Part shown: piece after piece, positions 1 through 64,000 of the stretch
Position numbering within the stretch: position 1 is the stretch's first letter
Layout of the letters: every line of letters starts with the position of its first letter
Assembly (NCBI GenBank): GCA_964187785.1
Contig: OZ076409.1
Coordinates: 78,494,001-78,558,000, forward strand
DNA from: Amphiscolops sp. MND2022
Lineage: Eukaryota
Direction of reading: 5' to 3'
Length of the DNA: 64,000 bases
The notes under the pieces: generated by a model
The model's database searches: none
What the model saw: the letters and a program-made list of their open reading frames with translations, nothing else
Told to the model about the DNA's origin: nothing
Translations under genes and position numbers: made by a program

Positions 1-719
1 ATTCTTTATTTTGAAAACGCAGATCCAAGGCAGTTTGCGGTTGTCTGCCGTGGAAAAGGAGTGATGGCGTGCAACCAATCGTACGATGAAAGGAGATGTT
101 ATGAACGAAAACAGCAGAATCAACATGTTTATGCCAGTTATTAGTCGCACTCTGGTCATACAATTTCAAGTGGTTTTTCAAGCCAGAGTGATTGCGTTCA
201 AAAACACCCATCGTTTGCGGATGGTTGACAGTGGCAAAAACTAATTTCATTTCTAGAAGCTGGCACATTTTTTTCATGAGCTTTGATGTAAAATTTGTTC
301 CCATATCTGACAAAATTGTTGTCGGCAAGTATGAGTGTTTCATGAAAATTTCGAAAAGCGCTTTAGCCACTGACTCCGCTGAAGCAGAGGAACAGCAAAC
401 ATGTATTTACTGAACACGTCTATTGCAGTTAAAATGAATTTATAACCTCCTGACGTTGGTAGTTGAACAACCATATCGACTTGGAGAAGATCTCCGGGAA
501 ACGCTTGTTGTGTGGCTACTGACTGCAATGTGGTTTCAAGGAAGCGTTGTTTGGTGGCTTCACTTGGAGACAAGACGGGCAATTGCGTATGTAATCTTCC
601 AAAAAGTCGAAGAAATTCGGAAAATAGAACAATTGCCTGAATTTTTCTACCGTTTTTATGATTCCAAGATGACCAGCAAATTTGCTGTCATGCAGACGGA
701 AAATCAATTCTGTACGCAA
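1..719 (-). pseudogene. Gypsy integrase fragment (frameshifted)
   Basis: HDSKFAGHLG...CPSC zinc finger (516-719); DLLQVD...LTAIDVFSKY (340-582); downstream IVSDMGTNF and HPQTMGVFER catalytic motifs in another frame. Confidence 0.88.
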
Positions 720-806
720 ATGGCTCGGAACAACAAACTGGCGTGTAAAATTTCGTCCCGTTTGGTCAAAAAATTTTCTGTACAGTACGCCATTTTGGAT
801 TTCTAG

Positions 807-2660
807 TCAATTGGCTTGTTTGCAGAGTTTTTGGAGTTCAATGTTCAAATAACTAAGGTCGTTAGGTAGTTTTGTTCGTAACCAGTGCACTATTTTACGA
901 TTGTTCGGATCTTTTTGCTGTTCTTGTTTCAGGTTCAGCGGTTCAACTGAATTAGCCATTTCGAATTTATCCAATCGGTTCACAAATTCTAGCGCATTGA
1001 TAGAAAACTGATCTTGGTTCAAAAGTTGATGAAAGTTTTGATCTTCACAGACAATATTGAGGGAATTGTCTGGAGATTTTAGGGCCAAATTGAAATCAAC
1101 TTCACACGCGGGAATTTTGGAGGCATATTTCAATTCTAATTTGGTGTGCGGATTAATGTGCATTCTCGATAGATAGTCCGCTGCTAAGTTTGCTTTTCCA
1201 GGTATGTGTCCCAATATGAAATTGAAATTTAGGACATGGTCAACACAAGACCACAAGCTAGACGGGATAGTTTCCGCCTGGAAGAATCTTGTGAGACTTC
1301 TATTATCAGTCAGTACAATGGTCGGTTTTGAACTTTCCCACAAAATGTGTGCGAATGAGTCGAACGCAAAATGAACTGCCAAGAACTCTTTAGCATAAAT
1401 TGACAGTTTCAAGTGAGTGGGGTTGAAAATTTTGGAGCCGAATGATACCGGTAAATACTTTATGACTGTTTTTCCCGCCTGATCTTCCAGATAATCCTCA
1501 ATCATTAAAACAAAGCCCGCTGCGTAAAAACTTGCATCAGCCATAATTACATATTGTTTATGGGGCTGAAGCAATCGGAGGGCCGTGTCACATGATTTGG
1601 CCAAATCCGTTTTCAGAGTTTCAAATGTATCATGATGCTCTTTTGTGAATTGGATTTCTTGATTGTTGCGTAGAAGAGTGTAAAACGGTAATAACCTTTT
1701 GCTAAGTTTCGGTAAAAATGCTCTGTAGTATTGGAAAAAGCCGATGAAAGGCCGAATTTGTTTCGGTGTTTTGGGCATTTTTGGACTTCTCAGAAAATTC
1801 TCAACTTTTTCTCGATTAGGGGACGTTCCTTGGGTTGTGATGGAACTTCCCAAGAATTGTATTTCGGACAAATCAAATTCACACTTGTGAACGGTCAGTT
1901 TTAATCCTGATTTACGAATACACTCAAAAATACGTCGCAAATTGTCCAATAGTTCTTCAAAAGTATGGGCTGCAGTACCCAAATCATCAACGTATTGAAA
2001 ACATTTGTCTTCCGCTATGCAAGCGTCAAGGTACTTTCGCATGAAGGAACTAAAGGCGCTCACAGACCTGCTCAGGCCTTGTGCTAGCCGAATAAAAGCA
2101 AAGGTTCTGGAGAAAAAATTAAACGAAAGCAATTGTACTGATTGTGCATCCGCTAAGCGTACTGCAAAATAGGCTTGGCTGCAGTCTGATTTCGCAAAAA
2201 GTTTTTTTCCTGCCAAATGAGCGCTGGCGTTGGCCAATGTTGTTATGGGAAAATTGTTTGAATCATAGTCATGGCGGATAAGGTGATTCACACGTCTAAG
2301 ATCAATCAGAAGGCGCAGCGCACCTGAAGGTTTTCTTTGAGCAAACAACGGACTCGAGTATTTGGAATACGGCAAAGTTGTTATGACACCGTAATATTGC
2401 ATCAGGGCCAATTCAACAATTAAATCCTCACGTAAATGGATCGGAGTTGGAGGTCCCTGTGTATACATCGGTTTTTCGTGCTCAGGGGTTAGTTTTACAG
2501 TAAAATCAGTGTTTCCTCCAATATCCAAGCGATGTCTTGAGAAAATATCATTGAATTCGACTAAAAGTTTTTCAACTTCAATTTTCTCCATTTCCGATAG
2601 AACTGATTGATCCCATTTAAATTTGCTCAAAAATTTTGTTCGCGATTCTGGGTCCTTCAA
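807..2660 (-). CDS. pol: Gypsy pol: reverse transcriptase + RNase H
   Basis: 617-aa ORF with LRLLIDLRRVN, AQGLSRS, FQYVDD, ADASFYAAG, TDNRSL and HIPGKANLAADYLSR. Confidence 0.93.
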   Translation of the reverse strand: MKDPESRTKFLSKFKWDQSVLSEMEKIEVEKLLVEFNDIFSRHRLDIGGNTDFTVKLTPEHEKPMYTQGPPTPIHLREDLIVELALMQYYGVITTLPYSKYSSPLFAQRKPSGALRLLIDLRRVNHLIRHDYDSNNFPITTLANASAHLAGKKLFAKSDCSQAYFAVRLADAQSVQLLSFNFFSRTFAFIRLAQGLSRSVSAFSSFMRKYLDACIAEDKCFQYVDDLGTAAHTFEELLDNLRRIFECIRKSGLKLTVHKCEFDLSEIQFLGSSITTQGTSPNREKVENFLRSPKMPKTPKQIRPFIGFFQYYRAFLPKLSKRLLPFYTLLRNNQEIQFTKEHHDTFETLKTDLAKSCDTALRLLQPHKQYVIMADASFYAAGFVLMIEDYLEDQAGKTVIKYLPVSFGSKIFNPTHLKLSIYAKEFLAVHFAFDSFAHILWESSKPTIVLTDNRSLTRFFQAETIPSSLWSCVDHVLNFNFILGHIPGKANLAADYLSRMHINPHTKLELKYASKIPACEVDFNLALKSPDNSLNIVCEDQNFHQLLNQDQFSINALEFVNRLDKFEMANSVEPLNLKQEQQKDPNNRKIVHWLRTKLPNDLSYLNIELQKLCKQAN

Positions 2661-3286
2661 AGGATCCAGTTTTTCCTTTTGTTTTAGCTGAGATATTTCA
2701 TCAAATATGCGTTTGCTATTCCTGTTAAAGCTTCAGGATTTTCACAGGTTTCCGGAGTCGGAAACCAGAAAGTATCCAGAGATGGAAAACCCATCTCAGG
2801 GTAGTCTGAGGTGGCAATATGTTCATTAATACTCTCATTAACGTGTTCGTTTATTAGTTCTGGACTAATCGGTTGCAAAAACTGGGCTTGCTGTGGTGAT
2901 AACAGAGAAACTTTTGCTACCAAAGTTCCTTTGGGAACTGTTATTACTGTAGATTGCACATTCAGAAAACCGATAGGGGTTTTACGTTCTGAATCAGGCA
3001 GCCTATGCTGCTAGTTAAGCATAGCCCTGTTTTGCGTTCGAAGTTTGGTAGCGGTTCGACAATGGCATTAGTACCAATCGGTAAATCATCAGAGGTTAGT
3101 TGACAGGAGAACACCTCCTGACAATTTGGACGAATAACGAGTTTTTCTGTTGTTTTCAGATAAATTTTTTTCTTGGAGTAAGTTTTCTTGATTTTACCGG
3201 TCGGTGACGATATTTCATTAAGCTGTTAGGTCATATCAGGCAACGATAATGTTCTAGTTTTGGGATGTATTGTGATATTGTTACGC

Positions 3287-3640
3287 TCAAAAAAAAGGAA
3301 GACCCAGAATGGGGCGGTTCATTCGAGGTAAAATCAAAAAAGATTCTGTAAACTTTTGTCCACCGAGAGAAAATGAAAGTTCCACTTTACCAAGTGTGGA
3401 TACTATATTTCCGTTAGCGACTTTAACTTTAGTTTGTTCCTCAGACTTGGAAATTATCGCGGTAGGATTTTTTGATTCAATAGGTGAAATAAAATGAGGG
3501 GTTATAGCACTAGAAAATGCACCAGTATCGACAGGTGCGGCTATTTTAGTGTCGTTAAGGGCTATGGGGACGCAGAAAAGGAAACAAGAAAAAGAAGAAG
3601 AAAAATAATTAAGAGAATGATGCTGGTGTGACTCACCTAC
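3287..3640 (-). pseudogene. Gypsy aspartic protease domain
   Basis: APVDTGAFSSAI...VANG...ILGLPF motifs, in a different frame from gag. Confidence 0.85.
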
Positions 3641-4664
3641 TTTTTGACTGCTGTTGATAGGGCAGCTGTGCTCCATGTTGAGGATTAGGCTTCGTGGGGC
3701 ACTGTTGTGCTGTATGGCCAAAAGAATTGCAGTTTCGGCAATGGCGTTGATTGGAGTAGGTCATATCTTCATTGGGGTTTGGGCCTCTGTAGTTGCCTCG
3801 GTTGCCTCGCCAACCTCGATTGTTGCCTCGATAGCCTCGATTGTTTCCTCGATAACCTCGATTGTTGCCATACCATCCTCTATTATTCCCATGGGATGGA
3901 TGCTCAGTTTGCCAGGGATAAGGATACCAGTGACGGGCAGGTCCTTGAGAGAGAGCTGCTATCTGATTCGTCATGTTGTTCACTTGTTGTTGAAGAGTTG
4001 TCTGCGCTTTATTTAAACTATTCAAAGCCGTGGCAACTGCATCCATTTGAGTAGACGAAACCTCATTGAAAGCTGTATCTGGATCTTCTTCTAGATACAG
4101 CTTATCCAAAACATTGCGTCTTGACACTTTTTCGCACAACTCATCAACTGGCATGTTATCTGGTTGTGTCAAAAGATAGCGTTTGAGCTTATTTGGTAGG
4201 CCATTAATAAACGCTTCTCGCACTCGACGCGTGCGTTCATTTGCGCGATTTTCTGCAGGGACTGCTGGTCGCCCTCCTGCAGCTGTCACTGCGGCCACGT
4301 CTGGAAAACTTTCGCCTGCAAGTCGTTGAAGTTCCGTCAGAAAATCACTCGCTGTTACTTCCTCTGGTTTGAATTTGCGTGAATGAAAAACAATTCGTTT
4401 CAGCTCTTGTCTCTGTGGGTTAACGTATCTTTGGCGTAGCGCTGCTATTTCCAAATCACAATCTTGGCGAGTTGCCGCTGGCATTTGGTCAAAATAGGCA
4501 AGAGCTCCGCCTTCAAGATGTAGGTGTAAGTAGAGAAGCCGATCTGCATCAGCAATGCCAGCAACTCCAATTGAGCTGGTTAATTGTCGCTCGAACTCAT
4601 CGAAATTCTCAGTTTCTAGACCCTTAAAAGGTTGAATATTCACAATCGGTTGAATATGTGCCAT
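3633..4664 (-). CDS. gag: Gypsy gag
   Basis: 343-aa ORF with PFKG, FINGL, GNNRG repeats and a CRNCNSFGHTAQQC zinc knuckle. Confidence 0.88.
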   Translation of the reverse strand: MAHIQPIVNIQPFKGLETENFDEFERQLTSSIGVAGIADADRLLYLHLHLEGGALAYFDQMPAATRQDCDLEIAALRQRYVNPQRQELKRIVFHSRKFKPEEVTASDFLTELQRLAGESFPDVAAVTAAGGRPAVPAENRANERTRRVREAFINGLPNKLKRYLLTQPDNMPVDELCEKVSRRNVLDKLYLEEDPDTAFNEVSSTQMDAVATALNSLNKAQTTLQQQVNNMTNQIAALSQGPARHWYPYPWQTEHPSHGNNRGWYGNNRGYRGNNRGYRGNNRGWRGNRGNYRGPNPNEDMTYSNQRHCRNCNSFGHTAQQCPTKPNPQHGAQLPYQQQSKSR

Positions 4665-4930
4665 TTGTGGAGAGTGAATAATTTATGTTTATTTCAGATT
4701 GCAGGTATGAGGAGAGATTTGCAGTTTCAAAACTATCGAAATTTTTAACCAATCGATTCCGGAATAGACTTAAGACTCGAAGAATGCTGTCATTGAGACT
4801 GTGTGAAATTTTCAGGTTTGTAGCTACAATAGTCTTGCCAGGAGTTTGGTTTTCCTGACCCAAGATGCGAGTTTTGAGAATTTTCAATCTTGAGTTAACT
4901 CTAGTGGTGGATTCGAGTTTCAGTACTTTT

Positions 4931-5430
4931 CTGTCACCATGTCAGAACGTTTGCTCGAGCGGTTAGAACTGTTGTCTAATCGTTAATTCAAATCTCTGAG
5001 CTGTAACTTTTATCAATCATGTCATTATCTTGTTTACAGTATAAATATAGTTACTTATTATTAATAGCAACTTCAGCTTTAACGAAATTTTGGTAATAAT
5101 TCTTAAATCATGATTTCAGGTCATGACAATCAACAATTCCAGGATGCAGCGACTGAAAGGAACATACATTTTCCGAATCCCCTATTTGCGCGACAGTATT
5201 CACTATTCTGTTCACTTCCTACGTTTTTACATTATTCATGGACTAGGTTCATACATAAAAGAGCTGATGGTGAATGTCAATTAGGAACGTTTTTTTGGCA
5301 ACATTTCATACGAGATTTTAAAAAGTTACTGTGGTTAACATTTATAATTTTGAAAATCAACAATGGCTATAGTATCAAGCAGTAGAATATTTCAAAAAAA
5401 TTAAAAATTTTAAATGTAAAAAGTGTCACA
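4931..5430 (-). repeat. Putative 5' LTR and primer-binding site
   Basis: Minus strand reads ...TCTGACA followed directly by TGGTGACAG (PBS-like, 4931-4939). Candidate LTR start TGTGAC at 5430. The second LTR is not in the window, so this cannot be confirmed. Confidence 0.5.
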
Positions 5431-5993
5431 GGAGCACCATATTCCTAATAAGAACGTGCAGCTTTTATGAGACATTGAAGCTCAATTTCCGATAGTCGAA
5501 TCAGTATTCCAGGCAATTCAAATCCTGATTGATTAATCCCGTTGTCCGAATGCCTCTCTGGTGTTGACAGCTGGTTTCCTTTGTCCGACAAACAACAAAC
5601 AAACAAACATAGCTAAGCAGCGCGGAAAACGTCCGAGGAACAGTGTCTACGATTCAGTGTTTCAACATAGGGAATGAGCATCACTTGGCTTTGGACGTCA
5701 TTCCTCTTTGCATTTATCAGATTTTCAGAATTGGATCGTCGTCATCAATCAGCGTTTCTTATAAAACGGCTCTGTATTCATCATGTGCCCCCAGCCCGGG
5801 CGGCAGACAAAAAATCCAACCAACTTAGGAAACATATAAGAAAACAAGGGAAGGATCATGCAACCAGAGAGTTCAATGGACCCAGGAGAAATCTCAATTC
5901 AGAAACTCAAAGAGGCATGTGAAATGGTACCGATTACGAAGCAAAGAAGACATATATTTCTCAATGAAAGAAAACGGACATTAAAACGCGGAT

Positions 5994-6632
5994 TTACAAG
6001 TAGTAAAGTTCGCTTAAGTGGTCTTCGTCCCGAACCGTTCCAACTACACTGGCCGCATTGCCTACCTGGATTGCGAGAGAGAGTCTCTGCCTGAAAAACG
6101 ACCCAGCTCTATTTTCTTGATTGCACACGCACAATTTTTTACAGAGGTTTTTCAAGAAGGTAGACGTGGAAGGTCCGACTCCTCCCTGAATTTCAAAGGC
6201 TTATGGTTGGAAGATGTATCCTTTGTCAGTCAAACAAGCGTACTTAGCCGTTTTCAATTCCTCTGCATCCTCCGCTGCTGTGCCTGGGTTGGCAACAGAC
6301 TCGTTCTCTATTCTACTGGGGGCGAGAAGATCGACTCAAGTAACATCCCAGACTAATTGCTTGCCTTACTCCCAGGGCGCTAGGGTAATTCCATCTGGGC
6401 GCTTTCCATCTGTTCGGGTCAGACCATATGGTTCCAAAATTGAGGGAACTTTGATGGAACTCAGCGCCTGTTTCACGAGAGTATTGAGGTTGTGGTGCCT
6501 CGAGAAACGTCCCGCGCTTCTGGCACAGGAAAGATCATGATGTCCGTTCTCTTCGACAAGTTTACCACAGCGGCAAGTGTGTTTCTCGCAATTTTTCGAA
6601 CCCAGGCGGAGGGATAAGGAGACTCTTTGCAT
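5994..6632 (-). pseudogene. 3' fragment of an RLE-type (CRE-like) non-LTR retrotransposon, copy 1
   Basis: CRCG..HHDLSC, SRHHNLN, GKRPDG, WDVT, K..KY, FEIQG and LSLAIQVGNA motifs with in-frame stops. Confidence 0.85.
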
Positions 6633-7198
6633 TTAGACGTTATTCCTCAGACGTTATTCAAGCAAACCGCAAAGCAAGCAGAATTTATTCTTGAATATGA
6701 ATAGGGTATTGAGCCAGATAGACACGAGACAAGGGCCAAAACCGGAAGAACAATAGTCTAAGAAAAAACGCTAAGCTCAGCTTCGAAAGGTTTTAAGGCA
6801 AGTGAGCTTAGGGGATGAGACGCCAGTCTCGAAAAGCCCTGTCTGCAAAAGTTGCTTGCTTTTTGTGGAGGGCTTTCCTTGGTATAAACAAAAACGTGAG
6901 AAACCAACCTTCATTCGTAAACAAAGAACTGAACAAGGTCAACAAATTGAGAACAAAAAGATTCTCCATCTGAAAGAAACGTCTTTTGAAAATCTAGACT
7001 AGAAATCTTCATATTTTTGTTCAGTCATTATTGATCATTTTTTTACTGGTGCCTGGATGGCATTCCCGTCAAAACACTTCTGACATGATTTCAAAATCTC
7101 CATTAGATTTCAGACCGAGCGTTACTAGATTCACATATTGTTTCAAACATTCGAGCAGCATTCGAAGACCGAGATTGAGCTCCAAAACATCAACCAAA

Positions 7199-7360
7199 TG
7201 CGTGACCTGCAAAAAAAGTTGAAGACAACATATTATCGGGCATCTGATGCGAGTCTTGCAGCTCCTGGTTCTACGGCGATTGTGTTGGTGTTTCCATGAG
7301 CAGTGTGAATTGGCTGGAGACTCTGCGAAACTCTTTGTGCTGGCACGCCTGCCTCGACAA
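7199..7360 (+). pseudogene. PHD-finger fragment, probably from LINE ORF1
   Basis: CVTC..(frameshift)..CESCSSWFYGDCVG..W..C pattern; degenerate. Confidence 0.5.
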
Positions 7361-7981
7361 GGGGGATTACATGATCAGGGCATCAACGGCCGAAGCTAAG
7401 TTGATTCAATTTTTGTTTCCATCAGCGCAAAAACTACTACGTCAATATCTGAGCTTTTTCCGAAAACCATCAAAGTCTCTGTTCCTTTAGTTCTCAAGGA
7501 ATTTTTCACCTCTCTCAGATATCATGGATCTTCGTCATCAATCAAGTGCCATGTGTATCATGTTGGGGGGAGAAGACACACACCCGTGGTCTGCAACGAA
7601 AGTAGGGAACCCCATACCAGCCACTATCCCAGTTGACCGGCAGAAAATTTCTAAAGCTGCAATGATTTAGAGGTTTAAAAAAATAAGGTATATGTGATAA
7701 ACAACTTCGAACGCAACTCTGTCGCTCACAGTTCCTGGAACACAGGCCGCGTTGCCGATCTGGAGAGCCATTGAAATTCGTTGCTTCAATAAGCTGCCAG
7801 CTCGTTGATCGTCGTGCGAACGACAGAGCATTTTACAGAGGCGCGTAATGAAAATTTCACTGCTCTCGCCTGAAGAACCCTGAACTTCTAAGGCCACCGG
7901 TTGAAAAATGTATCCATTGTCCATTAATTCGCGATACTTCTCAATTTTACGCGCTTCAGCCTCGGTGGCGGTGGTTCCCGG

Positions 7982-8518
7982 GGTTACCAGTCACTTGACT
8001 TAATACCATTTGGCTTAATTTGTTCGTCGAGTCATTTGGCTGAAAAATTTTAAGCCAAGTGACCAAAAAATTAAGCCAACTCCATTCCAACTCAAGGAAT
8101 AAATATGTCAACTCTCGGAAATATCATAATGTGGGGCATATGCGGTGTATGCACGCTCGCCCTCACCGTCGCAAAGACCAGCTCCCACTACGATCGCTTC
8201 GCGATCTTCGTTCCCGCTAGGTCTTTGCTCCTGTTCGACCTCGCTTAGCAAGATGGGAATATGAGCGGCCCCTAGAGGAAATGGGGACATATCCGAGGGG
8301 TACTTGATATGACATGTTATAATAATACGCTACTACGCTATAAATATAAATTCGACAAAATCTGCCACGTGTTTTAACTATGTGGTTTTAAGTCAAATGA
8401 CTATAGGCCAAGTGACCAATACCAGAGACATTTAGCTTTAAAAATTAAGCCAAGTGACCAATTGTATTAAGCCAAATGACTTTAAGCCAAATAGTATCAA
8501 GCCAAGGGACCCTTTACC
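7982..8518. mobile_element. MITE A (AAGCCAAGTGACC-repeat arms, shared core)
   Basis: ~37-bp imperfect TIRs starting GG (ggttaccagtcacttgacttaata.. / ..tagtatcaagccaagggaccctttacc); flanks gttcccgg / gttttcgg. Confidence 0.75.
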
Positions 8519-8526
8519 GTTTTCGG

Positions 8527-8834
8527 GGGGTGGGCGGAGTTAGTCCTCAGGTCGACATACCAAATTTTTGAATGGGATCGAAACAACTCGGATCGAAATT
8601 TTTATAACGTAGTCAGATATGTTCACATACCCCTAGTGCCCTGAATGCAAGAGCGAAGCGACGTGCCATATGGCCATGCCTCAATGTTGCTACTTGGCGA
8701 AGGGAGCGAAGCGACCGAGCCATACAACAAATACGATAAAATTCGACCGCATTCTATTCGATCCCTGCAATTTGATCAAAAGGTTCGACCTCTGTCCTTT
8801 CGACAAGAAAAATTTGACCGATTTACAGCCACAA
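8527..8834. mobile_element. Degenerate MITE A2 (GGTCGAA/TTCGACC arms; diverged core in reverse orientation)
   Basis: Inverted ggtcga/gatcga versus ttcgacc motifs. cagatatgttcacatacccctagtgccctg resembles the reverse complement of the core in MITE B. Confidence 0.55.
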
Positions 8835-8989
8835 GTTCCCGGGTTGCATAAAGAGCCTTGATTCAGACGGCTGGGTGCAAGAGCATCCACAACTGTGACA
8901 TCCCACACCAGCTGTTTACCCATTTACCAATGAATCATGGTAACACCGGCTGCGCGTTTGCCAACAGTTCGGTACAGTATTAAATAGTT

Positions 8990-11900
8990 TCATATTTGAA
9001 ATGGTCAAAGGCATCGGCAAGGGTGGCAGTTTTCATTGTGGGATGCAGCCTGGAGATGCACCTTACTGAAGTGTGTACTGGTCTTACATCGGTGGCCATT
9101 AATGGAATGGATTCCGGACGTTTCGGCAAAAAACGTTTCGGCAAAAACTTTGCGGCGGACGTTTCGGCAAAAAAATATGCCGAAACGTCTCAGGCTAAAA
9201 ACATTTGCCGAAACGTTTCGTATGATATTTGGGGCACATCTGGTGTATGCACGCTCGCCCTCACTGTCGCAAAGACCAGCTCCCACTACGATCGCTTCGC
9301 GATCTCGGTTCCCGCTAGGTCTTTGCTCCTGTTCGACCTCGCTTAGCAAGATGGGAATATAAGCGGCCCCAAGGGGCCGCAGGGCACTAGAGGAAATGGG
9401 GACATATCCGAGGGGTACTTGATATGACATGTTATAATAATACGCTGACTACGTTATAAAGATAAATTCGACAAAATCTGCCACGTGTTTTGAACTAAGT
9501 GGTTTTCAGTCGAACGACTTTAAGCCAAGTGACCAATACCCGAGACACTTAGCTTTAAAAAATTAAGCCAAGTGACCAATGAAGCCAAATGACTTTAAGC
9601 CAAGTGACCATTTACCACCAGTTTGTAGAAAACCAAAAACAAAACCAAAAGAAAACGGGACGTTTCGGCATGAAAAATTTGCCGAAACGTCTCGAAGTTT
9701 TTTTGCCGAAACTTTTTTGCCGAAACGTCCTATTCCCAATAGAATCAAGGCGCTCGGTGTGTGTGTCGTTCTTTTCTGTGACGAGTGTGTGGCTACCCAC
9801 AGGCGTGACAGAGTCCTGGAGGCCATTAACACCCAAAACCTTCAAGATAAGTACCAATTTTCCGATCTTGAAGCGAAATTTGAAAAAAATTGAGAAAAAA
9901 AATGTCTCTGATGATGGAAATGAAATTGAACTTGTCTGAAAAATCTCTTACAAAGGTTATTGAGAGGAAAGTACCCTCCGGTTCAAAAGCTGAGATACCA
10001 AACCATAACCCCAAAAAGGTTGATCACGACACCAACAAAAGTCTGCGAATTCAGGGTATCCCTGAGGATTTTGATAAACCAGCCAAAGAGAATATCCTAC
10101 TGACAAATGAAAAACTGAAAGATGTTTTCAATACACTGGGAGTCACCAATCCAATAGTTAATGTGAAAAGACATGGAAAATTTGACAATTCTGGATCAAA
10201 GCCCAGAACAATAATGATTGAAGTGTGGAATGAATGGGAAAAACGAACAATTTTTGCCGAAAGTATCGAAAAACGAACAGAATTGATGAACAAAAACAAC
10301 TACCTTTTACCAGCGTTAACGAGAAAGTAAGCGTTCAAAGAACATGCATGCTTAGTTGAAACTGGAGTCACCAGGAGTGCGCTCAAAATAGGAAATATTG
10401 AAATCTACCAAGATGATGTCAAAATTGAAATAACTCCTACCGCCGAGTCACTATGTTCAATGAACATATTAGTCCTGAATGCAAATAGCTTGATAAATGA
10501 AGATAGGCGCAGAGAATTCTCTGCTGCTGTAGTTGGAGGTAGTTTTCTAGCTGCATGTGTTAGTGAAACCTGGCTTCATTCAAATATCTCTGATAAAGAA
10601 CTTTTTCTTGGAACTTATGAGCTTTATCCAGCCGATAAGCGCTCTAGAGAAGAGAACATATCTAATCATGGTGGATCACTTATTGCTGTATCTAAAAGTC
10701 TTTCTTCCGCAAAAATTGAGCACATATTTTCCCAGCGTTGTGTTGCAGTCGAAGTTACTATACACAACGACAAGCTGATTATCTGTACATTTTACAATCC
10801 TCCTAAAGAAAGCGTGTAGCGATACACTGTAAGTGATTTCGAATTGATGTTAACATTGTCAACGAGATTCCAAAAAAACCAAATACTTTTTCGTGGAGAT
10901 ATAAACTTCCCCCAGACAAATTGTAATAGTTTTCATAGTGAAGATGATTTTGAGAGAGAGGTCCTGGATCTTTCTGACAAACACTGTCTACAGCAAGCAG
11001 TAACTAATTCAACTTGCGGGAAGAACACTCTAGATATTGCCTTACACAGGAACCTCTCAGTACTATGCGAAGAAAATCATATTCTTGAAAAATTGTACAA
11101 AATATCAAACCATACTCCTTTTGCCCTAGAATTGAAATGCCCATATACATACAACAAACTGCTACAAAGACTGCGTACAGTTTCAATGCTGCTTATTAAG
11201 AAGAAGTATTAAAGATTTTGGAAAATTCTCCCTTCGAGCCGACTTGTTACTCGAACATAGATAACATGGTAAACGAATTTTATGTTTATCTCAATGATAT
11301 TATTGAAAAATGTGTTCCCCGACGAACGACTCATAGACAAACGTTACCAAGTTGGTTCATTTCTAAGACCTCTCACTTGTTGAAAAAATTTGAAACACAG
11401 AGGAAATTACTGAAATTGAAACCAACTGCGTACCGCAAACAAAAGATTAAAACACTGGAATCCGAGTTTTGGAAATCGAGCGAGTAAGAAAAAATTGACT
11501 ATCAAACGGAAATTGCAGAAACAAGAAACACTGATTTGATGTTCAAACATTTCAAACGAATGAGTAAAGAGTCTGCTCTTCCTTCAACTGTTGTTCTGAT
11601 CGGACAAGGGACAAGAGTCTAACAGCGTCAAAGAAACATTGAATCTTTTCAATAATTACTTCCAATCTGTTTATTCGCCGAAAAACAAGTCACTAAGTGA
11701 TATTTATTGCAAAGACCCAAAAACAACAAATTTTGACACAGCAGTTTGTACTATCCGAAAGTATCTCGACGATTTGGATGAGACCAAATCAGGAGGCCCT
11801 GATGGTAGTCCGCCTTTGATCATCAAAAACATGGCTGCACCTCTGAGCAAAGCACTCAATCTTATCTTCAGAAATATCAAAAGACAGAAAAGAACACCAA

Positions 11901-13350
11901 AAGTGTGGAAAAATAGCGGTGTTTCATCTAGTCAGAAAAAGTCTAGCAAGAAAGATGTGTCAAATTATCGACCCGTAGCAATACTTGATATATTCGAGAA
12001 AATCTTTGAAAAGTGTCTGTATTCGTCTATCTACGGCTGTTTTTCAGACCAAATAACTTCTTCCCAACATGGCTTTGTAAAGAACAAGTCTGTCGAATCA
12101 AATTTGCTTTCTTTTTTTACCGAAAAGTTACAATAGCTATGATGACTCAACAACTAAATCCATTATTGCATTGTATGCAGACATGGCGAAAGCTTTTGAT
12201 AAAGTTCCTCATTATGAGTTAATTCAAAAGGTTTCTAAAACAGGAATTGGTGGATGTCTACTAGAGGTTCTCAAAGATTATTCAACAGATCGATACCAAA
12301 TTGTCCGTTGTGGCAATGAACGCTCTGATCAACTTCTCATAACAAGTGGAGCACTGCAAGGGTCTGTTATTGGACCGTTAATGCTTCTCATATTTATCAA
12401 CGATCTACCGGAATATTTATTCTATAGTGAACCTTTTTCGTATGCTGACAACCTCAAAACCATAGTGATTAACAACAAAGAAATGTTTCAATTAGACCTA
12501 GATAACCTTACTAAATGGGGAGTGGAAAAGAAAAAATCTTTTGCTGTCAAGGACCTAAAATGTTTTATGGTTACATTCCGAGGCACAACGGAAGAACAAT
12601 TCTATTTGAGTAACTTACCTCCCCTGGGATTTACATCTGCCAAAGATATTGGATTGATGGTAACTAGTAATTTATCATGGTCAACCCATATTAAAAGCAA
12701 AATGTGTAGAGCCAACACAGTTTTCTTCTTTATCAAAAGGAACACCTCCGCTACACAAAAATGAGTCAGGCTAAATTTGTTTAAATCTATGTTACTGCCA
12801 ATTCTGTCATTTGCTTGTTGCTGCTTCAGACTTTCCACAGCCAGTTTGAAATTACTGTAAAATTTCCCGAAAAGAGTCCTCAAATGGGTATGCCGTGACT
12901 ATCATTCGACTCACAAAGATCTTTTCTTAAAATGCAATCTTCTACCAGTCCCTATGTTCTTCCAACTAAAGAACCTACTATTCCTATCAAAATATTTTCA
13001 CGAAATGCGGTTCACGGGGTAAGACTTGAGTATTACAACAGTGTCTAAAAAGGGCAGAATGATGTTTGGTATAAAAACTGCCTGTACTGAGAAAGTTCTG
13101 TTTCATGACGTGCCGAGTTGCAAACAAACTTCCGAAAGAGTTGCATTTTTCGAATCTTTGGGACTCAAAAATAGAATTCTGGACTTCATGTAGCAATACT
13201 TTCACCAGCTCTATCTTGAAGATCAATTGTGCACCTACCAAATATACTGTGACTGCCATAACTGCCGAAACACAACTAGGATATTCTGATAACAACCGTT
13301 GGGGAGAAGTCCCTTCAGCCTAGCTGTAAAGTCACTACAAAAACAACAAA
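8990..13350 (+). mobile_element. Near full-length decayed CR1/L2-group LINE (ORF1 PHD/RRM-like, APE endonuclease, RT)
   Basis: ORF1 LRIQGIPE. APE: LNANSL, VSETWL, GGSLI, YNPP, GDIN, NTLDI. RT: GPDG, NYRPVAI, QHGF, DMAKAFDKV, QGSVIGP, YADN. C-terminal CDCHNC and an ACAACAA-like tail. Many frameshifts. Confidence 0.9.
9109..9737. mobile_element. MITE B (GCCGAAACGT-repeat arms, shared core) inserted in LINE ORF1
   Basis: GG-N5-GGACGTTTCGGC TIRs; 8-bp TSD aatggaat/aatagaat. Removal restores the LINE frame (AINGIKAL). Confidence 0.85.
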
Positions 13351-13769
13351 GTCCACGCGGTTTGAGCACTGAAGGCAAGTCGAGAGAACCCAACGACTGC
13401 TTTATGAGAGAATTGAGTGTAGACTGTACTTATGAACTTCAGAGTTATTTTAAAAATTTCCTCTAGCATGAATTGTCGGTTTATCGAATTGAAAGCGTTT
13501 TCAAGTCAACTTTCAAAATTAGGTTTTGTTTGGGCTGAGGGCTTCCTATCAAACAACGGAAAATATGTGAGGTCTATTCAACATCCTTTTCGGTGCCTAC
13601 ACCTACTTGTCGATTTCCATATCTTGCTTGAGGTTATTCGAAGACATGGTATCCGGCGGACAACCGGCGGAAAGTATTGCCTACAGCAAAAAAACGAAGT
13701 CCTCCATCGGACTTTTTAGCGCTATTAGTTTCGCATCAAATAAAGATCAAATAAAGACGGCCATTCGTA

Positions 13770-14792
13770 TCAAGGGAACTGTCAAAAACAGCGTCGCTGA
13801 TTCCATTCCTTCGTTAGTGATGTTGTCGGTGGCTAGAGGAGGGAATGACGTCTAAGGAATTACCTCAAAAGGTCCACCGGGAAAAACCTCTAAAAGAATA
13901 ACATCTAAACTGAAACATTGGGAATAACCTCAAAAGTTTACCGAAGAAAAACGTCTAAAGGAATAACATCTGAATTAAAATTCTAGGGAACAACGTCTAA
14001 AAAACGGGAAGAAGTTTTAAACAGGGGATTACCGTCTAGAAAGAGGAATAACGTCTAAAATTGGGAAACGTCTATTTCGGAAAAATGTCCGAAAAATCAA
14101 AAAACCATCATTATACGTCTGAGAAACAGGAAAAACGTGTAAGATTGGGAAAAACGCCTGAAAGATCCAAAACTCTTTAGAATACGTCTAAGAAACGGAA
14201 TAACGTCTAAAATTTGGAAAATTCAAGTCAATACTGATCTAAAGGTAAAAAGTGATTTACACTGTAAAACGTGTCTCGGATATGTCCCATTTCCTCTAGT
14301 GTCCCGCGGCCCCAAGGAGCCGCGGGACACTAGAGGTAATGGGACATATCCGAGACACGTTTTATACTTCAAATCACTTTATACCTTTAGATTAGTATTG
14401 ACTTGAATTTTCCCAATTTTTGACGTTATTCCGTTTCTTAGACGTATTCTAATGATTTTTGGATCTTTCAGGCGTTTTTCCCAATCTTACACGTTTTTCT
14501 GTTTCTCAGACGTGTGATGATGGTTTTTTGATATTTCGGACTTTTTTTGATTTACACGCTTCTCAATTTTAGACTTTATTATCTTTTTAGAGGGTATTCC
14601 CCTGTTTAGACTTTATTCCCGTTCTTTTTAGACGTTATTCCCTGAAATTTCAATTTAGAAGTTATTCCTTTATACGTTTTCCCGGTGGACCTTTAGACGT
14701 TATTCCTTAGACGTCATTCCCGCATCTGGCCACCGAAAACGTCACTAACGAAGGAACGGAATCAGCGACGCTGTTTCTGACAATTTCCTTGA
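13770..14792. repeat. ~1 kb foldback palindrome derived from MITE C (AGACGTTATTCC arms)
   Basis: The two arms are reverse complements around a centre at 14314-14315 (gtcccgcggcccc-aa-ggagccgcgggac). Confidence 0.9.
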
Positions 14793-15399
14793 GGACTAGA
14801 GGAACATAGACTTTGATGGTTTACGCAAAAATGCTCAGATTTTGACGTAGTAGATTTGGCGCTGAAGGAAACAAAATTTAAATGACTTTAGCTTCGGTCT
14901 TTGTTGATGCCCCGATCATGTAATCCCCCATTGGAGAAAAAGATATTGTCCAAACGTTATTCAAGGTTTACAAAAGAAGGGAAGTTACATGACGGACTTC
15001 AAGATCAAAAACGTCAAGCTCTATTACAAAGGAACCCCAGTTACCGTTGATACATCGAGACAAACATCGATCTGACTGAACTGCAAATCGTATTTTTCTA
15101 TACTCAAACGTCCTCAAAGTTCAAAAGTCTTTTTACCTTCGAAACTTCTCTAACTTCACACTTTCTCGTACTTAATATTGGGCCTCAGGGTCAAGACGGA
15201 AGCAGTAGATCTTTTGGTAGCAGTAGAATATCAGAGCGGCTCAACACTCGAGAATATCTCTTTCAGACATTGTTTTTTTCTGTTCTCTGCTGTATTTTGG
15301 ACACTGCACTGAGTTTTTTAACCTCAAATACGCTTATCCACCCTCTACCCATGGCTGCAAAGTCGATGTTGCGCAAGACATAGCACTTGTACATGCAAA

Positions 15400-15960
15400 A
15401 CAGAAGAATTCTACAAACTGGTCCTAGGTAATGCAGTTTGTAGAAATTTTTTCTACAAACTGGATCAATAACATTTACAAACCGGACATCCTTTACACAA
15501 GACCCTGAGAGCTCCACTGCCTAAGATCTAAAGGAAAAAGATGCAAAACTGAAAGGTGGGACATCTCCAGTGTATGCACGCTCGCCCTCACCGTCGCAAA
15601 GACCAGCTTCCACTACGATTGCTTCGCTATCTCTGTTGTCTAGGTCTTTGCTCCTGTTCCCCCTCGCTTGGCAAGATGGCAAAATAAGCGTCCCGAAGAG
15701 GCCGCGGGCACTAGCGGAAATGGGGACATTTCGAAGGCACGTTTTTTACTTTGCATCATTCCTACATTATTGATCTTATTGTTTTTTTCTGCATTGATGA
15801 TTTACAAACTGTTTTTCTACAAACTGGCCGGTTTTTCTACAAACTGGTTATAAAAATATAACCATGGTCCAGTATGTAGAAAAAAAGTTCTACAAACTGG
15901 ACCTCATTTTTCTACAAACTGGAGTCTACAAACTGGTTTTCTACAAACTGGTTCCATACC
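15400..15960. mobile_element. MITE D (CTACAAACTGG-repeat arms, shared core); left end eroded
   Basis: Many ctacaaactgg repeats; right terminus reads GG-N5-AACCAGTTTGTAG on the minus strand; core at ~15557-15740. Confidence 0.75.
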
Positions 15961-16649
15961 GTTGCGACGTCCAATTTGCTGTTTTCAACGTTCGTTTTTT
16001 GTTGAATGCAATTTCTCCGTTCTTGGCTGGTGTTCACTGATTGGCTGGACCCCAATGACGGGCTTTGATGAAAAAATTTCAGGAAGCGGTAAATGAGCTC
16101 CGCCTGTGGAGTTTGTCGATTCACCCGCTCATAGAGAGGGAAACAACCTCGACCTTTTTTATCCGACACTTGCAACCTCGACAGTTGAGTAGACAAACGT
16201 TTTTTCCTCTGATCTTTATTCCATGTATTTTTGACTCGAGTGTACGAATACCGAATTGCATATTGTATTTTCCTATTCACAATCGCAAAATCGATAAATC
16301 AGTTTTCAATCATCTCTAACACCTCAAAACGATCTGAACTGTTTCACGCAATCCATTTCCAATGAAATTAAAGCTCAATGCTGCTCACTTTGTTTTCGTT
16401 GCCAATATCGATTCGAGAAATGAGGAAATGCCGTAGTAGTCATCCCATCTACTACTTCTTACAAGCGATTGATCTTCAGAATCAAAAAGATACAATTTCA
16501 CGCAAAAACTCCAGATTCATGTTACTTCTATCAGCTTTTAAGCAACGTGAATTAGATCTGGCACTATCTCAATCTGTCGATTCAGATAGATTTATCTTCG
16601 TAGATAGTTTCATCAACTGAGTTGATTCGTGTGCTCCAAAAATAGAGAC

Positions 16650-17900
16650 TTTTGCAAACATATTCCTTTTGTTACTCATTTCAACACCTAAAAGATATAA
16701 CTGGCCGTGATGTTGCCAAAGCAATCAATAACTACCATATTTTAGTCCTTTTCCCAAACAAAGACGTTCCCGCAGAATCAGAAACTGAGATTGTACCTAT
16801 AGGTTTTGATGATCTCGAACTTCCACTCATTGAATTGGAATCTCTCCTGCGAGTTGCGATGATTCAAGTTCTCTAGGTCCAGGCGAAGTCTCATCCTTTT
16901 TTCGTCTAAACGCTTCAATAATAATGCCTCCATTAGTGGTCGAACTTTTCAGACGTATTCTGAGCAATCGAGCGTGAACTGCTAATTGAAATGTTTTGCA
17001 TTTAACATCACTGCATTGAAAAGGCTAAGAATTCCCATCGAGAACTTTCGCCAAATTTGTATTTTTTGCAATTTCTCACTGATTTCGGAAAAGATTTCGT
17101 GAAAACGCACAAAACAAAACATGGCTAGGTTTTGTTTTTTTCATTGGATTCCAAATCTCCCTTTCTGTCTTGTTTTGATGTGCAGAAAGCATTATCCAAA
17201 AACAAACGTTTTGACTCATGTCCCTGTTCATTGAAACTAATGAAATTCTACCTTTCCCTTCAAGCAAATTTGAAACTGTCAAAGTGAGAGGAAGCTTCTC
17301 GTCTCCGTCTTTTCTACTTTCAGGAATTGCTCAGGGAGGTTTTTTGGACCCTTGTTAATCACTCTGTTAATCAACGATATGATAGATTCTCTTGATCATT
17401 GATACCCTTTTTTTGCTGACGATTTAGAAGCAGATTTGGACTCCTTTCCTCATTCAAAGTGGTCCTGATGCTATCTGCATTTGTCTCTTTCAAATTCACT
17501 TAGTTTCCATCTTTGTAACTGTTTGCATTTTTCATTCTCTTACGAAATGACGGATTCCTTGCGTAAGCTTGGAGCAAAAGATTTGCTATTTGAGACGATT
17601 ATTGAAGCTCTTGGGTTTACAGTCACATCTAACATCGATTGGAAGAATCATACAGAAACGAAATTCACCAAATGCACGCGAGTCTTTAACTGCGTGCATC
17701 GAATATTGCATTTTGCTACTTCTAGTCCCAAAAAAGGTTACTTTTCCACTCTTTGATAGTATCTATTCTGTTATATGGATCTCCTGTATTGGAGCATTCG
17801 GTCAATTGCCTAAAATAATCAGAAAAGTCCAAATTCGAGCTTTTGAATAGATTTGTCCTGACAAAAATTGTAAGTCAGCCCTGTTGAGTCATTCTTCTCT
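16650..17900 (+). pseudogene. Highly decayed CR1-like LINE RT fragment
   Basis: SGIAQG..GPLL..LINDM..FFADDL at ~17320-17430, and ALGFTVTSNIDWKNH, which resembles the KDLG..SSNLSW motif. Confidence 0.7.
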
Positions 17901-19399
17901 ACCCCTGATGAACCCTGATCAGTAAGAATACCAATGAAAACTAATAAAAGTGGCTGTGAATATGACTTCTTTGTCAGATCCGCTAGAATAGTGGCATTTT
18001 GTGATATTTTTAGTTAGGAAAAAGATTTTGTTTGCCTTGAAAGGTTCTCGCTTTGGAATTTTCTGTTGAAACAGCTTACAAAAAGTATCGCAGTGTTACA
18101 GAGCCTACTCGTTAGCATCAGAGTGCCCGCTGAAAGAATCAAAATCGTTTTTTTTTCGTCTTTTTCTCCATTTATGTTTCCAGTGTGAAACCCTAATAAC
18201 TTGTATTTCAGTCTGAAAGTAGTTCTGTATCTGCTTCAAAGTCTCAATTTCAATACATATTTTTTCGTCTTTCCAAGCTCCGTTTCCCTAAAGAGTTTCC
18301 TTTGAATTTTAAAAACTATTTCGACCAAGCGGATCTTATGAACTACATGCTCCCCAAGTACAGTATCGTAACTCCATTTTGAACTCAAAATGGCAAAGTT
18401 CAAAACCAAACATCTGGCAAACTGCCAAATACGAAAACTGTCAGTTACAAAAGTATCTTAGAGTTTTAAATAGTTTACAAAATGTTTACTTTTCTACGAC
18501 CCATATTAAGAAATTGCAAATTTTAGGAAATTTCAATTGAAAATTGAGTTTTTCGATATTTGAAAGAGTTAAAATTAAAATTTTCGGAAAATGTTTTAAT
18601 TAATTCGCAGACTGCTTATTATCTCCCGAACCTACTGAATTGTTCTGGTCGAGAACTTGTTTTGAATAAAAAATGCATTATATTTTAGGCTTCATAAGTG
18701 GACAAATAGGTTAAACACTGGTTCATCGACGCGTTAAATGAGACTAGTAAGATGCCCCAACATTGATCATTGAGCCTGGTTCAGGCAAAGTGAGATTGAG
18801 AAATAACCAAAACCTGCATAAGAGTCAATTCATCTATTTTTGAATTCCATTAACGCGAGCTGTAGTTAGAACGTGAATATTTGAACGATCATATTCAGAT
18901 ATGACTTGGAATACTTCCCAGTAGCGTCTTGGACAATTAGACAATTACCGGCTTAATTTTATATGAGGCTTGTTCTTTAGGGGGTGGTGTTTGTGCTTCA
19001 TAAGGACATAGTCGGATCCCGTCGTTCATCAAATCCGACCAAACGTCCAGAAAAAAGTATATAGAACTCTCGGAAATTTTGTGTTTCAGACTTGGTTACT
19101 CACAGAACAAGCGAGACTTGTTCGCTGACCGAAAGATGCTTGAAATCCAAATATAGTAGTTTCTAATGTACTGTTCTCATTCATTTTAGAATACCGGATG
19201 CAAACTGAGAACCTTCAATCAGATTTTTTCTCCAAAGACTCGATTTTTTTCCGCAGAAAATTGTTTGAACGAATTACCTTTGAAAATGAGGATGAACTTC
19301 GCTCACTGCCGGTAACTGACACCACAACTGTCGAATTTGTTGTTTTTTGTATCACAAACAATAAATTTCGAAATTGTCTTGCCCTCAACAGAACGCTCA

Positions 19400-21900
19400 T
19401 TGGAGGCATCAATTTCAGTTTCAGATGAAGATAATTCAACCAGTTTTTTGATTGTTTGTGCGACTTCAATGTGAATGCTCAGCTTGATATCATGCGCTCT
19501 ATTTTTCTTTATTTATTTCATTTGCTTTTTAAAAACATAGATGGTCAAACTGGGTCTCATGAGGTTTTGATATTCGATTGGAACTAAAGACTTGTTTTCT
19601 CAACGGACCCAGTTTCAATTAGACAAAGAAATTTTTGTCGAAAAGCATTTGTTTACTTACTACATCAAAGCTACTACCCAACGTGTCGATCATAAAGGTA
19701 TTTTCTGGCGAAGCGAAGCCTATTGCCATTCTGACAAAAAAGTGAAATTGACCAAATTTTTCAACTTTGAGTCCTCATTTGTCGTCCTCTATGATGGGTA
19801 CGCGTTCGTTTTTTTTCCAAAGAAAATTACATGACTGGGCTACCTTCCAATATAAAAAATTTTGTGGACGGATGTTCCAACATTTACTCTTCCCGCTAGA
19901 AATTTTGACAGCTCGAATCTGAACACCAGTTTCTAATCAGCTGGCGGCTATTATCTTTGGAAACATTCGAGCTACTGGCATAAAGAGAAAGTAAAAATTT
20001 TCATGGCGCACTCCAGGGCCTTTTCGTGGATAAATTGTCATGCCGCCAACGTTGGACCTTAGTGTAATTTTTGGCGAAAAATGTTTTTTGATCAGGGCGT
20101 CATTTCATCCTATTTGGCTTTATAAAACCTATATCTTCGAGAGTATTTGTGTTGCAGTAAAAAGTCTTAATCTGAAAGATGCCAGAGGTTCTCGAGTATT
20201 CTAGTGCTCGAGTATTCAACCAGAGCAGGCTCCATCATAGTCGCATTTCGTGAGAAAATTTGAATGGTCGAGCTTGAAATCTCACTTACAGTCAGTTGGC
20301 CTGTAATTACTCCGAAATCATTTGAGATACTCCATGATGCACCTGTACTTTTTATGGTGCACTTCGGGACCTTCTCGTGGAATTACTTTCATCTCACTAA
20401 GGTAGCTATCAATAGCATTTTTCGACAAAAACTGATCAATATTCAATTGAGATTTTTATCCAATCTGGTTTCCTTATAAAAATCTTCGAGACTATTTGCG
20501 AGGCAGATAATATATATCATGACTTTATTTGGTGTCAAACGAATAGTCTTCGCAAGCCTCGCCTTTTGCCTTCATTTAGATACTAATCCACTCAAGATTT
20601 CTTTCAAATCAAATTCCTTCCTTTTTTCACTGCTGTGAAGTCCCAAGTTTCAGAGACTGTTATAAATTTGAATAATACTCCATCGGATCTTGTTTTTAGA
20701 TCATCCATCAGATCATAAAAGCTAAGAAATACTCATTTTTGATGAAGAATATCTCTCACGATTTGATTTATGAAACATTAGGGAAAAATTTTCAGCAAGG
20801 CTTTTGATAGAAACTTGAATTTCACGGGTGAAATGATATGTTTTGAAGTGATCCTTTTCTGGTTATTCGATAATTTCAAAAAGTTATAGAAATGAATTCG
20901 TTAGAGATACTATTTGACCCATGCATCACAATGTTTGGAGTCGAGCTCACATGGCTATGTGTTATTTTGCATGGGATCGCAGCCTCTTTCAAAATTTTCA
21001 AATTTGGTAATGCAATTTTCTCACGGAAGATTATCTTGAATGTGTGCTGACATCGAATAGGAGAGGTGAACCAAGAATTACAATGATCGGAACAGTTTTT
21101 GAACCTGAAGTAATACATTTGTCAAGAAATGGTTATTAACATTTCTAGCTGTATTTGGTGCGCATTCATTCGAAACTTGTCAGTTTTGACTGGAAATATC
21201 CAAAGAATCGGCGAATTGGTTCTATTTCTGGAAAGAGGAATAATGTTAGTTCCTAACAAAAGGCGGTTATGCCAATTAATCTTGTCAGCTGGAAATGAAG
21301 AGGTAATAATGTTTTTATGGTTGATATTTTTCTTTTTATGGCTCAATCCAACCGCGTTTTTTGCGCTAGTTGTTATTTATGTCAGCCGTGGGTGCTTGGT
21401 TTCATTTTATATTGAATGTGCGGCCAAATCGGTGAGTAAATTATTTTCGAAGGTTAAAATTCTGAGTTCTTTTTTGTTTTCCCCACAACCAAAAAATTGA
21501 TGAAACTATTATAATCAAAAGATCTAAAACGGTGACAATTTGGGATCCAGATACAAATTTTATTCAGATTTTTTCTCATGGAGTCACGCATTCGTGATAA
21601 GGAAATCGATAGCTTCAATTTTTGAGTCATAAAAACAGTTGATTCGAACATAATCTTAGTCCAAATGTGTGAAAAATGTTTTGTTCAAACGAAAATCTAT
21701 TCCAATAGATGTAAATATCTTGTTATTTAAAAACATTTAATTTTTAAACAAGCAAGTTTGAAAATCGTTTCTCTGTATTTTTTTTAAAAAACTTTGAAGG
21801 TGGAGGGGTGTAGCAGAAAAGAGCCTTAAAGGAAAACACGCCGACTTAAAAGAGTACGTATACGTCGAAGGAACTCTGCCGTGCAAGACGAGGGCCAGAA
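19400..21900 (-). mobile_element. Possible very old LINE remnant
   Basis: Only scattered LINE-like peptide fragments in broken frames; no intact catalytic motif. Confidence 0.25.
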
Positions 21901-24900
21901 AGCGGTCAGGAACAATTGCCAAATGTCGGAAATTTCACCTCAACAGTGAAATAAAATAGAGCAGAATTGTAGTTTGCAAATCAGGAACAAACGTTTGAGT
22001 TGTCCTAATTCTTTAAGAAACACTTGGCAAACTGTATGTTGTTATTCAAAATGATGTAGCAGTGTGGATTACCATTAGTAGATATTATGTAGCACTACGA
22101 AAAGCACCTGTGAATAATACGAAAGTATTACCTTTCAAAACAGAAAGTATAGTTCTTAGTTAGTGTTCGATGAAAGCAATACGCCAAATCAAGCATTTTA
22201 GTCAATCTCTCTTACATCAACACATTGACACAAAAACGTACACACATAACAAATTGCATTCCTGGGCGAAAAAGTTCTCAATATCTGTAACGACGACCTC
22301 TCATCAACAGAAAAATTTTCGAATTGTGAAAATTTTGTTCAGGCATTAGACTGGGAACCAGAATTTGACGATTTCTGTCATATTCCGCTGAAAGACTCTG
22401 TGACTTTATCAGGTACCTGCCCGACGAATTGAAAAGGGCCAGAACGGCAAACAGAGGCAGAGACCCCTTTGCCTAAAAGAACGAAAAAGAACGAATGTTT
22501 GCAAATGCTGAAATTGACTCAAACTCTGTAATTAAATAGACTCTTTTCATTATTCGATCGCATTTTCATCAGAATGTCATTAGCAAATGTTACGACGAAG
22601 AACTGAAATGCGTCTTGTCACCGCTTAAACAAGCATCCGTGCTTGTGTCCCCTTTTGATTGTCGTCTTGCCATGGAAGTAGTGCAGGAAATTACCGATTT
22701 ATTGAATGTTTAGCTCGTGAGCTACTGATTTCACAGAGAGCCTGGAATGAGAATTTATCTTTGTCCCCAACCCCATTTTTAAAGGCTATCCGAGTGGTAA
22801 TTTCAAGGAAAAAGTGTAATTCACACTGCCGATAGCAATAAAAGACTGGATCAAGTCGGCGAGTACTCCACGAGAGGCGGAATCCTCCTCTGACGGGACA
22901 GTTTTTACTCGAAGGAGGCAAAATGGGCCTATGGTCATGGGGGCCTGTCCCGGGGCACATACCCATGCTGTAGGTACCTCCACCACTCTATGACGAAATG
23001 ACGACCTGATGAGAGCTTGTCGTTACAATCATTGAAACATTTAGTGATGGCCTCGGAGTGTAAAGTCCAGCAAACGGAAAAATTCTTCAGTTGGGAAAAT
23101 GCCTAGGTTGTCTAGAGAGCAGACCAAAATATATCTACAAGCCTTGACATCAGTTTTTTCGCAAAAGTTGTCCTCTGGAAATCTTTTCGAACGTCGAGAA
23201 GACTCCGCATTTTAGAACTCCGAGGCAACGTGGTGGCACACTTACAGTCGCGACACGTCCCACAAGCACGTAAAAACGGTTCCTGAAACTTCGTTAATTC
23301 TCCTGTGGTGCAAAAATAGCAATTAGCTGAAATACATTATATTGGCTATACGTGACAACAAAAAGGGATCAAGTAGATCATGCATCTCCAAAAACCTGAA
23401 ACTTAGTACAAATACACTAAAATAAGCCATGGAAACATCGAAATACTGTCTCAGCGAGTCTTCGCTTATTTTTTCTGTTGAATTACTACATTCCCACGGC
23501 AATTCTTCTGACGTTGTTGCACAACGGGACGTGTTTTCGGGGTTTTCGGGGTTGTATCTGTGTATCGGGTGGGTACGATAAAAAATATGTGTTTATGGAT
23601 TTATTCAAGTGTTTATAATTATATTTTTTTAATGATCTTGGAATGATTTCGTTGATATGAAAATCGACAGATCTCACCAAAGAAAAACGATCGGAAATCA
23701 GACTTTGTTCACAAAAAATGAGCCAAAAAGTGTAAGATATGTAGTTCTTTGGATGTGCTTGACCCCTTACCATATCTTAGCTGCTGTGAGCAAATTTTTG
23801 TGGTTATTGGACCCGTGGCCTCAACACAGAAAACGTCGGTAATTTGACAAATTAACACTGTAATTTCATAATTTAAATACACTTACTCTAACCTACATTT
23901 CTTTTTTATGATTGATAAACAAATATTTTTTATAATAAAGAAATTCAGTATTCTTATTTTTATTTCAATCGCTAAGTTAGGTCGTCACAGATTTCCAGGT
24001 GGGCAACACTTTTCGCTTCATCTGAATTTATCTCGGCTTGAGCATTATTTAGTTATTAGGACTGACCAGGGGCCACCGCCGGCATGTTCTCGTTCTTTCT
24101 GGTTTCTCACCGCTGCTGTTTTGCCTGTCAGAGTAGGATTCTGCATTCGGTAACAAAATATCATTGTGCTATTTTGTTAGATGATTTGTAAGACCGACCA
24201 CTAAACGATTTTCTCACATTTTTGAAAATTTGATAGTGACAAGCTTGAATCTGTGAACCGAATCTGTGGCCGTAGCTTGAGGAACCAAAATGAAAATTTG
24301 AGGACCCAGGTTTTCGACCTTTGCGAATATGTGCAGATTCGAAGAAAAAAATGACCTAATCAGAAACACAATAAAAACCCACAGGAGGGATTTCAAACGA
24401 ATAATAAAAATGATCAGAACTGGTGCGAAATCTCACTTATGTCAAAATGTTGATTTTTTGCAGCAATCTATACAGATTTGTAAAGATTACAGATCTTTAC
24501 AGAGCCAAACAATGACCAATAGATTACTAAAACGTATTCCGAGTTAACAGCACTTACTAAAATTGTTCCAACAAACCATGTTACCGAAATATTACAACAA
24601 CAGCACTTCATCAACACCTCTACCAATACAGAAAGTTGCCACATGTCAAATTTCATCTGCCAAAAGGTAGTCAATATGGCAAACGAGTCTTTCAAATTTT
24701 AACATATACTTCTGGAAAATTGATCTAAGTGAAATGGATAAATTACGGTATACAACCAATACTGCACATTCTTCAGTCTCCAAAATTACCGTGATAGGGT
24801 CAAAATTTCTAGCTCGAGAATTTGAGCGATGGAGAGTTGCAATTGACTGAACCTTGGTCAGCTAATATACTTGGTAAAATAACTGAAGATGTCCAAAAAT

Positions 24901-24914
24901 GCTGTACATTGGTT

Positions 24915-25145
24915 CCCTAGAAGCTGCAGAGAAACATATTACGGCAAAGATCTTCAAAGAAAATCTGCACATTTCTGTAAAGATTCTGCAGATCTGTATG
25001 GTTCCTCAAGATTCAGTGCAACGATCTCTGCAGAACCCTGCAGGAAAATCCTGCAGATCTGCCCAGATTCGCAAAGATCAAAAACATGCAGATACACGAA
25101 AAAAATGAAACAAACAGATGTGAACAATCTGCATGTTTTAGGGGT
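24915..25145. repeat. CTGCAGATC-rich MITE-like remnant
   Basis: Repeated ctgcag/gcagat motifs starting at ccctagaagctgcag; similar motifs at ~24460-24500. Confidence 0.4.
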
Positions 25146-25540
25146 TGTCGTGAAGAGCGAGCTTCTTGTTTGAGAGCAAGACGGCGTTCAAGGACAACCT
25201 GAGCATTATAAATCTCACACCCTCTTCAGTCATTTTCACGTTGCAGTCACATTGTGTCTAATCAACTGGTTCTGATACCGGTTTGCGTAAAACCTATCAT
25301 CAGTTAGCCAATCTTTCACCATGAGGAAGTCAAAACGGGGTTAGTTGACAATTTTTCCTTGAGAATTTTTATGAGGGAGAAATAAGAAACAAGGTTCAAA
25401 TACCATTATGTCGACATCATTGGCGATGGAGTTTTAATCCAATAAAATGATTGATGTCGACATAATCATCTTTTACATTGACTACCTGTTAAAAAGTTGC
25501 TTATTTTATTTTCTGGCGGAAAAGTTGTGCGTTCAATTAT

Positions 25541-25710
25541 TATTTTCCGCCCACATAAATAGGGGAAGAAAATCATGATCTGTGTTGCGTTTTTTTTAAT
25601 TTTCCGCCCACATAAATGGGGGAGGAAAATCATGATCTGTGTTGCCTTTTTTCAAAAACTTTCCGCCCACATAAATGGGGGAGGAAAATCATGATCTGTG
25701 TTGCGTTTTT
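25541..25710 (+). repeat. Tandem repeat, 3 x ~58-60 bp
   Basis: ttccgcccacataaatgggggaggaaaatcatgatctgtgttg occurs three times; a related single unit lies near 29525-29555. Confidence 0.85.
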
Positions 25711-25771
25711 TTTTTACAAATTCTGCCAAATCTCCACTTTTATACACTCCATTAAGTAAAACGATAAACTA

Positions 25772-26752
25772 CCCGGGTTGACCTCTTACTAGCATCTTGG
25801 TTGTCTTGGCAAGATCTTGCCAAATTCTTACTACATCTTGGCAGCCATTAAGATCTTACTAAGATAATACTTATTCCAAGATCGTATCTTATCACGTTGG
25901 ACAAAATTTTAAGATTATAAAAAAACACTATACCTTCGGTACAAGCAGCCAAGGCTCAATCTAAATGCTCATTTCACCCAACAACGACTATTTCTACTCG
26001 TTTTCATAATCAAAATGCTTAAACCTGCTGCAAAAATTTTGCATGCAAAAATGCGTGAATAATTACGACAACGTATTCTGGCTTCCGAACTTTTGACGAG
26101 AATTCTAATAAGTCCTCACCTGTTTAAGACTGAGAAATGCGAATGTACCAAATGAAAGGTAATTTCAAGGGCTTTCCAAAACTTGTAATTTATCACTCTT
26201 GTCGATTCCAGAGACGGAGAAATATGCTCTCAAACGTCCAGACCCACTATCGGAAAGTTACAAAGGAAAGACCTTAAAATCCGGAAGTTTTTGTAGAAAC
26301 CATATTTCCAGCTTTCTTTGAGCCTGTTTCAGCAGCCTTATTACTGCTAGAAACAGCGGTCATTGCACTAATTTGGGTAATGATTCAGCTCAAGTCTTTT
26401 CTGACGCCGTTGTTGGCGGATAGTTTTGCAATTGAAAGAACAATTTAACCAGCCTTCCTAAAAAATATCTCTTCAACCAAATTTTATACAATGCTAACAG
26501 AAGTTTTAATGTCTAACAATATAAATCTGCAGAAATGTTGATTTTTGTTGACTTCTTTTCAGATTTTTTTCTTTCCAAATAGGATTTTACAATAAAAGTT
26601 TTCTTGGAAACATGGCTCTCTTGATAAGATCTTACCATGACATCTTGCAATTCTTGCCAATATCTTGACAAGATCTTAGCTAAGATTTTTCCAAGATCTT
26701 GGCAAGATCTTGCCAAGGTCTTACTAATATATCTGTGGAAGGCCGACCCGGG
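25772..26752. mobile_element. MITE with CCCGGG termini, TA target duplication and CAAGATCTT subterminal repeats
   Basis: ta|cccgggttgacct...aggccgacccggg|ta; both arms carry cttggcaagatcttgccaa. Confidence 0.8.
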
Positions 26753-26754
26753 TA

Positions 26755-26875
26755 GTCACCGTGGCACGTTGGTAGTGTGTCTGACTGCCAGGCACGAGGT
26801 CATGGGTTCGAACCCGGGCTCGAGAGTTACTTTTTTATAGCGGAAAAAATCCCGGTGCTCATCGGACGTCTTGAT
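26755..26875 (+). repeat. tRNA-derived SINE-like element
   Basis: A box TGGCACGTTGG, B box GGTTCGAACCC, then tcccggtgctcatcggacgtcttg, which is shared with 29585-29700 and (reverse strand) ~57255-57285. Confidence 0.65.
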
Positions 26876-28091
26876 AGCCTTCATATACCATTTTGGCGCA
26901 GTCCGGAATGAAGTTTTCCAATTTTGAGAACAAAAAAAAAGAAATCAGGGTTATTTTTAGCTGGATGTGTCAAAACAGCTCAAGAGAGAATCCTCTAAGT
27001 AATTGAAACGATATTTACATTCCATTCGTGCAAGAATTTTTCGAATATAAAATGGGGGGAAATGATGGGGATCAATGATGGGGGAAATAAGAAGCAAGGT
27101 TATGGGGGTGTTCTGTGTTGAGATGAAAAATGAACTAAGAAATTGTTGGGGCAAAATGTTTATGAGCAAAGTTATAACTTTGCTTCCGAGAAACGGGAAA
27201 ATGTCTAAAGGTAACGTATTGAGAATCTCTGAAAATGTTTTAGGAGGAATTTTTCTTGACACGAAATGGGGTGCCATGAAAATCAATGAAGCAACTAACC
27301 AAATCAAACAAAACACGTCAACTGGTGTTTAAAAATATCATAATGAATGTCGATTTCAGCTGTGATGCAGAAGTCAGTGTCACTAGATGAGCAAAGTGCC
27401 GAGGTAGCTAATTGTTTCTTGTTAAATGAAGCCATTTGTAAATTTGAAGTTAAATCTACTTAAATGATATTTCAGAGAGAACTTCGACCAACTATAAAGA
27501 AACTGAGCACTCAATTAGGTTAGATTTCCAATACTCCTAGTTTGAACAATGTTTCAAAACGTGCCGACTCTTTAACCGTTTATGCTCAGAAATTTTAGTG
27601 ATGTAGAAAAACGAGCCAACAAGTTGTCGAGTTATTTTCGTTCATGTTTTCGCTTTTGAAATTTGGTGAGTCGATTTTGATCGTAGGGCGACAACTCAAA
27701 GAAATCGACAACTCATTAATCAAAACTGGTATCAGGAGATTAAATCAGAAAAACTTTGGAAATTTACTCCGAATAGACTTAAAACAATTAGGGAAAGTTA
27801 TTTAATTGATAATATTTGGTATAAGTTAAAATATAGTAACCGTATAGCCTTACTATACAAAAAAATAATATAGATATTTTTATATTAATTAACTTTGCCT
27901 TGAAAACCCTCATCATTATCAAACTTTGATTGAAAGGTTCGCAATTTGATTGAAAAATGTGGAATAACTCCAAATAAACTTCGGAATAACTCTAATCGTT
28001 GCAAAACATGATTTGTTTTTCAAGTATAACTTGGTAATTTGGCTATTTGTAACTGAATGACAAAATGACAAACCTGATATGAGTTGTCGCA

Positions 28092-28540
28092 TTTTAGTCG
28101 GCGCTTTCGAAGAAAGAGCAGACTATAGTATTGACTTTTCTTTTCAGTAAAAATGCTTGACTCTTACAGTGACCTTTTTTCTTCGGACCGCAGAACTCAC
28201 ACTGATCGGTCCATTTTTAACAGAAACTACTAAAACTACTGAGGCCACGTCCGGCCAGCAGAAACTTAATGCAAAGGTTTCCCCCTTTCATTTTTTAAAA
28301 CTTTTTCAATGTTACCTACAAAACCGGACAACACTAAATGGTCCATTGGAGTCTCCCCTCGTAATATCCGAATTGAAGCGCTATATCCGAATTTCTGACG
28401 ATATATCCGAACTATATTGTGTTTTATTAAGGAGGAGGCGGAGGTTCGAAAACAGAAATTTTCCATGAAAACGTGCTACGGATATTTTAAAAACTGCGCT
28501 TTTTGAGCCTTAGATATAGCGCCGACGTTCTCGTCTTGTT
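28092..28540 (+). mobile_element. Helentron/DINE-1-like non-autonomous element (HINE)
   Basis: 5' TTTTAGTCGGCGC subTIR plus a partial IR; 3' GCGCCGAC subTIR, ending CTTGTT. Confidence 0.65.
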
Positions 28541-29443
28541 TTTCATTTTTAAGATTGACGATTTTAAAAGTTTTATAAGCTGTTGCTTAGTACCTTGTAC
28601 CCTCTACTGCCACTTGGCGCAGAGATTAATCCGGATTTTTTGAGGTCTGAGAAGCAGAAGGACGTGGGTTCGAGTCTTGCAATCGACTTAAGTTTTTTCA
28701 TGTTTGTTATTTCGGCTTTTCGAGATTTTTTTCGAAAATTTGTAATGTTTCAAATGGGTCCGCTTCATTTTTTTGATATTTTGAGCAAACTGGATTTTCA
28801 AATTTTTCTGACCTTTTTTCTTCAGACCGCAGAACTCACACTGATCGGTCCATTTTTTACAGAAACTACTAAAACTACTGAGGCCACGTCCGGCCAGCAG
28901 AAACTTAATGCAAAGGTTTCCCCCTTTCATTTTTTAAAACTTTTTCAATGTTACCTACAAAACCGGACAACACTAAAGGGTCCATTGGAGTCTCCCCTCG
29001 TAATATCCGAATTGAAGCGCTATATCCGAATTTTTGACGATATATCCGAACTATATTGCGTTTTATTAAGGAGGAGGCGGAGGTTCGAAAACAGAAATTT
29101 TCCATGAAAACGTGCTACGGATATTTTAAAAACTGCGCTTTTTGAGCCTTAGATATAGCGCCGACGTTCTCGTCTTGTTTTTTATTTTTAAGATTGACGA
29201 TTTTAAAAGTTTTATAAGCTGTTGCTTAGTACCTTGTACCCTCTACTGCCACTTGGCGCAGAGATTAATCCGGATTTTTTGAGGTCTGAGAAGCAGAAGG
29301 ACGTGGGTTCGAGTCTTGCAATCGACTTAAGTTTTTTTCATGTTTGTTATTTCGGCTTTTCGAGACTTTTTTTCGAAAATTTGTAATTTTTCAAATGGGT
29401 CCGCTTCATTTTTTTGATATTTTGAGCAAACTGGATTTTCAAA
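28170..29443 (+). repeat. Near-identical tandem duplication, unit 639 bp
   Basis: 28170-28802 matches 28809-29443 with only a few substitutions and indels. Confidence 0.95.
28605..28690 (+). repeat. tRNA-like Pol III promoter module (copies at 29245-29330 +, 31061-31138 -, 60660-60730 -)
   Basis: A-box-like TGGCGCAGAG and B box GGTTCGAGTC, with a conserved tgaggtctgagaagcag middle. Confidence 0.6.
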
Positions 29444-29584
29444 AAGCCCAAAGGGCTCTTTTTACAATTTCTGGCACTGTGAGATTTTCAAAATGAACTT
29501 TTTATTTTCCACAAATTTATTTGTGTATGGGGGAGGAAATTCATCATCTGTGTTGGGGTCAGTTAGTTGCTATTTTAGTAACTA

Positions 29585-29700
29585 GGGCTCGGTTGGTAGT
29601 GCATCCGCCTATCTGACAGTAGTTAGTGGGTTCAAGTCTTGCCTTCGTCTGACTTTTTCGAGAAGACAGAAATTATCCCGGTGCTTAGCGGGCGTCTTAA
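29585..29700 (+). repeat. tRNA-derived SINE-like element
   Basis: ggctcggttggtag A box, ggttcaagtc B box, 3' tcccggtgcttagcgggcgtctt. Confidence 0.55.
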
Positions 29701-31528
29701 TTGTCTTGAAACTTTGATAAAATTTCAATAATATAGTCTTTTTGCATATTTAAAAAACTTAACTATTTTGCACCTTGAGCGGGCGCCGACTTGGGCCGTT
29801 CCCGGCTTGTTCTATAATATATATGGGTTATCGCGTGATATGATTTGTCGCTTGCTATGGGTTGTCACAGTGTTGAAATCGTTGGCATCTGTCGATGTGG
29901 CGTCATAAAATCTCCGCATTTCCCTCTGGGCCTGTCAATCATTTGTTGCATCAGTAGTTTCGAGGAAGAAATGATACATGCTTTCCAAGGATACTAAAAT
30001 TGATATTTACTTTTCCCACAAAAGTAACTGTTGGCATTTTTTCAGTAAATATTTCATTAACTCCCAAAATGCCTCATTTTTAGTTTTTGAAAATTTTTCC
30101 AGATACAAAATCTCTTCAGATTTTGGAAGCGGCCCAATTGGTCGCTTTTGAGTTGCAATCCAACAAGTTTTTCAAAAGCTTTGGCGACTGTTAATACTGT
30201 CAATGCTGAGCCTTTCCCACAATCAAACTCAAAAATAACTGGTTTACAATTAAACTGGTTTCGAAAACAGCTGATTCGAGGACTTATTTTTGTAGGTTTT
30301 TGTATTTTGTGGGGTTTCTCTGACGTTTTTGCCAAAAATTAAATTCTAAAAAGATTCACGATTGAATCCTAAAAAGATTTAATCCTCAGGTTAAAAACTC
30401 CAGTTTTTTTTCAATATACAAAGGAACACAATTGTTAAAGTTTTATCATGTTTACAGTGCCAAAGAATATCTGAAGGGATATGCATCGGACTCGAAAATC
30501 GCCTTTTCCTCAGATAGAAACATCAAAAGGCTCATTTTTGATGACTATTTTAAAAACAAAAATTTTCGGAGAACGTCCCATAGTGCCAAAAAGGAGCTTT
30601 CAACTTGAAAAACTTTTTTTTTCAAAGTCAAAATCAATTATGAAAGTGAGGAAAGTACCCTTGGATCAAATGACAGTTTTTTTCGGAAGAAAACGTCGCA
30701 CATAGTCGAAAACGCAGGTCTTTTGCACAAGCATCACGAAAACTCTTCAGTTTCAGAAGATCACAAATTAACAATGTGGTAACCCTCAAGACTCGATTTC
30801 CTTCTACAGAAAACCCTTACAAAAAACCTTGACAAAAAAACAAAAAATGCTAAGAAGTATTTTCAAATACTTCGGTAAGTCGCATAGTGCTGAAAAACCT
30901 AAGGTGGCATCTATGCTCGCAAAACGCTTCCTGCTAAAAATCAAAGGGCATTTCGATTGAAAAACATTCGGAAAAAAGTGGCATAATGCATAAAAAACAA
31001 AAGGGACTCTTTGGTCTACCCTCTAGCCTCTACTTTAGCAAGGATACAAAATTTCTGTTTGGCGCGAGACTCGAACCCTCGTACTCCTGCTTCTCAGGCC
31101 TCAGCAAATCCGTGTTAACACCTAGGCCAAGTGGCAGTTAGATTTTACTAAAGTACAGCTAAGTAGTAGCTTATAGGTATAGAACTTCTCATAGAAATCT
31201 GTCAGTTCCCTGGTCTTTGAAAAAGTCACTGCTACATTTTGTTCTTTTCTTAGGAAAGCACCGACTAAAAACAAGCCCTGACCAAAATAGCATCGTCGCT
31301 TACTTTTGCGGGCTAGTGTACATCGAACGCGAATTAAAAAGTGACTGTCTTTCCGCTAGGTCACGAACATTGATTTTTTCTGAAACACGACAGTCGAAGT
31401 TGCATATTACAACTTTTGATTGACATCACTGTATAGTCTCACACTCCTAGACACCATATGATAATTTCTTCTTGGTCTTTGCGCACAATTAAGACCGATA
31501 TTTTTGAAATGTTGAACACAACATTTAA

Positions 31529-31989
31529 TTTTAGTCGGCGTTTTCGAAGAAAATCGCGACTCTTACAGGGGCTAGTTTTTTCGTCAGTTCAACGCGATCG
31601 GTCTACTTTTTGTGCATTATGCACTTTTACCATATGTACTTAGTACTTCATTTTCTACATATCCAAAGCCTCTAACATGAGATAAAAAGCCACTCCAAAG
31701 CAGAAGGTTCCCCCTTTCCACTTTTTTCGACACTGCTCCCCATCAATTTTTTGATATTTTGCAACAGAATGGATGTTTAAAAAATCCCAAAGGGTCCCCC
31801 CTTTTTCATTTTTTGGCACTATGCGACTTACCGGAGACTTCAAAAAAAATTTCGAAAAAAATTCGGAAAATTTTTTCCTCAATTTTTAGTTTTTTGAGAG
31901 CTTTTGTTGTCTCCAGTTGTAGAAAAAGTGGTTTTCGAGTTTTATTGAGCCTTAGATATGGCGCCGACTTGGGCCGTTCCCGGCTTGTT
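31529..31989 (+). mobile_element. HINE (Helentron-like), complete copy
   Basis: TTTTAGTCGGCG...GAGCCTTAGATATGGCGCCGACTTGGGCCGTTCCCGGCTTGTT. Confidence 0.7.
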
Positions 31990-32594
31990 ATGGTTTAGAT
32001 AAACCAGATTTGAGTGCAGAATTTTTCAATGAATTCCGCAGTTTGAACTGTCAATTGTAGTTTTAGAAATCATTATGTTCACATCAATTATGTGATTGGC
32101 CGGTAAAAACGATTGCTGAGAATGATTTCGCCATAAAGGTATAAAATCTTAATTAGAAGACTCGCATTACTTGTATGGAGGAGTACGAAACATGGTTGAG
32201 CACAACAAAAATCTCGAATAGACTAAGCTACATTTGCATAATCCATAGATACGTTGTTTTTGTTAGTCATCACGCTTTTACATTTTTCCAACGCACGAGA
32301 AAACAGGAGTTTTGCACGTTTTACAGCCAAACGCTCAATTCTAGAATACACACGCCGCAAAAACGCACGCACAATGTAAAATGTTTTCAATCCTCTATTT
32401 TCCCGATACTCGTTCGCTCCTTTCTTGAAACACACCTGTTTTGCAACATCGCCACCAAACTGAATATAAAATCTCAACACTGCACTCAAATCGCACCAGA
32501 GGTATTTGAATTCACTGTAAACAAAAAAAATGATTTCTTATTCACATTGTATGCACGTTTTCATCAATTCTTCACGTTTCTGTTCCTCAAATTA

Positions 32595-32803
32595 GCGGCT
32601 AATCAAGTAGACAGAGGCGGGAAAACATCCTGTGGAAGAAATTGTTCAACCAGCGATCCTTCCGGGCTATCAAAATTTCGGAAGTCAGTTTTGGAAACAG
32701 TTCCGTTCAAATTTATTCTACCTGATCTGGAAGTTTCTACCAGCAGTCCCGCCGGAAGTCACTTAAATTTGGCAACAAATTCATCCAACGCGCAACAAGC
32801 TTG
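32595..32803 (+). other. Possible isolated exon (could be an upstream exon of the kinase gene)
   Basis: GC-richer open frame between a polypyrimidine AG acceptor and a TG|GTAAGT donor; no recognisable domain. Confidence 0.3.
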
Positions 32804-33195
32804 GTAAGTTTTCAAAGATTTAGTGTGACATCAAATTAAAACCGGATAGATGTAAAGTGTGATTGATTTAGTTTGCGCATGGATAGATATGATCACTGGA
32901 ATATGGAACGGTTCAAAGCACCGGATGTTTTTAATCAAAGGTCTACACAGTAGTCAATTGCCGAAATTCTGAAGAAAAAGAACAACAGACAGCATTTAGC
33001 CGAGTTTTATTTTAGAACCAATAGGGCAAATGAACTTGAGTTCAGGCTTCTAACCAACGTACTAAAGTTCATATAGGGCATACACCCCGTAATTTTTTCA
33101 TCGCATTGGACCATTCCTTATGATAGTTTCAGTTCGTAGTAATAAACTAATGACTCATAGTCGGTTAACAAACCCCCTGCCCCCGGAACGAGCAT

Positions 33196-33395
33196 NNNNN
33201 NNNNNNNNNNNNNNNNNNNNNNNNNNNNNNNNNNNNNNNNNNNNNNNNNNNNNNNNNNNNNNNNNNNNNNNNNNNNNNNNNNNNNNNNNNNNNNNNNNNN
33301 NNNNNNNNNNNNNNNNNNNNNNNNNNNNNNNNNNNNNNNNNNNNNNNNNNNNNNNNNNNNNNNNNNNNNNNNNNNNNNNNNNNNNNNNNNNNNNN
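33196..33395. other. Assembly gap (200 N)
   Basis: Run of N. Confidence 1.
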
Positions 33396-33475
33396 GATAA
33401 ATACACCCCAGACCTTCTCTTTTGTCACTTCACATTATTTTGATATTTGACTCTTTAAGCATTTCAAGTTTCCAA

Positions 33476-36450
33476 ATGCCTTGAACTATAAACCAAAGAG
33501 CAAAGGAGAGACGCTCTAGGCAATTGGACGTTTTGTCCGATGTGGATATTTTTGATAAAATGTTAGGCAGTTGTTCAAAGGATGGTGAAAGGAATGATCA
33601 GTGTGAAAAAGAACTAAATTTGGACTCAGGGTCCAGTAGGCCACAACAAAGTTCCAACTTGGTAGGAGAGGATTTTAGATCACTACTCAATACTAATAGT
33701 AGAGAAAACAGCGAGGTGACCATATAGACAAATAGAATGATTAGTGATGAAATTGCCAATGAAGCCACAAGGAAGTTCAATGATATCAGATCTAGCTTAA
33801 ATTTGCAAATTTAAAAAGCTATCAGCACTTCAATCACTCGGACCGTGCTTCCGTCATTACAAAACACTTTAGTTACGCGCATGGGAGAGCTAATTTAACC
33901 ATAAGGGACCTGAGGGCCAATGGGCTACAGAAGAGCTTCAACTTTCACCCCGGTGGACCGAAAGTCCAATGGGCTACAAAGGAACTCCGAAGTTGTAAAT
34001 CCTCAGAAAACATGGGAAAGTCACCCCAAAGTAGGTTTTCCTCCTGAAACGCAAAGACAAATGTCTGGCGAAAGTCCAGTAGACTCTCACACAAGCGAAC
34101 AAAATCGCGACATAGTAACACCAGCCAACACTACCCGGCATACGGTTCCTGAAATCCTCACTGGATGGCCCTTGCAACCCCGCGAACAAGACTCCGGCAA
34201 TGACGAGTTTCAGGACCTGTCCCTCCATTCCTTGAGATTACCAACAACACTACCCCTTCAGACGACACTAACAGTCTTGCTGAAGTATTGGTCGGCATGA
34301 ATAACCTTCCGTCAGCACAAACGCTGATGGTACGCCCAGTCAGCACATCTACACTGACGTTTGACGGCAAATCGGAGAATTTCGATTTTTGCAAAAATCT
34401 TATTCACACAATGATTAAAATGCAGCCTGACATGACTGAAGCAATGAAAACAAACCATTTCCATTCATTGCGACGCAAAATTGCACTCCAAACGTTCCGC
34501 AATATCAACACGGCAAATAGGCAGACATTGGAGGACATCTCGGCCGTATTTCGTCGGAAATACGTTAAACCTGAGTCCCAGGCGACCGCCAAACACAAAT
34601 GGCACAGACTGGTGTTTGACTCAAACACAAAAAAACAGCCCGATTTCCTTAAAGAACTCAATCAAGGAGCTAAAAAAGCATTTGGCGAGAACGCTAAGGC
34701 ATTGATTGATAGCCTCCTCTATGCCAAATTCTCGTCAAAACTGAAACGCTCAGTCAATATGGCTCAACTTGAAAACGCCACCTACGAGGAAATAGCTGCC
34801 CATTTAGAAAGAGAATTAGAAATGAACGGACGTGAGGAGGGTGACGAGATTCCTGTACCAACAATGTCATCGGCCCCGGCAGCAACACGACCGGAACAGG
34901 ACTCATTTTCATCTGTATCGGCGCAGGGATTACGAGCAACTATTGCCAAAAACCAGGTCATACCAAAGACGAATGTCGCAAACTAAGGCGCAGGGAGGAA
35001 CAAAAACGCAATGACAGCCAGTCTACTTAAAAAGAGTACTCAAAGTGCCCCACTTGTGACAAAACGAACCACCCGGCGGAACGGTGTTGGAAAGGCGCTG
35101 GAGCCCACCGCAAACCTAAAAACCTCACATTAGAGGATTCTAAAACTGATGAGGCGTCCACAAGTCACAACGACGTCAACAAAAAACAAACATGTTCCAT
35201 TCTGAAAACCTCAAAACATTAGATTTGCCACGACTCCAAATAAATTAAAAACTTCGAGTTAGACAGTATATAATCCGTGACCCTTCACACATATATTACA
35301 CTGAATATTATACAACAGTTAACGAAACCTCATCAGCTGACTGGCAGCAACTGATGAAAACTGCACCCATTCATTTCACCACTGGACCACACGTCCCACC
35401 GACTACAAAATTATACTTCCAGTATCCGACTTATACCGCTAAGTGACGACTATAACCCCAATTACCCCGACCCTGACGTTGGCTTTGACCCCTACTGGAA
35501 CGCTAATTCCTACAATCAACATCATCTATTTTTTACAACAATCATAACAAACCAGATTAGGACATAGAGCTGGATTGTTTTGGAACCGACCAAGCTCTGA
35601 AAACCGTCCTTGCAAACGCTCGAGTTGACCACTGGCAACATGGTCAACAACTCACTCATCAACCGACTCATCCTGACGCTGACAACGATTTCCACCGTGG
35701 GGGACCACAGGTCTCCCTGGCTAAAGTCGTGGCAGCACGTTGTTTGAACACCCTAGTCACCATAACAAGGGAACCAGACTTTGTCCCGGTGACAACCAAT
35801 CTTGGCCTCAAATATAGGCGACGACTGCTCTGTTTTCCAATGGATTTCGGGGAATTCACTTTAGATGGCCTTGTTGACACGTAAAATCCGCTTACTAGCA
35901 CCTCCGTCCATTATTAAAGAGTACCCAGCACCCAACTTCTAAATAATGTAGCTAATGGACAGCTGGAAACTCCGAAGAGCACAGTTAAGTTACGATTTGA
36001 AGTCGGCGACAAAGATTTCCATGAGATTTTCATAGATGGAAAAACTCACCATACCACTAATTGGTCTTTCGTTCCTTCAACGTGTGTCTCATTTTCCCTT
36101 TTTCTGGATTCAATTAAAAACAGCTGATCATAAATACACCAACGTCACGGAACTCATTTGCATTAGGGAGGATGTAACCATCCCACGTAATGGCCGACAA
36201 TCGGTCCTAATAGCTTCACACTTGTATTGTAACGTATGTCGACCAACGGTCGATAGAAATGCTTGTTTTCAATTCCGCCAGCAGAACCTTTGCATACAGA
36301 AGATTGGCACAAAGACTTAGTCGATCCCTTTCAGCGTTTTCAAGTTTTACGCGCGAATAATTGGACAAAGTCATCGAAGCAGACCAATGTGCCCAATACG
36401 TTGATGATACGACGCCGAACAACTAATTAACAACCTTAAGGCCACATTTC
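33476..36450 (+). mobile_element. Second decayed, internally deleted Ty3/Gypsy element
   Basis: gag-like ORF 34288-34986 (TFDGKSE); knuckles C.YCQKPGHTKDEC and CPTCDKTNHPAERC; protease DGLVDT near 35870; RT remnant SAFSSF..QCAQYVDD at 36330-36410, similar to the RT of the first element. Confidence 0.85.
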
Positions 36451-39218
36451 ATCCTTCGTTCATCCTTCGTTCTTCCTCTCACCCTTTTCCGCTTCGGTTT
36501 TAGCCTTACAAGCTAAGTCCATTCGTGTGTCCAGCTTAGACTGGGACAGGAAGTCACTAACTCCTAAAGCCTTGACATCAGTGACAAAAAGTTTCAGGAC
36601 TCTTTGATGCTCGTTTTCTGCAGGAAGACTGTTTGGACGAATACATCTCCTCTCCACTTTGAAGAGGAACTGGCTCAGCTCACGGTACACATGGAATCCT
36701 CGGTCGCGGCGCTGTTTCAAGTTCAACCTGAAACTAATGATGTAATCTCGGACCAAGCAGTAAAAGACCTGTAGGTGAGTCGGAAAGAACTTGTCGTACA
36801 CCATGAACCAGTCTAAACTCTGCGCTGTAATAACCATGGAATCCATGAAATACCTTGAGTCTGAGGGGCTAAATCAAGGAAAGCATGTAAAGCTCACAGC
36901 ATATGATGTTAGGAGACATAATAACCATGTGTGTTTAAAGGTCCTAAAGTCTACATGTTTGAACTTCTGAAGTTCGTCTTGGAACCCTAGTGAAGGTAGA
37001 CTTCACCTGTTTCCGGACCCCTTGAATTTCTTGGGAAGCAGAGTGTTGCATTAGGTAGCCTGTCACTTTGGTCCAGTTCTTTAACAACTGCTGACATAAC
37101 GCTGGTAAACTGCTTATTTCCAGCTGGCAAGTCCTGATGCCCTGCAATACAGAACATTACAAGAAGATGCAGCTAAGTAAAATCTGTGATCTTGCATAGT
37201 GAAAATTACCTCAAGTAATTCTGGCGACGGCATCACCCATTCTAACTCAAGACGAGATCCAAGGGAGACGATCAGATATTGGAGAACCGCAAAGAATTCT
37301 ATGCGCCCAAAAACACTAGAAGCCTTCTTGTGCATGAGGGTCTTCAGTTGCAGTTCTTCAAATCGGGGTGGACTTTGGATTGTATATTAGTCAATGGGGC
37401 TATTGTCCAACAGTTCTACTGTGTGGGCTGTACACCCAGTTATGCTGATAATTTCAGGCCCAGTCGAAATGGCACCTGAGATATAAATGTGACCTCTGCT
37501 TGACTCTGGCTCTGAGTCGTTCCAGTTTTCTTAAGGAAACCCCTGCATAATTGGTCCCCTTGGCAGAATCGTAGAATTATAAGCAAGAAGATTCCATCAC
37601 AGGCGAACTCCAAAGCATACTCATTGTTGGAAACCACATGATGCCCGATGTCACTGATAATCTCGAGTAACATGCGGTGGAATAGCACCTAAAATGTAAA
37701 CCAACTGTAGTCAAGGCTTGTGTAGACAACTTGGCCTTACGACCCTTAATGAGAGAATTTTCATAGATTCAGTTAAACTACGATCTTTATTTTTATATAA
37801 GCCTCCGTGTATATATCACTGACCGAAGGTAAGTACCTACTGTAAGGCGCTCGTTTGTCCAATTGAAGTCGGTGAACAGGTACTGGTGGTTCACAACGAC
37901 CCCTATATCCCTTAAGAAATTTCGAAGGACGTCAATGTCGCTATACGAAAGAAGGAACCGCCCTAGCACTAAGATCTGTATCTGTGCCCGATTTTCTGAT
38001 GAGGACGACATATGATCGACTCCAGCCATATACTCATCATAAAAAGGAAGCTTTTCCCAATGTCCACCAATTCTACGTCTTTAAACTTCAAGAGCCAACT
38101 GATATGGTGTGAGAAGCTTGCATTGTACTTCGGATATAACATCAATACTTCCGATGTAGCGCAATGTTTTCGAACCTCGCCTCGACCGTCCCTTTCGTGA
38201 CACGCAACTTAAATCGGATATAACGTCACAAGTTCAGATATAGCGTGCTGGACTACTGAGAAACATAATTTTAAAACAAAAAATGATCATTTTCAAATGT
38301 CTGACAATTTCAAAAAAATGTGAAAGGGGGCCCTTTGGGCTTTTTTAACATCCAATTTGTTGCAAAATATCAAAAATTCAATGAGGGCCCATTGGAGACA
38401 TTAAAAAAATTTCCAAAAATGTTTCACAGTGTCACAAAATCGAAAGAGGGGTATTTGGCGAGCATTTTTTTCAATAATTGTGCAAAAGACATGGCTTTTT
38501 TCGGCACTGTGCGACTTTTCTCGAAACAAATATCTTTAGGTAAAATTGTACCTCTTCACTTTTTACAAACTTTTTGGCTTGTAAAAAACGTTTTGCCAAG
38601 TTAATAGGTCTCGGTTTGGGGTTTTCCGTACTATGAGACTTTCTCCGAGAGAAAAAATCTTTAGTCTTGCCCGGTTTTTTATGTTACGATAAAAAAGGAA
38701 TAAATGGAAGGGAGACCCTTTGTACTAATTTAGATGCGTTTTAGCTGGCCGTTCCAGTAGATTAGCATCCATTCCGTTGTCTGACGAAACAACTTGCCAC
38801 TATGACAGTCGCGCTCATTTTGTTAAAATGCGCCGCTAAAAACTCAGCTATTTAGAATACTCTTGCATGAAAAAAATTGACGTTTTTAAAAGAAATTATT
38901 GCCTAAAATGAACAAACAAGTGTCATATTTCACATTTTCTGACTGATTGATGCAATTTTCCTCCATGAAATGTTGTCCCTAAAAATCAAGGACGGAAAAA
39001 TTCTGATGATTAGCGGATATCTTGCTTTAATTTCAAACCCTCATATTTTGATGAAATTTTGATGTCTCTAATAAAACAAAAGTTTTTCAATTGTGTTGTA
39101 ATTTGCTGAATATGACATGTTTGGCTGTCTCTAATTTATCAGATGTGAATAAATTTTTTAGGGTTGTTCGAGTTTGATCGTGATTTTTTTCGATGTAATT
39201 TTTTCCGATGTGTTTCAG

Positions 39219-42200
39219 ATCAAGAAAGCCTGGATGTCGACGTCAGTGCAATGTTAGTCATCAAAACATAATTAATTTAAAATGCCAATCAATCGATTGA
39301 ACAACTAGAAAAATGACTTCGTGAATTGAAGTTTGTGGCTTTTTGATGTAATTCTTGCAGTTTCTGACCAAGTGTTCAACCATTTGTAAATGCTGCAGAT
39401 TTTTCCGCTCCCTTTATGCAATTCCAAGCTACTTTCAATATACCAAAAAAGCTTTTGTTCTCTCATCTAATTACATTCTACAACAAAAATTGGCATCAAT
39501 ATTTTTTAATCTCTAGTTTTTATCGAAGAATTGGAGAAAGCTGAACTGAAGAGTGTAATCTGATTTTAATCACGTGGACTTTCTAAGCATAATGAAGTTT
39601 AAAAAAACTTGTCGTCACACAAAAATCAACCACGGTGTCTTTCTGTCATTTTATATAGCAACAGTCAACAAATACTGCACTACATAATCTAAACGTATAT
39701 AACTTCACTGCAACAACACTTACAAAATTACTTCACATTTTCATATTCATATTCTATCTAAAACAAGTATTTTATACATCACTTCTTACACTACAGAGCG
39801 TTGAGCCCCGTAATGACTCAACGAACAGCCTTTTCGGACGGGGCGGCGGCTCTGTATCTGGATAGGATTCCGCCGCAACCGGGGGCTGAAGACATGCCAG
39901 ACATGCCGGGTTTTTTACCCCAAGTTCCGATGGCATCCAGTGATGGTACCTCAACTCCTGTGCTGAGAGACATCCTGTCAGTTCGACCTTTGACCTCCGC
40001 CGATCGTGCAGCTGAAACTCGAAGTTAGTTCGTTAAAAACTCTGTCACAATCTTTGTTTTAAAAATGTTTATTGCAAATTTGTATTTTTTGACCTCAACG
40101 AAAATTACGTAAATAGAAGTATCTAGAAACTGAAGTTTGAAGGCAGTAAAAATAAGTTTAAACTTCAGTCTATGCTCGCAGGTTGCTGAAACTTCGCACT
40201 TCTATGCTGAAATTTTTGACTTTTCCCCTTTGTAGTTTGCATTTCTTTTCGTAGGCCATATCTGTCATTTCAATGGTTATTTCTCATTAAAAAATTCTCA
40301 TTTTTAAAGAGTAATTCCCGGCTATATAAAAGTAATAACCTCGAAGCATACTTGTTTGGCAGTGGCTTTGAACGAACACCTTTTCACATTTCTAGGTGCT
40401 AAAAGAGAAAATGCTCTCAAAAAGATTTCTTACCCTTTCGCCCAGCCACAGCGAGGTGTCTACCTTGGGTCAAACGAAGATCTGACCTTGAATTCTGTGC
40501 CTGTGCCGACTTTTTCCGGGAGCCGTGTCAGAAAAGCGCCCATTTATTTTTTCCCAGAATCATCAGTCATTCAATCAAACGAGCTTCAAACTTCAACTTC
40601 CGCGAACAGCACATCAATACAAGAAGAGAGGTCACCTAAACTTAATGTACAAACAATTGAACCCCCAATGAACATGCTGTCACCTCCCAGCAGTGCCAGG
40701 TCATTCCTCTTCACAGTGAAGTCTGCTACCTCTAAGAAACTCTCATGTGGGAATGACCCGGAACTGACAAGGCCGAGTACCAGGGCTTTGTCCATTGTCA
40801 GTATCGACGAGCAGTTCCAACGAGACGACGAAGTGTCTTTAGCAGGAGACTTCAGTGAAACTGCGAGCGAGTTTGGTGGGAGAAGGTCAACCAGGAGGTC
40901 CAATGTTGCTGATCGAAGAAAGCAATTCGGAAAAACGAAAATAAACGCTGACCCCATTAGAAGGTCATTTGATTCCGAGACAGCTCTTCGCTCATCAACG
41001 GAGGGTGGCTTGGATCAAGGTTTTAGAGTTCTTTCTCCTCATTTCGAGTCCCCGTTGGATCAAAACTCACGCGTCAAAGGGAACTCATCCGAGTCGGTAC
41101 TGCTGGACAGGTTAACTCCTCACAAAAAGATTCCTCCAATTAGGAGAGACTCAAAAGCAGGTATTGAGTCATCTTCTCAAATCGAGAAAATGGTGAAAGA
41201 TGATGTCCTGAAAGGAAAATTAATTTCCGCCACTCAGCCCGCTGATTTTCAACATGAAAACCCAGGTGACGTTTTTCAACTGGTTTTGGACGAAAAAGAT
41301 AAGCAGAAAGTCTCGAATGAACCCACAACTGACCAAAAGTTGAGCCCAGAAGTGGATAAAGAGGAAAATTCAAATGCTCAAAATCAAAATTCGTCCGAAA
41401 ATGGAGCCGGAATTAACAAACCTCAAGATTCCAAAAAGAAAGTACAAATATCCAAAGATGCTAAAACAACTGCCGAAGCCTCTACAAAGCAAGTGAAGGA
41501 AGATTCAAAAGAAAATGCTGACACAGGGCACGTGACAGTTGCTCGTGAGGTCACAAAGTCGGCTCCAAGCCCAAATGAACATGTCATTGAGAAAGAAAAA
41601 ATGCAAATAGAACAACAGTACATGCAGCAGTTGAACAAAGCGCGGCAAAAAATTTCAGCCGGTTCAAATTCTAGCGTGACCAGTTCTAACCCAAAACAAA
41701 CAAACACACCAAATGGTGCAAAAATGTCAACAGGTACAACCAGTAATTCAACAGTCAATGAGAGACCAAAAGCCGCCCAAGTGAACAAAAATAAACCTGG
41801 GAAGGAAAAGGAGAAAAGTCCAACGAATCAAAAACCAGATGAAGCAAACAACAAACAGAAGCAAGTCAAAACTGAAACAAAAACACAAAATGGTAAGTCT
41901 AACACTGACGCGAAAATGCAAGGCAACAAGCCGGCTCCCGCTAAAAATGCCGGCAGAAAAGTATCCAGCGACGAAAATGGTTTGGCCAAGACAGTTCCTG
42001 CGACTCCAGCTGCTAAAGTTGGTAACAAATCTGCTGCAAACAATCAAAGTAACCAGAGCAAAGGTGGAACTTCAAGAAAATCATCAGTTTCGTCTCAAGT
42101 GGGAGAAAAAGAAAATGTTGTGACGGTTAAGTTTGATGGATCAAAAGCGAAGGTTTCAAACAATGCCACGACATCCGAAAATCAGACAGCCAAAGAAACT

Positions 42201-45200
42201 TCACCGGTTTCAAAACAGACCAACCCTGACAAGAAAGAAACTGAAGCAGATGAAAAAGAAGCTCAAACAAAACCTGGGCTTAACGAGGTGACAGCTTGGA
42301 CACCTTTGATAAAAAATGCAATTGACAGTATAAGCAAAGACGCACTGATTAATTCTCAGGCTGCCTTCGAAAGTGAACTTTCGGCAATGACTGCGCCAAG
42401 CATTCCGGTGAAAAAATTCGAAGTCAAGAAAACAAAACCAGATCCGAAATTGATCTCTACAAAATCAAACACTCAAAACACTACAAACAAGAAACCACCT
42501 GCCCCTAAATCTTCCACTGCCAAAATGGGCAAAAAAACAGGAAATGGTTCAGCTGCAGCCAAAGATGACGCAAAAAATGCGAATAGTGACGTAATACCAA
42601 ATGACGTCAAAGGTTCTGAGAGAGAAAAATCCAATCTTGACGCGGTATACAAAAATTCAGACCCCGGTACTTCAGTTTTGATATCTGGAACCAACTGGCA
42701 TATTTCGATTCCGATGGAACCAATTGAGAAATTAAGCGATGCTGAAGGAAACATAACTGTTCAAAATTCTGACAATGACGTCATCAAAAGTGCAGACAGT
42801 AACATTGAAGTCAACTGCACTGAAAATCCCTCAGTAAGTGTAAGTGGAAGCTCTCACAGCTCTGCTCGAAGATTAAGTGAAGAAGAAAAGCTTCAATTTT
42901 ACAAACTTCTTGGCAACACACTAATCAAAGAGGGTCAAATAAGTGATGAAAACAGAAGCGAGTCGGACACAATGACCCAAATCGACGATGACAAGTTTTT
43001 GGATGACATCAATGAATTATTAGGAAGTGATTACGTCAGACCTTTGACGGGTGATCCTTTTAAGGAGATCAGGCCGTTAACTAGTGAAAGCCACACAGAC
43101 AGAAGGTTATCGGGTGAAGAGGAATTTTTAAATATCGGAAGAAGGGGGTCTAATGAAACCCTTGGGTCCTTAGAGAAACTAACGGAGAACCAATCAATCA
43201 TCAAGAAAAACACAGACCCTGAAAACGAGGTTTTCAATAACTGTGGAAGAGGTGTGTACGACATTCAAGAGGAGTCTTGGACTTCGACCATGCATAGTTT
43301 GAAGTCCAACATTTCATCAGGGACATCAACACTTTCAGGAAACTCAGAGGTATACCATTTTATATGGCAACGTATTCTTTCATCATATAGTGTTGAACAA
43401 TAAGATTATTTTTCAAGCTGCAAGAGTCCAAAGTGGATTCATTATCAAGATTGGAAGTAATATGTTTTGTTGAATTACAGCCGCGTAAACACCGAAACAG
43501 CGCAAGGACCAAAAAGCCGCATCTATCTTCGAAGCCATGAGTTATTATCATTCATCACATTATTTCATTTTTTTCCTCAACTCAATGCATTGAAAGTATC
43601 TCTCCAACAAATCAATTACTTAGGAGTTTTTGTCTAAATCAGGAGAAAAAGTGTAACACGAACTAAAGTATATAAATTTTTCAATTCTTTCATCATACAC
43701 CTAATGTCCCCAATGAAAGATCCGTCCTAACTCGCTTTTAGGTCATAACCCCGCAGATGAGTAGAGAGGTCACTGACATGGGAGGTGTGGATGGGGGTTA
43801 CTACAAACTAGCCAAGGAGGGGGGGCAAACAGGGGGATTGGTCTACTGGAAAAAGGGAAACAAGTTGGGTCATGGGGCCTTTGGCACCGTCTGGCAAGGT
43901 CTGACCTCGACGGGTCAACTGATCGCGGTCAAACAGATCAGTGTAAACTTTGACACTGAAACTCAAGCGAAGGAGGAACATGCGAAACTGCAGGAAGAAG
44001 TTAACATGCTAAAGAACTTGAAACATAAAAACATCGTCAAGTAAGTTCGTCTTACGTTACCCTCAAACATCGTCCAACCTATAGCATAAAACTTTAATTA
44101 GTTGAAACTTTAAAAAAACTTCAGTCAACGTGGCATAATTTTGAAGAGGTCGTTTTTAGGGGGAAATTACAGGCCTGTGCGCAAGGAAGATTCCTTTTCC
44201 ATGCATTTCCCATGTATTTTTCATATATTTGTATATATATTTTTTTGAAATTTTTTTCTTATTATCCTAATAGATAAATTGGCATATTTGGATTTGTCGT
44301 TACCCTGTGTCAGGTACATTGGCACCACAATCGACGACCAGATGTTGAACATTTTCATGGAGTACATTCCCGGGGGTACGATCTCTGGCATCCTGAAAAC
44401 ATACGGCAGACTGGAGGAGAACGTCATTTCCAGCTACACCTGGCAGTTAATCAACGCTGTCATTTACCTGCATGACAACAACGTTGTTCACAGGTTATCA
44501 ACAACACACATTCTAAAACCCCAACAAGAGCAATTACATAACAATTACGTAAACATCACACAACCCTGCCATAATTCGACATTGGGCATAAGTTGAACAT
44601 ATTTGTATGATTCGAATGGTGTGTTTTCAACACTTTTTAGTGAAATGCATTAACACCATTTGCAACATATGCCCAATCTAATTGTTTCTTATCCAGATTC
44701 GGTGTTCGAACAAAAACGTGTTAAAAGTTATAGCAAATTCAATTAATGACTTGTCAGCAATTATTTGAGTCAAACAGAAAAGGAAATGCATTCCCGTCAT
44801 TGTTCAAGGTCACAGGAGTCGTGTTCCTAATTAATACCCTAAGGGAAACAATAGCAACACACTGTTGTTGTCAATTTGAAATCTAAATTTAAGAGAAAGT
44901 CTTTTTCTGTCGCAAACTGGTTTAATTGCAACTTTTTAATCATCAGGACAAAATTTCTGATTTATTGAAGGAAATTGAAAAATATATCATATAAGTCTGC
45001 TTTAGACATACATCAAGACTTCAATTTTTATGAACATGATTCTCTCAAAAGCAATAAGTACAAGGTAGTTTCGGCAACGAATGAAGAAACACAAGCGAAA
45101 CTTTCAAGAAGGATGCTACTTACAGGTTGTCCTAAAGTAGAAGTTATAACAATATAGACAATTTAGACAACATCTATAGACAACATCTATAGACAATTTA

Positions 45201-48200
45201 GCATATTAGGTACAAGAAGAGATTTTTTCAAAATGTGATCAATAACAAAAACGAGAAATCAACGTTGGCAGAGGGACTCTAAGCTCACGCTGCCACATTT
45301 TTTTGACAAAAAGTAACCTTCAAGCTGCTTGAACATTTTGTCCAATGTTCGGGCTCTAACATTTAAATTTAATTTCAAAAGTATTTAAAATTCCCTGATT
45401 TCCTTGTAAGCTGGCGCATCGTTTTTTAAAAAACGTTCCCGACTTTTAGAGTGAGTAATTTTTGTGAGTGAGTTGAATCTGCTAGGAAATTTTCCATGCT
45501 GCTTTCATAAATACAAGGCTATTCTTTTTTGAACAAAACATCCAAAAACCCTTGAGCCTGCCTGAAAAAAATGCAGAATTACAATGCAGCTTCCACTATT
45601 CCAATCAAAACTGAAAATAACTGTGTTTTGTTTCCACACTTCAGTTTCTCAAGTACACAATCACCGTTACCCAAGTTGAGACTGCCGGATTTTTTTCATG
45701 CAGCAGGCCTGCCTGCATGGATGGTGATTTTTTTAATGAAACCTAGAACATTCAAGTAGCGCTTCTGATGTATATTGTGTAGGACTACACCGCTCGCAGT
45801 TTCCACTATGGCAATTAAAACCGAAAGTAATTCCAACTTTGGTACTGACACGATCACGTTTAATTCAGACTTTGATTTTTCATCCTGAAAACATACGGCA
45901 GACTGGAGGAGAACGTCATTTCCAGCTACACCTGGCAGTTAATCAACGCTGTCATTTACCTGCATGACAACAACGTTGTTCACAGGTTATCAACAACACA
46001 CATTCTAAAACCCCAACAAGAGCAATTACATAACAATTACGTAAACATCACACAACCCTGCCATAATTCGACATTGGGCATAAGTTGAACATATTTGTAT
46101 GATTCGAATGGTGTGTTTTCAACACTTTTTAGTGAAATGCATTAACACCATTTGCAACATATGCCCAATCTAATTGTTTCTTATCCAGATTCGGTGTTCG
46201 AACAAAAACGTGTTAAAAGTTATAGCAAATTCAATTATTGACTTGTCAGCAATTATTTGAGTCAAACAGAAAAGGAAATGCATTCCCGTCATTGTTCAAG
46301 GTCACAGGAGTCGTGTTCCTAATTAATACCCTAAGGGAAACAATAGCAACACACTGTTGTTGTCAATTTGAAATCTAAATTTAAGAGAAAGTCTTTTTCT
46401 GTCGCAAACTGGTTCAATTGCAACTTTTTAATCATCAGGACAAAATTTCTGATTTATTGAAGGAAATTGAAAAATATATCATATAAGTCTGCTTTAGACA
46501 TACATCAAGACTTCAATTTTTATGAACATGATTCTCTCAAAAGCAATAAGTACAAGGTAGTTTCGGCAACGAATGAAGAAACACAAGCGAAACTTTCAAG
46601 AAGGATGCTACTTACAGGTTGTCCTAAAGTAGAAGTTATAACAATATAGACAATTTAGACAACATCTATAGACAACATCTATAGACAATTTAGCATATTA
46701 GGTACAAGAAGAGATTTTTTCAAAATGTGATCAATAACAAAAACGAGAAATCAACGTTGGCAGAGGGACTCTAAGCTCACGCTGCCACATTTTTTTGACA
46801 AAAAGTAACCTTCAAGCTGCTTGAACATTTTGTCCAATGTTCGGGCTCTAACATTTAAATTTAATTTCAAAAGTATTTAAAATTCCCTGATTTCCTTGTA
46901 AGCTGGCGCATCGTTTTTTAAAAAACGTTCCCGACTTTTAGAGTGAGTAATTTTTGTGAGTGAGTTGAATCTGCTAGGAAATTTTCCATGCTGCTTTCAT
47001 AAATACAAGGCTATTCTTTTTTGAACAAAACATCAAAAAACCCTTGAGCCTGCCTGAAAAAAATGCAGAATTACAATGCAGCTTCCACTATTCCAATCAA
47101 AACTGAAAATAACTGTGTTTTGTTTCCACACTTCAGTTTCTCAAGTACACAATCACCGTTACCCAAGTTGAGACTGCCGGATTTTTTTCATGCAGCAGGC
47201 CTGCCTGCATGGATGGTGATTTTTTTAATGAAACCTAGAACATTCAAGTAGCGCTTCTGATGTATATTGTGTAGGACTACACCGCTCGCAGTTTCCACTA
47301 TGGCAATTAAAACCGAAAGTAATTCCAACTTTGGTACTGACACGATCACGTTTAATTCAGACTTTGATTTTTCAACTAGATCTGATGTTATCACGGCTTC
47401 TCAAAAATCATGCAGAAGGTGGCGCTAGTTTGCAGTTTAAAACGTCACTGAAAATATTTTGCAATAAAAAGGCAGGTAAAGTTGATATCGTTTCAGCTTC
47501 CTTTACAAATAGAACTGAAGTATAAAACCTGCAAGACTTCACAGCTCAAAACTGCCGCCAATTGTTTAATGAACTTCTTAAGCAGCTTGACGATTGTCGA
47601 AATTACCAGGGAAATGTTTTGGTATGAAAACTTCCTTTGGAGTTTTTGAAAAATATTATAAACGTTGCTGGCGACTTTCAAGAACATGTACAAAGCAAGT
47701 TCAGAATGCTTTGTAAAATTGCGTGCTGAATATTATAGTACTTTGAAATCTTTCACGTGACTGAAGCTGTTTTGCATTAAAATGACGATAAAATTGATAA
47801 GGTGCCGACCGCAATAAAAAACTATTTTAATTTAAAACTTAATTGCAGCCCAATTCAAGATGCATCTTTTAGGCAGCTTGATAACAATCAATTTGAACTG
47901 CGAAACTTTAATGCATGAAAGATTCGGTAAGAGTTTGATAACATCATGATTTGTTCGCTTGGTAACCAGTTGAAGCTTGGAAAAAAGTTGATGCAATTTC
48001 AGCCAGATACATCTTTTTGCGAACGAACGTTCGCCTAAAGAGCATTCCAAACAAAACCGAATGATTAGCTTACGTTTTCCATTGAATTACAGATGTATCT
48101 AAGGCCAAATTGTGAACTGTGCTATATTTGTTCCACGAAATAAATCCATTTTGATTTTTTATTGAGAAATGAAGTTTCTTCTGGTCCAAAGGATTCTCCG

Positions 48201-50721
48201 GTTGGCATTTTTTGGATTGTGACGTTTTGCAAAATTATTCAAACACTTGGCGTATTTGAAACACTTTGCATTTTCTAAACCATGAGGAGTTTTTGAGATA
48301 ATCATTTTTTAGTCGGCGTTTTGAGTTAACTGAAATCACCTGACTAGTGCAGTTGCCTCCGATTTTTCGCCAAGGCAGACACGAATGCATTGGAAGGGAT
48401 GAGATGACCGCATTGAAATTTTTGTTCATTCGTTCTGAAAACAAGTCAACAGTTGGTAGATTCAAATAACAAGGAGATAGATACCGACAAAACATGTGAA
48501 GTAGCATATTGAAGCAACTTTGTCAATTTGTTTGCTGCTCAAATTGATGGCACAATGTTTTTTGCAGCATTTTCTCAATAACTCTATGTTTTAAGTTCTT
48601 CAAGTTCCCTAAATTTTCATAGGTTTTCTGCTGACGAAGAGCTAACTAATTTATGTGGTTAATTTTTCAATTCTACATGACATCTCACTGTACGAAGTAT
48701 TAACTTGTCGCATATAGTTTTTGAGTCTTCTGTAAAGTTCATGAATCTTTTGAGATTGGGATCTAGAGGAATTATCTAATTGTTAAAGATGTGAACAACC
48801 CTTTTAGTCACATATACGTTAGCAAGTCCTAAAAAGATGTCTTAATTTTTTGAAATAAAAGTTCAGTTAGTGTTTCGTTCGAAATGCTTGAAAGTGACGT
48901 ACGTCTCTTTCCTTTTAGGGACATAAAGGGGAGCAACTTGATGCTGATGTCTGATGGCACCATCAAATTGATTGACTTTGGATGTGCTAAGAAGATGGCA
49001 ATGGTAAGTAGCATAGTCCTTCAATGTCTCAAAAGATGTTTTTACCTGGCTGATAATTGAATTCATCTGTCTTTTCCACAATCAAACAGCCAATCTACAA
49101 GTATTCAAAATGATTACGTAACGCTTCAACGAGTGCGAAGTAACAAAGAGTGCATCTGTCCTCGTCTTGTTTCTAGAAGTTGCCAATTAACGTTTCTTTG
49201 ATTCAATTTTTGAAAAGTTCAAGTGAAAAGAAATTTTAAAGCTGGGCTCACAACTTTATCAGTTCAAATTTATCCTGAAATCTTGTACTTGAATAGCAAA
49301 GTTGCTAACATCAGATAGAAATTTGAGTTTCAAGTGTTATCTTTTAAAGATATTCGAAATTGGTGTATTTTGGAAGCTCGAAAAAGTTTTGCAGAAGATT
49401 GTTAGCTTTGGGAAAGTGTTGGCGATATATGCTTATACCATTCACAAAAGTAACAAGACACCTTCATTTTTTTCAACTTTTTCAATACAACTTTTTACCG
49501 ACAACATATTTTTGAGCCATTAAACGTATGCCAACTAAAAGGTTCGAAACTTTCACGAATATTTCAAACATTTACTAGCTTTTACACTCTTTACCTTTTT
49601 ATGGTATAATTAGGAACTGATTTTCATATTTCGATACGAAAAAAAATGGAATAAAGTTTACAAAAAAGTACAAAAGTTATTCGTACCAACAAATTTTACC
49701 AAAATTTTTAATGTATTGCAATGTTTCTTTTTTTTTACAGAACTTAACAATGACGAGATCGCGTGTGCTCAAATCAATGAAGGGCACTCCTTACTGGATG
49801 AGTCCGGAAGTGATTAAAGAGACTGGTCATGGTCCAAAGTCAGACATCTGGAGTATCGGATGCACTGTTTTCGAAATGGCCACCTGCAAACCACCTTGGG
49901 CAGAGATGGTACCTTCTTTTAGTTCCTACTTTTTAAAAACATGTTCTACAATTTAGATTTTGTTTTCTGAAAAAAGTCTTGGTTTTAGCTAACTTGGTTT
50001 CTAACTTCTCCGCTTTTTGCATCCCATGAACGACCGACCCCCCACCCACACAAGAAAAGTGTTGAATAACAAATCAAACTCACTTCAGAGTACCTTAAAA
50101 GCCATGCAATCGTTTTTCTATAGTATTCACACATAATCGAAATACCAGTATTATTTCGTTTCTCTCTAGAAACCTCTATTCTGTCTATGTTTTCATTTTG
50201 TCATCTGCGAAAGTCAAGGGGGAAGAGCCGTTGTTGCAGGGAGACTACAGACTACTGTATATGGCACAATGTAGTCCATATCGTTTTTCAGCGTAAAAAT
50301 TTGTGTTTACGAAAACAATGACTTAAAAATTTCAAAATACTGATGACCATCGAAGGAGTTATGAAAGTGTACCTCAAAATCCTCAAAATAGAAAGTTTGA
50401 GGAACGACGCTCCCAGATATTTTAGGCATTTTTCTGATCATTTATATGAGCTGTAGACGAGTTTTTGTTTTAAAAGTTGCAATTTTTGTTCAGATTCCAA
50501 TTGCAGCCTTATTTGCAATCGGTTCAAACGACAAGCCCATCCCTTGTCTCCCGGACGACCAGTACTCGAAGGAGATTGTCTCCTTTGTGCGCATGTGTAT
50601 GATCAGAGAAGAAAAAGACAGACCCTGTGCTTCCTTGTTGCTATCCTACGACTTCCTGTCATCCCACAGACTGCGCAGGGAGCGCAAGGCATCCCGAAAC
50701 TCCTCCCAACATGGTGCTTAA
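39219..50721 (+). CDS. MAP3K19: MAP3K19/YSK4-like STE11-family Ser/Thr kinase gene (spliced; 5' end uncertain)
   Basis: Phase-consistent GT-AG exons: 39219-39252, 39797-40023, 40396-43349, 43742-44040, 44314-44493, 48919-49003, 49741-49908, 50494-50721. Motifs [57 protein letters not shown]. Long low-complexity N-terminus with a C-terminal kinase, as in MAP3K19. Confidence 0.85.
39797..40023 (+). CDS. MAP3K19: Kinase gene exon
   Basis: ctacag acceptor, A|GTTAGT donor, phase matches the next exon. Confidence 0.7.
40396..43349 (+). CDS. MAP3K19: Kinase gene giant exon (~985 aa, S/K/N-rich, probably disordered)
   Basis: 1015-aa ORF; ttctag acceptor; GAG|GTATAC donor in phase 0 with the kinase exon at 43742. 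Confidence 0.8.
43742..44040 (+). CDS. MAP3K19: Kinase exon (subdomains I-IV)
   Basis: [30 protein letters not shown]...[25 protein letters not shown] donor. Confidence 0.93.
44314..44493 (+). CDS. MAP3K19: Kinase exon (V-VIa)
   Basis: YIGT...[11 protein letters not shown]...YLHDNNVVH. Confidence 0.93.
44389..47372 (+). repeat. Near-identical tandem duplication, unit 1492 bp, starting inside a kinase exon
   Basis: 44389-45880 matches 45881-47372, with about three substitutions seen. Confidence 0.95.
48919..49003 (+). CDS. MAP3K19: Kinase exon (catalytic loop, DFG)
   Basis: (R)[28 protein letters not shown]; ttttag acceptor and GTAAGT donor. Confidence 0.93.
49741..49908 (+). CDS. MAP3K19: Kinase exon (VIII-IX)
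   Basis: [43 protein letters not shown]. Confidence 0.93.
50494..50721 (+). CDS. MAP3K19: Kinase terminal exon (X-XI)
   Basis: AALFAIG..P.LPD..FVRMC....[12 protein letters not shown] stop, then AATAAA at 50726. Confidence 0.9.
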   Translation: MPIAALFAIGSNDKPIPCLPDDQYSKEIVSFVRMCMIREEKDRPCASLLLSYDFLSSHRLRRERKASRNSSQHGA

Positions 50722-51542
50722 TCACAATAAATGTCTATTTAATTACCTCAAAAACTTATTTTCTATATTCTGCCGATACCAAAAAGTAGATTTTGATTCT
50801 GTTACCAACTCAGCTTTCACCAAAAGATTCAAGTGAAAAACTATATCGATTATGAGTTCGGGTTTCTTACTAAGGAGCCCGAACTCATAATCTATATAGT
50901 TTTTCACTAGTAGTCGACACGTACATCTGATTACAGTCAATTAGCAATGACTGGTATTATGGATCCATTTGGTGCCCATTTTTTTTAGACCTGTGTAACT
51001 TTGCATAAGTTGAAATATCGAAACTCATAAAAAGTATTTCTTAGATGAATATGGCGCCTTGTATAGCAGATCGCCGTTTTCTGGAGAGTTTTCATGGAAG
51101 CAACTTACTTGTGAAATCTTAGCAAGTAAAGAATATGGTATGGTTGAATTGTGTTGAGAACGATGAAATGATGACTTTTATTGAGAGACTATCTGCGTTT
51201 GTCGAAAATGGTCTCAATCTGAAAGTTCATGCTTTCATTTTTGGGAACAGTTTCTCGAAAAGATTCACATGTAAAGGATCCTTCTAACTAATGTACCATC
51301 CAATAAATGTATTAAACCACATTAAAATCATTTAATTGGCTTCATCGCTCCGCACCCAATCCCCCTTGGGGCACATACCCGCCGCGCTAATCACAAGGCC
51401 ACGTAGCAGGAACAAATTACATATATTTATAAAATCAGTCAGTTTGCTGGAATTATACAAAGAAACGCCACTACTGTAGTCTGCCTTTTCTAACAAAAGC
51501 CCTGACTAAAAACGACAGGTACGTTACTATCTAACGTTACTT

Positions 51543-52546
51543 TAATAAGACGGAAACGCTCCAAGTCGGCACCCTGTTTACGGCTAAAAATAGCAAAATC
51601 TTTGAAACATGCTCGAAGACATTTGTTGAAATAGTTCTGACCCTTTATAATTCCTTAGTTGAATTTGGCAGGAAGTTTTTTAGCTGCTTTCATACATTCA
51701 AGGCTATTTTTTTCACAAAACATGGAAATCCCGGAACCCTGCTTGAGGACCTTTTGTAGGACGAGGATGCAGCGTTCACATTTATACTTCTTAACCGTCT
51801 CCATCACTTCGTTTTCACACATTTCTACGAGAATAATCACCGTCAATCCGACTGCACGTTGAATATGGCGTTACTTTGAAACTTACAACGTAACTGAAGT
51901 TGACTGATTGCATTGAAATAACGGTGAAATTGATGAGGTGTCAGCTACATTTAAAAAGAGAACCGATTCTCGATGAAATCTGTAAAACTTCATGAGTCCG
52001 AATTGCCGCCAAATTTGGGATGCATCTTTCGGGCAGATTGATATGATAATTTTCAGTTAAAACAGTGAAACTTTTATACTTTCCGTGAAAGTTTTTGTGA
52101 AAATTTCCGAAAAGGTTCTTTGAAAGATTGGAAAATTCGCTTGAACACCAACAAGAAATAAGTGTGTGAAAATTTCGAGCAGTTTCAACTAGTTATTACA
52201 CTAGCATTATTAATCTCACAGTGCCAAAATACCCGAAAGGGCACCCTGGTTCGAAAAATGCTCTTCAATGAACATTCTGTCGCAAAAATTGAAGCGGGAC
52301 CCTTTGGTGGAAAAAAGTTTCGAACAAAAACTGAAAGGGGGGACACTTTTGTCTCACCTGGTATTGTATGAAACGCGGAAAAAAGGAAAACTTTTTTGGT
52401 TCAGTTCCTTGGGCCAACATGTACAATTTAAGATCTTGTAGAACTTTCGGTAGAACTATTATGATCACTTTAGGTGTATCAAAAAGCACTGACGAAAAGC
52501 CAAGACTATAGTCGACTCTTTTCTAAAGAAAAGCGCCGACTAAAAA
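51543..52546 (-). mobile_element. HINE (Helentron-like) copy, reverse orientation
   Basis: aataagacggaaacgctccaagtcggc at the left (3' end) and gtcgactcttttctaaagaaaagcgccgactaaaaa at the right (5' end). Confidence 0.55.
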
Positions 52547-54383
52547 ACCAAGTATATGAAATATGCAAAAGTCAATCAAAAATACCGTGCCGGAAAATAT
52601 CCGAAGGGAGATACCCATAGGACGCGAAAACCGCTTTTTCCCAACTGGAAACAACTTTTTTTCCGAAAAACTTTCTTTTGGAAAAAGTGTCACAGTGCCG
52701 AAAAAGGAGCTTCAGGCTCAAAACAAGTGGCACGGTGTTAAAAAAAGCAGAATGTCGAGTTTTTCTTTCCGGAAAAGCCTGGAAGTGTCTCAGAAGAAGA
52801 CCCTCTGCGTTCGGAAAATGTTTTTTTCTCGAGTCTCTAATTTTTGAAAATTGTGGTTTTACACAAGTTTTTAAAAAACTCTCATCCTATCCAGGGGACC
52901 GCAAAACATTGAAAGAGGTTATTCTCAGGACTTGGAAAAAATTTTCCTTGCAGAGAACTTCAAAAAACCACAAAGTGTGAATAAAATTTCCGAAATTTAT
53001 TTTCGAAATTTTCTTACAGAATTCATCTGAAATCTTCGGTATATCTCATTTTGCCGACAAAATATAAGCTGGCCTTCTATGCTCGCGAAACGCTTGGTTT
53101 CTGCTAAAATCCAAGGGGGGCTCAGGGGTTTTTAAAGTTCAGAAAAAAATCGCATTGTATCGAATCGAAAAAAAAACCAAAGCGGACCGGATATATTGAA
53201 ACAACATGGGCTTTTCCCTGTTCCCCCTAACATCTTAATTGTAAGAGACATTCAGCATAGTTTTTGTTCTCATTTATTTGATGTGTTATTGTGAATGAGG
53301 CTTTTTTATGCACCTGCTAGTTGGTAACCCTTCAAGTGTCAACGGGTTCTCATTTGGCCAGCCAAGAATAGAAACGGACATTTTTGAGGTCATGAGTTTT
53401 TGACGAGAAACTACTTTAAGGATTTTTGTAAGGTAACCTACTGAAAAAGTAGTTTTCCTGCACCCAATAATAATTATTTTGGCCTAATCTAGCTCCTATG
53501 CGGGATTTATGAGCCATGAATTTGTTTTGGGTTGTTCCGTGTTCCAGTCCTTGGCAGCGTGTCTCCATGGTTCCTCAGGATTTGTAAAGACTGGTCCAGG
53601 ACTTGTAAGGCTAAAAGTGACACATGTAAGGACTCGTCTAGAACTTGACAAGTCCTAACCAGTCTTTGGGAAGGCTTGGCAGTCCTGGAATTCAAATTTT
53701 CGTCAGTACGGGGATAATTATGATAATAAGTCTTCAATATAACTATCAGTTATAACTGAAACATAGAAATTCAGGGTAAGCATATGACTTTCACCCATTT
53801 TTGGTCTTCTGGCATAATAAATTAACCTTTTCCAAATTAAAATGACCATACTCAACGGTGACCCACTCTGGGTCGCCTATTTGTTGAAATCAATGGTGGG
53901 AAAGAAAGCTATTCTCAACAAAAGCTTTAGTTTTGCCTTGATTCTTTTTCTCGAATACTTAATCTTCTTTCAAAAACGTTCAAAAAACAGTTTCATTCTT
54001 AATCTAAATTAAAATAGGTGCTATAGCATTACAATTTCCACCTCCACATTTGGCAAGATAAAATGTTGATAAAGTTCGGTCGTTTTCAATTCTATCTATC
54101 TATTTATTGCCCAATACCTGTGTAAATACTTTTATACTTCCAGTTGAACATTGACAATAACTGAATCAAAGAATTTGAATATTCACATCCATCCATCCTC
54201 GGTTTCCAGCAGACAAGTTTAGTTTTTTTCCAGTCCAGTTTCCCAGCTTCTGGATCATCAAAAGGACGAAAATCGCACATGGAAGAATAGAGCTTCTCAA
54301 CAACTTGGAGCTGCACATGGGGTTTGTTGTGAAGTCTACGCCATGGATGGGTCGATTATCCTAATTCGTAACTAATTACCTAA

Positions 54384-54692
54384 TTAGTGGCCTGATTGAA
54401 GAGCTTCTTCTTTATCTGGAAAAGACAGGGTATAAAGAAGCACCATGTCTGCAGTCAATATTGTCACCAGGTAAACCACACCCATAGCCTTGTCTAAAAT
54501 TGTGGCTACCCTCATCCAATCTTCTTTGTTTTTGTTCATCTGCTGGACCACTTGATGAAGAGAATTGATCATTTTATCTGGGTCAAATTTTCTGGCTCTG
54601 AAAACACTGGATCTTTGTGGAACTATGATTCCGTTGTGATTAAAGCACCCCATGAAACCGGCATCGTTCCATAGCTCTTTTTTCAACTTGCC
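54384..54692 (-). CDS. LGIC terminal exon (MA helix, M4)
   Basis: acag|GGCAAG acceptor; EDWMRVATILDKAMGVVYLVTIL. Confidence 0.88.
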   Translation of the reverse strand, partial: GKLKKELWNDAGFMGCFNHNGIIVPQRSSVFRARKFDPDKMINSLHQVVQQMNKNKEDWMRVATILDKAMGVVYLVTILTADMVLLYTLSFPDKEEALQSGH

Positions 54693-56995
54693 CTGTCGTC
54701 AAAGTTTCCAATCATGCTTACATATTTATGACCAGTAAAGTGGAATACAAACTTGCTTTTTGGCTAAAAATTGTAGTTAATCAGAAAACTAAGGTTCTTG
54801 GCAGAGCAGAGCAAAGTTACGGTATCAAGTCTTATGCAGTAGTGAGAAACTTTTTTTTAAAAAACTTCAGTATTTTGTATTTGTTTTGTTTTGTAGTCCT
54901 TCAAGAACTCTGTTGTATTATATATTTTTTATTGTATTCTCAATTTAAATTTCGTTTTCTTTTGGTTGGGTCATCGGCGCCAGTTGAGAGATCTCGGTTT
55001 CCTGATTTGGCTAATCAAATTCTGGGCCGTTTTTAGGCACCCTAAATAACTTCCACTTTTGTGATCTCACTCATTCTGATCAAGCTGAAATTTTATATGG
55101 TCTAGACCTTTGTCAGTCTAGAACAATAAAGTTCGACGGCTGGCGTGAAGTATAGTCCATACAAATGCTTTCAAAGAAAAAGAACCATCATTTCAAGGTA
55201 AAAGCGACATTTAAAACATTATAAACTCGTGTATTCAAAGTTTGGTCTATATTATTTATTGCAGTGTCCTTTACTTTTTAAGGGAGAGTTCTGTTTCGTT
55301 CGAGATCAGTTATGTATAAACCACATAACTTGTTTGTCATGGTAGACTATGATCAGTCTGGGTCTCCTCGTCAGATCAACCCAGGAATTTGAAAAAAAAA
55401 TTCTTCGAAATGAGAGACGTAGGCTTGATGCTTGATGAATTTTTTTAAAAAAATGTTTTTTTGGGTATTTCATTACAAATTGAATGAAATACTGTTCTCA
55501 TCAGTAGAACCTGTTTATGAAACATCAACTGGGTTTCAAACAAAACTCAATAGATTAGCATGAAATTAGCGTGATTTATAGTGAGAGGAGGAGAGGCTCA
55601 ATTTTTTTTACTGAATTGCACCGGAAACGTAATTTGCTTCCATTTTTTTGCTATTTTTAAAGGAAACCCTGCCTGTCGCATTGCTTTCTGCACTACCCGC
55701 CATTTGCTGCCTGGTTGCAGTCTGTAGATCATATTTTCTGTATCATCCACAGCCATCGTCACTCCATTCACGTTCTCCCTTTTTATCCGCGAGGGGGCGA
55801 ACACTCTGATGATGCATCTTGATGCACAGCGACAGCAACAACAAAACTTGCTCTCACAGCACACATGACACCTACAGTCATGGATGTTGAGAAAAATTTT
55901 CAATTAATACTAAATTTGAAGAGTCTTGCTTTAACTCATAAACTTTTCGTCAAATATATTTTTGGCTCAAAACTGGTTCTCAGTTTAACTCTAGATGGAC
56001 GATGGTACGATTTTGTACCAATTAGTTTCTACAGACTTCTGAAGGCGCCAGCTGGCAATATGGTAAAGAATACTCTTGAATAAGATTTTCAGACGATATT
56101 ACATAACATTGCTCGCCTTTTCACGAAATATTGACTTGATGTCTCCGAAATCAAGAAAATGAGACCAAAAATCGAAAAAAATGAGTGCAGATTTTCGGTT
56201 TTTCCAGTTTCCGGTTGTGGCCACTTTATCCCACTAGTATCAAGATTGTGTCGAAGCGGCCTAAGCCTTTTTTGAAACTTGCTGAAATGCAATCAGAGAC
56301 ACGAGGCGTGCATGGTTTTGGCGCAAAGTCCGGAGCCAGTGTGGCGAAACCGCACAGAAGCGGAGGACATTGCACAAAAACCTTGCGCACCAATGGGCCC
56401 CCAGCGTAGCAATTCAGAAATCAAGTTGAAAACCCTGATTGACTTCTTTCGAACGCTCTATAAACCGTTTGTCGGATTCGAATAGATTAGAAGATATTGC
56501 CGTTTAAAGCTTAGGCATCAGATTTTTGGATGGATCCGAAAATTTCCTCGTCCATTTAGGGTTAATTACTTTTCCAAACACTATTTTGAAAATCATTCCC
56601 GACAAAGGCAGCGAAGTGTTCAGTTTTGACCACAATGGCATTATTTGCCCATCAATTTTCTCAAAGCTCAGACACTGAAACATCCATTCCTTCTTTTACA
56701 CCAGCCGGAAAACATGCGGCAAAAGACGGTGAAGCGGAAGGAAAAGAAGGGGTCGAGGATTTTGAAGCATATGAACTTGAGGGTGAGTGGAACTGGATAA
56801 GGACTGGCGTGGGAATGGATGTTGTACACGACCAGACATGCGCAGATGGCGAAGGAATTGAGCAGGATGGTAACGAGGAAGTAGATGCAGAGAAAGGGAA
56901 GGTTCTCACTCGTCACCGGCAGTTTCTCAGACACGATCAGCTGATTAACTGTCAGGGCTAACAATAGGGTGATTCCAAACGATACCTTCTCACCA
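54384..56995 (-). CDS. Cys-loop ligand-gated ion channel subunit (nicotinic acetylcholine receptor-like), M2-M4 exons; extracellular domain not seen in the window
   Basis: Exon 56702-56995 encodes GEKVSFGITLLLALTVNQLIVSEKLPVTSENLP plus M3. Exon 55871-~55673 is Cys-rich. Terminal exon 54384-54692 encodes EDWMRVATILDK plus M4. Confidence 0.88.
55673..55871 (-). CDS. LGIC M3-M4 loop exon (donor uncertain)
   Basis: tgtag acceptor, open frame; phase-0 donor is either CAG|GCAGGG or CGG|GTAGTG. Confidence 0.65.
56702..56995 (-). CDS. LGIC exon encoding M2 and M3
   Basis: ttttcag acceptor; TG|GTGTAA donor in phase with the next exon (TG+G = Trp). Confidence 0.9.
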
Positions 56996-57699
56996 CTGAA
57001 AAATAAAGTGCTTCGGAATAAAACTCAAGAAAATGTTCTTTACCTCTTCATTGATTTGCCTATGCAAATCTTTGCATTGCAGAATGAAAATCGCTAAATG
57101 TAATAATTCAATTGGTTCAATTCAGGTTTATCGATTGAGTGAGACGAATTGGTCTACTTATCTACCTTCGTTGTCTTGAAACTATGAATGGAATGTTTTG
57201 GGGGGATTCTTTTTCCCTAGATTTTCTTCTGAAACTGCTACATTAATTTTGCAACAAGACGCCCGCTGAGCAGCGAGATATTTTCCGCCTTCAACTGTTC
57301 TACAACTATACAAATTTGAGGCTCAAGACTAGCCAAAGCACTATGAGAAAAAGTTCGAAGAAAAAAGCTTTGATTCATCTTAGTCCATTTTTAAAGGCAA
57401 AACCTAATTTATTATTTTTGCAATAGCTGCACACTTTTTGTATTTTCGGCACTATGCGACTTACCGCGTAAAGATAACCTTTTGGAAGACAATTTTCGAC
57501 AAACATTTTTCACAAATTTTAGTTTTCGGGGTTTTCTGTAAAGGAAATAGGTTTCCCGAGTCTTGGGGTGACCTCATTGTTACTTTTGACACTTTGGAAC
57601 TGAGGGGTTTTTTGATGATTGTGGAAAATGCCTCTTTTCATTTTTGTTTTTGGGTCATTCTCAGGTTTTCTTCCTACGTGGGAAACTGCAAAAACATTT

Positions 57700-59692
57700 T
57701 CCCCTTGAAGGTTTACTCCATTTCTAGTGAATTCGCTTGGAGCTTTTTGAATATTAAATATTTCACAAAAAAAGGTCGAAAAGGAATTTTACGTTTTCGA
57801 ATAAATTTTTTGAAAATTGTGCACAACACGTAGTCTGATATCTTTCCGAAACACTGCCGGCAGCTACACGTTTCAATCCTGAGCCTATGGGTTTTCTGAT
57901 TGGAATAAATTTTCGGAAAGGTTCCAAAATTGTTACTTGGTTGTCGAAAATTCAGAAAATTCGGAAATTCTGACACCTTTGTTGTAAACTCGAAGAACTT
58001 CATCGTACTTTCGTTCTCAAATTGCGTTTTGAATACCTTAGTGTTTCAACGTTCAGGTAAATGGAATTTCAATTCCACAAAACTTTCGTGATTTGAACAA
58101 ATATTTGGATTGATTTGTCAAAAACGTGCTTTTTTGTCGTTTGTTGGATTTTGAGGTGTTTTTGAGACCAATTCCAGAAAAATTGCAGCTATATCTTCAA
58201 AAATGTCTACTGGTTACCGAGATCAGTCATTACTGTTTTTAATATCCTTTATCCAAGGAAGCAGCTGAAACGTCGTACAAAAAAGTGCATAAAATGTTTT
58301 AAAAAATGAAAATTTGAACATTTTTGCTTTATTTGGGTCATTCTGAAAAAATTTTCTGCCATAAGATATGAGAGTTTCTCTTCCAAAAACGTGCTGCGAA
58401 CCTAATTTTATCATATTAAACTTTTGGAAGCTTTATCTTTAGAATTTTCCATTGTCAAAATTTTCTCAAATAAAAATTCACTGGAAATAGGCAAAATTTC
58501 GACATTCTGCAGTCAATTTCGACCATTTTCAAACGAAGTCTGCAAATTCTTCCTCAATAGCCTACTGGATTATGAGTTCAATCATTTTTGAACTTTTGCT
58601 AACATTCTGACACCACAACGATTCAAAACGTACATATAAGCGGCAAAAAAAACGAGATGTTGAACTTTTACGATGTTTCAACCCATTTGGAGTTATTCTG
58701 GAGAGTTTTTGAAGCGTACTGCAGAGTTTTCGTTTTTTTTTTCGTTTCGATTGTGTTAGAATTTATTACGAAAACTCCCGGAAAATGTACAGAAATTGCA
58801 TCAAAACGACAAAAACTAAATTTATCGACATTACCTGAGTCAATTTGAGGCATTTTCTATTACAAATTGTATTAATCTCTCAACGGAAGCTCACTGAAAC
58901 GAGGAGTCTTTCAATTATGTAGGGGTTTAACTTTCTAGTCCACGAGGTCTATCGATAATTTGACAAAAACTGCCTAAAACATTGAAAATTTGAAAATTTT
59001 TGGTTTTTTCATTTTTGGTGTCATTTTGTGAAAATTTTCAATTAGAAAACTGCAATTATCTCTTCATAAAAGACTACTAGACAACAGACTTTTTCCTTGT
59101 TGACCCCTTTTCACATTCCAGTCTTCGAAGTCGGTCATGGATTTGACAAAAACTGCATGAAAAGTTTTGGAAGTTTGAAAGTTTTGGAATTTTTGTCATT
59201 TTCGGTTCCAATTTGAGAAGTTTTTTAATTTGAAAACCTTAATTAACTCCTCGGAAAAGACTACTGGACAACAAACGTTCCTTGTTCACTCTTTGCAACG
59301 TTTCAATCTACGAAGTCTGTCGAAAATTTGATAAAAATTGCATGAAAACGAGTTCGTGCCTTGTTTAACCGTTTTAACATTGTAATTCACGATGTCTATC
59401 GAAAAAATGACAAAAATTGCGAAAAAAACTTCAAAAATTGGGAAATTTTTGAATTTTTGTCATTTTCGGAGTCTTTTTGGGTCATTATGGGGTTATTTTC
59501 GTCATCCCAGAACAGTCCAAAAATCTCTACATATACATATCGCATGAAGCTAAATTTACGTGCGTTGAATTCGTTGGGTAACACTTTTTAAGGTGAATAT
59601 AAATTTCGTGCTTGGCAAATTTTGAAAAAAAAACCTGTTTGATTCAATTATTTTCCTTTCCCATATGAAAAATGGGCGGAAAAGAATAAGTA
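57700..59692. repeat. Degenerate ~184-bp tandem array ending in a ~200-bp terminal segment
   Basis: tttgacaaaaactgc recurs at ~58958, 59142 and 59327; 59480-59692 is an inverted copy of 60742-60980. Confidence 0.65.
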
Positions 59693-59764
59693 CTTGCCTC
59701 TTGGTCAGTGCCTGGCTGGGGACGGAAAGCAAGAATACGTAGTTCTAGTCACTCTCTGGACTAG

Positions 59765-60267
59765 TTTTTTTAGTCGGCGCTTTTCCTGAAAAGAGCCGAC
59801 TACAGTCATGGCTTTTCGTCAGTGTTTTTAAATTTTTTTAAAGACCACCTGAAGTGACCAAAATAGTTCTACCCCAAAAGTTCCACAAAAGTTTAAGAAG
59901 CCGCCAAATTGTACCCGTTGGCCCAAGGAACTGAACCAAAAAGGTTTCCCGCGTAACATACAATACCGGACGAGACCAAAGGCTCCCCCCTTACAGTTTG
60001 TTTCGGCATTGGGGGACTTTTCTTTCGGGAAAAATTATTCCCCAAAGGTTCTTCTTTCAATATTTTGGAGTTTTGCCACAGAATGGATGTTTCAAAATCC
60101 CAAAGGGTCTCCTCCTCTTTTCAGTTTTTTTCGGCATTGTGAGACTTTTTTCAAATTTTTTTCTTCATAAAATGTTCCAAAATCACCAATACTTTGACAT
60201 TTTGAAGTCCTTTTTACTATTTTTGAGCCTTAGATATGGTCCCGACTTGGACCGGTCCCGGCTTGTT
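59765..60267 (+). mobile_element. HINE (Helentron-like), complete copy
   Basis: TTTTTAGTCGGCGCTTTTC-CT-GAAAAGAGCCGACT 5' hairpin; 3' GAGCCTTAGATATGGTCCCGACTTGGACCGGTCCCGGCTTGTT. Confidence 0.72.
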
Positions 60268-60741
60268 AATGCTTGCAAAGGTAAAGCAGATGAAAGGGTC
60301 CCCATTTGAAATTTTTGTCACTGTGCGGCTATTTTCGCCAGAAATTGGACCCACTTTTTGGGTTGGCCCAAAATCTAAAACACTTTGTGCCTCCCTTTTG
60401 CTTTTTATACCCTTTCACTTGAAATAGAATTCTGATTGAGAAAAAAGGGTCCACCATCAAAAAATTCGATCAAAACTTTTTTCTGTCACCAGGGGTCTCT
60501 GACCAGAGGCGAATTTTTGAATTCTTTCAATTTGAAGCTTAATCAAGAGAGGGCACTTCGGTTTTAAAAAATTAGAAAAAGTCGCATAGTGGCTTAAAAA
60601 CCGCAAAGGGGACCCTTTGGTCTCCATCAACTTTTGCAAAGATACAAAATTCTAGTTTAGTGCGAGACTCGAACCCAAACTCTCCTGCTTCTCAGACCTC
60701 AGGAAACACAGGTTAACTTCTCGGCCAAGTTAGAATATGCT

Positions 60742-63700
60742 GTACTAATTACTTTTTATTTTCTGTCCATATTTCATATGGAAAAGGAAAATATTTAAAT
60801 CAAAAAGGTTTTTTTTACAAAATTTGCCACGCACAAAATTTATATCCAAGCTAAAGAGTTTCACCCATCGATTTCAATTGACGTAAAACTAGTATCGTGC
60901 GGTATGATTTTGTAGAGATTTTTGGACTTTTTTGGTTGACCCCAAAGACCAAAGATTGACCCTAAAATGACCCCAAAAACAGTAAAAACTTCAAATTTTC
61001 CCGATTTTTGACAATTCTTTGCAATATTTGTCGAATTTTCGATAGATTTCGTGGCTTAAAAAGTTGAAAACGTTCAAAAGGCAAATATTTCGTTATCGAA
61101 GAGTTTTTCGAAGAACAAAATGCAATTTTTCAATTGCAATATGCCTCAAATTGAGACCGAAATTTAAAAATTTTTCAAACATTTCAGATTTTTACCGTTT
61201 TTTTTGCGATTTATGACCTTTTTTTGATACACTTGTCAGCTTAGAAAAATGAAAAGGTTCAACAAAAAAAATTCGTTGTCCAAGGGGCTTCTTCGAGGAG
61301 ATAAACGCAATTTGTTCTTTAAAAATGCCTCAAATTCAGTCCGAATTTGAAAAAAGTCTCAAAAAATTAGATTTTCAGAAATATCATGCAATTTTGTTTA
61401 TTTTTCGGAAAAACTTGGTGACTTAGAATGTTAAAAAGATTCAGCAATGAAGTTGTTTTGGGAAATAAAGGCAGTTTGAAGATTGTCGAAAATCAAAAAA
61501 TTTGCAGTTTTGGTACTTCATCATGTTAATTGAGTACAATTTTCGAACAATTTTATGAGTTAGAAGCTTGAAAACAATCGAAGACGCAATAATAAGGAAT
61601 CTATTTTACTTTTTTTACATCGGAGAAAAACACAGTGTTTCACATCAGAAATGCATCAAAATGTTAAAAATTGAGTCGGAACGTAGAGGTGAATATTCCA
61701 ACGTCTTTGTGCAAAGTCTGTGAGTTTTCGAAACGTTTATAGGGTACTAGAATGGTTCAACAACCAATGCAGTTGGTTTCCAGTTGGCCTTTGTGGGAGG
61801 TACTTGCTGATTTGTGTTTAGAAAATAGCTCAATCTGAACCAAAACTTGTATAAAAAATCGGAAGTTTCCTTTTTTTGACAATGTTAATGATTGTTTGTG
61901 AAACTACATGGCCCTGAAGCACCAGACGATTTACCGCTTTGCAGAACGCATTTTGAAGGAAAACAGGAAAACTTTGTAGTTTACTGGATTGAACATTATG
62001 TCAGAATGACCCAAATGAGTTGAAAATCAAAACTTCCAAAAAACGAACTTTATGGGAAGTTTCGTAATTTTCGTATTATAGAAGAGAGAAAATTTTCAAC
62101 AGCAAACAATTGCGAAAAAGAGTAGAATTTATGAAAGTCAATTGCAGTTTCATTTTCAAAAAGAGCCTCAAAATGACCCCAGAATAACCAAATAGTCAAA
62201 AGTTTTCAAAATTTTTGACAATTGTGACCGAGTTCTCTTTTAGAAGATTTCGTCAATTAAAATTTTCAAAGATTGAGTTAGCATTTGAAAATATTGTCCA
62301 GTAAACATGTTGAAAAAAAAACTTAGTGCAAGTTATCAGAGGAAACTTTCCTCTGATAACTTGCATTCAGCTTTTTTTCAACAAGATTACTGGGCAATAT
62401 TTTCAAATGCTAACTCAACGTTTAAAAATTCTTGTTTAAAAAATTCCGTTGTTGAACGTTTCCATTCTTCCAACGATGGAAACTTCTCGAAAAATTCAGA
62501 AGTTTTCATGAGAAACGTTGACTTTGAATTTTTTTACTTCCGATTCATCAGGGTCATTTTTGAAAAGATTTTGAAGCAGAATACTGTAAATCCCTCTTCA
62601 AAATAGCATACTGCATAGTTAGTTGGTTCGTTTTTGAGTGTATTGAACTTTCTTAATCACAAAAATGTTCAAAAACTGTACACAACTTGCAGGAAAAACG
62701 ACAAACTGGAAAGATTTGACTTTTATTATTTCGGAGTGAAATTGAGGAATCTTCCCAGTTTGTCGTTTTTCCTGCGAGTTGTGTACAATTTTCGCTTTTT
62801 TTGTGATTAAGAAAGTTCAATACTCTCAAAAACGAACCAACTAGCTATGCAGTATGCTATTTTGAAGAGGGAGTTGCAGTATTCTGCTTCAAAATCCTTT
62901 CAAAAATGACCCTGATGAATCGGAAGTGAAAAAATTCAAATTCAACGTTTCTTATGAAAACTTCTGAATTTTTTGAAAAGTTTTCATCGTTGGAAGAATG
63001 AAAACGTTCAACAGCGAACGAATGCGTTATTCAGTAGGCCTTTTGAAGGTCAATTGCAGTTTCACGTTAGATAAGAGCCCCAAAATAACCCCAAAAACCT
63101 ATTATTTGTCAAATTAGTCAATTTTTATTAAAAGTTATCAAAATTTCGTAATATTCAAAAAACCTAATAGGCATACATAATGTTCAAAAAAGAAAATCAC
63201 TTTTTGGTTGACCCCAAAGACCAAAGATTGACCCTAAAATGACCCCAAAAACAGTAAAAACTTCAAATTTTCCCGATTTTTGACAATTCTTTGCAATATT
63301 TGTCGAATTTTCGATAGATTTCGTTGCTTAAAAAGTTGAAAACGTTCAAAAGGCAAATATTTCGTTATCGAAGAGTTTTTCGAAGAACAAAATGCAATTT
63401 TTCAATTGCAATATGCCTCAAATTGAGACCGAAATTTAAACATTTTTCAAACATTTCAGATTTTTACCGTTTTTTTGCGATTTATGACCTTTTTTTGATA
63501 CACTTGTCAGCTTAGAAAAATGAAAAGGTTCAACAAAAAAAATTCGTTGTCCAAGGGGCTTCTTCGAGGTGATAAACGCAATTTGTTCTTTAAAAATGCC
63601 TCAAATTCAGTCCGAATTTGAAAAAAGTCTCAAAAAATTAGATTTTCAGAAATATCATGCAATTTTGTTTATTTTTCGGAAAAACTTGGTGACTTAGAAT

Positions 63701-64000
63701 GTTAAAAAGATTCAGCAATGAAGTTGTTTTGGGAAATAAAGGCAGTTTGAAGATTGTCGAAAATCAAAAAATTTGCAGTTTTGGTACTTCATCATGTTAA
63801 TTGAGTACAATTTTCGAACAATTTTATGAGTTAGAAGCTTGAAAACAATCGAAGACGCAATAATAAGGAATCTATTTTACTTTTTTTACATCGGAGAAAA
63901 ACACAGTGTTTCACATCAGAAATGCATCAAAATGTTAAAAATTGAGTCGGAACGTAGAGGTGAATATTCCAACGTCTTTGTGCAAAGTCTGTGAGTTTTC
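60742..64000. repeat. Mirror-orientation ~184-bp array with internal palindromes and a direct duplication
   Basis: gcctcaaatt at 61143 and 61327; 60926-61729 is repeated at 63199-64000. Confidence 0.7.
62447..63016. repeat. Long inverted repeat (~270-bp arms, ~30-bp spacer)
   Basis: gttgaacgtttccattcttccaacgatg...ctggaaagatt versus aatcttcccag...catcgttggaagaatgaaaacgttcaac. Confidence 0.92.

Follow-up and report, generated by a model that had tools for sequence, protein, structure and literature searches.

Several described systems, in the parts of their publications drawn on here, come close to the locus reported below. Muta1-type MULE foldbacks of Aedes aegypti (PMC5225508, PMC5499845) start with GG, are flanked by 8- or 9-bp target duplications, carry long arms of 9-15-bp subterminal repeats (in Muta1, repeats of 12 bp and duplications of 8-9 bp; PMC5225508) and give rise to non-autonomous derivatives with mixed internal DNA; the Muta1 interior is described as variable, and the parts cited mention no cross-family module. 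Merlin/IS1016 elements (PMC8101967) similarly display 5'-GG ends, 8-9-bp duplications and imperfect TIRs, with subterminal tandem repeats in several non-autonomous families, and no shared cross-family core is mentioned in the portion cited. In heteromorphic maize Mu (PMC10401008) TIRs and internal sequences reassort between clades, the proposed routes being nested or linked elements, recombination and regeneration of symmetric arms. Rice MITEs form multimers by inserting into MITEs, Ditto being targeted by many families (PMC5172404), and MER6/MER6A (PMC6887750) carries a foreign conserved module as a passenger in a MITE. Among SINEs, Littorina Lsa_3-6 display a common middle with reciprocally exchanged flanks, and the SINE middle has been proposed to promote exchange.

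The 64-kb stretch of DNA analysed here (the window) contains non-coding foldback families that share a core of ~180 bp. On balance, we lean towards the view that this core spreads as a passenger and exchange hub and is not needed for jumping. The arrangement contrasts with maize Mu, which presents MuDR gene remnants and one related TIR family, whereas here the arm families are unalignable and the module is non-coding. It also differs from MER6/MER6A, where the donor is a known SINE and a single mariner family is involved, in that many families and two modules participate, and from rice multimers, which are described as independent nested insertions and not as family-founding composites. Core exchange would work much like SINE module swapping, although SINEs are retroposons with domains conserved across phyla, whereas here DNA transposons carry a recently spread core; our literature search found no account of SINE-like module swapping for DNA transposons. 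MITE families are classified by their ends and the interior is regarded as junk, whereas in the present case a single interior joins at least seven types of arm.

Organization of the locus

Elements A, A2 and B, together with a second LINE, are nested in a retrotransposon that itself interrupts element C (Table 1). The host retrotransposon, recovered by tblastn as pieces at 7509-7981, 8835-8992 and 13345-13769, has a 960-aa homologue with RVT_1 and PHD (P0008) and is presumably CRE-like, while the decayed LINE within it is taken to belong to the CR1/L2-like clade.

Table 1. Positions of elements, core modules and retrotransposons in the window
Feature	Position	Strand	Description
C left terminus	7361-7508	+	Severed by retrotransposon insertion; 85% to reverse complement of 14778-14929
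Non-LTR retrotransposon	7509-13769	-	5'-truncated; RT plus C-terminal region read by eye as restriction-like endonuclease (RLE)
Element A	7982-8518	+	GG ends, AAGCCAAGTGACC repeats; core copy with 17-nt deletion in terminal hairpin
Core-1 in A	8131-8296	+	Profile search and pairwise alignment
Element A2	8528-8834	+	Older foldback; GG(A)TCGA-type repeats
Core-2	8613-8735	-	Different module; common to core-1 are the 32-nt 3' signature only and, by eye, a TGTATG start
Element B	9109-9737	+	B outer arms (GCCGAAACGT repeats), 8-bp duplication
Core-1 in B	9229-9412	+	Complete; profile, folding, edge-motif scan
Core-1 features in B			Edge motif; long hairpin 9269-9326; GC hairpin 9363-9380; CTAG 9387-9390
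Short hairpin of core-1 in B	9392-9409		Overlaps second edge motif
Relics in B	9413-9637	+	A right inner part, arm and terminus (to 9616); D-motif scrap 9617-9637 (motif scan)
Decayed LINE in RLE element	9740-13344 (approximate)	+	Endonuclease and RT pieces; Pfam Exo_endo_phos_2 (weak), RVT_1
C body	13770-14929	+	Palindrome of two right halves, AGACGTTATTCC repeats
Element D	15405-15960	+	CTACAAACTGG repeats; right end intact, left end lost
Core-1 in D	15556-15735		Decayed; profile search, motif scan

In the window A is placed exactly on the left duplication of A2, and run X2 contains the true empty site of both elements (joint 7973->8835); the right end of A at 8518 is confirmed by an independent contig. 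Target duplications of 8 bp, as a sequence-only reading of this DNA had claimed, flank B (AATGGAAT/AATAGAAT, 7/8) and A (GTTCCCGG/GTTTTCGG, 6/8), but the best duplication of A2 is of 9 bp (GTTTTCGGG/GTTCCCGGG, 7/9) and none was found in the window for C (best candidate with 3 mismatches in 8) or for D, which has no recognisable left end. A second, independent B insertion is present in run X2, with an inferred 8-bp duplication at a site equal to 8899-8906.

B is a Russian doll, in which the B arms surround the core, then the right arm and end of A, then a scrap of D; 9413-9616 is identical to A (8297-8518) at 188/201 positions. C had been placed at 13770-14792, but its right end lies at 14929 and matches the terminus in front of the retrotransposon. 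C really spans 7361-14929, a palindrome pivoting on the last core hairpin. Its left terminus shares a 15-nt overlap with 13770-13784 (11/15 alike), and the palindrome centre (14314-14315) lies in the loop of the core GC hairpin, between arms (14130-14313 and 14316-14499; 93%) that stand 2 nt apart.

Arms and termini

The arms are unrelated, as first claimed: 30/32 cross-family arm pairs score within 100 shuffles, the two exceptions being A2-right with both B arms, and 4/4 same-family pairs beat every one of 100 shuffles. The proposed terminal pattern of GG, five variable nucleotides and a motif is present at both ends of A and of B, at the A-type terminus nested within B and at the right end of D, but not at the C ends. 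Subterminal motifs number 5 in A, 8 in B, 9 in D and 5 in C. The left ends of A and B open with a 7-bp imperfect palindrome; their right ends do not.

With GG, 8-9-bp duplications and short subterminal repeats, these ends agree with Muta1-type MULE foldbacks or with Merlin. The duplications of A, B, A2 and the independent B insertion fall within the 8-11 bp of MULEs, the arms are long with 9-15-bp subterminal repeats, and the Merlin combination of 5'-GG ends with an 8-9-bp duplication is likewise present. The Muta1 end, GGGTCTACCCCGTTTGGC, displays CGTTT at positions 11-15 as in B and TTGGC at 14-18 as in A right ends, its first repeat and those of A and B share one register, and 8-9 of 18 positions are identical by hand count. 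In contrast, Muta1 ends are described as near-identical with a 10-bp terminal palindrome, whereas the ends here diverge from each other at positions 3-7. Mobilization probably depends on Muta1-type MULE transposases whose genes lie elsewhere in the genome, Merlin being a tentative second candidate. No transposase family was found in the 141 window ORFs or in 96 fetched ORFs, and for this reason we say only that different arms may use different transposases.

The shared core

Core-1 is non-coding and high-copy, its translation matching 852 clusters of spurious ORFs from public assemblies. In a profile search of the whole window (E<=10) five matches were obtained: one each in A (8128-8300), B (9226-9415) and D (15553-15738), plus two half copies in C (14275-14323 on the minus strand and 14306-14354 on the plus strand), which keeps the last 50 nt of the core only. 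The remaining 56 kb gave none. Pairwise identities are 157/164 (A-B), 140/162 (A-D) and 157/177 (B-D). All window copies lie within 8 kb (p ~0.006 if independent), but because this clustering results from nesting it is not counted as evidence. The claim that five elements carry one core therefore stands for A, B, D and the half copies in C, but not for A2. There, a diverged reverse core had been proposed; the profile misses A2, and its sole match to core-1 is the 32-nt 3' end, for which shuffles of core-2 against core-1 scored as well in 0/1000 cases against B, 43/1000 against A and 23/1000 against D. Core-2 also occurs with other arm families (P0013, P0055, P0288).

The core is known from one organism or close kin. 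In the ORF translations, family-level cores differ at only ~4 sites, which argues for recent spread and not deep conservation. Exact core patterns gave no matches in prokaryote genomes or viral contigs, and a single metagenome match, in a gene-dense and GC-rich contig without relation to this DNA, proved to be a 20-mer shared by chance. A 74-aa minus-strand ORF through the A-type core was rejected as a gene, with no Pfam match among the ORFs scanned and a frameshift in window A; it was treated as spurious and served as probe only.

Folding and a possible cis-acting module

The core had been called hairpin-rich. Locally this is borne out (z of -4.6, -5.1 and -2.8, in windows chosen around hairpins) except in D (z -0.4), while the whole core folds no better than its shuffles (z -0.6 and -1.5). 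Compensatory pairs in the consensus fold amount to 0/53 on the plus strand and 2/50 on the minus strand, both from the decayed D copy; an apparent pseudoknot pair with two compensatory pairs came from this single copy, with the same bases contested, and was dropped. Rfam gave no matches at gathering score, and none of 15 weak ones overlaps either core-1 copy or core-2. A tRNA-like head was sought and no tRNAs were predicted, so that a tRNA-derived SINE or known structured RNA was set aside on the tRNA and Rfam searches. An HDV-like ribozyme, tried by eye, did not fit and finds no support in Rfam, and Ginger-like TGT..ACA ends for the core had no matching duplication.

The sequence-only reading had proposed a conserved cis-functional core. 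A selected cis-acting module (protein-binding site, DNA bend or hairpin primer) that raises mobility or copy number, so that an arm family gaining it expands, would account for independent retention of the core beside seven or more left and four or more right flank types, of which several are multi-copy, and for the sharp core edges at 8133 and 9413 in DNA contigs. It would also fit the common 32-nt end of core-1 and core-2, predicted to form one short ATG-N4-CAT hairpin in all three of B, D and A2, where D and A2 differ by a two-sided change of one pair (by eye), and the position of the ~4 family-diagnostic sites outside predicted stems (by eye; chance ~0.17). We nevertheless consider such a module unlikely. 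A core-less B exists (P0101), in which B ends abut A-type flanks, as they do in P0136, P0195 and P0203; an A copy minus half of its terminal hairpin occupies two different insertion sites (window A and P0235); and C has half a core. The core-less B and the hairpin-deleted A suggest that the core is not required for jumping, and a required cis role is unsupported; the whole-core folding, covariation and Rfam results and the near-identity between families, which points to recent spread, also weigh against selection. The passenger view in turn offers no obvious reason for the retention of a complete, sharp-edged core by so many families, or for the common 32-nt end of two modules that otherwise do not align.

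Flank combinations and allele tracking

The genome-wide evidence consists of translated spurious ORFs, enriched for stop-poor, GC-rich or coding flanks and for A-type starts, and their clustering over-represents chimeras. Flank classes were set by identity and pattern rules, leaving 36/159 ORFs partly unassigned; P0307 and P0316 were removed from the 84 HMMER matches as unrelated, and P0174/P0466, P0200/P0475 and P0215/P0476 resemble allelic pairs. A free-standing core would speak against a modular arrangement, and none occurs among the 120 best core ORFs, where a repeated family flanks the core in 118 by rule and in 2 by eye, in a sample of translated ORFs that favours A-type flanks.

The core occurs in mixed flank combinations. 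The B-left junction is found with A-type right flanks (3 ORFs) and with C/D-type right flanks (4 ORFs), and three other left types occur with two right types each. At the DNA level, run X2 presents B-left, core and a D-type right flank, while the window presents B-left, core and an A-type right flank. Owing to these reciprocal combinations core and arms are not congruent, and the modular view of one core among many arm families is upheld. The allele near the right edge goes with the right flank: of the ORFs scored P or L, P is present in 6/6 with a C/D flank but in 4/100 with an A flank (p=1e-7). The middle allele goes with the left flank (E in 67/84 against 3/19, p=3e-7). Such linkage also follows from shared descent, exchange being needed only for the reciprocal combinations. 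The material exchanged beside the core consists mostly of relic inner flank, with matched outer arms added around it.

The core might instead be nothing special, merely the middle of the very abundant MITE family A, with random nesting and deletion having placed copies in other families. A-type flanks do dominate both sides (80/120 and 96/159 ORFs), a bias partly built into the ORF sample because the A flank supplies the start codon. Precedents exist in the parts of the literature cited, multimers making up >10% of 6,600 rice MITEs (PMC5172404) and MULE derivatives often holding foreign internal DNA (PMC5225508). However, most junctions fall no more than a few bases from one or other core edge, which is unexpected if nesting is random, and reciprocal combinations, edge-tracking alleles and palindromes on core hairpins are left unexplained, making this account distinctly unlikely.

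Core edges and rolling-circle elements

Helitrons begin with TC, insert between A and T (or TT) and present a 3' hairpin ~10-12 nt before CTRR. Core-1 in B resembles this in that the final base of CTAG lies 10 nt beyond the 18-nt GC hairpin (9363-9390), a feature that is weak in D and absent in core-2. Both core edges carry a ~12-bp direct repeat (10/12, 9/12 and 10/12 in A, B and D; shuffles as good in 5, 55 and 4 of 1000) and hairpins are present, recalling the short terminal direct repeats and right-end hairpin of Replitrons (PMC10288648). A small rolling-circle element of HUH type, Helitron- or Replitron-like, inserting by itself in the middle of foldback MITEs is nonetheless very improbable. 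CTAG is followed by A, C or G and never T (6/6 window copies), whereas Helitrons insert in AT or TT (PMC10288648), and the left TC is present in some families only. A Helentron or HINE is disfavoured by flanks that are not T-rich and by the lack of an 11-15-bp subTIR pair, which neither inspection by eye nor the list of the 25 longest inverted repeats revealed. Several left flanks are found with one and the same right flank, and the alleles go with each edge separately, unlike a block inserted into many targets, and the 120 ORFs hold no free-standing copies. Replitron hosts are given, in the part of the source cited, as plants, algae and protists, and no HUH Rep partner was found among the window ORFs. 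The core may still be the relic of a rolling-circle element captured once.

A proposed route of exchange

Returning to the passenger and exchange hub, we infer a mechanism of three steps from the directly observed core, flanks, relic arms, empty site and 8-9-bp duplications. In the first, elements of other families would insert at or inside the core; once matched outer ends flank it, the transposase of that family could move the composite, and later deletion of inner ends would leave Russian dolls such as B. This step is suggested by the 14/202 core ORFs in which a core piece lies no more than 10 codons from an intact terminus of A, A2 or B, a count in which several insertions share one junction and may represent a single amplified composite. 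It is further suggested by P0255, where B-left arm and core are followed by a complete mini-B at the right edge, as predicted for an intermediate; by P0266, with another B end at the same right edge; by the position of A on the A2 duplication; and by one X1 contig in which an A end is followed by core-2-like letters.

In the second step, near-identity over 180 bp would permit crossovers or template switches within the core, recombining left and right flanks; the reciprocal combinations, the edge-tracking alleles and the two B-left cores of run X2 and the window point to it. A bolder version, which we hold to be possible but doubtful, regards the core as a selfish hub, a hairpin module that draws the transposases of many foldback families to its edges, recombines and folds back to mint two-ended elements, and outlives each transposase family. 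If true, DNA transposons would possess in it an equivalent of the CORE-SINE domain, accompanied by a second module, core-2, sharing its 3' signal and by a retrotransposon sharing its landing sites. Whether SINE central domains are selected or hitch-hiking is still debated; with edge insertions, recombinants and fold-backs visible as intermediates, this one genome makes both that question, for shared central domains, and the birth of new MITE families testable. Clustering by core or by arms will decide whether a repeat library for this genome lumps or splits these families.

In the third step, a broken or nascent strand would fold back on itself at the core hairpins and copy one arm, producing palindromes such as C. 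Consistent with this, the centre of C lies in a hairpin loop, and P0243 and P0285 are palindromes that turn at core hairpins.

Elements and ends

From its protein-kinase and ion-channel exons, together with LINE pieces and a gypsy-like LTR element, the window is recognisable as DNA of an intron-bearing eukaryote; its GC content is 38%, and its repeat types may resemble those of acoel flatworm genomes. The foldback elements A, A2, B, C and D within it belong to a real, high-copy and modular system of non-autonomous DNA transposons. The sequence-only reading had proposed one core shared between unrelated arms, and a profile of this core (core-1) matched A, B, D and, as two half copies, C, with no match in the window's other 56 kb. 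Core identities are 157/164 (A-B), 140/162 (A-D) and 157/177 (B-D), and 30 of 32 cross-family arm pairs align no better than shuffles. The termini of GG, five variable bases and the motif described in that reading were also seen, at the ends of A and B and at the right end of D, which has lost its left end. The left arms of A, B and D carry their repeat in both orientations, so that each is a small foldback by itself.

The 8-bp target duplications claimed earlier stand for B (7/8 match) but none was detectable for C. Two sequencing runs, X1 and X2, were compared with window positions 7950-9800, and two X2 contigs are best interpreted as the two termini of a separate B insertion, which has an 8-bp duplication. 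A and A2 are flanked by three near-copies of one site, and a further X2 contig, running from 7973 straight into 8835, displays their empty site. B, previously taken as a single element, has its own arms and duplication but also contains the right arm of A together with its terminus (188/201 identity) and a scrap of D. The boundaries of C had to be redrawn, the element being broken by a non-LTR retrotransposon (RLE, named for a region read as a restriction-like endonuclease) in which A, A2, B and a second LINE are in turn nested.

Coordinates of features in the window
Position	Strand	Feature	Remarks
1-4700	-	Gypsy-like LTR retrotransposon, used as control query	gag knuckle, protease, RT, RNase H, integrase; several broken frames
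5717-6623		RLE copy	within C-motif repeats; 13-bp flanking direct repeat, 5704-5716 / 6623-6635
7361-14929		C	
7509-13769		RLE copy	within C-motif repeats
7982-8080		Left arm of A	
8613-8735		Core-2	two GCTTCGC mini-hairpin motifs
9109-9220		Left arm of B	
9269-9326		Long hairpin of core-1 in B	
9392-9412, 14335-14354		Right edge of core-1	resembles outward-pointing GG + 5 nt + motif; exact in C
15411-15490		Left arm of D	
25730-26745		Probable further foldback element	repeats TCTTGCCAAGA at both ends; without core-1
26760-26830		tRNA-like SINE head, by eye	motifs similar to A and B boxes; no tRNA called there by ARAGORN
28170-29443		Duplication, 635 bp, 98.6%	recent, or assembly artefact
40308-43403	+	1031-aa open frame without Pfam match, immediately preceding protein-kinase exons	probably a single long exon of a kinase gene
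44389-47374		Duplication, 1494 bp, 99.8%	recent, or assembly artefact
50832-50908, 62261-62430, 62447-63016		Long palindromes	88-91% arms; without core-1
60929-64000		Duplication, 801 bp, 99.5%	recent, or assembly artefact

Anatomy of the cores

Core-1 (~180 bp, 59% GC) comprises, in order, a ~12-bp motif, the long hairpin, an 18-nt GC hairpin, a CTAG ending ten bases beyond it, and a short hairpin that overlaps a second copy of the ~12-bp edge motif. This edge repeat was matched or beaten by 5 (A), 55 (B) and 4 (D) of 1000 shuffles. Local hairpins are strong in hand-picked windows, folding of the entire core is no different from that of its own shuffles, and no Rfam or tRNA match was found for the core. 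Its right edge, whose motif is like that of B at 8/11 positions, may be a relic terminus. A2, described earlier as a reverse core copy, carries a different module, core-2, which has in common with core-1 only a 32-nt end bearing the same short hairpin. Core-2 is joined to A2 arms and to at least two other arm families (ORF entries P0013, P0055 and P0288), and is a second swappable module.

Core copies and flanks beyond the window

Translations of the core and the adjacent retrotransposon served to retrieve spurious ORF predictions from ENA assemblies that belong to the same organism or a close one. Of 855 candidates, 852 match a single core reading frame; the best 120 of these 852 clusters hold about 645 sequences (hand sum), indicating over 1,300 ORF-bearing core copies, which may span more than one haplotype or assembly. 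The start codon comes from the A flank, which biases the sample, and flanks are readable only to the first stop; by rule, 80 of the best 120 clusters have A-type flanks on both sides. Among the best 120 plus 40 cluster members, 159 of 160 were classed (left/right; letters other than A-D are labels coined here): A/A 96, B2/CD 6, B/CD 4, B/A 3, 'stop'/A 3, 'stop'/CD, B2/A, N/A and H/A 2 each, N/G, G/A and G/G 1 each, and 36 partly unassigned. A second core frame (82 ORFs, after removal of two unrelated matches) adds left flanks D and F and right flank F. DNA contigs concur, the core ending at 8133 (left) and 9413 (right) before new, C-type or D-type flanks. No free-standing core occurs among the best 120 clusters of this A-flank-biased sample, and core and arms are not congruent, one B-left junction being followed by an A-type right flank in some ORFs and by a C/D-type one in others.

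Proposed movement of the core between families

The end products suggest a three-step route. Elements of other families would first insert at core edges: an intact A, A2 or B end lies within 10 codons of a core piece in 14 of 202 core ORFs, and further edge junctions are visible by eye for families not present in the window, although some junctions recur and may stem from one amplified composite. In entry P0255 a B-left arm and core are followed by a complete mini-B at the core's right side, and the outer ends consequently form a matched B pair. Exchange within the core may then recombine flanks. Core alleles correlate with the flank closest to them (p about 1e-7 and 3e-7), and the window's B has a non-A middle allele and an A-type right allele. 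Finally, fold-back could occur at core hairpins; C consists of two right halves joined inside the GC-hairpin loop, and P0243 and P0285 likewise turn at core hairpins.

TIRs and internal DNA reassort in maize Mu (PMC10401008), SINE flanks are reciprocally exchanged round a common middle (PMC4758252), MER6 has a passenger module within a MITE (PMC6887750) and rice MITEs target other MITEs (PMC5172404), with further background in PMC10288648, PMC4067079, PMC6446971 and PMC4079207. The arms behave like those of Muta1-type MULE foldbacks, in which transposase binds subterminal repeats that raise excision (PMC5225508, PMC5499845); Merlin likewise fits the ends (PMC8101967), and the elements may belong to either group. 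A literature search, with most subscription papers outside it, revealed no eukaryotic DNA-transposon families with unrelated arms round one core. Further comparisons are offered by sea-urchin TU elements and by models of fold-back MITEs.

Is the core required?

The architecture proposed initially was largely right, but its functional claim, a conserved cis-acting core swapping arms to use different transposases, is unproven. That the core is required for or enhances mobility appears unlikely. In favour of a function, many families keep it whole and sharply bounded, and the two cores have the 32-nt hairpin end in common; against a requirement, a core-less B element reads through in P0101, and a 17-nt deletion breaking A's GC hairpin, which might be recurrent, is also present in P0235 at a different insertion site. 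The core is therefore probably not required. The cores of the families differ at about four sites, far below the decay differences between copies, implying recent sharing. The hairpin plus CTAG agrees with an independent rolling-circle element, but the AT or TT target, the subTIRs and free copies do not, making this reading very improbable; a Helitron-like end, captured once, is a possible origin of the core.

Association with the RLE retrotransposon

The elements associate with RLE. Of 112 ORFs retrieved with the RLE C-terminus alone, 14 run into A, A2, B or core, at many positions. None of 120 gypsy ORFs does so, these being the best of 413 and from copies possibly younger or of other species; length-matched, the counts are 14/110 versus 0/54 (p=0.005). 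Conversely, nine of the 202 core ORFs run into RLE and none into gypsy, and all three X2 contigs (3/3) pair RLE with such an element. The two kinds of element may target each other or occupy a common compartment. The make-up of the gypsy set speaks against a specific preference for RLE, as does the finding that RLE adjoins just 4 of 26 B/B2 ends with visible flanks. The others adjoin other MITE parts (5), lie near such parts (2) or have unassigned flanks (15), several of which are, by eye, other LINE or gag ORFs.
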